64,000 nt of DNA, from assembly GCA_977017645.1 (NCBI GenBank), contig OZ360245.1, positions 23,684,001 to 23,748,000 of the forward strand, in the 5' to 3' direction. Source of the stretch: Torpedo marmorata (taxonomy: Eukaryota). Position numbers and translations under genes: made by a program. Below, in pieces: positions 1 to 64,000 of this stretch. Within the stretch, counting starts at the first letter, position 1; each line of letters starts with the position of its first letter. The notes beneath the pieces are model-generated. The model saw only the letters and a list, made by a program, of their open reading frames with translations. It had not been told where the DNA came from and did no database searches.

Positions 1-106
1 TACCTTTGCCTTTCTATTCCTTGAGTAATGTAATTTGCTTTGTTATCTTCTATGGTTCATTATCTCTTTCTTCTCCTTTAAGAAGCTTCTCAAAACTTAC
101 AAAGAC

Positions 107-3100
107 AATATAGACGACACTTGCTTCTTCTGATCTCCTAATTTCAAAGTATCATCTTCCAATGTGTGAGCTACGATATTCCGAATTATCATCCCTTTAA
201 TCCAATAAATAAAGTTCTGTGGTATCTACTTTTGCAGTTTTAATTTGTTGATTAAGCGTATAAACATTTTACATAGTTTTGCAATAAAACTTCCATATAG
301 TTGAATAATAAAGCATTTACGGTATTTAAGAGATACAAAAACATTTAAAGAGATGCAAACACATTTAAAGAAAATTATCTCGTGCTTACGCATCTTCACA
401 TCTCGTAGAATGAAAAAACAAGCCCCTAGTCTGGTAGGATATTACGATATATTACATCATAATCACTATAGTAACACTACAAACAATAGTTCTCTTAAAG
501 TGACAGGCATGTAATTAACTAAGAGTCAAAACACAAGGTTTTAACCTTTACATTCTGGCCCCTAATTATTATAATAGACATTAATGGGCATATATATAAT
601 AATTATTATTACAGATTACATTAAATATAGTAAGCATAAGATTAAAAATCAAAACTTTCAGCTTCCTGTAAAAGACAGATTTTAGTAATAGGTCTATTTA
701 AGTAACCAGTCTTGGTTTTAATCCGCACTTGCCGAACGAATCCCTTCTTGTCTGGAACTGTATCCACAATTCTCCCCAGCAACCAAGAATTTCTTGGTGA
801 AGAATCGTCCATGATAATTACAATATCTCCACATACAAAATTGCGTTTTACTTTAGACCATTTTTGTCATTCTTGTAATAATGAAAGATATTCTTTAATC
901 CATCTTTTCCAAAACAAATCTGCAATAAATTGCACTTGTTTCCATCTGCGTCTGGCATAAATATCTTCTTTTTGAAATTGACCTGGAGGCATCGAAAGTT
1001 TAGATTTAAGAAGCAGGAGATAATTTGGTGTAATTACCTTGATGTCATTCGAATCGACTGAAATTTTTGTTTTTGGATGACTATTTAAAATAGCTTCAAT
1101 TTCACACAAAGCTGTTTGAAGATTGTCATCATTGAGTATTTGACTATTCTAAATGGAATTAAGAATTTTTCTAATTGATCTAATCATTCTTTCCCATACA
1201 CCTCCATTATGTGATCCTGTAGGTGGGTTAAATATCCAATTAATTTCTTTCTGAAGTAATTAATCATGAATTTGATGTTGATTCCATTTTTGAATTGTTT
1301 TTCATAACTCTAGTTGAGCTCCTATAAAGTTAGATCCATTATCAGAACGTAATTCCTTTACTTGACCACGTCTGGCTATAAAATGTCGAAGAACATTGAT
1401 AAAAGAGTCTGTTTCAAGCGATGACGCTACCTCAATATGAATTGCTCGTCGTCAAACAAGTAAAAATAGCTCCATATTGTTTTTCTATACTTCTTCCTCG
1501 CTTTACTTGTAAAGGAACGAAATAATCAACTCCCACGTATGTAAATGGGGGTTCATCAGATGTAACTCTGTCCTGTGGCAAATCGGCCATTTGTTGTTGT
1601 CCTGGTCTAGCATTTGCACATTGACAATTAATACATTTCGATATAATTCTTTTGATTAATGTTGTAGCACCAAGTATCCAATATTTCTGACGTAGCTCTG
1701 ATAACACGTGATTACAACCACCATGACCTGCTTTCTCATGCGAATGTCGAACAATCAAATTAGAAATATGAAATTCTTTAACTAATATAATTGTATGTTT
1801 CACTTCTTTTGGCATTATTGCTTTTTCCAATCTTCCTCCTACTCTCAATACATCATTTACCAGAATAGGATTTAGCTTGTAAATACGACTTGTTTTTGTA
1901 ACATTCTGGTTCTTCTTCACTTTTGATATCTCGTTATCAAACGCCCTTTTCTGACAAAAACGAATTATCTCCAATTCACCATTTGCGAACTCATTAACTG
2001 TTAGGCATTGGCTCTTTTGAGTCTGGTTCTTTTTCTTAATAAGATTGAATGTCGCTAGCTCTTTCCATAGGATTGCCCATTATCATTTGAGCACTTGCAG
2101 CAACTCCTGTAGCTCCTTACCCAAGTATTTTCTTTTTTTGTAGCTCTGCTGAAATAATAGGTACTTGCTCATTGGGTATATCACTTTGAGTGACACGTCT
2201 TGCAGAGCTAATGCTTTCACTTTAGCCTGGTTCATAGCTTGTTGTACCTCAAGCTTTAGTCTCTTCTCTTCTCTTTTCAATAATCTAATTTGTTCTTCCC
2301 TAGCCAATTGTAACTTCAGTTGCTGATTCCTGATTTCAGCTTGCTGATTCTTAATTTCAGCTTCTTGCCTCAGTTGCTGATTCTTAATTTCAGCTTGCCT
2401 ATCCTCTAAAACGTATCTTTTCTCCAACCACTGTTGTCGTGCACAGACAATTGCCAATTCTGCTTGCGCCTTAAGACACATAGCTGATATGTTTGAAGCA
2501 CGCAAAGCTGAATTTGTGGCTCTAGATGTCTTTGAAGACTTTGAAGATCTGGCTGCGCTTATAACCTTGTAAATAGTATCATCAAGATTCACCTCTGAAC
2601 TTTCAGATACCACTGATTGAGGCTCTATCCTCTGCATTTTGCTTGTTACAGCACCAATGATTCAAAGAAAATTCAATTGTGATTTTGTTCGGAAGAAAAG
2701 TCAGTAAAATTTGTCTAAATGAATTGCGCAGTTTGAAATTATGCCAAAGACTGGCCAGACAGCCAGCGTCCTTGAAGAAGGATAAGCCGAGCTTTGGTAG
2801 CAGAATTGGCAGGAAGTCCAGAAGTTGTTTTTGTAAACCATAGATAAGAAAGCTTGTTTGCAAAACTACAGAAAAACCAAGAAGCAATTCTCTTAAAGGG
2901 ACCAAGTAAGATATAAAATTTGTTTACAGTTCTAGCAGAGACCAGGAGAAGCCAGAAGCCAGGTTGCAGTGTGAAGAACCCAAGATGGATAAGAAGAAGC
3001 CACTAGCTAAGGACCTCGAGCAAACAGGTCCTCTCAAAGAACTGTTTGCTCTTGAGAATTGCTCTTAGTTAATTATATGCCTGTCTCTTTAAGAGAATTA

Positions 3101-3672
3101 TTGTTTGTAGTGTTACTATAGTGATTATGATGTAATATGTCGTAATATCCGCCCAGGCTAGGGGCTTGTTTTTTTATTCTACGAGATGTGAAGGTGCGTA
3201 AGCACGAGAAAACTTTCTTTGAATCAAAATATAGACGACACTTTCTTCTTCTGATCTCCTAATTTCAAAGTATCATCTTCCAATGCGTGAGCTACGATAT
3301 TCCAAATTATCTTCCCTTTAATCCAATAAATCAAGTTCTGTGGTATCTACTTTTGTAGTTTTAATTCGTTGATTAAGCGTATAAATATTTTACATAGTTT
3401 CACAATAAAACTTCCATATAGTTGAATAATAAAGCATTTACGGTATTTAAGAGATACAAAAACATTTAAAGAGATGCAAACACATTTAAATAAAATTTTC
3501 TCGTGCTTACGCATCTTCACATCTCGTAGAATGAAAAAACAAGCCCCTTGCCTGGGCGGATATTACGACATATTACATCATAATCACTGTAGTAACACTA
3601 CAAACAATAGTCTCTTAAAGACACAGGCATATAATTAACTAAGAGTCAAAACATAAGGTTTTAACCTTTACA
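107..3672 (-). mobile_element. BEL/Pao LTR retrotransposon, internally deleted and rearranged
   Basis: Direct repeats 107-552 and 3228-3672, both starting TGTAAAGG on the minus strand. A purine tract (ggggccagaa) abuts 552. Pao-type integrase remnants (LRVGGRL, PFTYVGVDYF, FWKRWIKEYL) at about 660-1974 and a gag-like ORF at 2083-2637; no RT between them. Confidence 0.85.
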
Positions 3673-5147
3673 GACAACTATTCCTCATGTGACTTGATAA
3701 TACATATGTCAACTGGCTAAAACCCTAAAAATGCTTTCTTTTCTTAAATACTGGAAAGGGAGAGCAATGGCTCACTGTTATTTTGAGTTATACAAAAGGT
3801 AAAATCCCTTCCGTGTTTATGCAGTTCCTGCAATACGGCTTCCCTAACCTATTCCAAACTCGAATTGTTTCATCTTAATATATATATTAACAAACATCAT
3901 TCAAAATACAACTTTTATGAGTGTTTTTTTAAAAAAAGGAACATCGTACAAAAATGATTTAATACGCTTTTCCAAATATTATAAATGCATGCAGATCTTT
4001 CAAATTATTTCTTCTTATAGGGGAGGGGAGAAATAAAACTTGGAAGGTTCTGTTTACAATGTTGTGCAAAATAGCACAAGTGTTGAGGTTGATCAAATAG
4101 ATTCAATATGTAGCAGAAAACTGATAGGTGCAAATAAAAGAAGTATTTGTATGGAACTAGTGGTTGATAATTCAAATTGATAGTTTAATTGTTAATTATT
4201 TTGACTTCTTTGAGAACAAGAGCAAATAACACATTTTTAAATGTTACTCTATTAAATTACTGGGATGCCAATAAAAACTTGTGGTGTCCATGTATGTTTC
4301 CATTAAACATTGTGGTAATTAGGAGTTCTTTTATTTTACCAATGATTGTAAATATGTTTCTCATTTTAATCATGCATGTAACTTTATTAATTTGCCATGC
4401 TCTTATTTGGGACTGCTCTTCCTGTGATTTAATTGCTGAAATTGATAGTTTTTAATAAAACTCTATCCTCCCTATGCCACAATCCCGATGCCCTGAGGAA
4501 TGATTCATGAAGTGTAATACTTAACACCATTGAGATGCTGAATAGCTGTAAGGTATTAAGTGATGTAATGCAAAGATACTTATTGATCAACAATGATCTC
4601 ATTAAATGGTGGACAGGCTTAAATAACGCAGATACTCACATTCCTATGTTTGTGGTTGCGCTTCTGGCTTCAGAGATGCAGGTATTTCTAATACTCCACA
4701 CTGTCCATTTATGCTAATCTACAATCAATTTTACATTTGGGGGTGTGCTGATGAGATTGGCAGGACATTTTGTGCTTAGTTTGACAAAAGTCAGATTCAA
4801 TTTCTAAGTCAGGCATCAGTTTTTTTAATGAAGGTCTGCATTAAAAAATATCTGTAGTGTATTCTCTGGTCAAATCACCTCCCAAGAGTTTGATGTCTAG
4901 ACTTGAATGAAAAGTGCTGACTTGGGCAAAGTTCTGAAGGACAGCCAGTGTTAGAGGTGTGCAGTTATAGGAAAGCATATTTTCAGGAGGAAAGGGTATG
5001 GAGAAATGTCATGAAATGTTGCAGTCATTTGAAGTAGGTTTAGTATTTTATTTATCTCTCTTGAAGTTGCCTTTGTTACTTTGTTGGTCCTCCACAAGAT
5101 GGCACTGCATCCATGTGCTTTAGATTTTCATTTAATCCATAGTTATA

Positions 5148-5973
5148 TGCTGCCGGAGCCACTGTAATGGCAGCGCTGCCGCTGGTGCAGACTCACGGAG
5201 AGTGAGGAGCGAAGATACAGCGCTCCCACCCAGTCAACTGGCGTCAGCTCCGCACAGGCTTTGAACGGCCTGTTAAAGGAGCCGACGGTAGTTTTATTTA
5301 AAATCCTGTGACCGCGGGGTCTGCGCCCAAGATGGCAGCGCCTCTGATCGGCAGCAGCCACGAGGGGTTGCAGACTCCAGGGGAGTGGAGGACTGGCGCA
5401 GGGCACCAGAAAGCGGGGAGACCATCCCCCGTCTGAGAAGGAGAAGCAGAGGAGACGACCCACAGGACGGTGACCACAGCGGCAGACCAGTGAGGGGGCT
5501 CTGCGGCTGAAAGACCAATGCATGCGGCGGGCTGCTGGCGACTCGAGGCGAGGAACCCGCGGAGGCTGTGGGCTGCTGGTAACTGCTGTCGGGAGACTCA
5601 CGCCGGGCTGCGGACTGCTGGAGACTGGCTCGATCTGGCTGAAGGGGTACCAGGTATCGGAACCGGGATGCAAGGGAGTGCCGAAGGCGCTAAAAAGTTC
5701 CTGACCGTGTTGGAGGTTCGGATCTGGAGCTCGGGTTGCCAATGATTTGGACTGGACTCAGTGTGGCTGCGGAGGCTGCGGAAGCACTGGAGGCGAATCT
5801 ACGGACACTGGGTGACTCTGCGGGGACTCTCTTTTGCTTCTCTTTCTCTGACTGTAAGAGGCGCTTCAGGCAATTTCTGCCAATGGCGAATCTGTCTGCC
5901 TAACAGCAGGCAAAAGCAATTTCATGTAATATGACACTTTTTATTGCATGACAATAAATTGAATCTTGAATCT
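5148..5973 (+). mobile_element. ~830-bp GC-rich non-autonomous retroposon-like repeat, copy 1
   Basis: Homologous along its length to the inverted copy at 15712-16546. Ends catgacaataaattgaatcttgaatctt, an L2-like short tandem tail. Confidence 0.7.
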
Positions 5974-7343
5974 TCCACCACTTTAAAGACAAAATATGAA
6001 AATTGACTCTGATGCACCCTTTCCCCAATATGATGCTTCATTTGTTATCCTGCACTGTGTCAACTTCTAATGAATGTCATTTTCCTTAATGTTATTGATA
6101 AAGTCTCCACTTAAGTTTTGTAATGTTTTAAAGAAGCTGACATTCATACTCACATTGAAAAAAAATTAAAAAATAACTTATTGGGGATTGATTAATGCCT
6201 AACTACCCGCATGCACAAAGATTTTCACTCCAATTTATAGCCATTTGGTGACCCTTGCATTCCACTTACTGCTCTATGTGTGGATGCTGAATTGAACATG
6301 TACACATTCTTGTGTACTTTAAATTTTCGATATATTAGACTCTTCCACTGCATGATCATTTATTTTCTACAATGGATAAGAACTAACATAATTGCACTTT
6401 TAGAACTGCAGCAGAATTATTAGCTTAGAATTTGCAAATGTAATTATGCTGAAATTGAGGGTACCAGTATTTTCCATCATTACTGTGTAATGTTAAAGCA
6501 ACTTTTGACTTCTACATGTGTGCAGTTAAATGTGGAAATCTGGAATTTGTTGTCAGGAATTCCCTGCCCCTTCATGTGTTCTTCTGCTGTCTTTACCAAC
6601 AGCTGTCTTTACCAACACAATATCAGTGATTTAATATGAAAGATTTGTGCATTATTTTTATTATACATTTGCTGTAAATATTATCCTTCTTGAATGGTGA
6701 ATGGTTAAATAGAGTTTCTTAGGCATCTTAATTAATGATTATGATTCAAATGCACTCTTTAAAAATTCATTTGTAAAAACATGCAATGTTGTTTCCTCCA
6801 TTCCATTTCTTGAAATTTTACAAGTGTTCATCGTTTGTTTAATATTCTGCTTTTACCTTAATCCCTTGTGTGTTTAATTCTTTTCTTTAATATAATTAAA
6901 AATTTAATTACAATTTGTACTTTGCTTCTTGCTATCTTGGCTGATAATTTCTCTACCTGTTTCACTGCTTAGATGTTGATCATTTCAGTGTTCTTGGATA
7001 TCATGGACTATTATAGATACTGCAAAAATGAATGTTGGGCTATGGGAAATCTTATTGCAAAGATTTTGCATGTTATCTTAGAAGTTGGTGTCAAGTGGCA
7101 TTCTTTCACTGTTGAGTTGGGCTAATATGAGTGGCTTTTTTCAATGGCTTCTTTACGACTCCTTGAAAATTTTAAAAGAATTTGTACTAACTTTGCTTGA
7201 TCAGTTTGTCACTCTAACAATTGAAATTGCCAAGGAAGAGTTCTGAAAAACGTACATTTACTTCTACATTTCCAAATTGTTTAATGATCTATCAGCTGTT
7301 GTAAAATGTATTTAATTTTGGAATTTGTTTGTCAAGTGGCACT

Positions 7344-9080
7344 TAAGAACAAAAGAACATAAAAAATAGGAGCAGGAGTTGGCCATCTGGCCCGTCGAGC
7401 CTTCTCCGCCATTCAATGAGATCATGGCTGATCTGATGATCGTTTCATCTCCACCTACTTGCCTTTTCCCCATATCCCTTAATTCCCCTACTACGTAAAA
7501 ATCTATCCAACCTTGTCTTAAATATATTTACTGAGGTCGCCTCTACTGCTTCAATGGGCAGCGAATTCCATAGATTCACCAGCCTCTGGGAAAAGCAGTT
7601 TCTCCTCATCTCTGTCATAAATCTACTACCCTGAATCTTGAGGCTATGTCCCCTAGTTCTGGTCTCCCCCACCAATGGAAAAAACTTACCTACCTCTATC
7701 TTATCTATGCCTTTCATAATGTTATATGTTTCTATAAGATCCCCTCTCATTCTTCTCATTTCCAGCGAGGACAGTCCCAGATGACTCAATCTCTCCTCAT
7801 AGGCTAACCCCATCATCTCTGGAATCAACCCGGTGAATCTCCTTTGCATCGCCTCCAAAGCCAGTACATCCTTCCTCAAGTAAGGAGACCAGAACTGTAC
7901 GCAGTACTCCAGATGCGGCCTCACCAGTACCTTGTACAGTTGCAGCATAACCTCCTTGCTCCTAAATTCAATCCCTCCAGCAATGAAGGCCAACATTCCA
8001 TTTGCCTTCTTGATAGCCTGCTGCACCTGCAAACCAACATTTGTGATTCAAGCACAAGCACTCCCAAGTCCTTCTGCATGGCAGCATGCTGCAATCTCTT
8101 TCCATTTAAATCTGATCTTCCATTTTTCCTTCCAAAGTGGATAACCTCACATTTACCAACATTGTACTCCTTCGACCAGACCCTTAACCACTCACTTAAC
8201 CTATCTATATCTCTCTGCAGACACTCCGTATCCTCTGCACAATTTACTTCTCCACTCAATTTAGTGTCATCATCAAACTTAGATAAATTACACTCTGTCC
8301 CTTCTTCCAGATCGTTAATGTATATCGTGAACAGTTGCGGGCCCAGCACTGACCCCTGCGGTACCCTGCTCACCACTGATTGCCAACCAGAAAAATACCC
8401 CTGTATTCCAACTTTCTGCTTTCTATTGGTTAATCAATCCTCTATCCATGCAAATATATCACCCCCACTCTCTACATCCTTATCTTATGTACAAGTCTTT
8501 TATGTGGCACCTTATCAAATGCCTTCTGGAAATCTAGGTAAACAATGTCCATCTACTCCCCTCTATCTACCGCGCTCGTTATATCCTTAAAGAACTCCAG
8601 TAAGTTCGTCAAACAAGACCTGCCTTTGCTGAATCCACGTTGCATCTGCCTGATGGATCCATTTCACTCCAGATGCCTCATTATTTCTTCTTTAATGATA
8701 GCTTCAAGCATTTTCCCAACTGCATATGTTAAACTAACTGGCCTGTAGTTCCCTGCCTTTTGCCTACAAATTAAAGAATATTTTTTGAATAGTGGTGTGA
8801 CATTCACCGTCTTCCAATCTGCCGGGACCTGCCCAGAGTCCAGACAATTTTTGTGAATTATCACCAAAGACTCTACTATAACTTCTGCCATTTCTTTCAG
8901 TACCCTGGGATGCATTCCATAGACCAGGGGACTTACCTATCTTTAGACCCTCAAGTTTTCTGAGTACGACCTCTTTAGTGATAACTATTACATCCAGGTC
9001 CTCACCTCACATCCATAACATCTGTCTTTGGCATGGTAGACGTGTCCTCCACCGTGAAGACCGACACAAAATAGTCATTC
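7344..9080 (-). mobile_element. CR1 LINE, 5'-truncated, frameshifted RT
   Basis: ORF remnants VPQGSVLGPQLF, SKFDDDTK, LVRPHLEYCVQFWSP; 3' tail near 7344. Confidence 0.92.
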
Positions 9081-9290
9081 TTTAAATCTAAAATCCTAGT
9101 CTTATGTTAATTTTGAATTCTGGCATGTACTTTTTGATGTCGGTATGAATTGTTGGAAAAGTGCTTAGCCATGGAAATCCTCCTTGCTTTGCAGTGAAAT
9201 GGTGTTTTTTAACTGCTGAATATTAAAAATGGAACTACTTCTAACACTTATTTTTGTTTGCATGTTGCATGCTGTTCCATTACAACCCAG

Positions 9291-9302
9291 ATGGTGATGA
9301 AG
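9291..9302 (+). CDS. MYO18A: MYO18A candidate 12-nt microexon (phase 1-1, encodes DGDE)
   Basis: ccag|ATGGTGATGAAG|gtaaaa with upstream branch-like ttctaac. It joins in frame to the exon at 11353 giving DGDE-AGRRQF, at the position of human ...GATK-EAAE-AGRKQF (recalled). Confidence 0.75.
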
Positions 9303-11352
9303 GTAAAAGAACTGTTCCTTGTTTTGTGTTTATATATTCTGTTTTTCTTTGAAATATTATTAAATTGCAACATAGTCTAGATCTTCATAGAACTTGAATA
9401 TTTAAAAATTTTCACTTTGATATATAACCAATCATTTATTTAATATTCTGCAAAACTTTAAAATACACCGTGTTCTAATTTCATTTTACTGTAGAAGTAG
9501 ATTTTCAAATATTTTATGCAAAAATTGCCATTATTGTTAGAATAGTGGTCAGACTCTCAAATGAATACAGCAACTTTCTGATGAACAGAGAAGCTGGTTT
9601 CTCTTGTTCTCCAAAGTATACTCTTTTTCCCCACTTTATCTCGGTTAAATTAATGCTAGATTATGCAACCTATTACACTTGGTTTGCCAATTTAGTTAAA
9701 TCGAGGATGATTCATTTTAACTGCCTTAGATCCCAAACTAATATATTTAACAGAGATCTGTTCATGGTTACTCCAAATCCAGTCTTTTGATAAAAGGATT
9801 TCAAGATTTCTTCTGCTCCTTTAGTTAGTAAAAATGGCTCATTAATTTCTCTACTAAATTAGTGAAGAAATTTGATTGTGCTCCCTTATTAAACATTTTA
9901 AACGTTTGGTTCAGATGAACTCTCATCATGGGGTTGTTTTCAAGGGAATGCAAGCCATTTATTCACCATATCCACTAATTTAGGTCTTTGACCTCCAGTG
10001 TCATTCCAGGGAATTTGCTGTGTTCCTCCCCCCACCCCCCCCTTCCCAAGGCCTATATATTTTCCTTGTGTTGCTTGATCAAAATTGAATGCTGAACTCT
10101 AAATGAGATCAAACTTAGGCACTAAGCAAGTAAAGAAAACAGCTTCCTATGAATAAATGATCTTTTTTGATTGCTTTTCTTTTAACCGTCTAGAAACTTA
10201 AAATAGCTTATATTCATTAAGGCGTAGAAATTCATCCTAGTACAGGAGAGCACATTGAAACTGAATTTTGGAATTGGACTGTAAATCTCTGGCACTGTGC
10301 AGTACATTTACTGCCATTGGCTGTGGATGAATACTGGATGATTGAAAAGCAAAAGAACATCGCAGCTACTGGAAATGTAATGAATGGTCATTACCCCAAA
10401 TGCTAACTCTGTATCTCATTCTACAGATGCTGCTCAACCTACTGAGTACTCCCACCACTTTGTTTTTAATTTATGAATTCTCAGTTATTGCATTTCCAAA
10501 ACACTCGGCCTCTACCAATTGAAGCTCAGATGAAGGCCCCCAAGGGTCTCATTATGTTATGTCATTATTTCAATTTATCTGTGTCTTGAGCTCACTGCCC
10601 AGTAGTCTTGCGCTTGTACAGAACTAAAATTTCATGATTTTTGTTGCCAATTTCTAACCGTCTCTTACTTTCACATAGTCCACATCTGACTCTTCCCTTC
10701 CCTGACTGACTCCTCTATCTCCATCTGAGGAGGTGAGCTAGCGGCTGATATCCATTGACCCCTCAACAATGGCTCCATCCTCCCTGCTTTCTGTAACAAA
10801 TTCATTCCATTCTCCCAGTTTCTTCACCCTGTTGTGAACAAATTAAGGAATCCAAATTTTTATCTTTTATTGTAACTTTAATTTGTAATACTACAATGTG
10901 TTTCTCACATCAGAATGTAAACTTGTTATATTTTTAAAGCATGATAAGTTTTTTTTTACATCTTTGCAGTACAATCTTAATTTTGGATTTACAAAGTGAG
11001 ATTAAGGTCATAATGATTTTTTTTCTCTACCCTTATATGTGTATATTTTTTAAAATATAAATTATCATATAAGAGAATGCTGAAATCTGAGTGGACCCAA
11101 AATGATAAGGAAATGGACTTAATTATATTTCACTTTCAGTAGTGATAATATATATGTGACAGATATCCTGACTGCAATCACAATTGCAGGTGCCTATCAG
11201 ATTTTGGTGTCGAGTGCTTGATCACAAAATGATTGTTGAGATTCTGTTGAAATTTTGTCATTTTTGTTGTCTTACTAGTTTAGTTTAGCGTATTTTCCTT
11301 TGTATTGATCTCTAAATGATCATTAAACTGATTTTATTATTGCAAATTCCAG

Positions 11353-11520
11353 CTGGAAGGAGACAGTTTGCCAGACACGAATGGGGCCAAAAAGCAGCCT
11401 ATCTGTTGGGCTGCAATTTGGAAGAATTGTCCTCTGCATTATTCAAGCATCAACCAAAGGTTCCGAGGTCAACTTCATTCCGCCAAGGGCCAGATGAAAG
11501 TGGACAGGGAGATGGCTCAG
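11353..11520 (+). CDS. MYO18A: MYO18A exon (motor domain): [34 protein letters not shown]...GDGS
   Basis: AG/GT boundaries, 168 nt, phase 1-1; matches the recalled MYO18A sequence [34 protein letters not shown]. Confidence 0.95.
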
Positions 11521-11914
11521 GTAACTCTTAACATTTTAATTTATAATATAATTTTTATAATGAGTGACTTTATCAAATAACCTTGCGATACATTCTGTCT
11601 TTCACACTCTTTTGTATGTAATGTGTCAGCATTTGGTATTGGTACTTGATTAAGGTATATTCATGTTTAATTATTGCCATATAGAAACAATACTTAATAT
11701 TTTGCTCTACTCATTATATGCTTGAACTTAGTTAAGTATACTTTATGCCTCAAAACATCCAAATGTTTATTACAGTCAATAGATTATATTTTTCAGCATT
11801 GTTATGAGGCAGATGTTGTAATCAATAAGCAGGAGGCCATGAATTACAAAAAAAAAATTTAGTTAAGCCATTGGCTGGGCTATTGTATATATTTTTTTTA
11901 AAAGGCCCATTTTC

Positions 11915-12430
11915 TAGACGAGATTGGGTGTTTTCAGGCTAGTATACTTTTTATGTATAGCAGTAACTTGGAACTCAGACTCCTATTTGGGTATGGAATG
12001 GTGGAATACAGAAATGCGTAGTTGTATCCCACTTCAGAAAATTACTTACAATTTAAGAAATAAATATGATGTATTTTTGAAAATTTGGCACCCATATTTA
12101 CAAATTGTAGGAATAAACTTATAGTCTTTTCTTTTCCCAAGTACCTCATTAATTTCCCCCTGAGAATATATGAGGAAAAAAAAGCAACGAATTAAAAACC
12201 GTGATGTAGGTGGCGACTTTATTACCATCCAGGTCACTTTATCTTTCTTCATACTTTTCTTTTATTTCTTTTCCTTTCTTTTCTGGGGTTTTGGTTTGGG
12301 GGGAAGGGGGGCTGGGATTTACCCATCGTGTATAAGCAATGTAATAATAATGAATTTACATCTTGTTATGTATTATATAATTATGCATGTATGGATAAAA
12401 AAAATTAATAAAATATTCAACAACAAAAAT
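11915..12430 (+). mobile_element. L1/Tx1-type LINE 3' fragment with 12-bp TSD
   Basis: Encodes RSCIPLQKITYNLRNKY like the longer L1 copies; AGGCCCATTTTC at 11903-11914 and 12431-12442. Confidence 0.85.
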
Positions 12431-12476
12431 AGGCCCATTTTCCTGAATGGGCAGAGGCAAAATGATTTTCACCTAT

Positions 12477-12766
12477 TTAAATTTTAAATTTAAATTGTAT
12501 TTATTTTATTTTTTTTCCAAATGTAGACATACAGCACGGAAACAGGCCATTTCGGCCCATGAGCCCGTGCCGCCCAATTACACCCAATTAACCTACAACC
12601 CCCGTTACGTTTCCAACGGTGAGAAGAAACCGGAGCCCCCGGGGAAAACCCACACAGACATGGGGAGAACGAACCAATTCCTTTCAGACAGCGCGGGATT
12701 CAAACCCTTGTCCCGATCGCTGGCGCTGTAACAGCATTGCGCTAGCCGCTAACTAACCGTGCCGCC
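12477..12766 (-). mobile_element. tRNA-derived V-SINE (HE1-like)
   Basis: tRNA-like head with B-box, central gttctcccc...gtgggtttt domain, CR1-like tail; homologous to the copies at 51116 and 58346. Confidence 0.85.
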
Positions 12767-12829
12767 GCCCTATTTAGTGATGGAGATTGGGAACCTTATT
12801 TTACATTTAAAATATCTATTTAAAATATT

Positions 12830-13150
12830 TATTTTCTGTCTTGTACATTTTGTTTACAATTTCTTCTTGTTTACATTTCTCTGTTTTGTACATGTATCTT
12901 TTCTTGAGTACAGTTTTTTGCACTACCGATAAGTAGAAATTCTGCCAGGCCCACAGGAAAAAGAATCTCAGGGTTGTATGCGATATTATGTATGTACTCT
13001 GTCAATAAATCTGAACTTTGATCGAGATGAGCACCTGGAGCAACGCCCAAAATGCTGGAGGAACTCTGGGTCAGGCAGCATCCATGGAAGACAAAAGTTA
13101 ATTAATGTTTTGACTCACTGAGTTCTTCCAGCCTTTTGTGTGTTGCTCCA
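12830..13150. repeat. Short retroposon 3' tail followed by a Penelope-like terminal relic
   Basis: caataaatctgaactttga tail; aaatgctggaggaactc...ggtcaggcagcatc motif also seen near 52120 and at 22085-22429. Confidence 0.5.
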
Positions 13151-13863
13151 GTTTTCCTGTATCTGTGGTCTATCTTGTTTACCTAGATGAGCACCTGTTC
13201 TGCTGTAATCTAGAAGGCCATGGACCGCAAATCTGCTAAATAACATGAGGGCGAATAGCTCTGTTTTGGTCGGTGTGAACACCGATGTATTGAATTGCTT
13301 TCACCAGTGTTATAAATTTCTGTATGTGAAAATAAAATGTTGTATAAAGTTGTCATCATCTGGGGGAGTAAGTCACCTTTTTGTCATTCTGAACTGCAAA
13401 CTGTGCTTGCAGAAGTGGTTAATGCGTATGACTGATCAATTGTTCCCCAGGCTGCCGCAATCATTGATTTCATTTGGTAGATTTACGTACATTCTTTTGT
13501 CCCAATCTTATGAATACTACTCAGCTCCAATGATTTATGAATATTTGCCATTACATAGATGTATATGGTTCACAAATTTGCTGAGATTGATCATCAGCTA
13601 CAAGTAATGATCATTTCAATCAAATTTGGGTATAAATCTAAATTTATGATTTTTTAAACTTTTCTTTGCAAAGTAGTTATCAATATGAAAGTAAATTCTT
13701 AATTAAGCATACAAGGTAATAAGTTGGAATTGATGACATTTCATAAATTGTCGTGCTTATATTAAGCATGCATTCTATGTCAGTATGTTTTTAAGAAAAA
13801 AAGGAGTAAGAGATTGTGTATGGACTTGCCTATTATAATGTATGTATGTCTGTGTTTTAATAG

Positions 13864-13954
13864 GCCCCAAGATAACAGCAATGGAATGTCTAGAAGGAAT
13901 GGCATCTAGTTTGTATGGAGAGCTGTTCATGGTGCTAATCTCACTCATTAATAG
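13864..13954 (+). CDS. MYO18A: MYO18A exon: [31 protein letters not shown]
   Basis: tag|GCCCC...AATAG|gtgaaa, 91 nt, phase 1-2; homologous to [31 protein letters not shown]. Confidence 0.95.
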
Positions 13955-14271
13955 GTGAAACTTCCATTATTTTCACTCCTTGGCTTGACATTTAATGTTG
14001 CAGTAACTGCAAAGAAGTATGTGTGGGATAGGCTTCTTCTAAAATTCAAACAATTCATTATTTGCTTCATCTTTAAGGTACATAATTTCACTGCAATTCA
14101 TTCCTTTATATCTATAAACATCAACCATGACCGAATTTTATATATGTCATAACATTAATTCTCACATCGTCATTTTCACGTCATCCTTTTGTTGAACTCT
14201 TGATCATTTATCATTTATTTTACTTTGCATTTACTGCTGAAGCCCCATTCTATGGAATTCTTCATCTATCC

Positions 14272-14350
14272 CAGTGGTTCTCAACCTTTTTCTTTCTACT
14301 CACATACTACCTTAAATAATCCCTTACTAACCACAGAGAACCTATGGCAC
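14272..14350. mobile_element. hAT (Charlie-like) MITE terminal fragment
   Basis: Begins cagtggttctcaaccttttt, a typical hAT terminus; partner end not found. Confidence 0.45.
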
Positions 14351-14854
14351 CACTGATATAGCCCTTTGAAGACTATTCCTCTCCATCTCTCTCTCTTTGG
14401 TATTTTCCTTTAAATCCATCTGTTTGTCTAATCTTTTAGATATCCTTCCTAATGCAGCTGGCACACCTTTTCCTCCATTTATTTTTCAAATTTACTTAGA
14501 GCATTTGGGCACACTTTTTTTGTGATGCTGGATGTAATATTACTGAAAGAATGGACCATGGAGAAATATTTCAATTGCAATATCCTTCCAAATCACCTTT
14601 TTTTGTGCAAAGGACCTGCCATAGGTATTTGGTTTCTTCAGTTATGTAAATCACAGTTTTTTTTCCAGCTGTGTTTGACATGCACAGAAGTCTATGATCA
14701 CATTTAAGATTCTCTTATGAAGTTACTGAGATATCTATACTTGCAAGTTTAGTGTGGTACAATACTAAAGAGATTCAAATCTAGAAGTCAAGAAATATGT
14801 ATTGTAATCTTAATAAGGATTGGGGTTTCTGACGCTGCTTTCCATTCAAAATAG

Positions 14855-15047
14855 GGCTCTCAAATCCACTCAGCATTCACTTTGTTCCATAATGATAGTG
14901 GATACCCCCGGATTTCAGAATCCAAAGGTCACATCTCCTGAGAGAGCTGCGTCTTTTGAGGAACTCTGCCACAATTATGCACAGGAGCGCTTACAGATGC
15001 TCTTCTATGAGCGAACATTTTTGAAAGAGCTTGATCGTTATAAGGAG
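14855..15047 (+). CDS. MYO18A: MYO18A exon incl. switch II: [23 protein letters not shown]...ELDRYKE
   Basis: atag|...AAGGAG|gttcgt, 193 nt, phase 2-0; DTPGFQ and SFEELCHNY motifs. Confidence 0.96.
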
Positions 15048-15711
15048 GTTCGTTATTCATCACAGCATGTCTTAACAAATAAGTTTGAGTGTATTTTTTG
15101 CAAGCTGTGGTTTGTAAATAATAATTCAAATATTTTCAACTCAAAGTTGATGAGTTTGCATTCAATGTTCATGAATTGTGTAATGGCAAGTAAATAGATC
15201 TGCGCATTTCTTTGGGTTGTTGTAATGATACACTTTGCAATCTCTGAAATTTGGTGGTATAAGAAGTTGAAAATAATTATTGTGGAAAGGCAAAAAAAAA
15301 ACAGATGGTGAAATAAAAGTAGAGAATGTCAGGCAGCATCTAGAAGCTGAGTTAGTGACATTTTTATCAGAACTGGTTAGCAACCAATATCCATAATCCA
15401 TTGCAAGCATAGTTTTCCACAGGTACCTTCCACACACTCTTTCCTACCTTACTTCCTGAAAGGACTCTTTTCCATTCTCCCAGTTTTACTGGGTTCACCC
15501 TATCTGTTCTGTCGAAGACATTAAAATACCAGTGCTTCCAAAATGTTTTCCCTCATTTGTGATTTTTTTCCCCCCTACTCTACAGTTGACAGGGCACACA
15601 AATGTTTCCTGCACTTTTGCTCGCTTCCTCTTCTATCCAGAACAAGAAAAGGGTTCTTTTCCATCTATTCCATATTCTCAGTCTCCACGTTCAAAGGATC
15701 ATCCTTCTGTG

Positions 15712-16546
15712 ATTTCAAAAGTTCAAAGGTTCCTTTTATTGTCATGTAATAATACATTAAAAATCTAATATACATGATATACTTTTGTCTGCCGTAAGGT
15801 AAACGAGTTGCCATGAGCATCGCCTGACGCTCCTAGCCATAGGAGAAAGAGAAGCAAACGAGAGTCCCTTCAGAGTATCCATGGATTCCTCTTCAGCACT
15901 CCCACAGCTTCTGCAGCCGCACGGACTCCAGTTCAAACCATCGACAACCTGAGCTCCAGATCCAAACCTCCGATACGATAAGGAAGCCTTTTGAAGCCCT
16001 TCTTGCCCTCAGCACCCTCAAGAATCCCAGTTCCAACACCTTGTTCCCATGAGCCAGTCTCCAGCAGACTGCAGTCTGTGTGGATCTTTTGACCACAAGT
16101 CGCCAGCATCCTGCAGCCTATGTGAGTCCGACCGCAAGTCGCCTGCAGCCTGTGTGGGTCCTTCAGCCGCTGAGATCCTCGCTGGTCAGCTGGCATGGTC
16201 CTGTAGGGTTGTCTCGTATGTTTCTCCTTCTCAAATGGGGGTGTTCTCCCTGTTTCTGATGCCTGTTTCCTGTGCCGGTCTGCTGCTCCCCCAGATTCTG
16301 AACCCCTTATGGTACGCTGCCCAGCATAGGTGCTGCCATCTTGGGCTCAGACCCCATGGTCACAGGATTTAAAAATAAATACTGTTGGGTCCTTTACAGG
16401 CTGCTTAAAGCTGGTACGGATCTGTTCGCATGAGGACCGGGCAGTAGGACCCTGTGGAGCAGCGCTGCGTTTCTGCTCACCCGCTCTCCCTGGTCCGCAC
16501 CAGCGATAGCGCCACCATTACAGCAGCTCCGGCAGCGGATGCCATC
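15712..16546 (-). mobile_element. ~830-bp GC-rich repeat, copy 2
   Basis: Reverse-complement homolog of 5148-5973; the spurious ORFs share CHLG.RP.GHRI. Confidence 0.7.
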
Positions 16547-16689
16547 ACTAGATACACCTTCGCCTTCCTTTCCCTTTCAGTTTAAGGCATAATACTTTTA
16601 GTGACATTCTGGTTCACCCTTTCATCTTTAGATATACTTAATCTCCCTTCTGACTGCATGTATAGACAGAAATCAAAGGTTTGTGCGTG

Positions 16690-19540
16690 ATAGAAATTTT
16701 CTCATGTGTATTTATTTTAATGCAAGGAGTATTGTTAGAAAGGCGAACGAGCTAAGGGCATAGATTGACACGTGGGATTATGACATTATTGCTATTAGTG
16801 AGACTTGGTTCCAGGAGGGGCAGGACTGGCATCTTAACGTTCCGGGGTTCCGGGAGGGATGAAAGGGGGAGGAGCGGCATTGCTAGTCAGGGAAAATATC
16901 TCAGCTGTGCGAAGTCAGGACAGCCTGGAGGGTTTGTCTACAGAGGCCATATGGGTGGAGTTGAGGAACGGGAAAGGTGTGACCACACTGATAGGGTTGT
17001 ATTATAGACCGCCCAATAGTCAGAAAGAATTGGAGGAGAAAATCTGTAGAGAGATAGCAGACTGATGTAAGAAGCAGAAAGTTGTGATAGTAGGAGATTT
17101 TAACTTTCCAAATATTGACTGGGACTTCCATACTGTAAAAGGGCTGGATGGCTTGGAGTTTGTGAAATGTGTTCAGGTAAGTTTTACAAATCAATATATA
17201 GAGGTACCAACGAGGAAAGATGCAGTACTTGATCTCCTATTAGGGAACAAGACAGGTCAGGTGACAGATGTATGTGTAGGCGATCATTTTGGGTCCAGTG
17301 ACCATAATGTCATTAGCTTCAAGTTAATTATGGATAAGGATAAGTCTGTTCCTCATGTTGGGATTCTAAATTGGAGGAAGGCAAATTTTGTGGAAATGAG
17401 AAAGGATCTAGGAAGAGTAGATTGGGATATGTTGTTTTCTGGCAAGGGTGTATTAAGTAAGTGGATGGCCTTCAAAGGCGAAATCTTGAGAGTGCAGAGT
17501 TTGCATGTCCCTGTTAGGATTAAAGGCAAAGTTAACAGACATAGGGAACCCTGGTTTTCAAGGGATATTGGCGATCTGGTTAAGAAGAAGTGGGAGGTGT
17601 ATTGCAAGTATAGGCAACAAGGAGCTAATGAGGTACTTGAAGATTACAGAAAATGCAAGAAAATACTCAAGAAGGAAATCAGGAAGGCAAAAAGAAGACA
17701 TGAGGTTGCTCTGTCAGATAATGTGAAAGTAAACCCGAAGGGTTTCTACAAGTATATTAAGAGTAAAAGGATAGTAGGGGACAAAATTGGTCCCCTAGAG
17801 GATCAGAGTGGTCAACTATGTGTGGAGCCTCAAGTAATGGTGAAGATCTTAAACAGTTTTTTTTGCATCAGTATTTACTCAGGAAACTGGCATAGTGCAT
17901 AAAGAAGGAAGGGAAACATATGTTATGGAACATATGGAGATTAAGGAGGAGGAGGTGCTTGCTGCCTTACAGTGAATACAGGTAGATAAATCACCCGGGC
18001 CGGATATGATATTCCCTTGGACCTTGAGGGAGACTAGTGTAGAAATTGCAGGGGCTCTGGCAGATATATTCAAAATGTCCTGAGCCACGGGTGAGGTGCC
18101 AGAGGATTGGAGGGTAGCTCATGTTGTCCCGTTGTTTAAAAAAGGCTAAAAAAATAAACAAGGTAATTATAGGCCAGTGAGCCTGACGTCAGTAGTAGGT
18201 AAATTATTGGAAGGAGTTCTGAGAGATAGGATATATAGATATTTGGACAGCCATGGGCTGATTAAGGACAGTCAGCATGGCTTTGTGCGTGGTAGGTCGT
18301 GTTTAATGAATCTTGTAGTTTTTCGAGGAGGTTACCAAGAAGGTAGATGAAGGAAAGGCTGTGGATGTTGTCTACATGGACTTTAGTAAAGCCTTTGACA
18401 AGGTCCAACATGGGAGGTTAGTTCAGAAGGTTAAGACACTAGGTATCCATGGAGAGGTTGTAAACTGGATTCGAAATTGGCTGTGTGGGAGAAAACAGAG
18501 AGTGGTAGTGGATGGTTGCTTCTCAGACTGGAGGCCTGTGAATAGTGGTGTGCCTCAGGGATCTGTGTTGGGACCATTGTTGTTTATTGTATATATCAAT
18601 GATCTGGATGATAATGTGGTAAATTGGATCAGCAAGTTTGCTGATGACACAAAGATAGGAGGCGTTGTGGACAGCGAGGAAGATTTTCAAAGCTTGCAGA
18701 GGGATCTGGACCAACTGGGAGAATGGGCCAAAAAATGGCAGATGGAGTTTAATGCAGACAAGTGTGAGGTGATGAATTTTGGAAGGGCAAAACCAAGGTA
18801 GGACATACACAGTAAATGGTAGGGCACCGAGGAGAGCAGAGAGATCTGGGAATACAGATACATTGTTCCCTGAAGGTGGCGTCACAGGTGGACAGGGTTG
18901 TAAAGAAAGCTTTTGGCATCTTAGCCTTTATAAATCAAAGTATTGAGCATAGGAGTTGGGATGTTATGTTGACGTTGTTTAAGACATAGGTGAGGCAAAA
19001 TTTGGAATATTGTGTGCAGTTCTGGTCATCTAACTACAGGAAGGATATCAATAAGATTGAAAGAGTGCAGAGAAGATTTACTTGGGTGTTGCCGGGTCTT
19101 CAGGAGCTGAGTTACAGGGAAAGATTAAACAGGTTAGGACTTTATTCCTTGGAGCGAAGTAGAATGAGGGGAGATTTGATGGAGGTTTACAAAATTATGA
19201 GAGGTATAGACAGAGTGGATGCGAGTAGGCTTTTTCCACTTAGATTGGGGGAGATAAATACGAGAAGTCATAGTTTTAAGCTGAAATGGGAAAGGTTTAG
19301 GGGGAACATTAGGGGAAAGTTCTTTACTCAGAGAGTGGTGGGAGTGTGGAATGAGCTGCCATCTGATGTGGTGAATGCAGACTCGATCTTGAGTTTTAAA
19401 AATAGGATAGATACATGGATGGGAGAGGTCTGGAGGGTTATGGAATGGGAGCAGGTCAATGGGACTAGCAAAATAATGGTCGGCACAGACTAGAATGGCC
19501 GAATGGCCTGTTTTCTGTGCTGTAGCATTCTATGGTTCTC
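16690..19540 (+). mobile_element. CR1 LINE with nearly complete but disrupted ORF2 (APE endonuclease + RT)
   Basis: GLYYRPPN, GDFNFPNIDW, SDHN, DFSKAFDKV, GVPQGSVLGP, KFADDTK; ttctatggttct tail. Confidence 0.93.
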
Positions 19541-19599
19541 ATAGCACCTTTCCTTGTAGTTGAAGGAAATATACCAGTTTTCCATTTACTTCTTCCTTT

Positions 19600-20407
19600 T
19601 GTTACAAACTCAAACCAGCAACGACAGAAGACACAATGAAAAAGGGGTAAAATTGAAATTTATATTTATTAAAGACAATTAAACATATAATTTCTTACCA
19701 ATTAACCCCACTATAAACACTATTCTTATCTATAAAGAGTGTGTGTAAAGCCCAGACCATTACAGTCTGTGCCCAACCCTCATGTAAAAATGGAAAACCT
19801 TTCCAAAAACCCCCAGGTCAGTCATAAAAATAAGTCAGTCCCAAAATTATGTTCAGGGGGTCCAAATTCAGCTCTGTGTGCTGGCACGAAGGACTTCTTA
19901 ATGAACGTTGGAGAGAGAGACAATGACTGTTTAAGCTTACGAATGCTTGGCCTGCTTTTCTTCTCTGATGACTTTCCCTTTTGGTAGATACACGAGGATT
20001 GCGATTCCAAATCAGTTTTGGATTGAGGCGTATACTTGGATCTCACAGCCGGTCTCGCTGATCTCACGCCTGTTCTCCACAAAAGTTGATTTAAATCAGG
20101 ATTTTGCTGATACAGGAGGCCATGTGCTATTCTCCCAGCCTTTTCCCCTGGGAAGCACAAGCCTGGATTTTGCTGTGTTCTCCAGCCTTTGCAACTCCAA
20201 ACTGAAATGCTTTTTGCAGAGGTTTGCACCTGCTTTTGCAAAAATGCAACAAAGTATCTTTCCACAGCCTGTCTCTCTCTCTCTCTCTCTCTGGGCCGTC
20301 ATGGGAAAGTTAACTCTTTTAGTACCAGGTCCCAGTGTGGACTCCAAAACACTTCATCCTTCCTGCTGACCGTCCACAGTCCAAATGGTCAGTCATGGTC
20401 CTTAACA
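19600..20407 (-). mobile_element. Solo LTR related to the Gypsy element at 42525-49350
   Basis: TGTTACA...TTAACA termini; long stretches shared with both LTRs; imperfect 4-bp flank duplication (cttt/cctt). Confidence 0.9.
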
Positions 20408-20800
20408 CCTTCCATTATACAGGAACTCAAACACACCTTCTGGGTGAAGCACTTGTATTCCTTTCTATTCAGTGTACTACTGTAACCTTAATTCAGTGTG
20501 TAGGAATTTCTCTTTTATTGTAGTTAGCTGTCATTTAAATTCTCACCCATACTTCCACTCTAACCTCTCAGCCTTTTGAACTCACAGTAGCAACTAAGCC
20601 AATTTTAAGATCAAAGAATAATATCTTCTCCAAAGTAGAAGCTTGTTGACCTGAAGTGTTACCATTTATGCTACCTCATCTAATGGTTATTTTCAGAATT
20701 CTCTTCTGTTGTTAATATCTTGGCATTTAAAATATCTATACCAATGGTGAAAGAGTTGAAATTTTAGTCAGAATTATGCTATTTCCTCTGTCCCATACAG

Positions 20801-20887
20801 GAAAACATAGAAATTGAATTTGATGAAGTAGAATCCACCTGTCCTTTTTCTGTAGGTGCCATAGATCATACCTCTCATCAAGCTCTG
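20801..20887 (+). CDS. MYO18A: MYO18A exon: ENIEIEFDEVESTCPFSVGAIDHTSHQAL
   Basis: cag|GAAAAC...CTG|gtaaga, 87 nt, phase 0-0; homologous to ENIELAFDDLE...DQASHQSL. Confidence 0.93.
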
Positions 20888-20988
20888 GTAAGAAACTGAG
20901 GCATGAGGATTTAAACATTAAATGGCATATAATTATTTGTATGTTTTATGGTTGAAATGTAGTGGTTAAAATTTTTCTTGTTTTCCAG

Positions 20989-21009
20989 GACCATGCACAC
21001 CATAAAGAT
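20989..21009 (+). CDS. MYO18A: MYO18A candidate 21-nt alternative microexon (DHAHHKD)
   Basis: atttttcttgttttccag|GACCATGCACACCATAAAGAT|gtatga; phase 0-0, frame-preserving, stop-free. Confidence 0.55.
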
Positions 21010-21035
21010 GTATGACTTAATAACCCTATCGAAAA

Positions 21036-22710
21036 ATAAGAACATAACATGTAGGACAGGAGTAGGCCTGTTGAGCCTGCTCTGCTATCCAATAAGATCA
21101 TTGCTGCTCTGGTTGTTGAATGAGCTACGCCAACCTGCCTGTTACCCATAATCCTTAATTCCCCTATTATTCAAAAATCCATCTACCTGTGTCTTAAAAA
21201 CATTTAATGACGCTGCCTCTCCTGCTTCCTTGGGCAGAGAATTCCACTGATTCACTACTCTCTGGGAGATGCAGTTCCTCATCTCCGTCTTAAATCTACT
21301 CCCCTGAATTTTTAGGCCATATCTCTTCGTTGTAATCTCACCTGCTAGTGGAAACAAACGCCAGGCTTCTATTTTATCTATTCCTTTCATATTTTATATG
21401 TTTCTATAAGATCTCCCTCATCCTTCTAAACTCAAATGAGCATAGTCCCAGGCGACTCGATCTCTTCTCATAAGCTAATCCTCTCATTTCCAGAATCAAC
21501 CTGGGAAACCTCCTTTGCACTGTCTCCTGAGTTATTATATCCTTCCAGTAAGTAGACCAGAATTCATACCATACTGAAGGTCCAGCGTCACCAGTCCCCT
21601 GTACAGTTGCAGCAGAACCTCCCTGCTCTTAAATTCAATCCCTTCAGCAATGAAGGCAAACATTGCATTTGCCTTTTTGATTCTCTGCTGCACCTGCAAA
21701 CTAATCTTTTCTGAGTCATATACAAGCATTCCCGGTTTTCCTGCACAACAGCATGCTGCGATTTTTCACTGTTTAAATAGTTGTCTGATATGATATTTTT
21801 CCTTCCAAAGTGGATGATCTCACATTTACCAAGGTTGTACTCCATCTGCCAGACCTTGCCCACTCACTTGTCCCATCTATATCTCTCTCTTTGTGCAATT
21901 TTCTTTTCCACTCAATTTTGTGTCATCACCAAATTTAGATGTGATACACATGGTCTCCTCCCCCAAGTCATTTATGTATATTGTGAACAGTTGTGGGCCC
22001 AGCACAGATCACTGCAGCACTCCGCTAACCACCAATTGCCAACCAGAGAAACATCCATTTTTACCAACTCGCTGTCTTCTATTGTTTGACCTGCTGAGTT
22101 TCTCCAGCTTTTTGTGTTTTTGCTCACCTTTTCTTTCCCCTCCCCCTTTCCAGTCTTTCCAGTTCTCCCCTCCCTTCCCCCTCTACCCACCCAACCATCC
22201 CTCCTCCCCCTGATCGCTGCTGTCCCCTCCCTCCCTTCTCCACCTATCATCTTCTGCCTTTGCCACCCCCCCCTTCCCCCCTTATCTTTTTGTTCGGACG
22301 CTTGCCGACATTCTCTCATACCTTAATGATGGGCTCAAGCCCGAAATGTCGGTTACGTATTTTTACCTTTGCTACATAAAGGACACTGTTTGACCTGCTG
22401 AGTTTCTCCAGCTTTTTGTTTTTTTACTGTGTCTTCTATTGGTTAACCATGGTAATACATTACCCCCAACTACTGGTTAACCATGCTAATATATTACCCC
22501 CAATTCCATGCATCCTTTTGCAGAAGTATTTTGTATGGCACATGGACAAGCGCCTTCTGGAAATCCAAGTGCACCACATCCACCTGTTCCGCTCTGTCCA
22601 TTGCTCTGGTTATATACTCCAATAACTTCAGTAAATTAGTTAAACATGACCTGCCCTTCCTAAATCAATGCTGCAACTGCCCAGGGCAACAGCTTCTATC
22701 CAGATGTCTC
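21036..22710 (-). mobile_element. CR1 LINE fragment, degraded
   Basis: VWQMEYNLGKCEIIHFGRKN and RVVNQWNSLP remnants. Confidence 0.88.
22085..22429. mobile_element. Penelope-like terminal fragment inserted in CR1
   Basis: tttgacctgctgagtttctccagctttttgt repeated at both ends; flanked by the 12-bp TSD TGTCTTCTATTG (22073-22084, 22430-22441). Confidence 0.7.
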
Positions 22711-23360
22711 TTTGTACTTTTCTCCTCCATTGGCAGTTTGAGGAAAGAGGCACAGTTACCATTGAGCTACCCAATATTTTGTTGAGGAACCAACAAATTC
22801 TTGTCTGTTCTTAATTTATATCCCTCTATTCCTTGAAGGGGCAAAAGAGAAACGTGCAAAATGAGATGGTTGGAAGTGTATTTCCCTTTCATTTATATGG
22901 AAATGCAATAAACATTTTAATCTATAAATTTAAAAAAGTCAAAGGCAAATTTTTGATATGTTTGAGAATGCAAAATACTCATGAAACAACTTTTGTCTTG
23001 ATAAAGAAACGATCTGACTTTATAATTATGGGAGGCATCCTCCATTTCACATATTGTTATGTGTCTTCGATTATATGGTCATTAATTAATTAAGCCTGAT
23101 TCTATCAAAAAATATTTAATGAGCCATTAGCATTACTGTTAATGTACTTTTTGTAAAGTATTTGTGTCTGTGTGCATATGTTCTGGATGCAATAAAATCT
23201 ACTTTGCATTCAGATTTGAGAGAAAGCAATCCCTGCTTCTTTGGGAAATAGGTATGTCTGCTGAATTCTTGAGTGAATGAAAATATGATATATATCATAG
23301 AGCTATGAAATATTATAATTTGGAGAACGCTTTTCAGAAATAGTACACCTCCCCTGGTAG

Positions 23361-23502
23361 GTTCGAACGTTGGCGAGGACAGATGAAGCAAGAGGATTAC
23401 TTTGGTTGCTGGATGAAGAAGCGCTAAAACCTGATGGAAGTGAAGACACACTTTTAGAGCGACTGTTTACATACTATGGTCGACCAGATGGAGACAAAAA
23501 TG
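23361..23502 (+). CDS. MYO18A: MYO18A exon: [47 protein letters not shown]
   Basis: tag|GTTCGA...AATG|gtgcat, 142 nt, phase 0-1; GLLWLLDEE myosin motif. Confidence 0.94.
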
Positions 23503-24043
23503 GTGCATTATCTTATCTAAAATAATTAACGTAAAACTTTTATTATTTTATTTACTGTGTATGTTTGAAAGAGGCGATGAAGAGTAGGTAGTTGTCAACT
23601 TCTATACTAATGAGATTTGATTGTATGTTCTTTCAATAATGTTTATTTTTCAAAATAGTGTTTGTTGACATTTGTACTTCTATATTTGTTGATATTTTTC
23701 TAAACTTAAAGCACTTAGTAAAATACAACACTGTAGCATTGGAATATATAGGGTTTCAAAACTTGTCCTTCATGATTTACCAATTTAAATTTTATACCCA
23801 AGAAAAGTGTTTTCTTTAATCAAATTTTCCCAGAAAAATGAGCAATTTAAGACACTGTTGCAAGATATGAACCAATTTTTAATAAACAGTAAATTCTAAG
23901 CAATGAAACAGAAAAAATATATTGAATGCATGCCAATGAAAGGTACAGAAATGCAATTTTGATTTGTCTTAGAATAACTATTTTTCATTGCATGTGAATA
24001 AGAAGGGAGAAAATGCATAAACCAGTTTATTTCCTTTTTAAAG

Positions 24044-24203
24044 GTCAAAGTCCATTGCTGAAAAGCAACAAGCGGAATCATTTCATCCTAGGCCATTGCT
24101 ACAATACCAGTTGGGTGGAGTATGACACAACAGGCTGGTTAAATTATGCAAAACAGAACCCTGCTGTTCAAAATGCTGTTACCCTACTTCAAGACTCTCA
24201 GAA
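24044..24203 (+). CDS. MYO18A: MYO18A exon: [54 protein letters not shown]
   Basis: aag|GTCAAA...CAGAA|gtaaga, 160 nt, phase 1-2. Confidence 0.95.
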
Positions 24204-25961
24204 GTAAGAACTAGTTTTCATTAAAATGTATTTGTTAGTGTTTGGAAGAAGCAACGTTGATGTTTTACTTCTTTTGTAAAGATTGTTTTGAATTTTGTTC
24301 TGATTTTTAAAAAAATTATAGTACAATAGAGTCAGTTGTACTGCACAGAAATGGGGCCTTTTGCCCAACTCGTCCATGCCAACCATGGTGCCTTCTTGAG
24401 CCTGTCCTATTTGCCTCCATTTGACCCATATCCCTCAAAACTATTCCTATCCATGAATCTGTGCAAATGTCTTTGAAAACATTGTAATTATACTGGCCTC
24501 TACCACTTCCTCTGGTAGCTCATTCCATATATCCGCTACACTGTGTGAAAAAATGTCTGCTTTGCATCATCCTCTCTCACCCTAAACCTATGCCATAAGA
24601 CATAGGAGCAGAATTAGGCCATATGACCCATTGAATCCACCCTGCCATTCCATCATGGCTGATATACTATCCTTTTCAAACCCATTCCTGCTTTCTTCCA
24701 GTAACCATTAATTCCCTTCCTAATCAACTTATCTACCTCTATCTTAAATATACCCAATGACAGCCTTCACAGCTGTCCGTGGCAATGAACTCCATAGATT
24801 TACCACCCACTGGGTGAAGTAATTCCTCCTTATCTCTGTTCTAAAGGGATGTTTTTGTATTCTGAGGTGGTTCCCTCTGGTCCCAGACTCCCCCACCATA
24901 GGAAACATCTTCACGTCCACTCTGTCTACTCCTTTCAGTATTCGATAGGTTTTAATGAAATCCCTTTCCTTCTCCCCCCCCCCCCCCCCCATTCTTCTAA
25001 ACTCCCAGAACCATCAAATGCTCCTGATATGATAACCCATTTATTCCAGGGATCATTTTAGTGCACCTCCTCTGGACCCTCTCTAATACCAACACATCCT
25101 TCCTCAGATAAGGAGCCCAAAACTGCTCACAATACTCCAACGACTTACAAAGCCTCAACATTGCATCTCTGCTTTTATACTCTATCCCTCCCAAAATGAA
25201 TGCTCTCATTGCATTTGCCTTCCTTACCACTGATTTTACTTGCAAGTTAACCTTGAAGGAACCTTGCACAAGGTCTCTCAAGTCCTTCTGAACTTGTTGT
25301 CTGTTTAGAAAATAGTCTACACCTTTATTCGTTCCACCAAAGTGCATGATGAGACACTTCTCTACACTGTATTCCATCTGCCATTTCCTTGCCCAATCTC
25401 CTAACCTGTCTTAGTCCTTCTGCAGACTCAGTGGTTCTTCAACACTACCTGCCTTTCCTCCTATCTGTATTGTCTGCAAACTTGGCCACAAAGCCATGAA
25501 TGCCATCATCCAAATCATTGACATAACGTGAAAATAAATGGTCCCAGCACTGAGCCTTGTGGAACACCATTAGTCACTGGCATCAACCAGAAAAGTTCCC
25601 TTTATCCCCACTCTTTGCCTCCTGCCAGTCAGCCAATCTTCTATCCATGCTAATATCTTTCCTGTAATGCTATGGGCTCTTGTTCAGCATTGCTCAGCAG
25701 CTTCATTTGTGGTACCTTGTCAAAGGCCTTCTGACAGTCCCAGTAAACAACATCCACTGACTCTCCTTTGTCTGGCCTTCCTGTTATTTCCTCAAAGAAT
25801 TCCGACAGGTTTGTCAGGCTAGATTTCCCCTGAAGGAAACCATGCTGAATTCTGCCTGTTTTAGCATGTGGCTCCAAATGCTCTGACACTTCTTTGTTGA
25901 TAATATCATCTTGCTAACCACTGAAATTATAGGATGACCAACCTATAATTTCCTGTCTTTT

Positions 25962-25962
25962 G

Positions 25963-26025
<63 letters not shown>
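25962..26025. repeat. (CT)n microsatellite
   Basis: Direct inspection. Confidence 0.95.
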
Positions 26026-26029
<4 letters not shown>

Positions 26030-26058
26030 CCCCCCAACTCCAGAATCCAGTCATTCTT

Positions 26059-29038
26059 TTTTAAAAAAAATATTTTATTTAAAATTTTTAAATCACAAAA
26101 TAAATAAAATAAAATATACAGTTATGAAATTATTTGTGATACATTTTCACCCCCCTCCCTCCCCAACCCTCCCAATCCCACTAATCTAAAAAAATATATA
26201 AAATAAAAATAAAAAAAGAAGAAAGAGAAAAATAGAGTTAGGGGAATGCCAATCTATAAACTACTTCTATTATGGAGGTCAAGTATGCCAGTGGACCCAA
26301 TACCCAGAGATCCTCAAATTCTTAAGCCAACAGCTCTCATATATGGGCTCCAAATTTTTAAGAAAAAATGATATTTATTACGTAAATTATAAGTAATTTT
26401 TTCAAGTGGTATACATGAATGAAGTTCTGCATGCCATCTTTCTAATCCTAAATCTAAATCAGATTTCCAAGTAATAGCAATGCATTTCTTTGAAACAGCT
26501 AAAGCAATTCGCAAAAATTCTATTTGATACATATTCAATTTCATCTTAATACTAAATTTTTTAATATCTCCAAACAAAAATATCATAGGATCCATTGGAA
26601 ATGTAATTTTAAATACTTTATCTAAAAAACTTTTAACTTTCAACCAAAAATCATAAACTTTTGGACAAAACCATGTAGAATGTACAAAAGATCCTTCTTC
26701 TCTATTACATCTGAAACATAAACCTGATAGTGTCGGATTAAATTTCTTTAATTTTTTAGGTGTTAAATATAATTGATGAAAAAAATTGTATTGAACTAAT
26801 CTATATCTAACATTAATAATCTTCATCATACTTAATTTAGATAATTCTTTCCAATGATTTTCATCTATTCTTACATTCAAATCTACCGGTAATTCCCATT
26901 TTAATCTTGATTTATGCATTCCTACTTTAGGCATTTTCCTCTGAAACAATTTATACATTTGAGAAATAAATTTATTAACATCTCCTTTAGTAACTAATAA
27001 TTCTAATTCATTTTGTCTTGGCAAAATCAAAGCATAACCTAATTTCTCAATCAAAAAAGCTCTAATTTGATAATAAGCAAAAAGTGTATTATCTAATATA
27101 TTAAATTTATCTTTCATTCTTTGAAAGGTAATAAATTTTCCAGCTTCAAAACAATCATTAATCTTTTTAATTCCTTTTTGAAACCAAATTTTAAATAATT
27201 GATTATTAATAGTAAATGGAATAAGTCCATTTTGATATAAAGGCATCCTTGAAGAAATCAATCCTTTTGCTCCTATTTCCTTATCCGTCTTATTCCATAT
27301 TTCTAACAAATGTTTAAAAATAGGCAAATTTTTCTTTTTTGTTGATATTAATTTAGAATCCCATCTTCTTTGGAATCTTCTCCTATATTGTTTAATTCTA
27401 TTTTAATCCAAGCAGAAGATTTAGTTACCGGTAAATCAAAAAATTCATTAACAAATTTTAATTGAGCTGCTTTATAATAATTTTGGAAATTAGGAAGTTG
27501 TAAACCACCCATTTCATAATTCCAAGTTAATTTTTCCATACCTACTCTTGCTAACTTTCCTTTCCATAAAAATATTCTAATAATTAAATTTAAATCTTTA
27601 AAATTTTTTTGAGGAATTCCATAAGGAATTGCTTGAAAAAGATATTGAATTCTTGGAAAAACATTCATTTTAATACAGTTTACTCTTCCCATTAAAGTTA
27701 TAGGTAAATCTTTCCAATTTTCTAAATCTTTCTTTATTTTCACAAATAATGGTAAATAATTTAATTTATATAAATTAGTCAATTCTGTATCGACCTTTAT
27801 TCCCAAATATTTAATTCCTTCCTTAGCCCATTTAAATTGTGTAATTTCCTTACATCTACTATAATCCCCTTTTGATAATACCATAATTTCACTTTTATCA
27901 GAATTAATCTTATATCCAGATATTTCCCCATATTCTCTCAATAGCAGAGACAATTGTACTAAGGATGTAGTAGATTTCATCATATATATCAATACATCAT
28001 CTGCAAACAAGCTAACTTTATGTTCTTCCATTCCAACCTTAATACCAACTATTTTAGGATCTTTTCTAACTAATTCTGCCAAGGGTTCTATCGCCAAAAT
28101 AAATAATGCTGGTGACAAAGGACATCCTTGTCTAGTAGATCGAGTCAAAGGAAATTTTGAAGAAGTTTGTCCATTTGTGACTACTTTAGCTGATGGTTCT
28201 TTATATATAGTTTTAATCCAATTAATAAATGTATTTCCAAAACGAAATTTCTCCAATACCTTAAATAAAAAATTCCACTCTAATCTATCAAAAGCCTTTT
28301 CAGCATCTAAAGTTAAAACTAATGGTAAGTCTTCCTTCTTTTTATGTAAATTAATTAAACTAATCAATCTGGCTATATTATCTTTTGAATATCTATTTTT
28401 AATAAAACTAGCTTGATCTACATGAATTAAGTCTGGTAAATAATTAGCCATTCTATTTGCTAAAATCTTTGCCATTATCTTATAATCTACATTTAATAAT
28501 GAAATAGGTCTGTAAGATTCAGTTTTCAATACATCTCTATCTTTCTTTGGTATAACTGTAATTATTGCATTTTAAAAAGTATCTGGTAAAGAATGAGTTT
28601 CCGTAATTTGATTCAATACATCCATATATGGAGGTATTAACAAGTCTTTAAATTCTTTATAAAATTCTGATGGAAATCCATCATCACCTGGAGATTTACC
28701 ACTTTTAAGCGAAGTAAGAACTTCATTAACTTCCCTCATTGAAAAAGGTAAATCTAAAGATTCTCTACTTTGAGTATTCAATTTAGGTAGTGTAATTTTA
28801 GATAAGAATGTAGTAATTTTAGAATCATCTTGATCAAACTGAGATTTATATAGATTCAAATAATAATCTTTAAAAGAATCATTTATATCTCGAGGTTTAT
28901 AGGTTATTTCTCTAGAATTCTTTTTCCTTATAGCATTTATAGTTCTAGAAGTTTGTTCTTTTTTTAATTGCCATGCCAAAACTTTGAGCTCTTTCCCCTA
29001 ATTCATAATATCTTTGTTTAGTTCTTTCAATTAGTTTT
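26059..29038 (-). mobile_element. L1/Tx1-type LINE, 5'-truncated, RT plus C-terminal CCHC region, 16-bp TSD
   Basis: YRPISLLN, LDAEKAFD, RQGCPLSP, LFADD, CFRC...H...C; GAATCCAGTCATTCTT at 26043-26058 and 29039-29054. Confidence 0.95.
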
Positions 29039-29512
29039 GAATCCAGTCATTCTTGAATGATTACTACCAAATACCCCACAATCTCCTCTACCCTGGGATC
29101 TACCCAGATCATTTATTAACCTTTTGAACTTCCCCAGCAACTTCAACTTAGTAATAGCCACTACACCCACTTCTGCCCCTTGACACCCTCAAACATCTAG
29201 CATACTGCTGGCATATTCCACAGTGAAAACCAACGCAAAATACTTATCGAGTTCATCCGTGATTTCCTTGCCCCCTATACTATCTCCCCTCTAGTTTTAG
29301 ATTTCCCTATCATGGGGCTGTGACGATCCTTGTATGTGCTAAATGATTTTATAAACTCTCAGTCACCCCTCAGCCTCCTTCATTCTAGGAAAAACAGTCG
29401 CAGCCTATCAAGTCTTTCTTTATAATTAAAGTCAACTGGTCCCAGCATTATCCTTTGAATCTTTTTTGCACCCTCTATGACTTACTCACATTGCAATTGC
29501 AATTTTTTTCAG

Positions 29513-29693
29513 GAAAATCATTAGCAATCTATTTATGGGCAGAGCAGGAACTGTTTTGTCTGGTTCCATTGCTGGGCTGGAGGGTGGATCACAACTTACT
29601 CTGAGAAGAGCTACAAGCATGAGAAAGACTTTCACCACTGGTGTAGCTGCAGTAAAGAAGAAATCATCATGCATCCAGATTAAACTGCAAGTG
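29513..29693 (+). CDS. MYO18A: MYO18A exon: [60 protein letters not shown]
   Basis: tcag|GAAAAT...GTG|gttagt, 181 nt, phase 2-0; near-identical to recalled MYO18A. Confidence 0.96.
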
Positions 29694-30735
29694 GTTAGTA
29701 AATCAATATATCAGTTTCAATTCTAAGAATGTTTCTGTGGGTGCATGCATGTCGGAAAGACTTGCGAGTTAATGGTTATCTAAAGAATCATTTGATATTT
29801 ATTTGTTTACTGCTATAACAGTTTATCTTCAATACAATCTAATTTGAATTGCTTCATACAACAGCACATTTTTGAAATTTCAGAATTGCTGTCAAGATTC
29901 ATTTTCTTTTAATGTTATATTTTGGTAGGAAGTAAAAGAAGAGGTCATTTGTACAAATATGAAAGGTTTATTTCAAAACATATATTGAAACCATAAACGG
30001 GATAGATAGAAGAGAAAGAGGGAACTTCTCTGGCAGAAAATAGGGATATCATGAGAGCAATTGGCAAAAAAACAAAACTGAAGTGATCAAAATTTTAAGA
30101 CAGCAAGTGGTTAGAGACAGCAATGTTTTGTTAGAGTTAGTGATGGCAGATTCCACTGTAGCTTTCAAAATGGAGCTGAATAATTATCTGGCGGGAATGA
30201 ATTTGCACAGGTGGGCTGGGCAGGGGACTTGCTGGATTACATAGAGCAGATATAAACTCACTGTATCCTCCATGTTTTTGTGAATGTTAAAAGGTTTAGA
30301 GATTGTTTAATAAAAAGTACCAATAAATTCTAACTTGGTAACCGGATTAAATAACATATATTAATGTTAATATACACTAATCAAAATTGTTAATTTACAG
30401 GTGGTAATTTTAGCTGTTCCTTCTACAAATGCTATACGAAAAAATTTTTTTTAAATTTAACTTGGTCATGCCTGTTATTGAGAAAATCTAGAAATAGTAT
30501 TAACATTTTAATGTTATTCAAACTTCATGAGTTTCAAAATTGTTTATACAACATATTAAAGATTGCATTTATATGGTTCATCTTTTTTGTTTGTGTCAAA
30601 CTAGGTATTCAAAGTTTGAATTCAGAATAAAAATGTCTAAATCACACAATGAAAGTTCATAAATGTCTTGGCTTAGCTAAATTAATATATTGCTGCTAAT
30701 TTAATACATGGATTAATTCAGTGACTTTTTTACAG

Positions 30736-30976
30736 GATGCTCTTATTGATACAGTGAAAAAGTCCAGAATTCATTTTATCCACTGTTTGTTGCCAAAATC
30801 TAATGCGCTTACTGAAAGAAAAGTGTCTCCAACTCCTTCTATGAAGTCTGGAATCATAGAAACTGATGTCCAGGCAGAAAATTTTGAAGCAGGTCTGATG
30901 CAGCTGGACGTACCACTTCTTCGAGCCCAGATTAGGGGCTGCAAACTTCTTGATGCCCTGAGAATATATAGACAAG
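30736..30976 (+). CDS. MYO18A: MYO18A exon: DALIDTVKKSRIHFIHCLLP...LDVPLLRAQIRGCKLLDALRIYRQG
   Basis: cag|GATGCT...CAAG|gtcggt, 241 nt, phase 0-1. Confidence 0.95.
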
Positions 30977-32329
30977 GTCGGTTTTATCAATTAAATTTCG
31001 CATTGAGAAATTCAATGTATGAAGTCTGTTGTTTGTAGTTTCTTAATCATGGAAGTTTCTTAATCATAGGTAGGATTAGCCTTGAATTTCTGCAGAGGAA
31101 ATCCAGAAGACCAGACATTAGCTGAGTTTGGTTGCCACCTGTTTGACTTGTTTGGTCTGGGGGCAAGTCTGAGTTAAAAATGTTAAAATTTCACCAACCC
31201 ATTTTCACTTTTAAAATTCACCTCATTTATTTAGTAACACAGTATATCATTTAAATAGATGCAAAGAATAAAAAGCACTGCTCAGGGCCAATAAGGTCTA
31301 TGCTTATTTTACTATTTTGAGCTCCTTGTATAAACAAAATTTCAGAATACCCATATCAATTCCTAATTATTCATCAAGCTCTTTGATGTTTGAAGTTTTT
31401 ACATGGAGGAAATCATTCCTTTGCCTCTGACAGCAGCTGTTTTGTCTTGATTTTATTTCCTTTTAATATTTAATGCTGTGTTTTAACCATTTTTAAGTCC
31501 ATGTTCCTGATGTTCATTCGATTATGAAAGAATAACCATGAAAACAGATGAAACATTTATTGTTGTTTGTGGATTATTTTTTAATTAATTTATTTTTCAG
31601 GATCTGTACTCACTGGCAAGTTCACTGACTGAACTTTTCCTAATTTCTTTTGAGAAGGTGGTGGTGAGCTGCTGTCTTAAACCATTGTAGTCCTTCTGTT
31701 GATGATGCTCACAGGCCACTACTGAAATATCAGGGGACTTGTATATCTGAATGCTGACCTACACATTAGTCAAGCATTAGCTTGACATTGCCTTTAAAGA
31801 ATGATACAGTGAGTGTGATAATGTGGCAGACTTTTCAAACACAATCTCTGGATATGCCAATTTGAAAGACAGACCCAGCAAAGGTAACAGGTGGGACAGA
31901 GTAGCCCTTGAAGTCCTTAACATTGAATCCAGACCCCATGATGTCTCATGATATCAGGTCAAGCAAGGGCAAGGAAACCTCCTTCTGACTACTACTTACC
32001 ACCCTCCATTGGCTGAGGAATCGGAGCTCTCCATGTTGAATGATACGGACGAAGCATCGAGAGCAGTAGGGACATAGATTATACTCTGGGTTCAGGACTA
32101 AAATGCTCATCACCAAGGTTGGGTTGGAAGTATTAGCACTGACTGAAATTCATAGCCACCAGACTGAGTTTGTAGCAGATAGTGATTGACCAATAGAGAG
32201 AGACCTGTAATTATTCATACCAGTCAATCTGTGGTCGATGCATCTATCCATGACAACATCGGTAGAAATGACCACTGCTGATGGAGACGTCCTGAAAACA
32301 TCATCCATCATGTCAGAATCAGAATCTAT

Positions 32330-32722
32330 TGTCATGAACAAGTCATGAAATTCGGTGTTTTGCGGCAGCATCATAGTGCAAACATTCATATTATAACCAT
32401 CTTACGACATAACTATAAAAAAAAATAGTGCACAAAAAGTAAGGCAGTGTCTTTGGTTCATTGATTATTCAGGAATCTGATGGCAGCGGGGAAGAAGCTG
32501 TCCTTGCGCTGTTGAGTGCTTGTCTTTAGGCTCCTGTACCTTTTTCCCAATGGAGCAGAGTGAAGAGGGCATGGCCTGGGTGGTGGGGGTCTTTGAGGAC
32601 AGAGGCTGCTTTTTTAAGACACCGCCTCATGTAGATGTCCTCGATGGAGTGAGGTTTGGTGCCTGTGATGTCACAGGCCGAGTTAAAAACCCTCGGGAGT
32701 TTATTCTTGTCCTGAGAGTTAT
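32330..32722 (-). mobile_element. L2-like LINE 3' fragment
   Basis: tcagaatcagaatctattgtcatg tandem tail and typical 3' coding remnant. Confidence 0.6.
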
Positions 32723-33519
32723 GTTATGTGGCACTGCACTAAATGGGATAGACTTAGAACAGATCTTACTATTCAAAATTGGGCATCCATGAGGTACTGT
32801 GGACCACAAGCAAGAGCAGGAATGTACTCTATCACAATCTATAATCTCCTGTCCTGCGGATCCCTCAGTCTACCATTGCCATAAAGGGGTTCATCCCTTG
32901 TTCAATTTAGTGACCCATTAACATAGGACCACATATATACTGGAAAAGGTAAGTGATTTCACAACTAATGGATTGATTGGAAGCTCTGTAGTCCTATTGA
33001 ATTTTGTCATGGCTGGTCATGGACAATTAAACAGGAAAGAGTTGGAGACTCCAAAAACATCCACATCTTCAATAGTGGCAGGGCCCAATATGTGAGGGCT
33101 CCAGACAAAATAAAAGTATTTGCAGCAGTGTTCAGCTAGATGTCTTCAAAAGATGATCCAAACCTATTTCCTCGGGACTATATCAGGAAATAGCTGAGAA
33201 CAACGGATACTGCAAAGGATTTAGGACCACATAATATCGCAGTTGTACTGAAGACTTGTCCTGCAGAACTAGCTGCACCGATGTTAATGCTGTTCCATTA
33301 TTATATACTGGCATCATGTGGATAATGTGGAAAATTGCCAAGCTGCATCCTATTCACAAATTCTAAGTAACTGCTTGCTGCACACTCAATCTGCTCTCGG
33401 TCATCAGTAAATTGATGGAAGCCGTCATGAGATGAGGTTAGGGACTGCTTTTTAATCAAGGTTGAATTTGACTGAATTTAGCAAAATTGGTCAATAGATA
33501 TCAAGGAGAAATCAGTCTA

Positions 33520-35612
33520 TTTGTATTGGCAATAGAACCGTTGGCGGAAATGATCAGGAAAGATATGAATATAAAAGGGATAAAAGTAGGTGCAGAAGAG
33601 CATAAAATTAGTTTGTTTGCAGATGATGTATTAATATATATGACAAAGTCTATTGAATCACTTCAACAATTAGATAAAATATTGAGGGATTATGGTGAAA
33701 TATCTGGATATAAAATAAATTCGGATAAAAGTGAGATAATGGCTTTATCTCAAGGAGATTATACTAAATGTAAAGAAGTTACAAAATTTAAATGGGCTAA
33801 AGAAGCTATTAAATATTTAGGAGTTAAAGTGGATACAAAGTTAGAAAATTTATATAAATTAAATTACATACCTTTATTTCAGAAAATAAAGAAGGATTTG
33901 GATAATTGGAAAGATTTACCTATAACTTTAATAGGAAGAGTGAATTGTATTAAAATGAATATTTTTCCAAGAGTTCAATATCTTTTTCAATCTATACCTT
34001 TTGGTATTCCCCAAAAATTTTTTAAAGATTTAAAAAGTATTATTAGAAAGTTTTTATGGAAAGGAAAACTGGCAAGAGTAAGTATGGATAAATTAACTTG
34101 GGAATATGAAATGGGTGGATTACAACTTCCTAATTTTCAATATTATTATAAGGCAGCACAATTAAAATTTATAAATGAATTATTTGATTTAACTAAAAAT
34201 ACGGCATGGATTAATATAGAATTAAGTAATATAGGAGAAAGAAATAAGGAAGATATTATTTATAAATGGAATTCTAAATTATTATTGATTAAAAAGAAAA
34301 AGTCACCGATTATTAGACACTTATTAGAGATTTGGAATCAATTAGATAATGAAATAGGGCGAAAAGGATCAATTTCTTTAAATATGCCATTATATCAGAA
34401 TTTATTATTACCATTTTCTATGGATAATCAATTTTTAAAATTATGGTATCAAAAAGGAATTAAGAAGATTAAAGATTGTTTTGAGGCAGGAAGATTTGTA
34501 ACTTTTTCCAGATTGAAAGAAAAATTTGGAATAATGGATAATACAATTTTGGCTTATTATCAAGTTAAAGGATTTTTAGTTGAGAAATTAGGGAATCAAT
34601 TAATATCTCCTAGACAGGATGGGTTAGAGTTACTAATTACTAATGGAAATGTTAATAAATTTATATCGCAAATGTATAAATTATTTCAGAAAAAGATACC
34701 TAAAGTAGGATTGCATAAATCTAGATTAAATTGGGAATCAGATCTAAATACTAATATAGATGAACAACACTGGAAAGAATTGTGTAAATTGAGTATGACT
34801 AAGATTATTAATGTTAGATATAGATTAGTACAGTATAATTTTTTTCATCAATTATATATAACACCCAAAAAATTAAAGAAATTCAATCCGGCATTGTCAG
34901 ATATGTGTTTTAGATGTAAAGATGAAATAGGTTCCTTTGTACATTGTACATGGTCATGTTCGAAAATTAAAAATTTTTGGTCTAAAGTCAAAGATTTTTT
35001 AGATAGAATTTTTAATATTATGATTCCAATGGATCCTATGATATTTTTATTTGGAGATATAAAAAAAATGAGTATTAGAAATAGATTAAATATGTACCAA
35101 ATAGAATTTTTACGAATCGTATTAGCTATTTCAAAAAAATGTATTGCTATTACTTGGAAATCAGATTTAGATTTGAATTTAGATAGATTACATGCAGAGT
35201 TACGTTCTTGTATACCACTGGAAAAAATTACGTATAATTTGCGAGACAAATATCATTTCTTTTTGAAAATTTGGAGCCCATATATGAGAATTATGGGTAT
35301 GAATTAATTCTCTAAAAGTTAGTACCGCTGACAAAAGTATCCTCCATATATAAATAGAGTTAGTCTGAAATAGTTTTCTCCTCATTCTAACTCTCTTAAT
35401 TTTATTTCTCATTCTATTTCTTTCCTTTTAACTAACATTTCTATATATTCTTTTTTTTTTCTCTTTATTAGAATAGTGTGGGAGGGCTAGGGAGGGGAGG
35501 GAGGGAAGGGGGGTTGGTAAAAATATCACATGTATTTTGATAATATATTATTTTGAATATGTATTTTGTGATTTTAAAAATTAAATAAAAATTTTTAAAA
35601 AAAAAAAAAAAA
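33520..35612 (+). mobile_element. Young L1/Tx1-type LINE, 5'-truncated, uninterrupted ORF2 C-terminal part, poly(A), 17-bp TSD
   Basis: ORF open from the junction to 35307 (LFADD, CFRC...H...C); AAGGAGAAATCAGTCTA at 33503-33519 and 35613-35629. Confidence 0.95.
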
Positions 35613-35820
35613 AAGGAGAAATCAGTCTAATGATTGGTATTAAATCTTTCATAATGGAAGATGGTTGTGGTTGCTTGGTGGGGCGGTCAAATATTCCAGC
35701 TCCAGGACTGCAAATTTTCTTCAGTACTAGGCCCAAATATTTTTTGATGTTTAAACATCTTTCTTCAATTATATAGTCAGATAATTGTGCAGTCTTCAAT
35801 TCTATTTGCAATTCCACAGC

Positions 35821-38800
35821 TAGGGTTACCAGATTTGCCAAATAGAAATACAGGACACCCTGTTCAAATTTAAATTCAAATGATTTCTAATTTGCATATA
35901 CATACGTACATTGAGATAAAATAATATTACTACATGGGAACACTTATATACTAAAAAATATTGGTAACACGGTCATCTGGATTAAATTAAAAATTTAATC
36001 AGGTTAACTTTACGCAGGCGAGACCCTGTTACCAAAATATTCATTTCTTATCCAATTAAAATGTAAGTATTTAAATTACATACCATTAATTATATTTCAC
36101 TGATGACTTGGCTCTCCTTAACAGGTCCTTGTTTTGCAGAACTTGCTTATAAAATTCCTTGCACTGACAGTCTATGTTCCATTTACATTGTAACATAGCT
36201 TCTGCTGTGGTCACATCCAATTTATTTCGTTCTTTTGTCCATTGAACATTCATTAACGAGAAAACACGCTCAACATTAGCATTATGAGCCGGTATGCTGA
36301 ACATGTACTGGCATAAAATTAACAACTCGGAGAATTGCTCTTCAAATTTAATTTGTTCAAGCACAGAATACCATCATTCATGGCATAACTTGCTTTTCAA
36401 TTCTTCGGGATTGCATCTCTTGATCAATGAGTTTTTTAAATGTTGTCCACTGACAAAAAATAACATTGTCGTCAATTTTTATTCCCTTCTTTTTTAACAC
36501 TACACATGATGATTCCACTTGTTCCCATGCTGGAAGAGTATTTAGTAACATCCATGTAAGTGTATCGAATTCTTCAAGAGATGAAATCCATTTCACAAGA
36601 TAGTCATGGCAAGTGCCGTAATAATTATCCACTTCAAGTTGGAATTTCTTTTTCTGTTCAAAAGTAGTGTTGTCACTTTTAAGGCAAGCCTTGACACTTT
36701 TTTTTTATATTTTATTTAAATTTTTAATCACAAAATACATAAGATAAAATATAAAATTATCAAAATACATGTGATACATTTTCACCCTCCCTCCTCCCTC
36801 CCCTCCCCAACCCCCCCCAACCCCACTAATCTAATAAAAATATTTTTTAAAAAAAGGTAAAAATAGAAAAAAAAAAGAAAGAAAGTAAGGGGAATGCCAT
36901 CTATAAACTAATTCTATTGTGGAGGTTAAGCATGCCAGTAGATCCGATATCCAGAGATCATCAAATCCTTAACCCACAGCTCTCATATGGGCTCCAAATT
37001 TTTAAGAAAAAATGATATTTATTACGTAAATTATAGGTAATTTTTTCAAGTGGTATACACGAACGAAGTTCTGCATGCCATCTTTCTAATCCCAAATCTA
37101 AATCAGATTTCCAAGTAATAGCAATACATTTTTTTGAAACAGCTAAAACAATTCGTAAAAATTCTACTTGATACATATTTAATTTCTTCTTAATGCTGAA
37201 CTTTCTAATATCTCCAAACAAAAATATCATAGGATCCATTGGAAATGTAATCTTAAATACTTTATCTAAAAATTTTTAAACTTTCAACCAAAAATCATAA
37301 ACTTTTGGACAAAGCCATGTAGAATGTACAAAAGAACCTTCTTCTTTATTACATCTAAAACATAATCCTGATAATGCCGGATTAAATTTCTTTAATTTTT
37401 TAGGTGTTAAATATAATTGATGAAAAAAATTATATTGTACTAATCTATATCTAACATTAATAATCTTCGTCATACTTAATTTACATAATTCTTTCCAATG
37501 ATTTTCATCTATTCTTACATTCAAATCTAATTCCCATTTTAATCTTGATTTATGTAAACCTACTTTAGGCATTTTCCTCTGAAACAATTTATACATTTGA
37601 GAAATAAATTTATTAACATCTCCATTAGTAACTAATAATTCTAATTCATTTTGTCTTGGTAAAATCAAAGCATGGCCTTGACACTTAAAGAGATAAACTT
37701 TTCATCAATTCTTTCTTTTACGCAGTCAATGAATTCCTTTAAGCAATGAAGTACTTCAATAACGTTGTTTGCTCGTTTTAAAATTTGCATAATCCTATTG
37801 CTAAAGAGATATTGAAAACTGTGAACAAGAAATAATTAGGCTTCGCTCAATGGATTATTGAAAAAGTCAACAAGAATTTTCAGGACCTTTTCTTCGGAAT
37901 TAAAGTATGATTTCAGTGCTTCAAATAAACTGAGGATTCTCTCAACTGCATTTATTAAAGAGACCCAACAGGTTTTAGAATGTGAGAGAACTGAAGAATA
38001 CTGAATGCCAACAAAATCACAAAAATCCTTTAATCGCTCAGTTCGAACAGTATAAATGCTGAAGTAAGAAAACAATTTCATGACAATTACCGTACTTCAA
38101 TGTCAATAGAAAGGATATCAGATGCGGTTTGAGCAGCATTATGCAGAATATGAGCAGGACAGCTAACACCTTCCATAGAATCATTCATGCTTTGCTTCAA
38201 CTTTGAATAGACATTGTTCACACCTTTACACAAACGTCCACCAAAATTAGTATTTGTATTATCTCCACCAAAAGCTGTACAATTTTTCTCATTAACTCCT
38301 AATTCAATAAGAGTTTCTCTGCAAAAGCTTGCTATAGTTTCTGAGGTCTCATCTGGAAGGGATTTTACTCGCAACAGCTTTATCAGCAAGGCTTTTTCTC
38401 GGGAAAAAAATTGCACAATTAAAGGGGAAAACATTTCTGCGTTGTGATTACTTGCATCCATGTTGTCCACCGTAAAAAGACGAGGCATTTATATCTTTGA
38501 CAATCTCTGCAATGGTATATGGAGCTATTACATTTTTTACTATTGCAGTAGATTTCGTCCTGGCCTTTGAAAATTTGGATGCAATTTTGGAATCAGAAAA
38601 TACTTCCGGTAGAAGTATGTTCATACAGTCATTTGAGCTGAATGACTGATGATGTTGAACAGTGTCGAAGGCCATTACAACCTCTGCAGCTATTATTTTA
38701 TCTTCTTCTGTATTTCTCTTAATCAAGAAATTTGTTATTTTATCAGTTTCTTTTGTAGTCGAGGAAAACATACATCTCTTGTGCTTCGTTATTTGTATAT

Positions 38801-39451
38801 GCTGCTTTATATCCGACTTCCCGCCATTTTCGATATTGAATGAACAATTGCATACTCCACAAAGAGCTTCAAAACAACTTTTCCCTTGTTTAATAAATGT
38901 CCATTCTTAAGAGAATTTATCACGAAATTTACACTTTTGTTTTGGCATGTTGGGGTTAAATTACAAAACACAAATGAAAAATATTTTGCTAGCTTACCAA
39001 CGCAAGAATTGAAAAAAATCAAGCCTGGTAATTTCACTGATCAGTCACCAACAGCTGCAAACGCATAACTAACGGGCTGGCTGGCAGCGGCCAGTGGCTG
39101 CAGCCAACGAATGACACGTTTCAATGAAACGTCACGTGTGCATTCGTTGGCTGCGGTTTCAAACAAGTTCATTACTTGTCGCAAATACTTGCTGTCTTCG
39201 GGTGACTTCCTTCAACGTAATAGTGGAGTTATTTAATGTTTTAGTTTTAATGAAGTAAAATTCAAGTAGTACAAACAAAATTATTGAAAATTCCAAATCG
39301 TACAGCTCTAAACTGCTGAATTTTGCAATTTATTTAAAAAAAATCTTAATACAAGACATTTAAGGCATCCTGATAAAGTCAATACAGGACACAGGACAAA
39401 ACCATTAAATACAGGACATGTCCTTTATATATGGGACGCCTGGCGACCCTA
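35821..39451 (-). mobile_element. hAT DNA transposon (Blackjack-like) with decayed transposase
   Basis: Terminal inverted repeats (TIRs) TAGGGTTACCAG / TAGGGTCGCCAG; degenerate 8-bp TSD tccacagc/accatagc; transposase remnants GDNTNTNFG, CPAHILHN, SIPAHNANVERVFSLMN. Confidence 0.9.
36700..37674 (-). mobile_element. L1/Tx1-type 3' fragment inserted in the hAT transposase, 12-bp TSD
   Basis: Very similar to 26059-27030; GCCTTGACACTT at 36688-36699 and 37675-37686. Confidence 0.93.
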
Positions 39452-40388
39452 ACCATAGCAAATGAACCAATTGGAACCAACGCAGCACGACAATATGCAG
39501 GCATGGACTGTTAAGTTTCAAATAATATTAGCTCCACAATAATGCCCGACATGACCACTTCCAACAAGGAGTCTAACTGTTTACTCTTGACATTCAGTGG
39601 CATCACTTGAGTGTCTATTTTTGGAGTCGGGGGGGAACCATAGATCAGAAACTCGACTGGGCCAGCTAGATAAATATTATGACTGCAGAGTGAAATCAGA
39701 GACAGGATATCTTGTGATCTGATTTGTTTCCCGTCACCCAAAAGCCTTTCCACCATCTGTAAGGGTCAAGTTGAGACGGTGATGGAATACTCATAAATTG
39801 TCTGCATGAGTGCACCTCCAGTAATACTCAACACCATTGGTGCTTGATTGGGATCCATTCACCACACTAAACATTCATTTCCTACACCATGGGCACACAA
39901 TGGCTGGAGAGTATGGCATCTGCAAAATGGAGTTCATTTGCTTGCCAGTGCTACTTCAACAGCATCACCCAAACATGTAACCTCCATCCAAAGATCGACA
40001 AGGACAGCAGACACAAGAATACCAATGGATTCCCCTCCAAGTCACATACCATCCAGATTTGACAATACTTGTAATTCCTTTATCATCACTGGGTCTAAAT
40101 CCTAGAATTCCCAACCTAATAGTACTGTAGAAGTGCCTGAAATAGGATAGCAGTAATTCAAGAAGGTGGTTCACAATCGCTTTCCCAAGAGCAGTTTGTG
40201 ATGAGTAATAAAGAGTGGCCATGTCAAAAACCAAAAAATGCATAAACAGATAAAAAATATTGCTTTTATCCTTTCCCTTTTAAACCTTATTTATTGCCTC
40301 AAAGCAAAAATTTGCATAAACTTCATTGTGGAATTGGTGTGTCTTAAAAAAAATGAACTGACTTTCGTTCATTCTTTACAATCTCTAG

Positions 40389-40498
40389 GCTACCCAGATC
40401 AAATGGTGTTTTCAGAATTCAGACGGCGTTTTGATGTCCTTGCTCCGCATCTTACTAAAAAGCATGGACGTAACTATATTGTTACAGATGAAAAACGG
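40389..40498 (+). CDS. MYO18A: MYO18A exon: [37 protein letters not shown]
   Basis: ctag|GCTACC...CGG|gtgagt, 110 nt, phase 1-0. Confidence 0.96.
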
Positions 40499-40505
40499 GT
40501 GAGTT

Positions 40506-41704
40506 TGATACTTTCTTTCATTTGAACCCTACTCATAAGGGTTTAATAGGTAATATTTATAATAAGTTATTGAGATCGCAATCCAATTTTAATGATAAAA
40601 TTAAAAAAGCTTGGAAGGTAGAACTTCAGTTGCATCTCTCAGAGGAAATATGGGAGAAGATTTTTGGCTTGGTTAATACCTCTTCAGTATGTGCCCGACA
40701 CTCTCTAATCCAGTATAAAGTGGTTCATAGAGCTCATCCGTCGAAAGACAGGTTGACTCGTATTTTTCCTAACGTTAATCCTATCTGTGATAGATGTAGG
40801 CTGGAGGTGGCTTCTTTATCTCATATGTTCTGGTCGTGTTCTATGTTGGAAAGATATTGAAGGGATATATTTAAGACTTTATCAACTATACTGCTCTTTT
40901 TGGAATAATAGTTTTAGATGTGGGACAAATTCCCGCTTCTACACAGAGGGTTGAAGCTTTCTCCACCTTATTAGCTAGAAGAGCCATTTTGTTTAAATGG
41001 AAAGATCCTAACCCACCTACTTTAATTCAATGGCTCTCTCAAATTATGTCATGTTTGAGTTTAGAGAAAATAAGGAGTCATACATTTGATGCATCTGTTA
41101 AATTTGAGGAGACTTGGAGACCATTTTAAAATTACTTTTGCATGATTTAACTAGTACAATCAATTGCAATTCTGGACAATTGTTATATTTATTTTTTCCT
41201 TCTCTTTTTACTACGGTGTACATCAGCTGATGGACATTATTTACCAATAAACTTTCAAGATAGACTGCCCAGTTGTTTTTTTTTTGTTCTGTTTTATTTA
41301 GATTAGGTGGGGTTTTGTAGGGAAAAAAAATTTCTTCTCTTTTTGCTTTTTTTTTTACTTCTTTTTTCTTCTTTATCTCTTTGAAAAATTCGGTTTGAGG
41401 CGATGAGAAACTATTAGAATATATTGGTTAATTATGACATAAGGCAGATTATTATTGTACTGATTTGTTTTTTTAATGTATATGTATTCTTATTGTCCTC
41501 ATATTTTGATCACTTATTAAAATATGTTAGTGAGAAAGGGAGGAGATCGGAGAAAATTATATATAAATGATTTATATTTGTTGTACCGAAGATATATCTC
41601 TATTATTACTTACTGTTAAATTGTACTCATTCTGTGCAACATTGCCTTTTTAATTTTAATTTCTGTATTGTAATTTTTACAAAATCAATAAAAAGATTGA
41701 AAAA
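40506..41704 (+). mobile_element. L1-type LINE 3' fragment (different subfamily), 16-bp TSD overlapping the exon donor
   Basis: CDRC...HMFWSC remnant; A-rich end; GAAAAACGGGTGAGTT at 40490-40505 and 41705-41720. Confidence 0.92.
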
Positions 41705-43466
41705 GAAAAACGGGTGAGTTAGCTGTGGCCATGATTTGTTATCAACTAATCTGGCACTCAAACTTTCAAATTTGTAAATCTAATAACCTTAAGAAAATCT
41801 GGGGACATTTGCAGTAGGTGAACAAGAAGATCAGGAATGGTTTTATTGAAAGGCAGTACAGACATGCAGGGATGAATGGGAAGTGTATGTATTTCTTTTA
41901 CATAATCTAGGGAGGAAAACATGCAATGTTAGAATTGTAGTTATGTGCATTAATAACATTAAATTACTGTAAGTAAAAAGATTTCTGTTGAAATCTTTTG
42001 TTTTTGTTCTGTATTCAACTGTAGGACTAGGTATCAAGGTGGGTGACCAACATTCAGGGTATAGCACTGAAGCAGATAAGTAGGACTAAGCAAGCAGCCT
42101 CTTGGAGAGAGCAGATGGTGAATAACCAGTATGTGGAGAGTGGTGTAAAGGCAGGAGGATCCAGAGTGCAAGGAGAGATGAGAGCAAAAGTGTTGTAATG
42201 GATAGGAAAGGGTCAGAGGACTGCAGGCATGTGGGATGAGTTCAGATGGGCATATTGGTGGGCATGGATGAGTTGAGCCAAAGGGCTTGTTTCTATACTA
42301 TGTAGCTCAATGTCCGTGAATACCTATGGGTTAAGGGAGAGGGAGCTGAGAAGGAGGGAGATTGAGAGAGGTAGCTGGAGGATAGAAGAGAAATATGAAC
42401 ACTGATGGAGGATGTGATCAGGGTGGGGCATGAATCTGTTTGCATGTGTGTCTGGGATCAGAGTATGTGTTACTGCTCAGTCAACACAGCAGAGTTTGGT
42501 TTTCAGTTAACTTAAACTTCCTTGTGTTACAAATTCCAAACCAGCAATGACAGAAGACGCAATGCAAAAGGGGTAAAATTGAAATTTATATTTATTAAAG
42601 ACAATTAAACATATAATTTCACAACTATTAACCCCACTATAAACGTCTATAAACACTATTCTTATCTAAAAGGTGTGTGTGTGTGTGTGTGTAAAGCCCA
42701 GACCATTACAGTCTGTGCCCAACCCTTATGTAAAAATGTAAAAACCTTCCCCAAAAACCCCAGGTCAGTCATAAAAACAAGTCAGTCCCAAAAATACAAT
42801 CCACAAAAATTCACTCTCTATGCTCAGGGTCCAAATTCAGCTCTGTGTGCTGGCACGAAGGACTTCTTAATGAACGTTGGAGAGAGAGACAATGACTGTT
42901 TATGCTTACGAATGCTTGGCGTGCTTTTCTTCTCTGATGACTTTCCCTTCTGGTGTTTTCACAAGGATTGTGAATCCAGATCCGTTTTGGATTGAGGCGT
43001 GTACTTGGATCTCACAGCCTGTTCTTCACAAAAGCTGCTCTCAACTCAGGATTTTGCCGAATCACCAAGGCTTTGTTTTTGGTCCCAACCTTTTCCTCTG
43101 GGATGCACAAGCCTGGATTTTTGTGATTCAGAAGGCTCTGTGTTCTTCTCCCAACCTTTTCTCTGGGATGCACAAGCCTGGATCCTGCTGAGTTCTCCCG
43201 CCTTTGCAACTCCAAAACTGCCACTGATTCAATTTTCCACGACTGAACTTTTAGGCCTTCCTGCAGAGGTCTTCACCTTTTTCAAAAGTCCAACAACCAG
43301 GTATCTCTTTTCACAGTTTGTCTCCCCCTGGTGTCTCTCTCTGGTAAGTACAAGAGGTCCTGGGCAAGTTAACTCTTTCAGTACCAGGTCCCAGTGTGTA
43401 CTCCAAAAGACTTCATCCTTCCTGCTGACCGTCCGCAGTCCAAATGGTCAGTCATGGTCCATAACA

Positions 43467-43478
43467 CCTCCCACCCAC
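43467..43478 (-). promoter_or_regulatory. Polypurine tract of the Gypsy element
   Basis: Minus-strand gtgggtgggagg directly precedes the 3' LTR TG. Confidence 0.75.
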
Positions 43479-46400
43479 AAAGAAAATTTTGGTCTGCAAG
43501 AACAAAATTTTGGAAATTGAGGTGTTACAATATAAACAAAACCCACAATGTTCATCCACAAATACAAAATATGAACTATTTTCATTTATAAAGTTTAGCA
43601 TCTAGAAAGACAATCAGCAATTACATTATCTTTCCCTTTTATATGTGTTATTACCAAATCATATTCTTGCAAAATTAGACTCCAATTCAACAACCGTCGA
43701 TTCTTATTTTTCATTTTACAAAGAAAAACCAATGGATTATGGTCAGTATACACTATGAGTGGTTTTTGAGCTGTACAGATATAAACATCAAAGTGTTGTA
43801 GAGCCAACACAAGAGCCAACAACTCTTTTTCTATTGTTGAATAATTCCTTTGATGATCATTGAACTTCTTCGAGAAGTAGGATACCGGATGGTCAATGTC
43901 CTCTTCGTTCTTCTTCTGTAACAGCACCATGCCCACAGCTTCATCGCTGGCATTCGCGGCTAAAGAAAACGGCTGTTCTAAATTAGGTGACTTAAGCACA
44001 GGTTGGTGGCATAACATGGCTTTCAATTTGACAAATGCTTCCTGACAACCTGTCGACCATACAAATTTTCTCTCTTTCTAAGCAAATTTGTGAGGGAGCG
44101 CAAGATCAGCAAAATTTTTACAGAACTTGCGGTAGTAGCCAATCATTCCCAGGAACCTCCTCAGAGTTTTCTTACCAGTTGGAACAGGGAACTCGGAAAT
44201 AGTCACAACCTTTACCTCTACTGGCGCCAACTGCCCCTGTCCTACAACATAACCCAGATAAATAACAGTAGCATGTCCAAACTCACTTTTACAATCACGT
44301 TCGAACAATTGTTTTATCTCAAAGACATGCTCTTCCCAGGTCTCACTACTTACAATTAAATCATCAATGTAAGCACCTGTGCTTTTTCAACCCTTGAATT
44401 ACTGAATTAATCATTCTCTGAAATGTTCCTAGAGCATTCTTCATACCAAAAGGCATAACATTATACTCATACAGCCCAAAAGGTGTTACGAATGCAGAAA
44501 TCTCCCCAGCCCTTTTTGTCAAAGGAACACACCAGTACCCTTTCAATAAGTCAATTTTTGTAAGAAATTTGGCCTTCCCCACCTTATCTATACAATTGTC
44601 TATTCTAGGAGTAGGATAAGCATCTGTCTTTGTTACAGCATTTACTTTCCTATAATCAGTGCAAAACCTAACCGTTCCATCAGGCTTAGGCACTAAAACA
44701 CAAGGGGAACTCCAATTGGAAGTAGACTTGCGAATGATATTGTTCTTTACCATGTAGCCAATTTCCTGATCTACCAGTTTGCACTTTTCCGCATTGATTC
44801 GATAGGGATGCTGCTTTATCGGTCTTGCATCTCCTCTATCCACATCATGATAAGCGATGGAAATTTTCTGAGGCACATCGGGAAATAAATTTATAAATTT
44901 TAAAAATAACTGACTCATCTCTTCCTTTTCTGAAGTTTTCAGATGAGCCAACTTTGTCTCCAGATTGGGCAAAATCATGGAATTTTCTAACCTCGGGCTT
45001 ATCAATTTCTGTGTCCCATGACCCTCTCTGAAACTGGTTTTATCTGTCTCCTCTTTACCCTGATCAATAACCAGCACCTCTGGTAAATGTTCAGTCTCTT
45101 TGTGCGGCACCTGTTCAAAATATGGATTAATCATATTCACATGACAGACCTGTGTGTCTCGTCTGCGATTAGGTGTTTCTATGACATAGGTGACATCATT
45201 AATTTTTGACTTAACTCTATAGGGTCCTGAAAATCTAGCCCTAAGATGATTTGAATGGATGGGAAACAGAACTAATACGTTCTCACCAGGTTTAAAAGTT
45301 CTCATCTTAGCCTTTCGATCATACCAATCCTTCATTCTCTGTTGAGTGGCCTTTAAATTCCCCTTTGCCATATCACAAGCCCTATGCAACCGATCCTTAA
45401 ATTTTGAAACATAATCTAACAGATTTAAATGCACATCACTATTAATCCACTGTTCTTTTAATAATCTTAAAGGACCTCTCACCTCATGTCCGAAAACTAA
45501 CTCGAATGGACTAAAACCAAGTGATTCTTGGATAGACTCCCTCGCTGCAAATAATAACAAATGAACCCCCTCATCCCAATCCTTTTCCTTCTCACAACAA
45601 TAGGTTCTAAACATGTTTTTCAAAGTCGAATGTAACCTCTCCAAGGCCCTTGACTTTCTGGATGGTACGCAGAGGATACAATCTGTTTAACTCCCAGTCC
45701 ATCAACCACTTGTTGGAAAACTCCTGACATGAAATTACTCCCCTGATCTGATTGAATTTCCCTTGGCAAACCTACCAAGGTGAAAAACTTTACAATTGTC
45801 TTTGCTTTAATGTTTCTCAGAGGAATGGCCTCTGGAAATCTGGTTGCGGCACACATAATTAATAACAAATACTCATTCCCCGCTTTGGTTTTGGGCAATG
45901 GGCCAACACAGTCCACAATCACTCTCGAGAAAGGCTCACTGAAAGCAGGGATAGGTTGCAAGGGTGCCACCGGAGGACCCTGATTAGGTTTACCCACCAC
46001 CTGACAAGTGTGACAGGCCCGGCAAAAGCTTACAACCTCCCTTCTCAAACTGGGCCAATAAAATTGTTTCATTATCTTCCTTATAGTTTTCTTCACCCCA
46101 AGGTGACCAACTAAGGGTGTGCTATGAGCCAAAGTTATTATTGCATCCCTATATACTTTAGGGATCACAACCTGCTGCACTACTGCCCATTCTTCATTGG
46201 CAGGAACATCACATGGTCTCCACTTTCTCATCAACACCCCATCTTTTTCATAATAACCCACTGGCACCTTTTTAATCTCCTCTTCAGAGAGAACCTTATC
46301 CCTCACCTCAGCAAGATCAGGATCGTCCTTTTGCCTTGCTATTAGCTCCTGTCGGGATAGTGACAAATCTGTGCCTTTAGGTGTCTTATCAGTGGATGGG

Positions 46401-48322
46401 TGTAACACAGGAGATTGCTCAACCTTTTCCAGGTGTTCTTGATTATCACTGACTTTTTCTTTCACCAATTTATTTTCCACTGCCTTCTCTACAGTGACAT
46501 TTTTCTTAGACATGGCCCTGGTTATGGCACATGCCGGATAAATATCAGAGTCTTTCTCTGACTTATCAATGACTGGCTTAGTGGTCATTCGCATTGCAGG
46601 AACTACTGTACCCTCGGCCAAGTCATTGCCTAGCAACAGTGAGACTCCTTCTACTGGCAACTCTGATCTCACTCCTATTATAACAGGTCCTTCCACCAAG
46701 GCTGAGTCCAACACTATTTTGTGCAAAGGAATGGACTCAACATCACCCCCAATTCATTTAATTAAATTCATGTCACCGGTGTCAGTAGCTTCACAAAATT
46801 CCAAAACACTATCTAACACAAGTGACTGAGCAGCTCCAGTATCTCGCAAGATTTTCACTGGAACTTGTTTTGATCCTGCCTTAACTGAAACAAAACCATC
46901 AGTTACAAAAGGTTTAAATACATCCCTAACTTTGTCAGTAAATTTATCTCCTTCCTGGGTGTTATGCCTCTTCTCACTCTGAATACAAGCATTAGGTGTT
47001 GCATCCTTTTCTCTCTTTTTCAACACTGGACAGCTTGCTAGCATATGACCAGCCTTCTTACAGTAGTCGCCAATGGGACCTGAAGGGTTTTCCCTTTTCC
47101 ACTTTCCTTCATCCCTTTCCTTAACACCACTTCCAAATTTACTTTCCACTTGCTTGGGATTATCCACATTGACCTTTTGGAAAATTCTGCCAGACGTCCA
47201 CTTAGGCTTGTGGGTTAAAGCATATTCATCTGCTAACTTAGCTGAATTTTGCCAAGTTTTCACCTCCTTTTCATCTAAGTATGCCTTGATATCCTCAGGA
47301 ACACACCTTTTTATCTCCTCGATTATTATCAATTCTCTCAATTGAATGTAATCATTGTTTACCGCCTTATATGTGCACCACCGGTCAAAACACACAACCT
47401 TTTCATAGGCAAACTCTGTGTAAGATTGGGTTGCTGATCTTTTTAAATTTCTAAACTTCTGTCTATAAGCCTCTGGAACTAACTCATAAGCCTGGAGTAT
47501 AGCCTTTTTCACCATTTCATAATCAGCACTTGCTCCGTGGTAAGAGTAGAATAAGGTTGCTGAGCTTTTCCTTTTATTACACTTTGTAACATAAGAGACC
47601 ATTGGTCTTGTGGCCATTTTAATTTCACAGTCACCTTCTTAAAATGCTGGAAGTACTTATCTATTTCTGCCTCCTCAAATGGAGGAACCAACCTAACTTC
47701 TCTACTAGCCAAAAACCCCTCAACAGGATGACGAATTTGATCTTTGTGCTCTTCTTGTCTCCTCTCATTTTCCAACCTCATCTTTTCCAGCTCATATATC
47801 CTATTTTTCTCCTCGTTCTCTAAGTCTAATCTCTTTTGTTCCAATTCCGTGTCTTATTTTCTTTTGTTCCAATTCCCTGTCTAATTTCTTTTGTTCCCTG
47901 GCTACCTCCAAGTCTAATCTCTTTTGTTCCAATTCCGTGTCTATTTTCTTTTGTTCCAATTCCAATTTCTTTAGTTCCAACTGTATGTTTTCAGAAGGTT
48001 TACCCTTGGGAAACTGCTCTAACACGCTCTCCTCAAATTTTTTTTCTTTTATATAGTATTTGACAATTTTTCTCCCAATCTCTGCCTTTTTCATTGATGG
48101 TTTTACTGAAGCAATGCCCAACTCTGTTACTCTAGCCACTAACTGTTCCTTTTTCGCCTTTTTTAAAGTGTCAGGATCAGGTGATTCCAAAAAATTTTCT
48201 ACATCCATTGTTGCTTGTTTTTTTTTTTGTTACACACATACTAACTTTTAATTAGCTTTACAAAAGGAATGTCTTAAACCAGACTGGGATTCCTTCAATT
48301 ACCAAGATGGATTTTGATTCAA

Positions 48323-48341
48323 ATCCAAGGACGAGCCCCCA
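48323..48341 (-). promoter_or_regulatory. Primer-binding site, tRNA-Pro type
   Basis: The minus strand reads TGGGGGCTCGTCCTTGGAT just inside the 5' LTR; canonical PBS-Pro is TGGGGGCTCGTCCGGGAT. Confidence 0.85.
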
Positions 48342-50586
48342 ATTTTGTTACAAATTCCAAACCAGCAACGACAGAAGACGCAATGCAAAAGGGGTAAAAT
48401 TGAAATTTATATTTATTAAAGACAATTAAACACATAATTTCACAACAATTAACCCCTCTTTAAACGTCTATAAACACTATTCTTATCTAAAAGGTGTGTG
48501 TGTGTGTGTGTGTGTGTAAAGCCCAGACCATTACAGTCTGTGCCAAACCCTCATGTAAAAATGTAAAAACCTTCCCCAAGAACCCCAGGTCAGTCATAAA
48601 AACAAGTCAGTCCCAAAAATACAGTCCACAAAAATTCACTCTCTATGTTCAGGGTCCAAATTCAGCTCTGTGTGCTGGCACGAAGGACTTCTTAATGAAC
48701 GTTGGAGAGAGAGACAATGACTGTTTAGGCTTACGAATGCTTGGCTTGCTTTTCTTCTCTGATGACTTTCCCTTCTGGTGTTTTCACAAGGATTGCGAAT
48801 CCAGATCCGTTTTGGATTGAGGCGTGTACTTGGATCTCACAGCCTGTTCTTCACAAAAGCTGCTCTCAACTCAGGATTTTGCCGAATCACCAAGGCTTTG
48901 TTTTTGGTCCCAACCTTTTCCTCTGGGATGCACAAGCCTGGATTTTTGTGATTCAGAAGGCTCTGTGTTCTTCTCCCAACCTTTACTCTGGGATGCACAA
49001 GCCTGGATTTTTGTGATTCAGAAGGCTCTGTGTTCTTCTCCCAACCTTTACTCTGGGATGCACAAGCCTGGATCCTGCTGAGTTCTCCCGCCTTTGCAAC
49101 TCCAAAACTGCTACTGATTTAATTTTCCACGACTGAACTTTTAGGCCTTCCTGCAGAGGTCTTCACCTCCTTTTTCAAAAGTCCAACAACCAAGTATCTT
49201 TTCACAGTTTGTCTCCCCCTGGTGTCTCTCTCTGGTAAGTACAAGAAGTCCTGGGCAAGTTAACTTTTTCAGTACCAGGTCCCAGTGTGTGCTCCAAAAG
49301 ACTTCCTGCTGACCGTCTGCAGTCCAAATGGTCAGTCATGGTCCATAACACTTGTCATTAGACCATAAACTTGTTATGTAAGACAACGTGGTAGAGAGGT
49401 GTAACGCCCAACCCACATTTAAAAAATTCTCACATGACCATCTTTCATGCCTCAGAACTGTAGCAGAAGCAAGTCATTTTTGATCATGAGGGACAACTTA
49501 AAAAATGTATAAAAGCATCTACAGAATTCAATTAACTGGACTAAATGGCAGATTTTTTTTAGTGAACTCCATGACAAATAATATAATGATGTTTAACATT
49601 ATCATCTTGCCAATAATTTAAAAAAGGTGTTTTGAACAGAATTGTTGGAACAAATAAGTAGAGGACTGGTGGAGTTCAACCAACATGTGGTAGGCTATGT
49701 ATTGACATTCAACAATGCCAATTCATGTGGTGCATGTTTATTGATATTCAAACAATAGGAGGAGGTTGTTTTGAACCAGTAAGCAAATAATCGTCATGAA
49801 AATTAATACACCAAAGGTATGGCCAATGTAAGTCAGTACGCCACGTTGTAAATTGATCACTGTGGCAACTAAATAACACAGAAGTGTAACATTGTAAACC
49901 AAACACTAACAACATATTGGTAAATTTAAATATTGTGTGCAGAAGCTTCATGTATTCACGTTTAATTTAAATTATTATACGTCTTTTAACATGGAGGCAT
50001 TAAAGATGTAAGCATGTTTAGCTGTTTATATTACCTTTAGTGAAATACAAGATTGTTCATGAGCTATTTAAAGTGATTATTTAGTATTGCTTTCATCATT
50101 CTTAATAAATACAATACTAATGTATTGCAGTTGTGTTTTGCACCTGTTCTGCAGATGGAAATCTGAAATAATTAAGCATAGTTGTAATTTTTATATTGTA
50201 TTAGAGTAATCATTGAGTATTATAAATTGCCTCAATTTTTAAACTCGTAAATTGCTATTAATTCATTGACCTGAAAATATCTTTTAGAATCCAACTGCTG
50301 TCACCACGTTAGTTTGGTGTCAGATATTGTCAAAGAGGTGGAGGTGCAGGTGGCTCAGACCTGAATGTCATTTCATTTCTACGAACTCGAATTGTACTTC
50401 CTGGTACACTGTGCAGCCTCACCTCCAATGTTGCTGGTTGAAATCTTGTTTGTTCATTGGTTTCTCTCCAAAATAAAATTCTGACCTTGGAAAGTAATTT
50501 TTGAGAATGTATACAACATATCATGATGTAAAAGTTGGGAAATAATATTTATTTTCTCTAAGAGTTTCTTTTTTTTTTGCTTATAG

Positions 50587-50652
50587 GCTGTAGAAGAGCT
50601 TCTGGAGTCTCTGGATTTAGAGAAGAGCAGTTATCACATGGGCCTTAGTCGG
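50587..50652 (+). CDS. MYO18A: MYO18A exon: AVEELLESLDLEKSSYHMGLSR (GC donor)
   Basis: atag|GCTGTA...AGTCGG|gcaagt, 66 nt, phase 0-0; homologous to [22 protein letters not shown]. Confidence 0.92.
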
Positions 50653-51115
50653 GCAAGTGATTTGATTTGTAAATTGAGTTGGTAATAGACAAGTAGCTTG
50701 TCCTTTCATCTTACAGGAACAAGTCTGAACACCTGTCTTGGTTAATAAATCTGCCCAATGCTTTATGATTGGAAAATCAAGTAGCTTAGTAGGATAAAAG
50801 AAGGGGGAAAAGCTTTCACCATTCAAAACCTTGGGCTGACCCACGCCACATTATTGTTAATGTTACGTAGAAAGCATGGCAGTCAATTTCATAACAGCAA
50901 ACATCCACAACTGCAATGCAATAATGTTCAGGTAACCTGCTACAATGATGATTATTGTAGAATAAGTATCAGGCAGGATACCAGAGATAGCTATCAATCT
51001 CTTGGAATGGTCTTATGGAATGCTTTTACATCAACCTTAAAGAGCAGTTGTGTAATATTTGTCTAAAAGTCAGAAAGACCTCTGGGCAGAGCGAAAGAAC
51101 ACTGTTCTGCAAAAA

Positions 51116-51346
51116 GGCGGCACGGTTGGCGTAGCTGTTATCGCAACCTCCCGCTGTCTGTAAGGAGTTTGTACGTTCTCCCCGTATCTGCGTGGGTTTT
51201 CCCCGGGGGCTCCGGTTTCCTCCCACTGTTCGAAACGTACCGGGGGTGTAGGTTAATTGGGTGTAAATTGGGCGGCACGGACTCGTGGGCCAAAATGGCC
51301 TGTTACCGTGCTGTATGTCTAAATTTAATTTAAAAAAAAAATTTAA
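51116..51346 (+). mobile_element. V-SINE (HE1-like), B-box region deleted
   Basis: Homologous to 12477-12766 and 58346-58596 but lacks part of the tRNA head. Confidence 0.85.
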
Positions 51347-51599
51347 CGAGTGGCAGCTTAAATTTTTTTTTAAACCTTAAGACTATGGAGTGCAACTTGA
51401 TTTAACTATCTTATGATTCAGAGGTGGGGGTTGTATCCACTAAGTTGAGGTTGACACTTTTAAGAATTAAAATAAAAATAGAAAATACTAGAAATACACA
51501 GCAGATCTTCAGATAACAAAGAAATTAAGAAAGTCATTCAGAGATCTCATTTGAAATCAAGATATTTTTGTTTTTTCAACTGCTGATGTCCTTTTTTCT

Positions 51600-51616
51600 T
51601 TCTCTCTCTCTCTCTA

Positions 51617-51677
<61 letters not shown>

Positions 51678-51680
51678 TAC
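51600..51680. repeat. Compound (CT)n(TA)n(CA)n microsatellite
   Basis: Direct inspection. Confidence 0.95.
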
Positions 51681-52588
51681 ATTCCAGCATTTGAATTTAT
51701 TCCCACTGTGTTGCAAATTGCTATGTAATGAATTAGCAATAAATTCAATATTTAAAAATTGGTAACACAACAGCCAATTCATTGAATTTAATTGTAATTA
51801 CACTGAATTTACGGTAGTTTTATTTTGTATCCAATAGATATTGAATTTGCTTCATTGTACAGTAAACCTTTGAACCCAGCGGTCTCATTAGATTTTAATG
51901 CAGTTCTGAATTACTGTCTTATTTTCGGATGAGTGGAATTACATAGAAGTGAAACCCTTTCAGTGTGATACAGTTGAGCTATTTAGCTCTTTGAAAAAAG
52001 ACAAAAACTGTTTAAGTGGCTTAAAGGTAACAAAATTAACATAAAATAATTAGGCTTGTAATGGAAACAGAAAGGCACAAACATTTTTGAGACACTGGAA
52101 TCTGGAGCAACATAAGAAGTGGCTGGAGGAACTCATTGGGTCAGGCAGCATCTTCCCATTTCAGAGAGAAATGGACAGTCGATATTACAGGTTGACTTTA
52201 GCTATTTTCTTCTATGCTCATGGTGGTGGTAACCAAAGCTAATTGGAGTTGGGTGCAAAAATGGCTTGGTGCCCTAATAGTAGTTATCTTGTGCAACAGA
52301 ATGCAAATCAAAAAACAATGAAAACTTGTATGAAGGGTACTACAATAGTCATAGACAGTTTTAATCATATAGTTTGGATAAATCAAATTTGCAAGGGTAG
52401 CTTTGAGGATGAGGGTGTATTTACGATTTTGTGGGGAGGGGGATTTTTCTTTTAGGCAATACTTTGAAGAACCAATCAGGGAGTAAGCTGTTTTAGACCC
52501 GGTATTATGGAATTAATGATCTCAATGTGAAGAATCCCCAAGGAAAGATCGATCATTGCATTGCAGAATTTTGAGTGTGAAATAATTA

Positions 52589-53426
52589 CAGTGCCCTCCA
52601 TAATGATTGGGACAAATACACTTTTTTCCTTTGTTTGCCCCTGTGTCCACATTTTTAAATTTGTAATCAAACTATTCACATGTAATTAAAGTACACATTA
52701 CAGATTATATTCAAGGTTATTTGTATACATTTTGGTTTTATCATGTAGAAATTACAGCACTTTTTATACATAGTGCCCTCATTTCAGGGCACCATAAAGT
52801 TTGGGACATTTGGCTTCAAGGTGTTTGTGAGTACTCAGGTATGTTTAATTGCTTCATTGGTGCAGGTATAAGAGAGCTAGGCTGTCATTAGCAATGGAGG
52901 TCTTCCTTGGAATACCAGTCCCTTTGCGATTACTGAGCTCACCAGTACGATCTTTCTTATTAATGATGTTCCAGACAGTTGATTTTGGTAATTCTAAGGT
53001 TTGGGCGATGTCTCGTACTGTTTTATTCTTGTTTTGCAGCCTCAAATTGGCTTTTTTGACTTTCATTGGCACAACTCTGGTCCTTGTGTTAAAAAATGGC
53101 AACTACAGACTCCAAAGGTGATCAAAAGCTTAGAAGCAAGCCTAGCTCTATTATACCTGCCCCAATGAAGCAATTAAACATACCTGAGTACTCACAAACA
53201 CCTGTGAAGCCAAATGTCCCAAACATTAAGGTGCCCTGAAATGGGGGAACAATGTATAAAAGGTGCTGTAATTTCTACATGGTCACACCATAATGTATAC
53301 AAATAACCTTGAATAAAATCTGGAATGTGCACTTCAATTACATGTGAATTTTTTTATTGCAAATTTAAAACACGGGGCAAATAAAGGAAAAAAGTGTCTT
53401 TGTCCCAAACATTATGGAGGCCACTG
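52589..53426 (-). mobile_element. Tc1-type IR/DR transposon, internal deletion derivative
   Basis: TA|CAGTG...CACTG|TA; ~290-bp TIRs with internal repeats (cataa.g.ttgggaca); N-terminal paired-like HTH remnant RDIAQTLELPKSTVWNII. Confidence 0.92.
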
Positions 53427-54319
53427 TATGTCCTAAACTTGAAACAAATTGTAATTATAAAAGCACAAAGTTGGCTCAAGAGGACTGGGAAAATAAACGA
53501 AAGGATAATATGACAGATCAGCAGACGCTGACATTTATTCTGAGATATTTCAGAAGTATTCACAAGGGCTTATTCCAATAAGAATGGCTACATAATGAAT
53601 AAGCATCTTACACCTACAGTCTTGGTAACTTTATAGTCAATGGACTAAACCCAAACAATATTTTTCTGCAAAGTAATGTGCCTAGCCATCATTGAGAGTC
53701 CTTTCCTTTTATGGTTAATACTTGTATGGGTTTAAAATGACACATTTCATTTGCTGGAAAGTATTCACATTCTTTATTTTGTCTACTTTGTTTCCTGACC
53801 TTTTAAATGCTACTATTAACAATGGTACCATTTAGTAACAATCCTACTCACTCAATTTTAACTGCATAAATCTTTAAGGAGGAAAGACAACATTGTACAT
53901 TAAGCCATGAAAAATTATTTGGCACTTAGTATTACAGAAAGAGTAGAGGAAAGCATACCCATTGACTTTTATTACGGGAGATAGGTCTTCATATACAAAA
54001 ACCTGGAAACAAACGTAAAAGTTGGGACAATGGTAACTTGTCTTTCTTTTCCACTGTAATATGTATAATTGAATAATTAAATTTTAAAAAATGTAGTCTG
54101 GCATGTGTCAAGACCAATAATTGAAGATTTGTTTCAAGATTCTTGTTTTTAGTGAACCTCGTGCTGTTTTCTTAACTAAACTGCATAACTTTACAATTCA
54201 ATAGTTTCAAAGATTATATTGTCAAATATGTTGTAGTATACTCTGGTGTTCAGATGATTAGATGCAGGATTTGAATGACAAAATCAAGAAATATTAAATG
54301 GCTCTATCAATAGATTTGC

Positions 54320-56258
54320 TGAGCCTGACGTCAGTAGTAGGTAAATTATTGGAAGGTGTTCTAAGACAATTATTTGGATAGCCAGGGACTGATTGCGTGG
54401 TACATGGCTTTATGCGTGGTAGATCGTGTTTAACCAATCTTATAGAGTTTTTCGAGGAGGTTACCAGGAAAGATGACACAGGAAAGGCTGTGGATGTTGT
54501 CTACATGGACTTTAGTAAGGCCTTTGACAAGGTCCCGCATGGGAGGTTAGTCAGGAAGGTTCAAACGCTACGTATTCATGGTGAAGTAGTGAACTGGATT
54601 CGACAATGACTGGACAGGAGAAGCCAGAGAGTAGTGGTGGATGATTACTTATCAGATTGGAGGCCTGTGACGAGTGGTGTGCCTCAGGGATCAGTACTGG
54701 GACCATTGTTGTTTGTCATCTATATCAATGATTTGGATGATAATGTGGTAAATTGGATCAGCAAGTTTGCAGATGACACTAAGATTGGAGGTGTTGAGGA
54801 CAGCAAATAAAGTTTTCAAAGCTTGCAGAGGGATCTGGACCAGCTGGAAAAATGGGCTGGAAAATGGCAGATGGAATTTAATGCAGACAAGTGTGAGGTG
54901 TTGCATTTTGGAAGGACAAACCAAGAAAGGACATACACGGTAAATGGTAGGGCCTGAGGAGTACGGTAGAACAGAGGGATCTGGGAATACAGATACATAA
55001 TTCCCTGAAAGTGGCGTCACAGGTGGATAGGGTTGTAAAGAGAGCTTTTGGCATATTGGCCTTCATAAATCAAAGTATTGAGTACAGGAGTTGGGATGTT
55101 ATGTTAAAGTTGTATAAGAGATTGGTGAGGCCAAATTTGGAGTATTGTGTGCAGTTTTGGTCACCTAACTACAGGAAAGCTATCAATAAAATTGAAAGAA
55201 TGCAGAGAAGATTTACTAGGATGTTGCCCAGACTTCAGGGACTGAGTTATAGGGAAAGGTTAAACAGGTTAGGACTTTATTCCCTGGAGCGTAGAAGAAT
55301 GAGGGGTGATTTAATAGAGGTATTTAAAATTATGAGGGGATAGACAGATCGGCTTTTTCCATTGATGGTGGTATAGTGACTTCAATCCAACAAATAGTCA
55401 CTTGGAGGCTAGATGAGATACTTGTTCTTGACGCGTTTCAATTAATTTACTAACAAAGTCCAATATGTTCAAAATGTTTATTAACACATAATGACTTGTA
55501 GCAATCTTCAATAACTTAAATATCTTCTTTAACGAAATATAAACAATTCTTGATAACGATGCTTAATAACTATTCTTCAAAACGTCATTTAAACTTCCTT
55601 TAAACGATTCCTTTAACACTCATTTAAACGTCCTTTAAACGTGGCTTTAAATGTTACTTTAAACGTCCTTTAAACAGTCAATGAAAGATATGGCGATCTC
55701 ACTCACCCTCCTCTAAGCCACCATATTTTTATACTACTCCTTCTCTGATTCGCACATGCTCCAACCGTGCATACTCCACTGCGCATACTCCCGTCACTTG
55801 CCCACTGCGCATGCGCTCGTCGGCACTCTCGCGCATGCGCAGAGTACTCAATAGGCCTAGCATGGCCTACTAATCTCAGTGAGTCCTCCGAAACCCTCTG
55901 GGCCCATCGGGACGCCGCGATTAAGGTAAGTAACCAAGCCTACGGCTCTTACAGGTGGGTTAGATTCAAACAAGAGGACATGGGTTAAGGGTGAAAGGGG
56001 AAAAGTTTAGGGGGAACATGAGGGGAAACTTCTTCACTCAGAGATTGGTGGGAGTGTGGAACGGGCTTCCAGCTGAAGTGGTAGATGTGGGCTCGATTTT
56101 AACATTTAAGGGAAATTTGGACAGGTATATGGATGGGAGAGGTATGGAGGACTATGGACTGAGTGCAGGTCAGTGGGACTAGGCAAGATAAAGTGGTTTG
56201 GCACAGACTAGAGGGGCCGAAGTGGCCTGTTTCTGTGCTGTAATTGTTCTATGGTTCT
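54320..56258 (+). mobile_element. CR1 LINE fragment, same subfamily as 16690-19540
   Basis: RSCLTNLIEFFEEVT, DFSKAFDKVPH, LVRPNLEYCVQFWSP; ttctatggttct tail. Confidence 0.92.
55372..55953 (-). mobile_element. 582-bp solo-LTR-like insertion in CR1 with 5-bp TSD
   Basis: GGTGG at 55367-55371 and 55954-55958. The minus strand runs TGTAAG...CTATA with TATAAAA and then AATAAA in LTR order. Confidence 0.75.
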
Positions 56259-57155
56259 TTGAATAAACTTTTTTATGTTTCTTTGTGTTGATGAAAATAC
56301 CCAATCCATTTCATTAATTAGTGCTCCCAAGAAGCTTATTTTACATTGTCAACCTAATCCACTTTCGTAGTAAATGCATTTGGTGATTCTACTGTCATTA
56401 AAACTTTGAGAATGGATCGGCCCATTAAGTCTTTTCAGGACTATGTATTTCATTCAGGTGTCTGAATTGTATCTTTGCCTCATGGTCAAATTGAACTGAA
56501 GTAGATTGCATTTGTCTAATTGAATGACTGATTTTTGAGTGTATCACGATAATTATTGGCTCAATTTCAAATGGCATAGCATTTATGATCTTTTGAAAGT
56601 GAAAATTCCTTAATTCTGGTGCCTTCCACGAGAGGAATGATTATTTATAATTGTTTAGAATGATCTGGCTTTAATTTTAGAATTAGAACATGAATTTTCA
56701 AATAGAATTGGAATTTTAGAATGCAGATGCCCAGAAACCATAATGCAATTAAAGCACAACTTTCTTTCCATTTTAGACTAACCTTATTGAGATGAAGGCC
56801 AACATTCCATTAGCATTATTGGTCATTCTTTTGTACTAGCTTTTATTCATTTTTTTAAAACTTCTCCATTTCCCAGTTTCTCCAGAGTGAAACCATTAAA
56901 CTTTTTTTCTCTGCATGTGTTTTCTGACCTGCTGAGTTTTTTTATAGCATTTTATGTTTTACTTCAGTAGCACCTGATATTTGGTAAATGTGGTCCATGA
57001 CTAAAACGTTCATTGGTGAGCTGCACAATGTTGTACTTGTAAATTAAAATGGAACGTCTGAACTATTACTTAGTCAAATGCCCCCTCCATTGTCCATTTA
57101 AAGTGTGAAATGTGATTAATTAAGAAATTAATCAATATGAGCTGTGTTTTATATA

Positions 57156-57870
57156 CTGTAAATGCCGGCGTATAGGATGACTCTGTATAGGACGACCCCA
57201 GATTTTCCAACTAAAATGTAGGTTTTGAGCTATATCATTTGTATAGGATGACCCCCCAAGTCTGGCACTTACCACTGACCAGTGGAGTAATGCTGTCACA
57301 ATATTTTAATACAACATTACCCTCTAAAGGTTTTAATTTTATTAGCATATTTTAAAATAAACCACCGTCGGCTCCTGTAACAGGCTGTTTAAAGCCTGTA
57401 CAGAGCCGACCGAGTTGGACTGGGCAGTTGGACTCCGCGGGGGAGCACTAAGACTTCATTGATAACTAACAGGACACACGTAGGTTTGCCCCGCCGAATG
57501 GGCAATGCCCCTCAATGCGCGCGCAGGGCTGACTTTAAATATGGTCCCATACAAAATCTTTGGAGTATTTTCACCTCTTCTGCAAAATGACATCGGAGTA
57601 AATTGTAAGCTTCCTTTCTTTTCGCTATCGCCATTTGTGTGGAGATGAGCCGGGTTGTCAGCACGAGGAAGGTGGTAGAATGCGCTTAGGGCCTTACCGG
57701 GACACTTGCGTCGGAGCCGGCAGGATGGGGATAGGATATGGAGGGGGAGGGGGAAGATGGCAGTGGTGTTGAGACTTCGCGGTCAAGGTTCAGATTTTAG
57801 ACCCGGTGTATAAGATTTTGAGGCGACATTTTTAAGTTTCGAGGATCGTCCCATACGCCGTCATATATGG
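57156..57870. mobile_element. Tc1/mariner (pogo/Tigger-like) MITE
   Basis: TA flanks; imperfect TIRs ctgtaaatgccggcgtataggat / ccatatatgacggcgtatgggac; subterminal gtataggaYgac repeats. Confidence 0.75.
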
Positions 57871-58345
57871 TATATATTACTGTACACATGACACAAATGA
57901 AAAAATAATGCACAAGGACAACAGTAGCTAAGTAAAAGCAATGAGATCATGCTCCAGGCCTCATCTGATCTGTGTCCATTTCCCATCTACTGACTTCATC
58001 TCTTCAGCTGTGAAACCGAACTGTATGGACTTGCAGCTGGTGAATTAGAATTAATACCTTTTCAAAAGTTCAGTTAAGATAATTGATGTACATTTCCACA
58101 TATTTAAAACTTTTTACGTAATTTGTTGGCTTCCATTGACTACTTCCATTCCTCACTCATGTTACATTGCAGATCCAAAACTCTTCAAGTTCAGTGAAGA
58201 ATTTTGAAGTTTTTTTTCATGTTTAATGCATTCACTTTTGCATTCACAATTGAATGTAGCATTAGGCTGTACTGAAGGGCTTTCAAAAGTGCAGGCACTC
58301 ATTCCCCTACAAGTGCCCCCCCCCCCAGTAACTTACTGCCATGGT

Positions 58346-58596
58346 TAATTTTTAAAAATTTAGACATACAGCACGGTAACAGGCCCTTTCGGCCCACGAG
58401 CCCATGCCGCCCAATTACACCTAATTGACCTACAACCCCGGTACGTTTTTGAATGGTGAGAGGAAACCGGAGCACCCGGAGGAAACCCACGCAGACTCGG
58501 GGAGAACGTACAAACTCCTTACAGACAGCACTCGATTCGAACCCCGGTCGCTGGCACTGTGACAGCGTTGCGCTAATCGCGACGCTAACCGTACCG
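58346..58596 (-). mobile_element. V-SINE (HE1-like)
   Basis: B-box ggttcgaatc on the minus strand; homologous to the other two copies. Confidence 0.87.
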
Positions 58597-58762
58597 TGTT
58601 GCATTGCATTGTTCTTCAAAACATTTTCAGAGTCATCTGGTTCCTTTGAGAGGACTACAAATTCCTTGCAGTCATGGTAGCATAAACTCAGTCCTTGCCA
58701 ATGTTCCCCACTAGCTGGAAGGGTGCTGGTTGTATTGTGTGGACTTTTTTAATGGTTATAAC

Positions 58763-59096
58763 CATTGTTCCCTCTAAGCTGTGCACGTGTGTGCGCACAC
58801 ACGTTTTGCAACCAGCGCACAAAGGAAATTAATGTGCGCACAAAAGGTTAATGTAGTAATTAATAATTATACTTACTTTACTTCGTAAAATGCAATCATA
58901 CTTGTATTATATGAAAACATGCCAATACAGTTTTATGAGCCATGAGAGATAGGCTGTGCCAAAATTATCTTGAAACAATTTCAAGTTTACATTTGCACAA
59001 GCATTCAGTGCGCACATACTTTTGTCACAGGGAAAAAAATTTGCACAACATAAGATTTTTGCACACACTGACTACTAAAAATTAGAGGGAACATTG
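58763..59096. mobile_element. hAT MITE with perfect 8-bp TSD
   Basis: TIRs cattgttccctctaa / ttagagggaacattg; GTTATAAC at 58755-58762 and 59097-59104. Confidence 0.9.
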
Positions 59097-59363
59097 GTTA
59101 TAACCTGATGTCAGAACTGCAACAATGAAAATACAACCCTCAACTTCCTGAAAGTCCATACCGTTACACAAGGGAGCCTGTTAGTTCTGTTTTAATGAGT
59201 ATCATGGCTTTATTTAAATAAAGCCTTTTAAAATTCTGTTCGGGAAATTGCCATTGCTGTTTTGGTTGCGCCATTGTTCCAAAATTAAATTTCTAGGCAA
59301 ACCAGTCTTGTACTTGTGTGTTAGATGTATACTTATTTGTACATATTTTCCTGTTGGTCTCAG

Positions 59364-59492
59364 GTGTTTTTCAGAGCAGGAACTCTTGTTAAATTGGAAG
59401 AACAAAGGGATGAACAGACCAGAAGGAATATCACTCTTTTTCAGGCAGCTTGCAGAGGATATCTTGCACGACAGCATTTTAAGAAGAGAAAG
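59364..59492 (+). CDS. MYO18A: MYO18A exon (converter end/IQ): [43 protein letters not shown]
   Basis: cag|GTG...AAG|gtaaaa, 129 nt; IQ-like [11 protein letters not shown]. Confidence 0.96.
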
Positions 59493-59669
59493 GTAAAATA
59501 TCAACAACAGCTTCATAAACCAAATATGAAGTGAACTAAGTTTTATCTGTACTCATTTAGTCTGGATTGTAATGTATATACAATCTTTCCTTTTTTTAAA
59601 TCAATGTAAAGTTCATGCCCATCCAATATAAACAATTTGATTAAAGCTAATTAATATATTTCTTTTCAG

Positions 59670-59813
59670 ATTCAAGAACTAGCGATCCGTTGCATTCAGA
59701 AAAACATTAAAAAAAACAAACGAGTCAAGAACTGGCCGTGGTGGAAATTATTCACTACAGTTCGGCCATTAATTGAGGTTCAGTTAACAGAAGAACAAAT
59801 AAGAGGCAAAGAT
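59670..59813 (+). CDS. MYO18A: MYO18A exon: [48 protein letters not shown]
   Basis: tcag|ATT...GAT|gtaagc, 144 nt; WPWWKLF neck motif. Confidence 0.96.
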
Positions 59814-60018
59814 GTAAGCAATTTCAACTTTTGATTTTTCTCATTGTATTTTTGCTAAACCTTTCATGAACTGTATATGTATACATGAACATGCATACTT
59901 TCACTTCTTCTTGCATGAGATTTAATTTCTGTTGTGTTAGGTCAGGTTAAACTTTCATTTAATTTCACCATCCAGTCCAAAAGAGCTAATTGATAAACAT
60001 GTTGTCGCATTATATTAG

Positions 60019-60108
60019 GAGGAAATTCAGCAGCTGCGTGGCAAAATAGAGCGTGTTGAAAAGGAACGCAATGAGTTGCGACTAACAAGTGATCGTCTAG
60101 AAAGCAGG
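60019..60108 (+). CDS. MYO18A: MYO18A exon (coiled-coil start): [30 protein letters not shown]
   Basis: ttag|GAG...AGG|gtaagg, 90 nt. The next expected exon was not found and probably lies beyond the window. Confidence 0.95.
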
Positions 60109-60789
60109 GTAAGGTTATATACCTGGGATTCTTTTGTACATCTGGAGATTACAGTTTGCGAAATACCTGTAATTGTTATTTTGCAATTGATGGTTTAATT
60201 TATTTGCTGCAATGCAGCAGATAGTAGGTATGGGAAATTAAATGTTAAGTCTTTCCAAGCTTTATGTTGACTTTAAAGTTGTTGTTGCTCATAAAAGTGA
60301 ATAAAATGGAGCATTGTGGTAAATATTCAGTTATGGAAGACTGCTTGAAATTAGCTGAAAACCAAATGTGTTAACATCAAAGCGAAAAGCTGTTTTAAAG
60401 CAGTATACAAGATATTAAAACTATTTTATTTATTGTTCCAGTAATTGGAGTTATGCTCCAAACTGGAGTTGACTTGAATTCTGAATGTGAAACCACTCAA
60501 ACCTGCAAGACATATAGAGGGGTTAAAAGTAATTTTGTGCATCCTATTGTGAATGAAAAACAAAGTAGGATTACAATTTACATTGCTTGGATTTTGATGT
60601 TAACACTATTCAAAAAGGAACTGATACATTTAACTGTTTAAGTTAAATCTCCAGAATATCCATGTGTATAGTCAAACGTGGAAGTCCCAAACGTTGTAAT
60701 CAATATTAGGAACCAGAATCTGTCAAGACACTCTCTGCTGGACGACTCTGGATTTTATGTTTATATAGTCATTATTTGGGCCCAGTTTT

Positions 60790-61375
60790 CAATTGCTATT
60801 CCCTATTTACTCTTGTGAAATTGAGTGAGCTGCTGTAGACCCTCTGGTGACGATAGTTCCACAGTGCTATGAGGTAGGGGTTAATATTTTGTACAGCGAT
60901 GATGAAGAGCGAATGATATATTTCCAAATTAGGATAATGTGGCATAGTGGGGAACGTGCAGCTGGTGGTGTTCTCGTGCTCCTGCTTCCCTTGCCCTTGG
61001 CAGTTAGAAGACGTGGTTTGGGAGCTGCTATTAGAGCCTAGGTAACTAACTGTAGTGGATTTTGAACATTTGCACACTGTAGCTGCTGTATGCCGACGTT
61101 GGAAGGAAGAAATGCTTAAGGTTGTTGATGAGTTGCTGATCAAGTTGGCTGTTTTGTCCTGGCTGGTGTTAACATTCTTGAGAACTATTGACACTGCACT
61201 GATCCAGGCAAGAAGAGAACATTCCATTGTGCTTCTGATTTGTGCTTTGTAAATGGTGGAAAGGATTAGGGAGAGGCTTTGGGTGTCAAGCGATATGTCA
61301 CTCACCTTAGCATATTCATCCTCTGACCTTATCTTGCAGCCAGAAAATTATGTAGCTGGTTCATTTGGGATACTG
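60790..61375 (-). mobile_element. Old non-LTR retrotransposon 3' fragment
   Basis: IYKAQIRSTMEC remnant; similar to 39740-40240. Confidence 0.65.
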
Positions 61376-61383
61376 GGCTCTGG

Positions 61384-61590
61384 CAGGGGCGGAGCCAGGT
61401 TCTAACGTTAAGGGGAGCGAGCACATAAAAAAGGCGCCATGACACATACCAGATGGTGAGTCAGTGGTTGAATGGCGGGCCACACTGATTTTTTGACAGC
61501 GTCGGATCAGGGGGGTGGGGGTGTCGGCTGCGGCGGACTGGGGTTGGGGGGGTGTGGCGGCGGCGCCACGTCCACGACGCATACCAAATA
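61384..61590. mobile_element. Probable GC-rich MITE end, cut off by the adjacent L1
   Basis: Begins caggggcggagccagg; abrupt GC shift; other end not in the window. Confidence 0.4.
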
Positions 61591-64000
61591 ATTTTTTTTA
61601 TTTTTTTTATTTTTAAATAGATTTCAGAAATAAGCATGCATATACAAAACATTTATGGAATACATAATATTAATAACAAATGACAAATTAGATAATTCAT
61701 CAAGCTATAAAACACATATAACCATAATTCAAAATTATATCAAAAAAATTTAAAAAAAGATTTTTCCACGTACAGCGTGATTCTAAACCCTATTCCCTAA
61801 CCCAAGGGTATGACTGAAGAAAATATGTACTTTGTTCATAGAATAAAATGGCAAATATAAAAATTCAAAAATAATATTATGTCTGGAGGTTATGAAAGTA
61901 ATTCAAGAATGGTCCCCACAACATTTGAAACTTTATATTTGAATTATTAATAGAATAACATATCTTTTCTAAATTTAAACAGGACATAATGTCCCTGATC
62001 CATTGAGCATGAGTGGGCGGGGCAGCATCCTTCCATCTAAACAATATTGCACGTCTAGCCAGGAGAGATGCAAAAGACAGAATACGACATTTAATTGGAG
62101 TTAAAGGAATATCATCTTCTCCAGTTGTACCAAAAAGAGCGACCAGAGGATTAGACTCTAAATTTACATTTAAAATTAAGGATAGAGTTTGAAATACTTC
62201 CCTCCAGTATTTTTCAAGACGAGGACATGTCCAAAACATATGAATTAAAGAAGCATCTTCTCTCTTACATTTATCACAGTAAGGATTTACATCTGAATAG
62301 ATACGAGATAATTTAACTTTAGACATATGTACAACTTTAAATTGTAATAAGCATTGACGGGCACATAAGGATGTAGTATTAACCATCTTAAAAATTATAT
62401 CCCAAACTTCGTCTGATAATGTAAGGTTTAAATCCTGTTCCCAGGCATTTTTAATTTTAACTAGAGGGGCATGTCTCAAACCCATGTATATAGCACTATT
62501 TTTTAACTTCTGGTTGGATGCTAATTGTATTTCATTGGCTTTGTATTTTACTTGGCACAATGACAATAAAGTTGAATCTAATCTATCTCATCTAATCTAA
62601 TCTTATCATAGAGAATGGATATTAAACCTGTGCGAGAATGTTGTAGTCTAAATATCACATCAACAATATTTGCATCAGGTGCCCGAGGAAAATCCGGTAT
62701 CTGAGATTTAAAAAAATGTCTAATTTGCAAGTATCTGAAAAAATGAGAATTTGATAAGTTGAACTTTTTAGAAAGCTGTTCAAATGACGCAAAACTATTA
62801 TCAATGAAAAGATATTTGAAACGTTCAATACCTAATCTAAACCAATCATGAAAAACAGAATCTTGTAAAGAAGGTTGAAAAAGATGATTGGATAAAATAG
62901 GGCTTGAAAGAGAAAAACCATAAAGTCCAAAATGTTTTCTGAACTGCACGCAAACTCTAACGGCCTGCCTGACAATAGGATTATCAATTGATTTATTTAA
63001 AAAGAAGGGAAGTGAGGATCCAAGAAGTGCTGGAATGGAAATGTTTTTTGCAGAATTCAACTCCATTGCTACCCATGCTGGACTGTCCAGTCGATTATGA
63101 AAATGTAACCAAAGCATAAAGTTATGTATGTTGACTGCCCAGTAATAAAATCTAAAATTAGGTAGAGCCATGCCTCCGTTCCTTTTAGGTTTTTGAAGAT
63201 GAACCTTGTTTAGATGAGCGTGCTTACCCCTCCATATATAGGACGATATAATCGAATCAAGTGAATCAAAAAATGATTTAGGAATTAAAAATTGGTAGAG
63301 ACTGAAAAAGGTATAAAAATATAGGTAAAATATTCATTTTAATAGAATTAATACGACTGACCAGGGATAAAGATAGGGGTGACCATTGTGTTAAATACTG
63401 TTTCACTTGTTTTAATAATGTAAGAAAATTTTCTTTAAGAAAGTATTTATGATTCTTTGTAACTATAATACCGAGATATTTTAATTGATTTTCCACAATC
63501 TTAAAGGGGAAATTGGTATACACTGATGCAGGTATGTTCAAAGGGAATAGTTCACTTTTATGCAGATTTAATCTATATCCTGAAAACTTACTAAATTGAG
63601 AAAGTATTGACAATGTGTCAGGGTTTGATAAGTAGAGCAAAAGATCATCTGCATAAAGGGAAACTTTATGTTCAATTCCCTTTTTACAAATCTCTGAAAT
63701 GTCACCACACTCTCGAAATGCAATCGTTAATAATGGCTCTAAGACCAAATCAAACAATAATGGACTTAGAGGACACCCTTGATAGGTTCCTCGTTGAAGA
63801 TTAAAAGGTTGTGATTGTTGAAAATTAGTAAGAATTGAAGCCATTGGGGATGAATACAATAATTTAATCCATGAAATAAAACCTGATCCGAAATTAAATT
63901 TTTCTATAATCCTGAATAAATATTTCCATTCAACTCGATCGAATGCTTTCTCTGCATCCAGGGAAAGAACACATTCGGGAACTGGACTCGAAGGTAAATG
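61591..64000 (-). mobile_element. L1-type LINE, continues past the window end
   Basis: QGCPLSPLLF, LYADD, CDKC...HMFWTC remnants; T-rich tail at ~61591. Confidence 0.93.

Follow-up and report, generated by a model that had tools for sequence, protein, structure and literature searches.

Two identical 6-bp insertions, lying 542 bp apart in a single dead L1 copy, are very probably excision footprints of a cut-and-paste transposon of the pogo superfamily, of the Passer type and with 5'-CCGTA ends. The initial annotation of this DNA had read them as traces of a TA-targeting element with CC...GG ends, and that reading was strengthened by a third footprint, by a Passer-like MITE and by the enrichment of the motif, TACCGGTA, in Passer elements.

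Identical insertions in one L1 copy

The insertions and the three L1 copies against which they are read lie in the 64-kb stretch of DNA analyzed here (the window), as follows.

26059..29038, minus strand: L1 copy A, dead and 5'-truncated: ORF2 from the RT to the C-terminus, and the 3' UTR; bears footprints 1 and 2
33520..35612, plus strand: L1 copy B, 77% to A; insertion-free reference at both sites
36700..37674, minus strand: L1 copy C, inside a hAT-like element; 90% to A; empty TA at site 1
26884..26891, unstranded: probable footprint 1, TA-CCGG-TA, a 6-bp insertion adding Pro-Val to the conserved W-E-x-D-L motif of L1 ORF2
27426..27433, unstranded: probable footprint 2, TA-CCGG-TA, a 6-bp insertion adding Pro-Val to a length-variable loop of L1 ORF2

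We take these copies to be L1 from the label in the initial annotation and from their ORF2 motifs. Copy A has a reverse transcriptase domain (RVT_1, E=1.6e-41), a weak zf-RVT match and a T/A-rich tail, and it combines the RT domain, C-terminal Cys-rich region, A-rich tail and variable-length target-site duplication (TSD) of the L1 clade. All three TSDs are perfect: 16 bp for copy A (at 26043 and 29039), 17 bp for copy B (33503 and 35613) and 12 bp for copy C (36688 and 37675). Copy A is dead: a deletion of 13 bp near 27367 shifts its frame, and there is a stop at 28572-28574. Copy B is a very young insertion of a second L1 subfamily; together with its perfect TSD it retains 610 stop-free codons (33475-35307). 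When the L1 subfamily of the host itself was sought among proteins, one search gave 7 matches at ≤52% and another gave 5 at ≤57%, with nothing closer; nothing close appeared among the best 150 of 19,812 protein representatives, and an exact look-up of 10 ORF versions of the L1 in protein collections found 0 of 10.

At both sites in copy A, TA is duplicated on the two sides of the added bases, and a homolog with a single, empty TA exists. At site 1, copy A has 6 bp more than copy C, which has a single TA and flanks that are 100% identical over 15 bp on each side, and 6 bp more than copy B, which has TG there. At site 2, the 6 extra bp are seen against the single TA of copy B only, because copy C is truncated before that site. 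The three-copy alignment of ORF2, which contains three indels in total (the two inserts and the 13-bp deletion in A), thus bore out the earlier description of single-TA sister copies, C at site 1 and B at site 2. Translation confirmed the in-frame Pro-Val at both sites, the minus strand reading Leu-Pro-Val (KWELPVDLN and FDLPVTK); because copy A is dead, the in-frame insertions have no effect there.

The two occurrences of TACCGGTA that had been reported, at 26884-26891 and 27426-27433, are present and are the only ones in the 64 kb. Shuffled versions of the window contained a mean of 0.17, with 2 of 100 reaching two, and an order-3 Markov model gave an expectation of 0.2. When copy A alone was simulated 20,000 times, one TACCGGTA arose in 0.3% of the simulations and two arose in none. 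Across the 15,650 repeat-covered bases there were 71 indels of 2 to 10 bp, five of them with TA-duplication geometry: sites 1 and 2, a TA/TATA slip (counted in two copies) and a 10-bp tandem duplication. Only sites 1 and 2 among the 71 have TA duplicated around foreign bases.

Chance, in the form of two unrelated slippage or filler insertions, is an extremely improbable source of this pattern. Choosing among many windows inflates coincidences, but the AT-rich flanks do not template CCGG, and among 71 indels chance would have to supply the same GC-rich insert twice, each time with TA duplicated, and a third, compatible insert besides. A technical artefact is very unlikely, whether from faulty assembly or polishing or from the ligation of an ACCGGT hexamer (AgeI site). 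Each insert can be written T-ACCGGT-A, and the two lie within 542 bp and so inside one read; however, the flanks of both are clean, the 5-bp scar at 38088 described below is no hexamer, and natural Passer elements from many species show an enrichment of TACCGGTA. We know of no library protocol that leaves such a T-ACCGGT-A junction, which also counts against an artefact.

The window is repeat-rich animal DNA (GC 26-46%, CpG observed/expected 0.39) and contains one or more exons of a myosin gene, putatively MYO18; the exon and repeat sequences suggest a cartilaginous fish, probably a ray. Myosin_head was found at 14817, with matches to myosin chains in PDB, and the myosin exon at 30736-30975 had 0 matches in PDB and 0 in Pfam. 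The scars sit in dead repeats within an intron of this gene and are without function at the locus, those in copy A because that copy is dead. Other repeats in the window include a Tc1-type MITE at 52587-53428 (TA-CAGTG ends, inverted repeats of ~298 bp at 89%), a palindromic element at 3062-3645 (arms of ~163 bp) with a partial second copy at 107-552, and fragments with an integrase zinc-finger at 1432-2661, presumably BEL/Pao-like. An LTR retrotransposon at ~42500-49360 has integrase, RT and RNase H frames, a SCAN-like gag-region frame and terminal repeats that are 92-97% alike, with a related repeat at 19577-20414. A GC-rich repeat family has two copies, at 5149-5967 and 15726-16536 (69% to each other), and has a 77-bp segment (84%) in common with the interior of the Passer-like MITE (57349-57424).

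A third insertion and the proposed joining of CCG ends

A further scar lies in the element that surrounds L1 copy C.

35821..39451, minus strand: full-length hAT-like DNA transposon with a decayed transposase gene; bears footprint 3; L1 copy C nested inside
38088..38094, unstranded: probable footprint 3 (new), TA-CCG-TA, a 5-bp insertion that frameshifts the hAT-like transposase gene (tblastn)

The hAT-like element has inverted ends at 35821 and 39451, with 8-bp flanks that agree at 6 of 8 positions. Its transposase has 53 homologs, up to 76% identical, and one of the four homologs scanned (P0175) has a Dimer_Tnp_hAT domain. A list of footprint-like motifs included TACCGTA at 38088, where the ORF ends. 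In tblastn alignments with the two closest homologs, a single valine of each (V293 in P0161, V284 in P0160) aligns to two places 5 nt apart, 38095-38093 and 38090-38088, so that the frameshift is a net 5-bp insertion, TA-CCG-TA. At the protein level, from the spacing of homolog residues, the 38088 scar is thus a 5-bp insertion with TA duplication. A CCG-ended element is expected to leave this three-base form, and the scar is independent of the two in L1. The other frameshift in the hAT gene, near 38460, had no footprint geometry by eye.

TACCGTA and TACGGTA occur 5 times in the window versus 1.5 expected. TACGGTA at 54962 proved to be ordinary CR1 coding sequence with normal coding spacing. 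TACGGTA at 318-324, 3439-3445 and 51810-51816 are candidate 5-bp footprints that have no empty homolog in the window. Neither CpG-decayed nor Tc1-type scars were in excess in the 64 kb, the decayed forms numbering 1 versus 1.95 expected for TACTGGTA, 11 versus 10.5 for TACTGTA and 5 versus 8.3 for TACCATA. With no further TACCGGTA and no excess of decayed forms, scars are therefore sparse in the window: three were verified over the 64 kb.

TA duplication and end-joining footprints are established for elements of this kind (PMC2874221, PMC4423477). In the mechanism that we propose, the element would insert at TA and duplicate it, as is established for the family and as the duplicated TA shows here, and staggered excision, most likely by 3 nt, would leave a 5'-TA-CCG-3' overhang on each flank. 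A 3-nt stagger is suggested by the 3-nt cag/ctg footprints of Sleeping Beauty and by the 5-bp scar. End joining would then pair the terminal self-complementary CG, and fill-in would give TA-CCGG-TA (+6 bp, 26884 and 27426); alternatively, the three bases would align over a C:C mismatch to give TA-CCG-TA or TA-CGG-TA (+5 bp, 38088).

When joints were enumerated for a 3-nt stagger ending in CCG-3', there were two well-paired alignments: a perfect 2-bp CG overlap, which yields TACCGGTA, and a 3-bp overlap with a central mismatch, which yields TACCGTA/TACGGTA. The 3-nt stagger with its two alignments would thus explain both scar sizes, and both are present in the window. CAG ends allowed only the 3-bp mismatched alignment, in line with the cag/ctg footprints of Sleeping Beauty (PMC5224488), and with a 2-nt stagger TACCGGTA was reached only with no paired base. 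By the genetic code, the +6 product keeps the frame in all three phases, adding Pro-Val, Tyr-Arg or Thr-Gly and no new stop; causing neither a frameshift nor a stop, it is therefore a potential source of two-residue protein insertions.

The Tc1 footprint TACATGTA arises from CAG ends with a 2-nt stagger. A similar cut, staggered by 2 nt as in Tc1/Tc3 and followed by fill-in of both CC overhangs, is an unlikely origin for the scars in the window. It would yield TACCGGTA directly, TACATGTA is a documented, rare footprint of Tc1 (PMC3520976, citing Eide and Anderson 1988), and Passer footprints reach 4 bp (PMC9976928). However, it would need joining with no paired base and would arrive at the 5-bp scar only via a mismatched single base, and its main expected products, TACCTA and TAGGTA, are not enriched in the part of the Passer supplement that was counted (21 and 14 matches versus 64 and 80 for composition controls), where TACCGGTA, an 8-mer with 26 matches, outnumbers both of these 6-mers. 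The initial annotation had explained the insertions by the retention of 2 nt of each end, which we consider less likely than a 3-nt stagger joined via CG microhomology.

Passer-like elements in the window and in other genomes

The window contains one element with ends that may derive from the kind that this mechanism calls for.

57156..57870, unstranded: Passer-like MITE, 715 bp, TA on both sides, ~26-bp terminal inverted repeats (TIRs), subterminal repeats, no long ORF

The MITE is flanked by TA at 57154-57155 and 57871-57872, as in the TA target-site duplication of Passer, and its ends are as the initial annotation gave them (TA-CTGTA...TATGG-TA). As CTGTA and CCATA, each is one CpG transition away from CCGTA. 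CpG decay and the TIR match suggest that both are decayed forms of CCGTA: the left end agrees at 17 of 19 positions with a 19-nt stretch of a PasserC TIR (PMC9976928 Table S1), a level reached in 0 of 100 shuffles. The longest stop-free stretch is 108 codons, short of the 400-500 aa of a DD35D Passer transposase, and we call the element a Passer-like MITE, not a member of Passer, because it has no DD35D transposase. On the right, 7 bp past the end of the MITE, TACTGTA at 57878-57884 may represent a footprint, either decayed or of Tc1 type.

From the MITE it follows that a family of this kind was at some time present in the genome. Its age is evident from its ends, which are mutated and differ from each other at 7 of 26 positions, and it looks older than copy A, which has a perfect TSD and at most ~1.7% post-insertion change. 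Because of this age, the MITE is more likely a relative of the scar maker than the culprit. The pogo-like MITE that the initial annotation named as compatible resembles Passer and has ends that may derive from CCGTA, but it is probably too old to have made the scars. No further copies of its TIR were found in the window at ≤8 mismatches in 26. The intact pogo/Tc2-like transposase with CCG TIRs for which the initial annotation had suggested a search is likewise absent from the 64 kb, as are an intact CCGTA-ended element, an autonomous element and any transposase for one.

Passer, a DD35D family within the pogo superfamily, duplicates TA and has TIRs of <30 bp; it occurs in rays and sharks (Leucoraja, Amblyraja and Chiloscyllium), and its footprints, of 0-4 bp, come from HeLa plasmid assays, with the sequences in Figure 4D (PMC9976928). 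Most of the rows viewed in Table S1 have CCGTA ends, the Amblyraja radiata Passer ends in CCGTA/CCGTA, and oomycete Passers with CCGTA ends are listed in the same table (PMC9976928). Counted over approximately the first 400 characters of each cell, with related elements included, Table S1 has 26 matches to TACCGGTA, versus 0-3 for 11 other palindromic 8-mers (0, 2, 2, 0 and 2; 3, 1, 0, 3 and 0; and 3). The 26 matches lie in 23 rows and, by eye, at ~17 distinct sites, ranging from coral to bat, with 7 rows from one fish family. Row 228, from Hippocampus, contains by eye an internally duplicated segment, one copy of which has TA where the second has TACCGGTA. TACGGTA has 50 matches in the supplement versus 2-12 for controls; 27 of the 50 were viewed, and 17 are plasmid or ORF text outside Table S1.

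The enrichment of TACCGGTA in Passer elements could instead reflect a functional cis-motif. For the Danio jaintianensis site, a guess at the empty-site sequence had 0 matches in the Passer supplement. TACCGGTA had 0 matches in the Tigger supplement (PMC9219625), a weak control in that the passages viewed were coding alignments. Neither TACCGGTA as a natural footprint nor CG microhomology appears in the open-licence full texts searched; Passer Figure 4D, closed papers and bioRxiv supplements may already show CCGG. The single TACCGGTA in PMC1978519 is a primer.

History of the scars and comparison with known systems

We lean modestly toward both L1 scars having arisen in copy A after its insertion, as opposed to the inheritance of at least one from the source L1. 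The history in which the scars were made in an active source L1 and passed on to copy A is the less probable one, and is a real rival because copy A belonged to an active lineage over most of its branch. Over 244 codons, with changes polarized by copies B and C, copy A has 12 synonymous and 10 nonsynonymous private substitutions (~134 S and ~598 N sites); pS of ~0.09 versus pN of ~0.017 therefore places most of the branch under purifying selection. Site 2 lies in a loop whose length differs among homologs, and copy C cannot date it. Moreover, a scar in an active ORF2 can persist only if it preserves the frame; this would account for the +6 length of both L1 scars, whereas the dead hAT gene has a scar of +5 that shifts the frame. 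Inheritance is opposed by site 1, which splits W-E-x-D-L at a point where 0 of 116 spanning homolog alignments have a 2-residue insertion, and by the Pro-Val motifs of sites 1 and 2, found in 0 of the 212 proteins compared. Copy C, at 90%, lacks the site 1 insert, and the CpGs of both inserts are intact, which also argues for an origin in copy A.

If the scars did arise in copy A, one element perhaps hopped 542 bp within it and left both. Local hopping had been suggested in the initial annotation and is plausible at this locus, being known for such elements at the 100-kb to megabase scale (PMC2874221), but the case from spacing is modest and inheritance competes with it. Copy A holds 7% of the TA sites in the window, and the probability that two random TA sites fall within 542 bp (P = 0.018) is weak after a genome-wide scan. 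Clustering of scars is needed under either history.

Footprints are a record of transposon visits that persists after the departure of the element. With a stereotyped TACCGGTA/TACCGTA/TACGGTA set, Passer-type activity could be tracked cheaply across a whole genome, and excision rates and local hopping could be measured directly in wild vertebrate germlines. Tentatively, CCG-ended transposons may have a built-in CG-microhomology route to a +6 scar, which would make TACCGGTA an unrecognized mutational signature across animal and oomycete genomes. If so, such scars would add dipeptides to proteins, including those of active L1 ORF2 lineages, would date past activity once the elements are gone and would explain some over-represented "promoter motifs." In Phytophthora infestans the over-represented motifs include M93, which is TACATGTA, and M94, which is TACCGGTA (PMC3597505); these have the same sequences as 6-bp footprints left by CAG- and CCG-ended elements, respectively. 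A footprint origin of TACATGTA is argued against in PMC3520976. Since there are oomycete Passers with CCGTA ends, M94 may have originated as a footprint, which would offer a non-regulatory alternative for a palindrome proposed as a transcription-factor site (PMC3597505).

The closest known system is Passer itself, with its CCGTA ends, to which those of the MITE in the window may trace back, its TA duplication, TIRs of <30 bp, footprints of 0-4 bp and occurrence in rays and sharks; the MITE also matches a PasserC TIR stretch (PMC9976928). The published footprints came from HeLa plasmids, whereas the scars described here are natural and genomic, and the window has no DD35D transposase. Sleeping Beauty and other Tc1-like elements leave TA-cag-TA and TA-ctg-TA (PMC5224488), that is, a TA duplication with three terminal bases; the scar at 38088 corresponds to these, with CCG as its three bases. 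Between CAG overhangs, however, there is no 2-base overlap that pairs, and therefore no 6-bp product is favored, whereas CCG overhangs pair via CG. The Caenorhabditis elegans Tc1 footprint TACATGTA resembles TACCGGTA in being a palindromic TA + 4 + TA that adds 6 bp and keeps the frame, but it is termed rare (PMC3520976) and does not come from CG microhomology. Natural excision footprints are already known, as are Passer footprints of up to 4 bp (PMC9976928): in grasses, past excisions of Stowaway/mariner elements were inferred, as here, from empty versus scarred homologous sites, with 1-4 bp of TIR remnant within the TA duplication (PMC1925063, PMC4423477). The plant scars are heterogeneous and often accompanied by deletions, whereas those in the window are stereotyped and clean.
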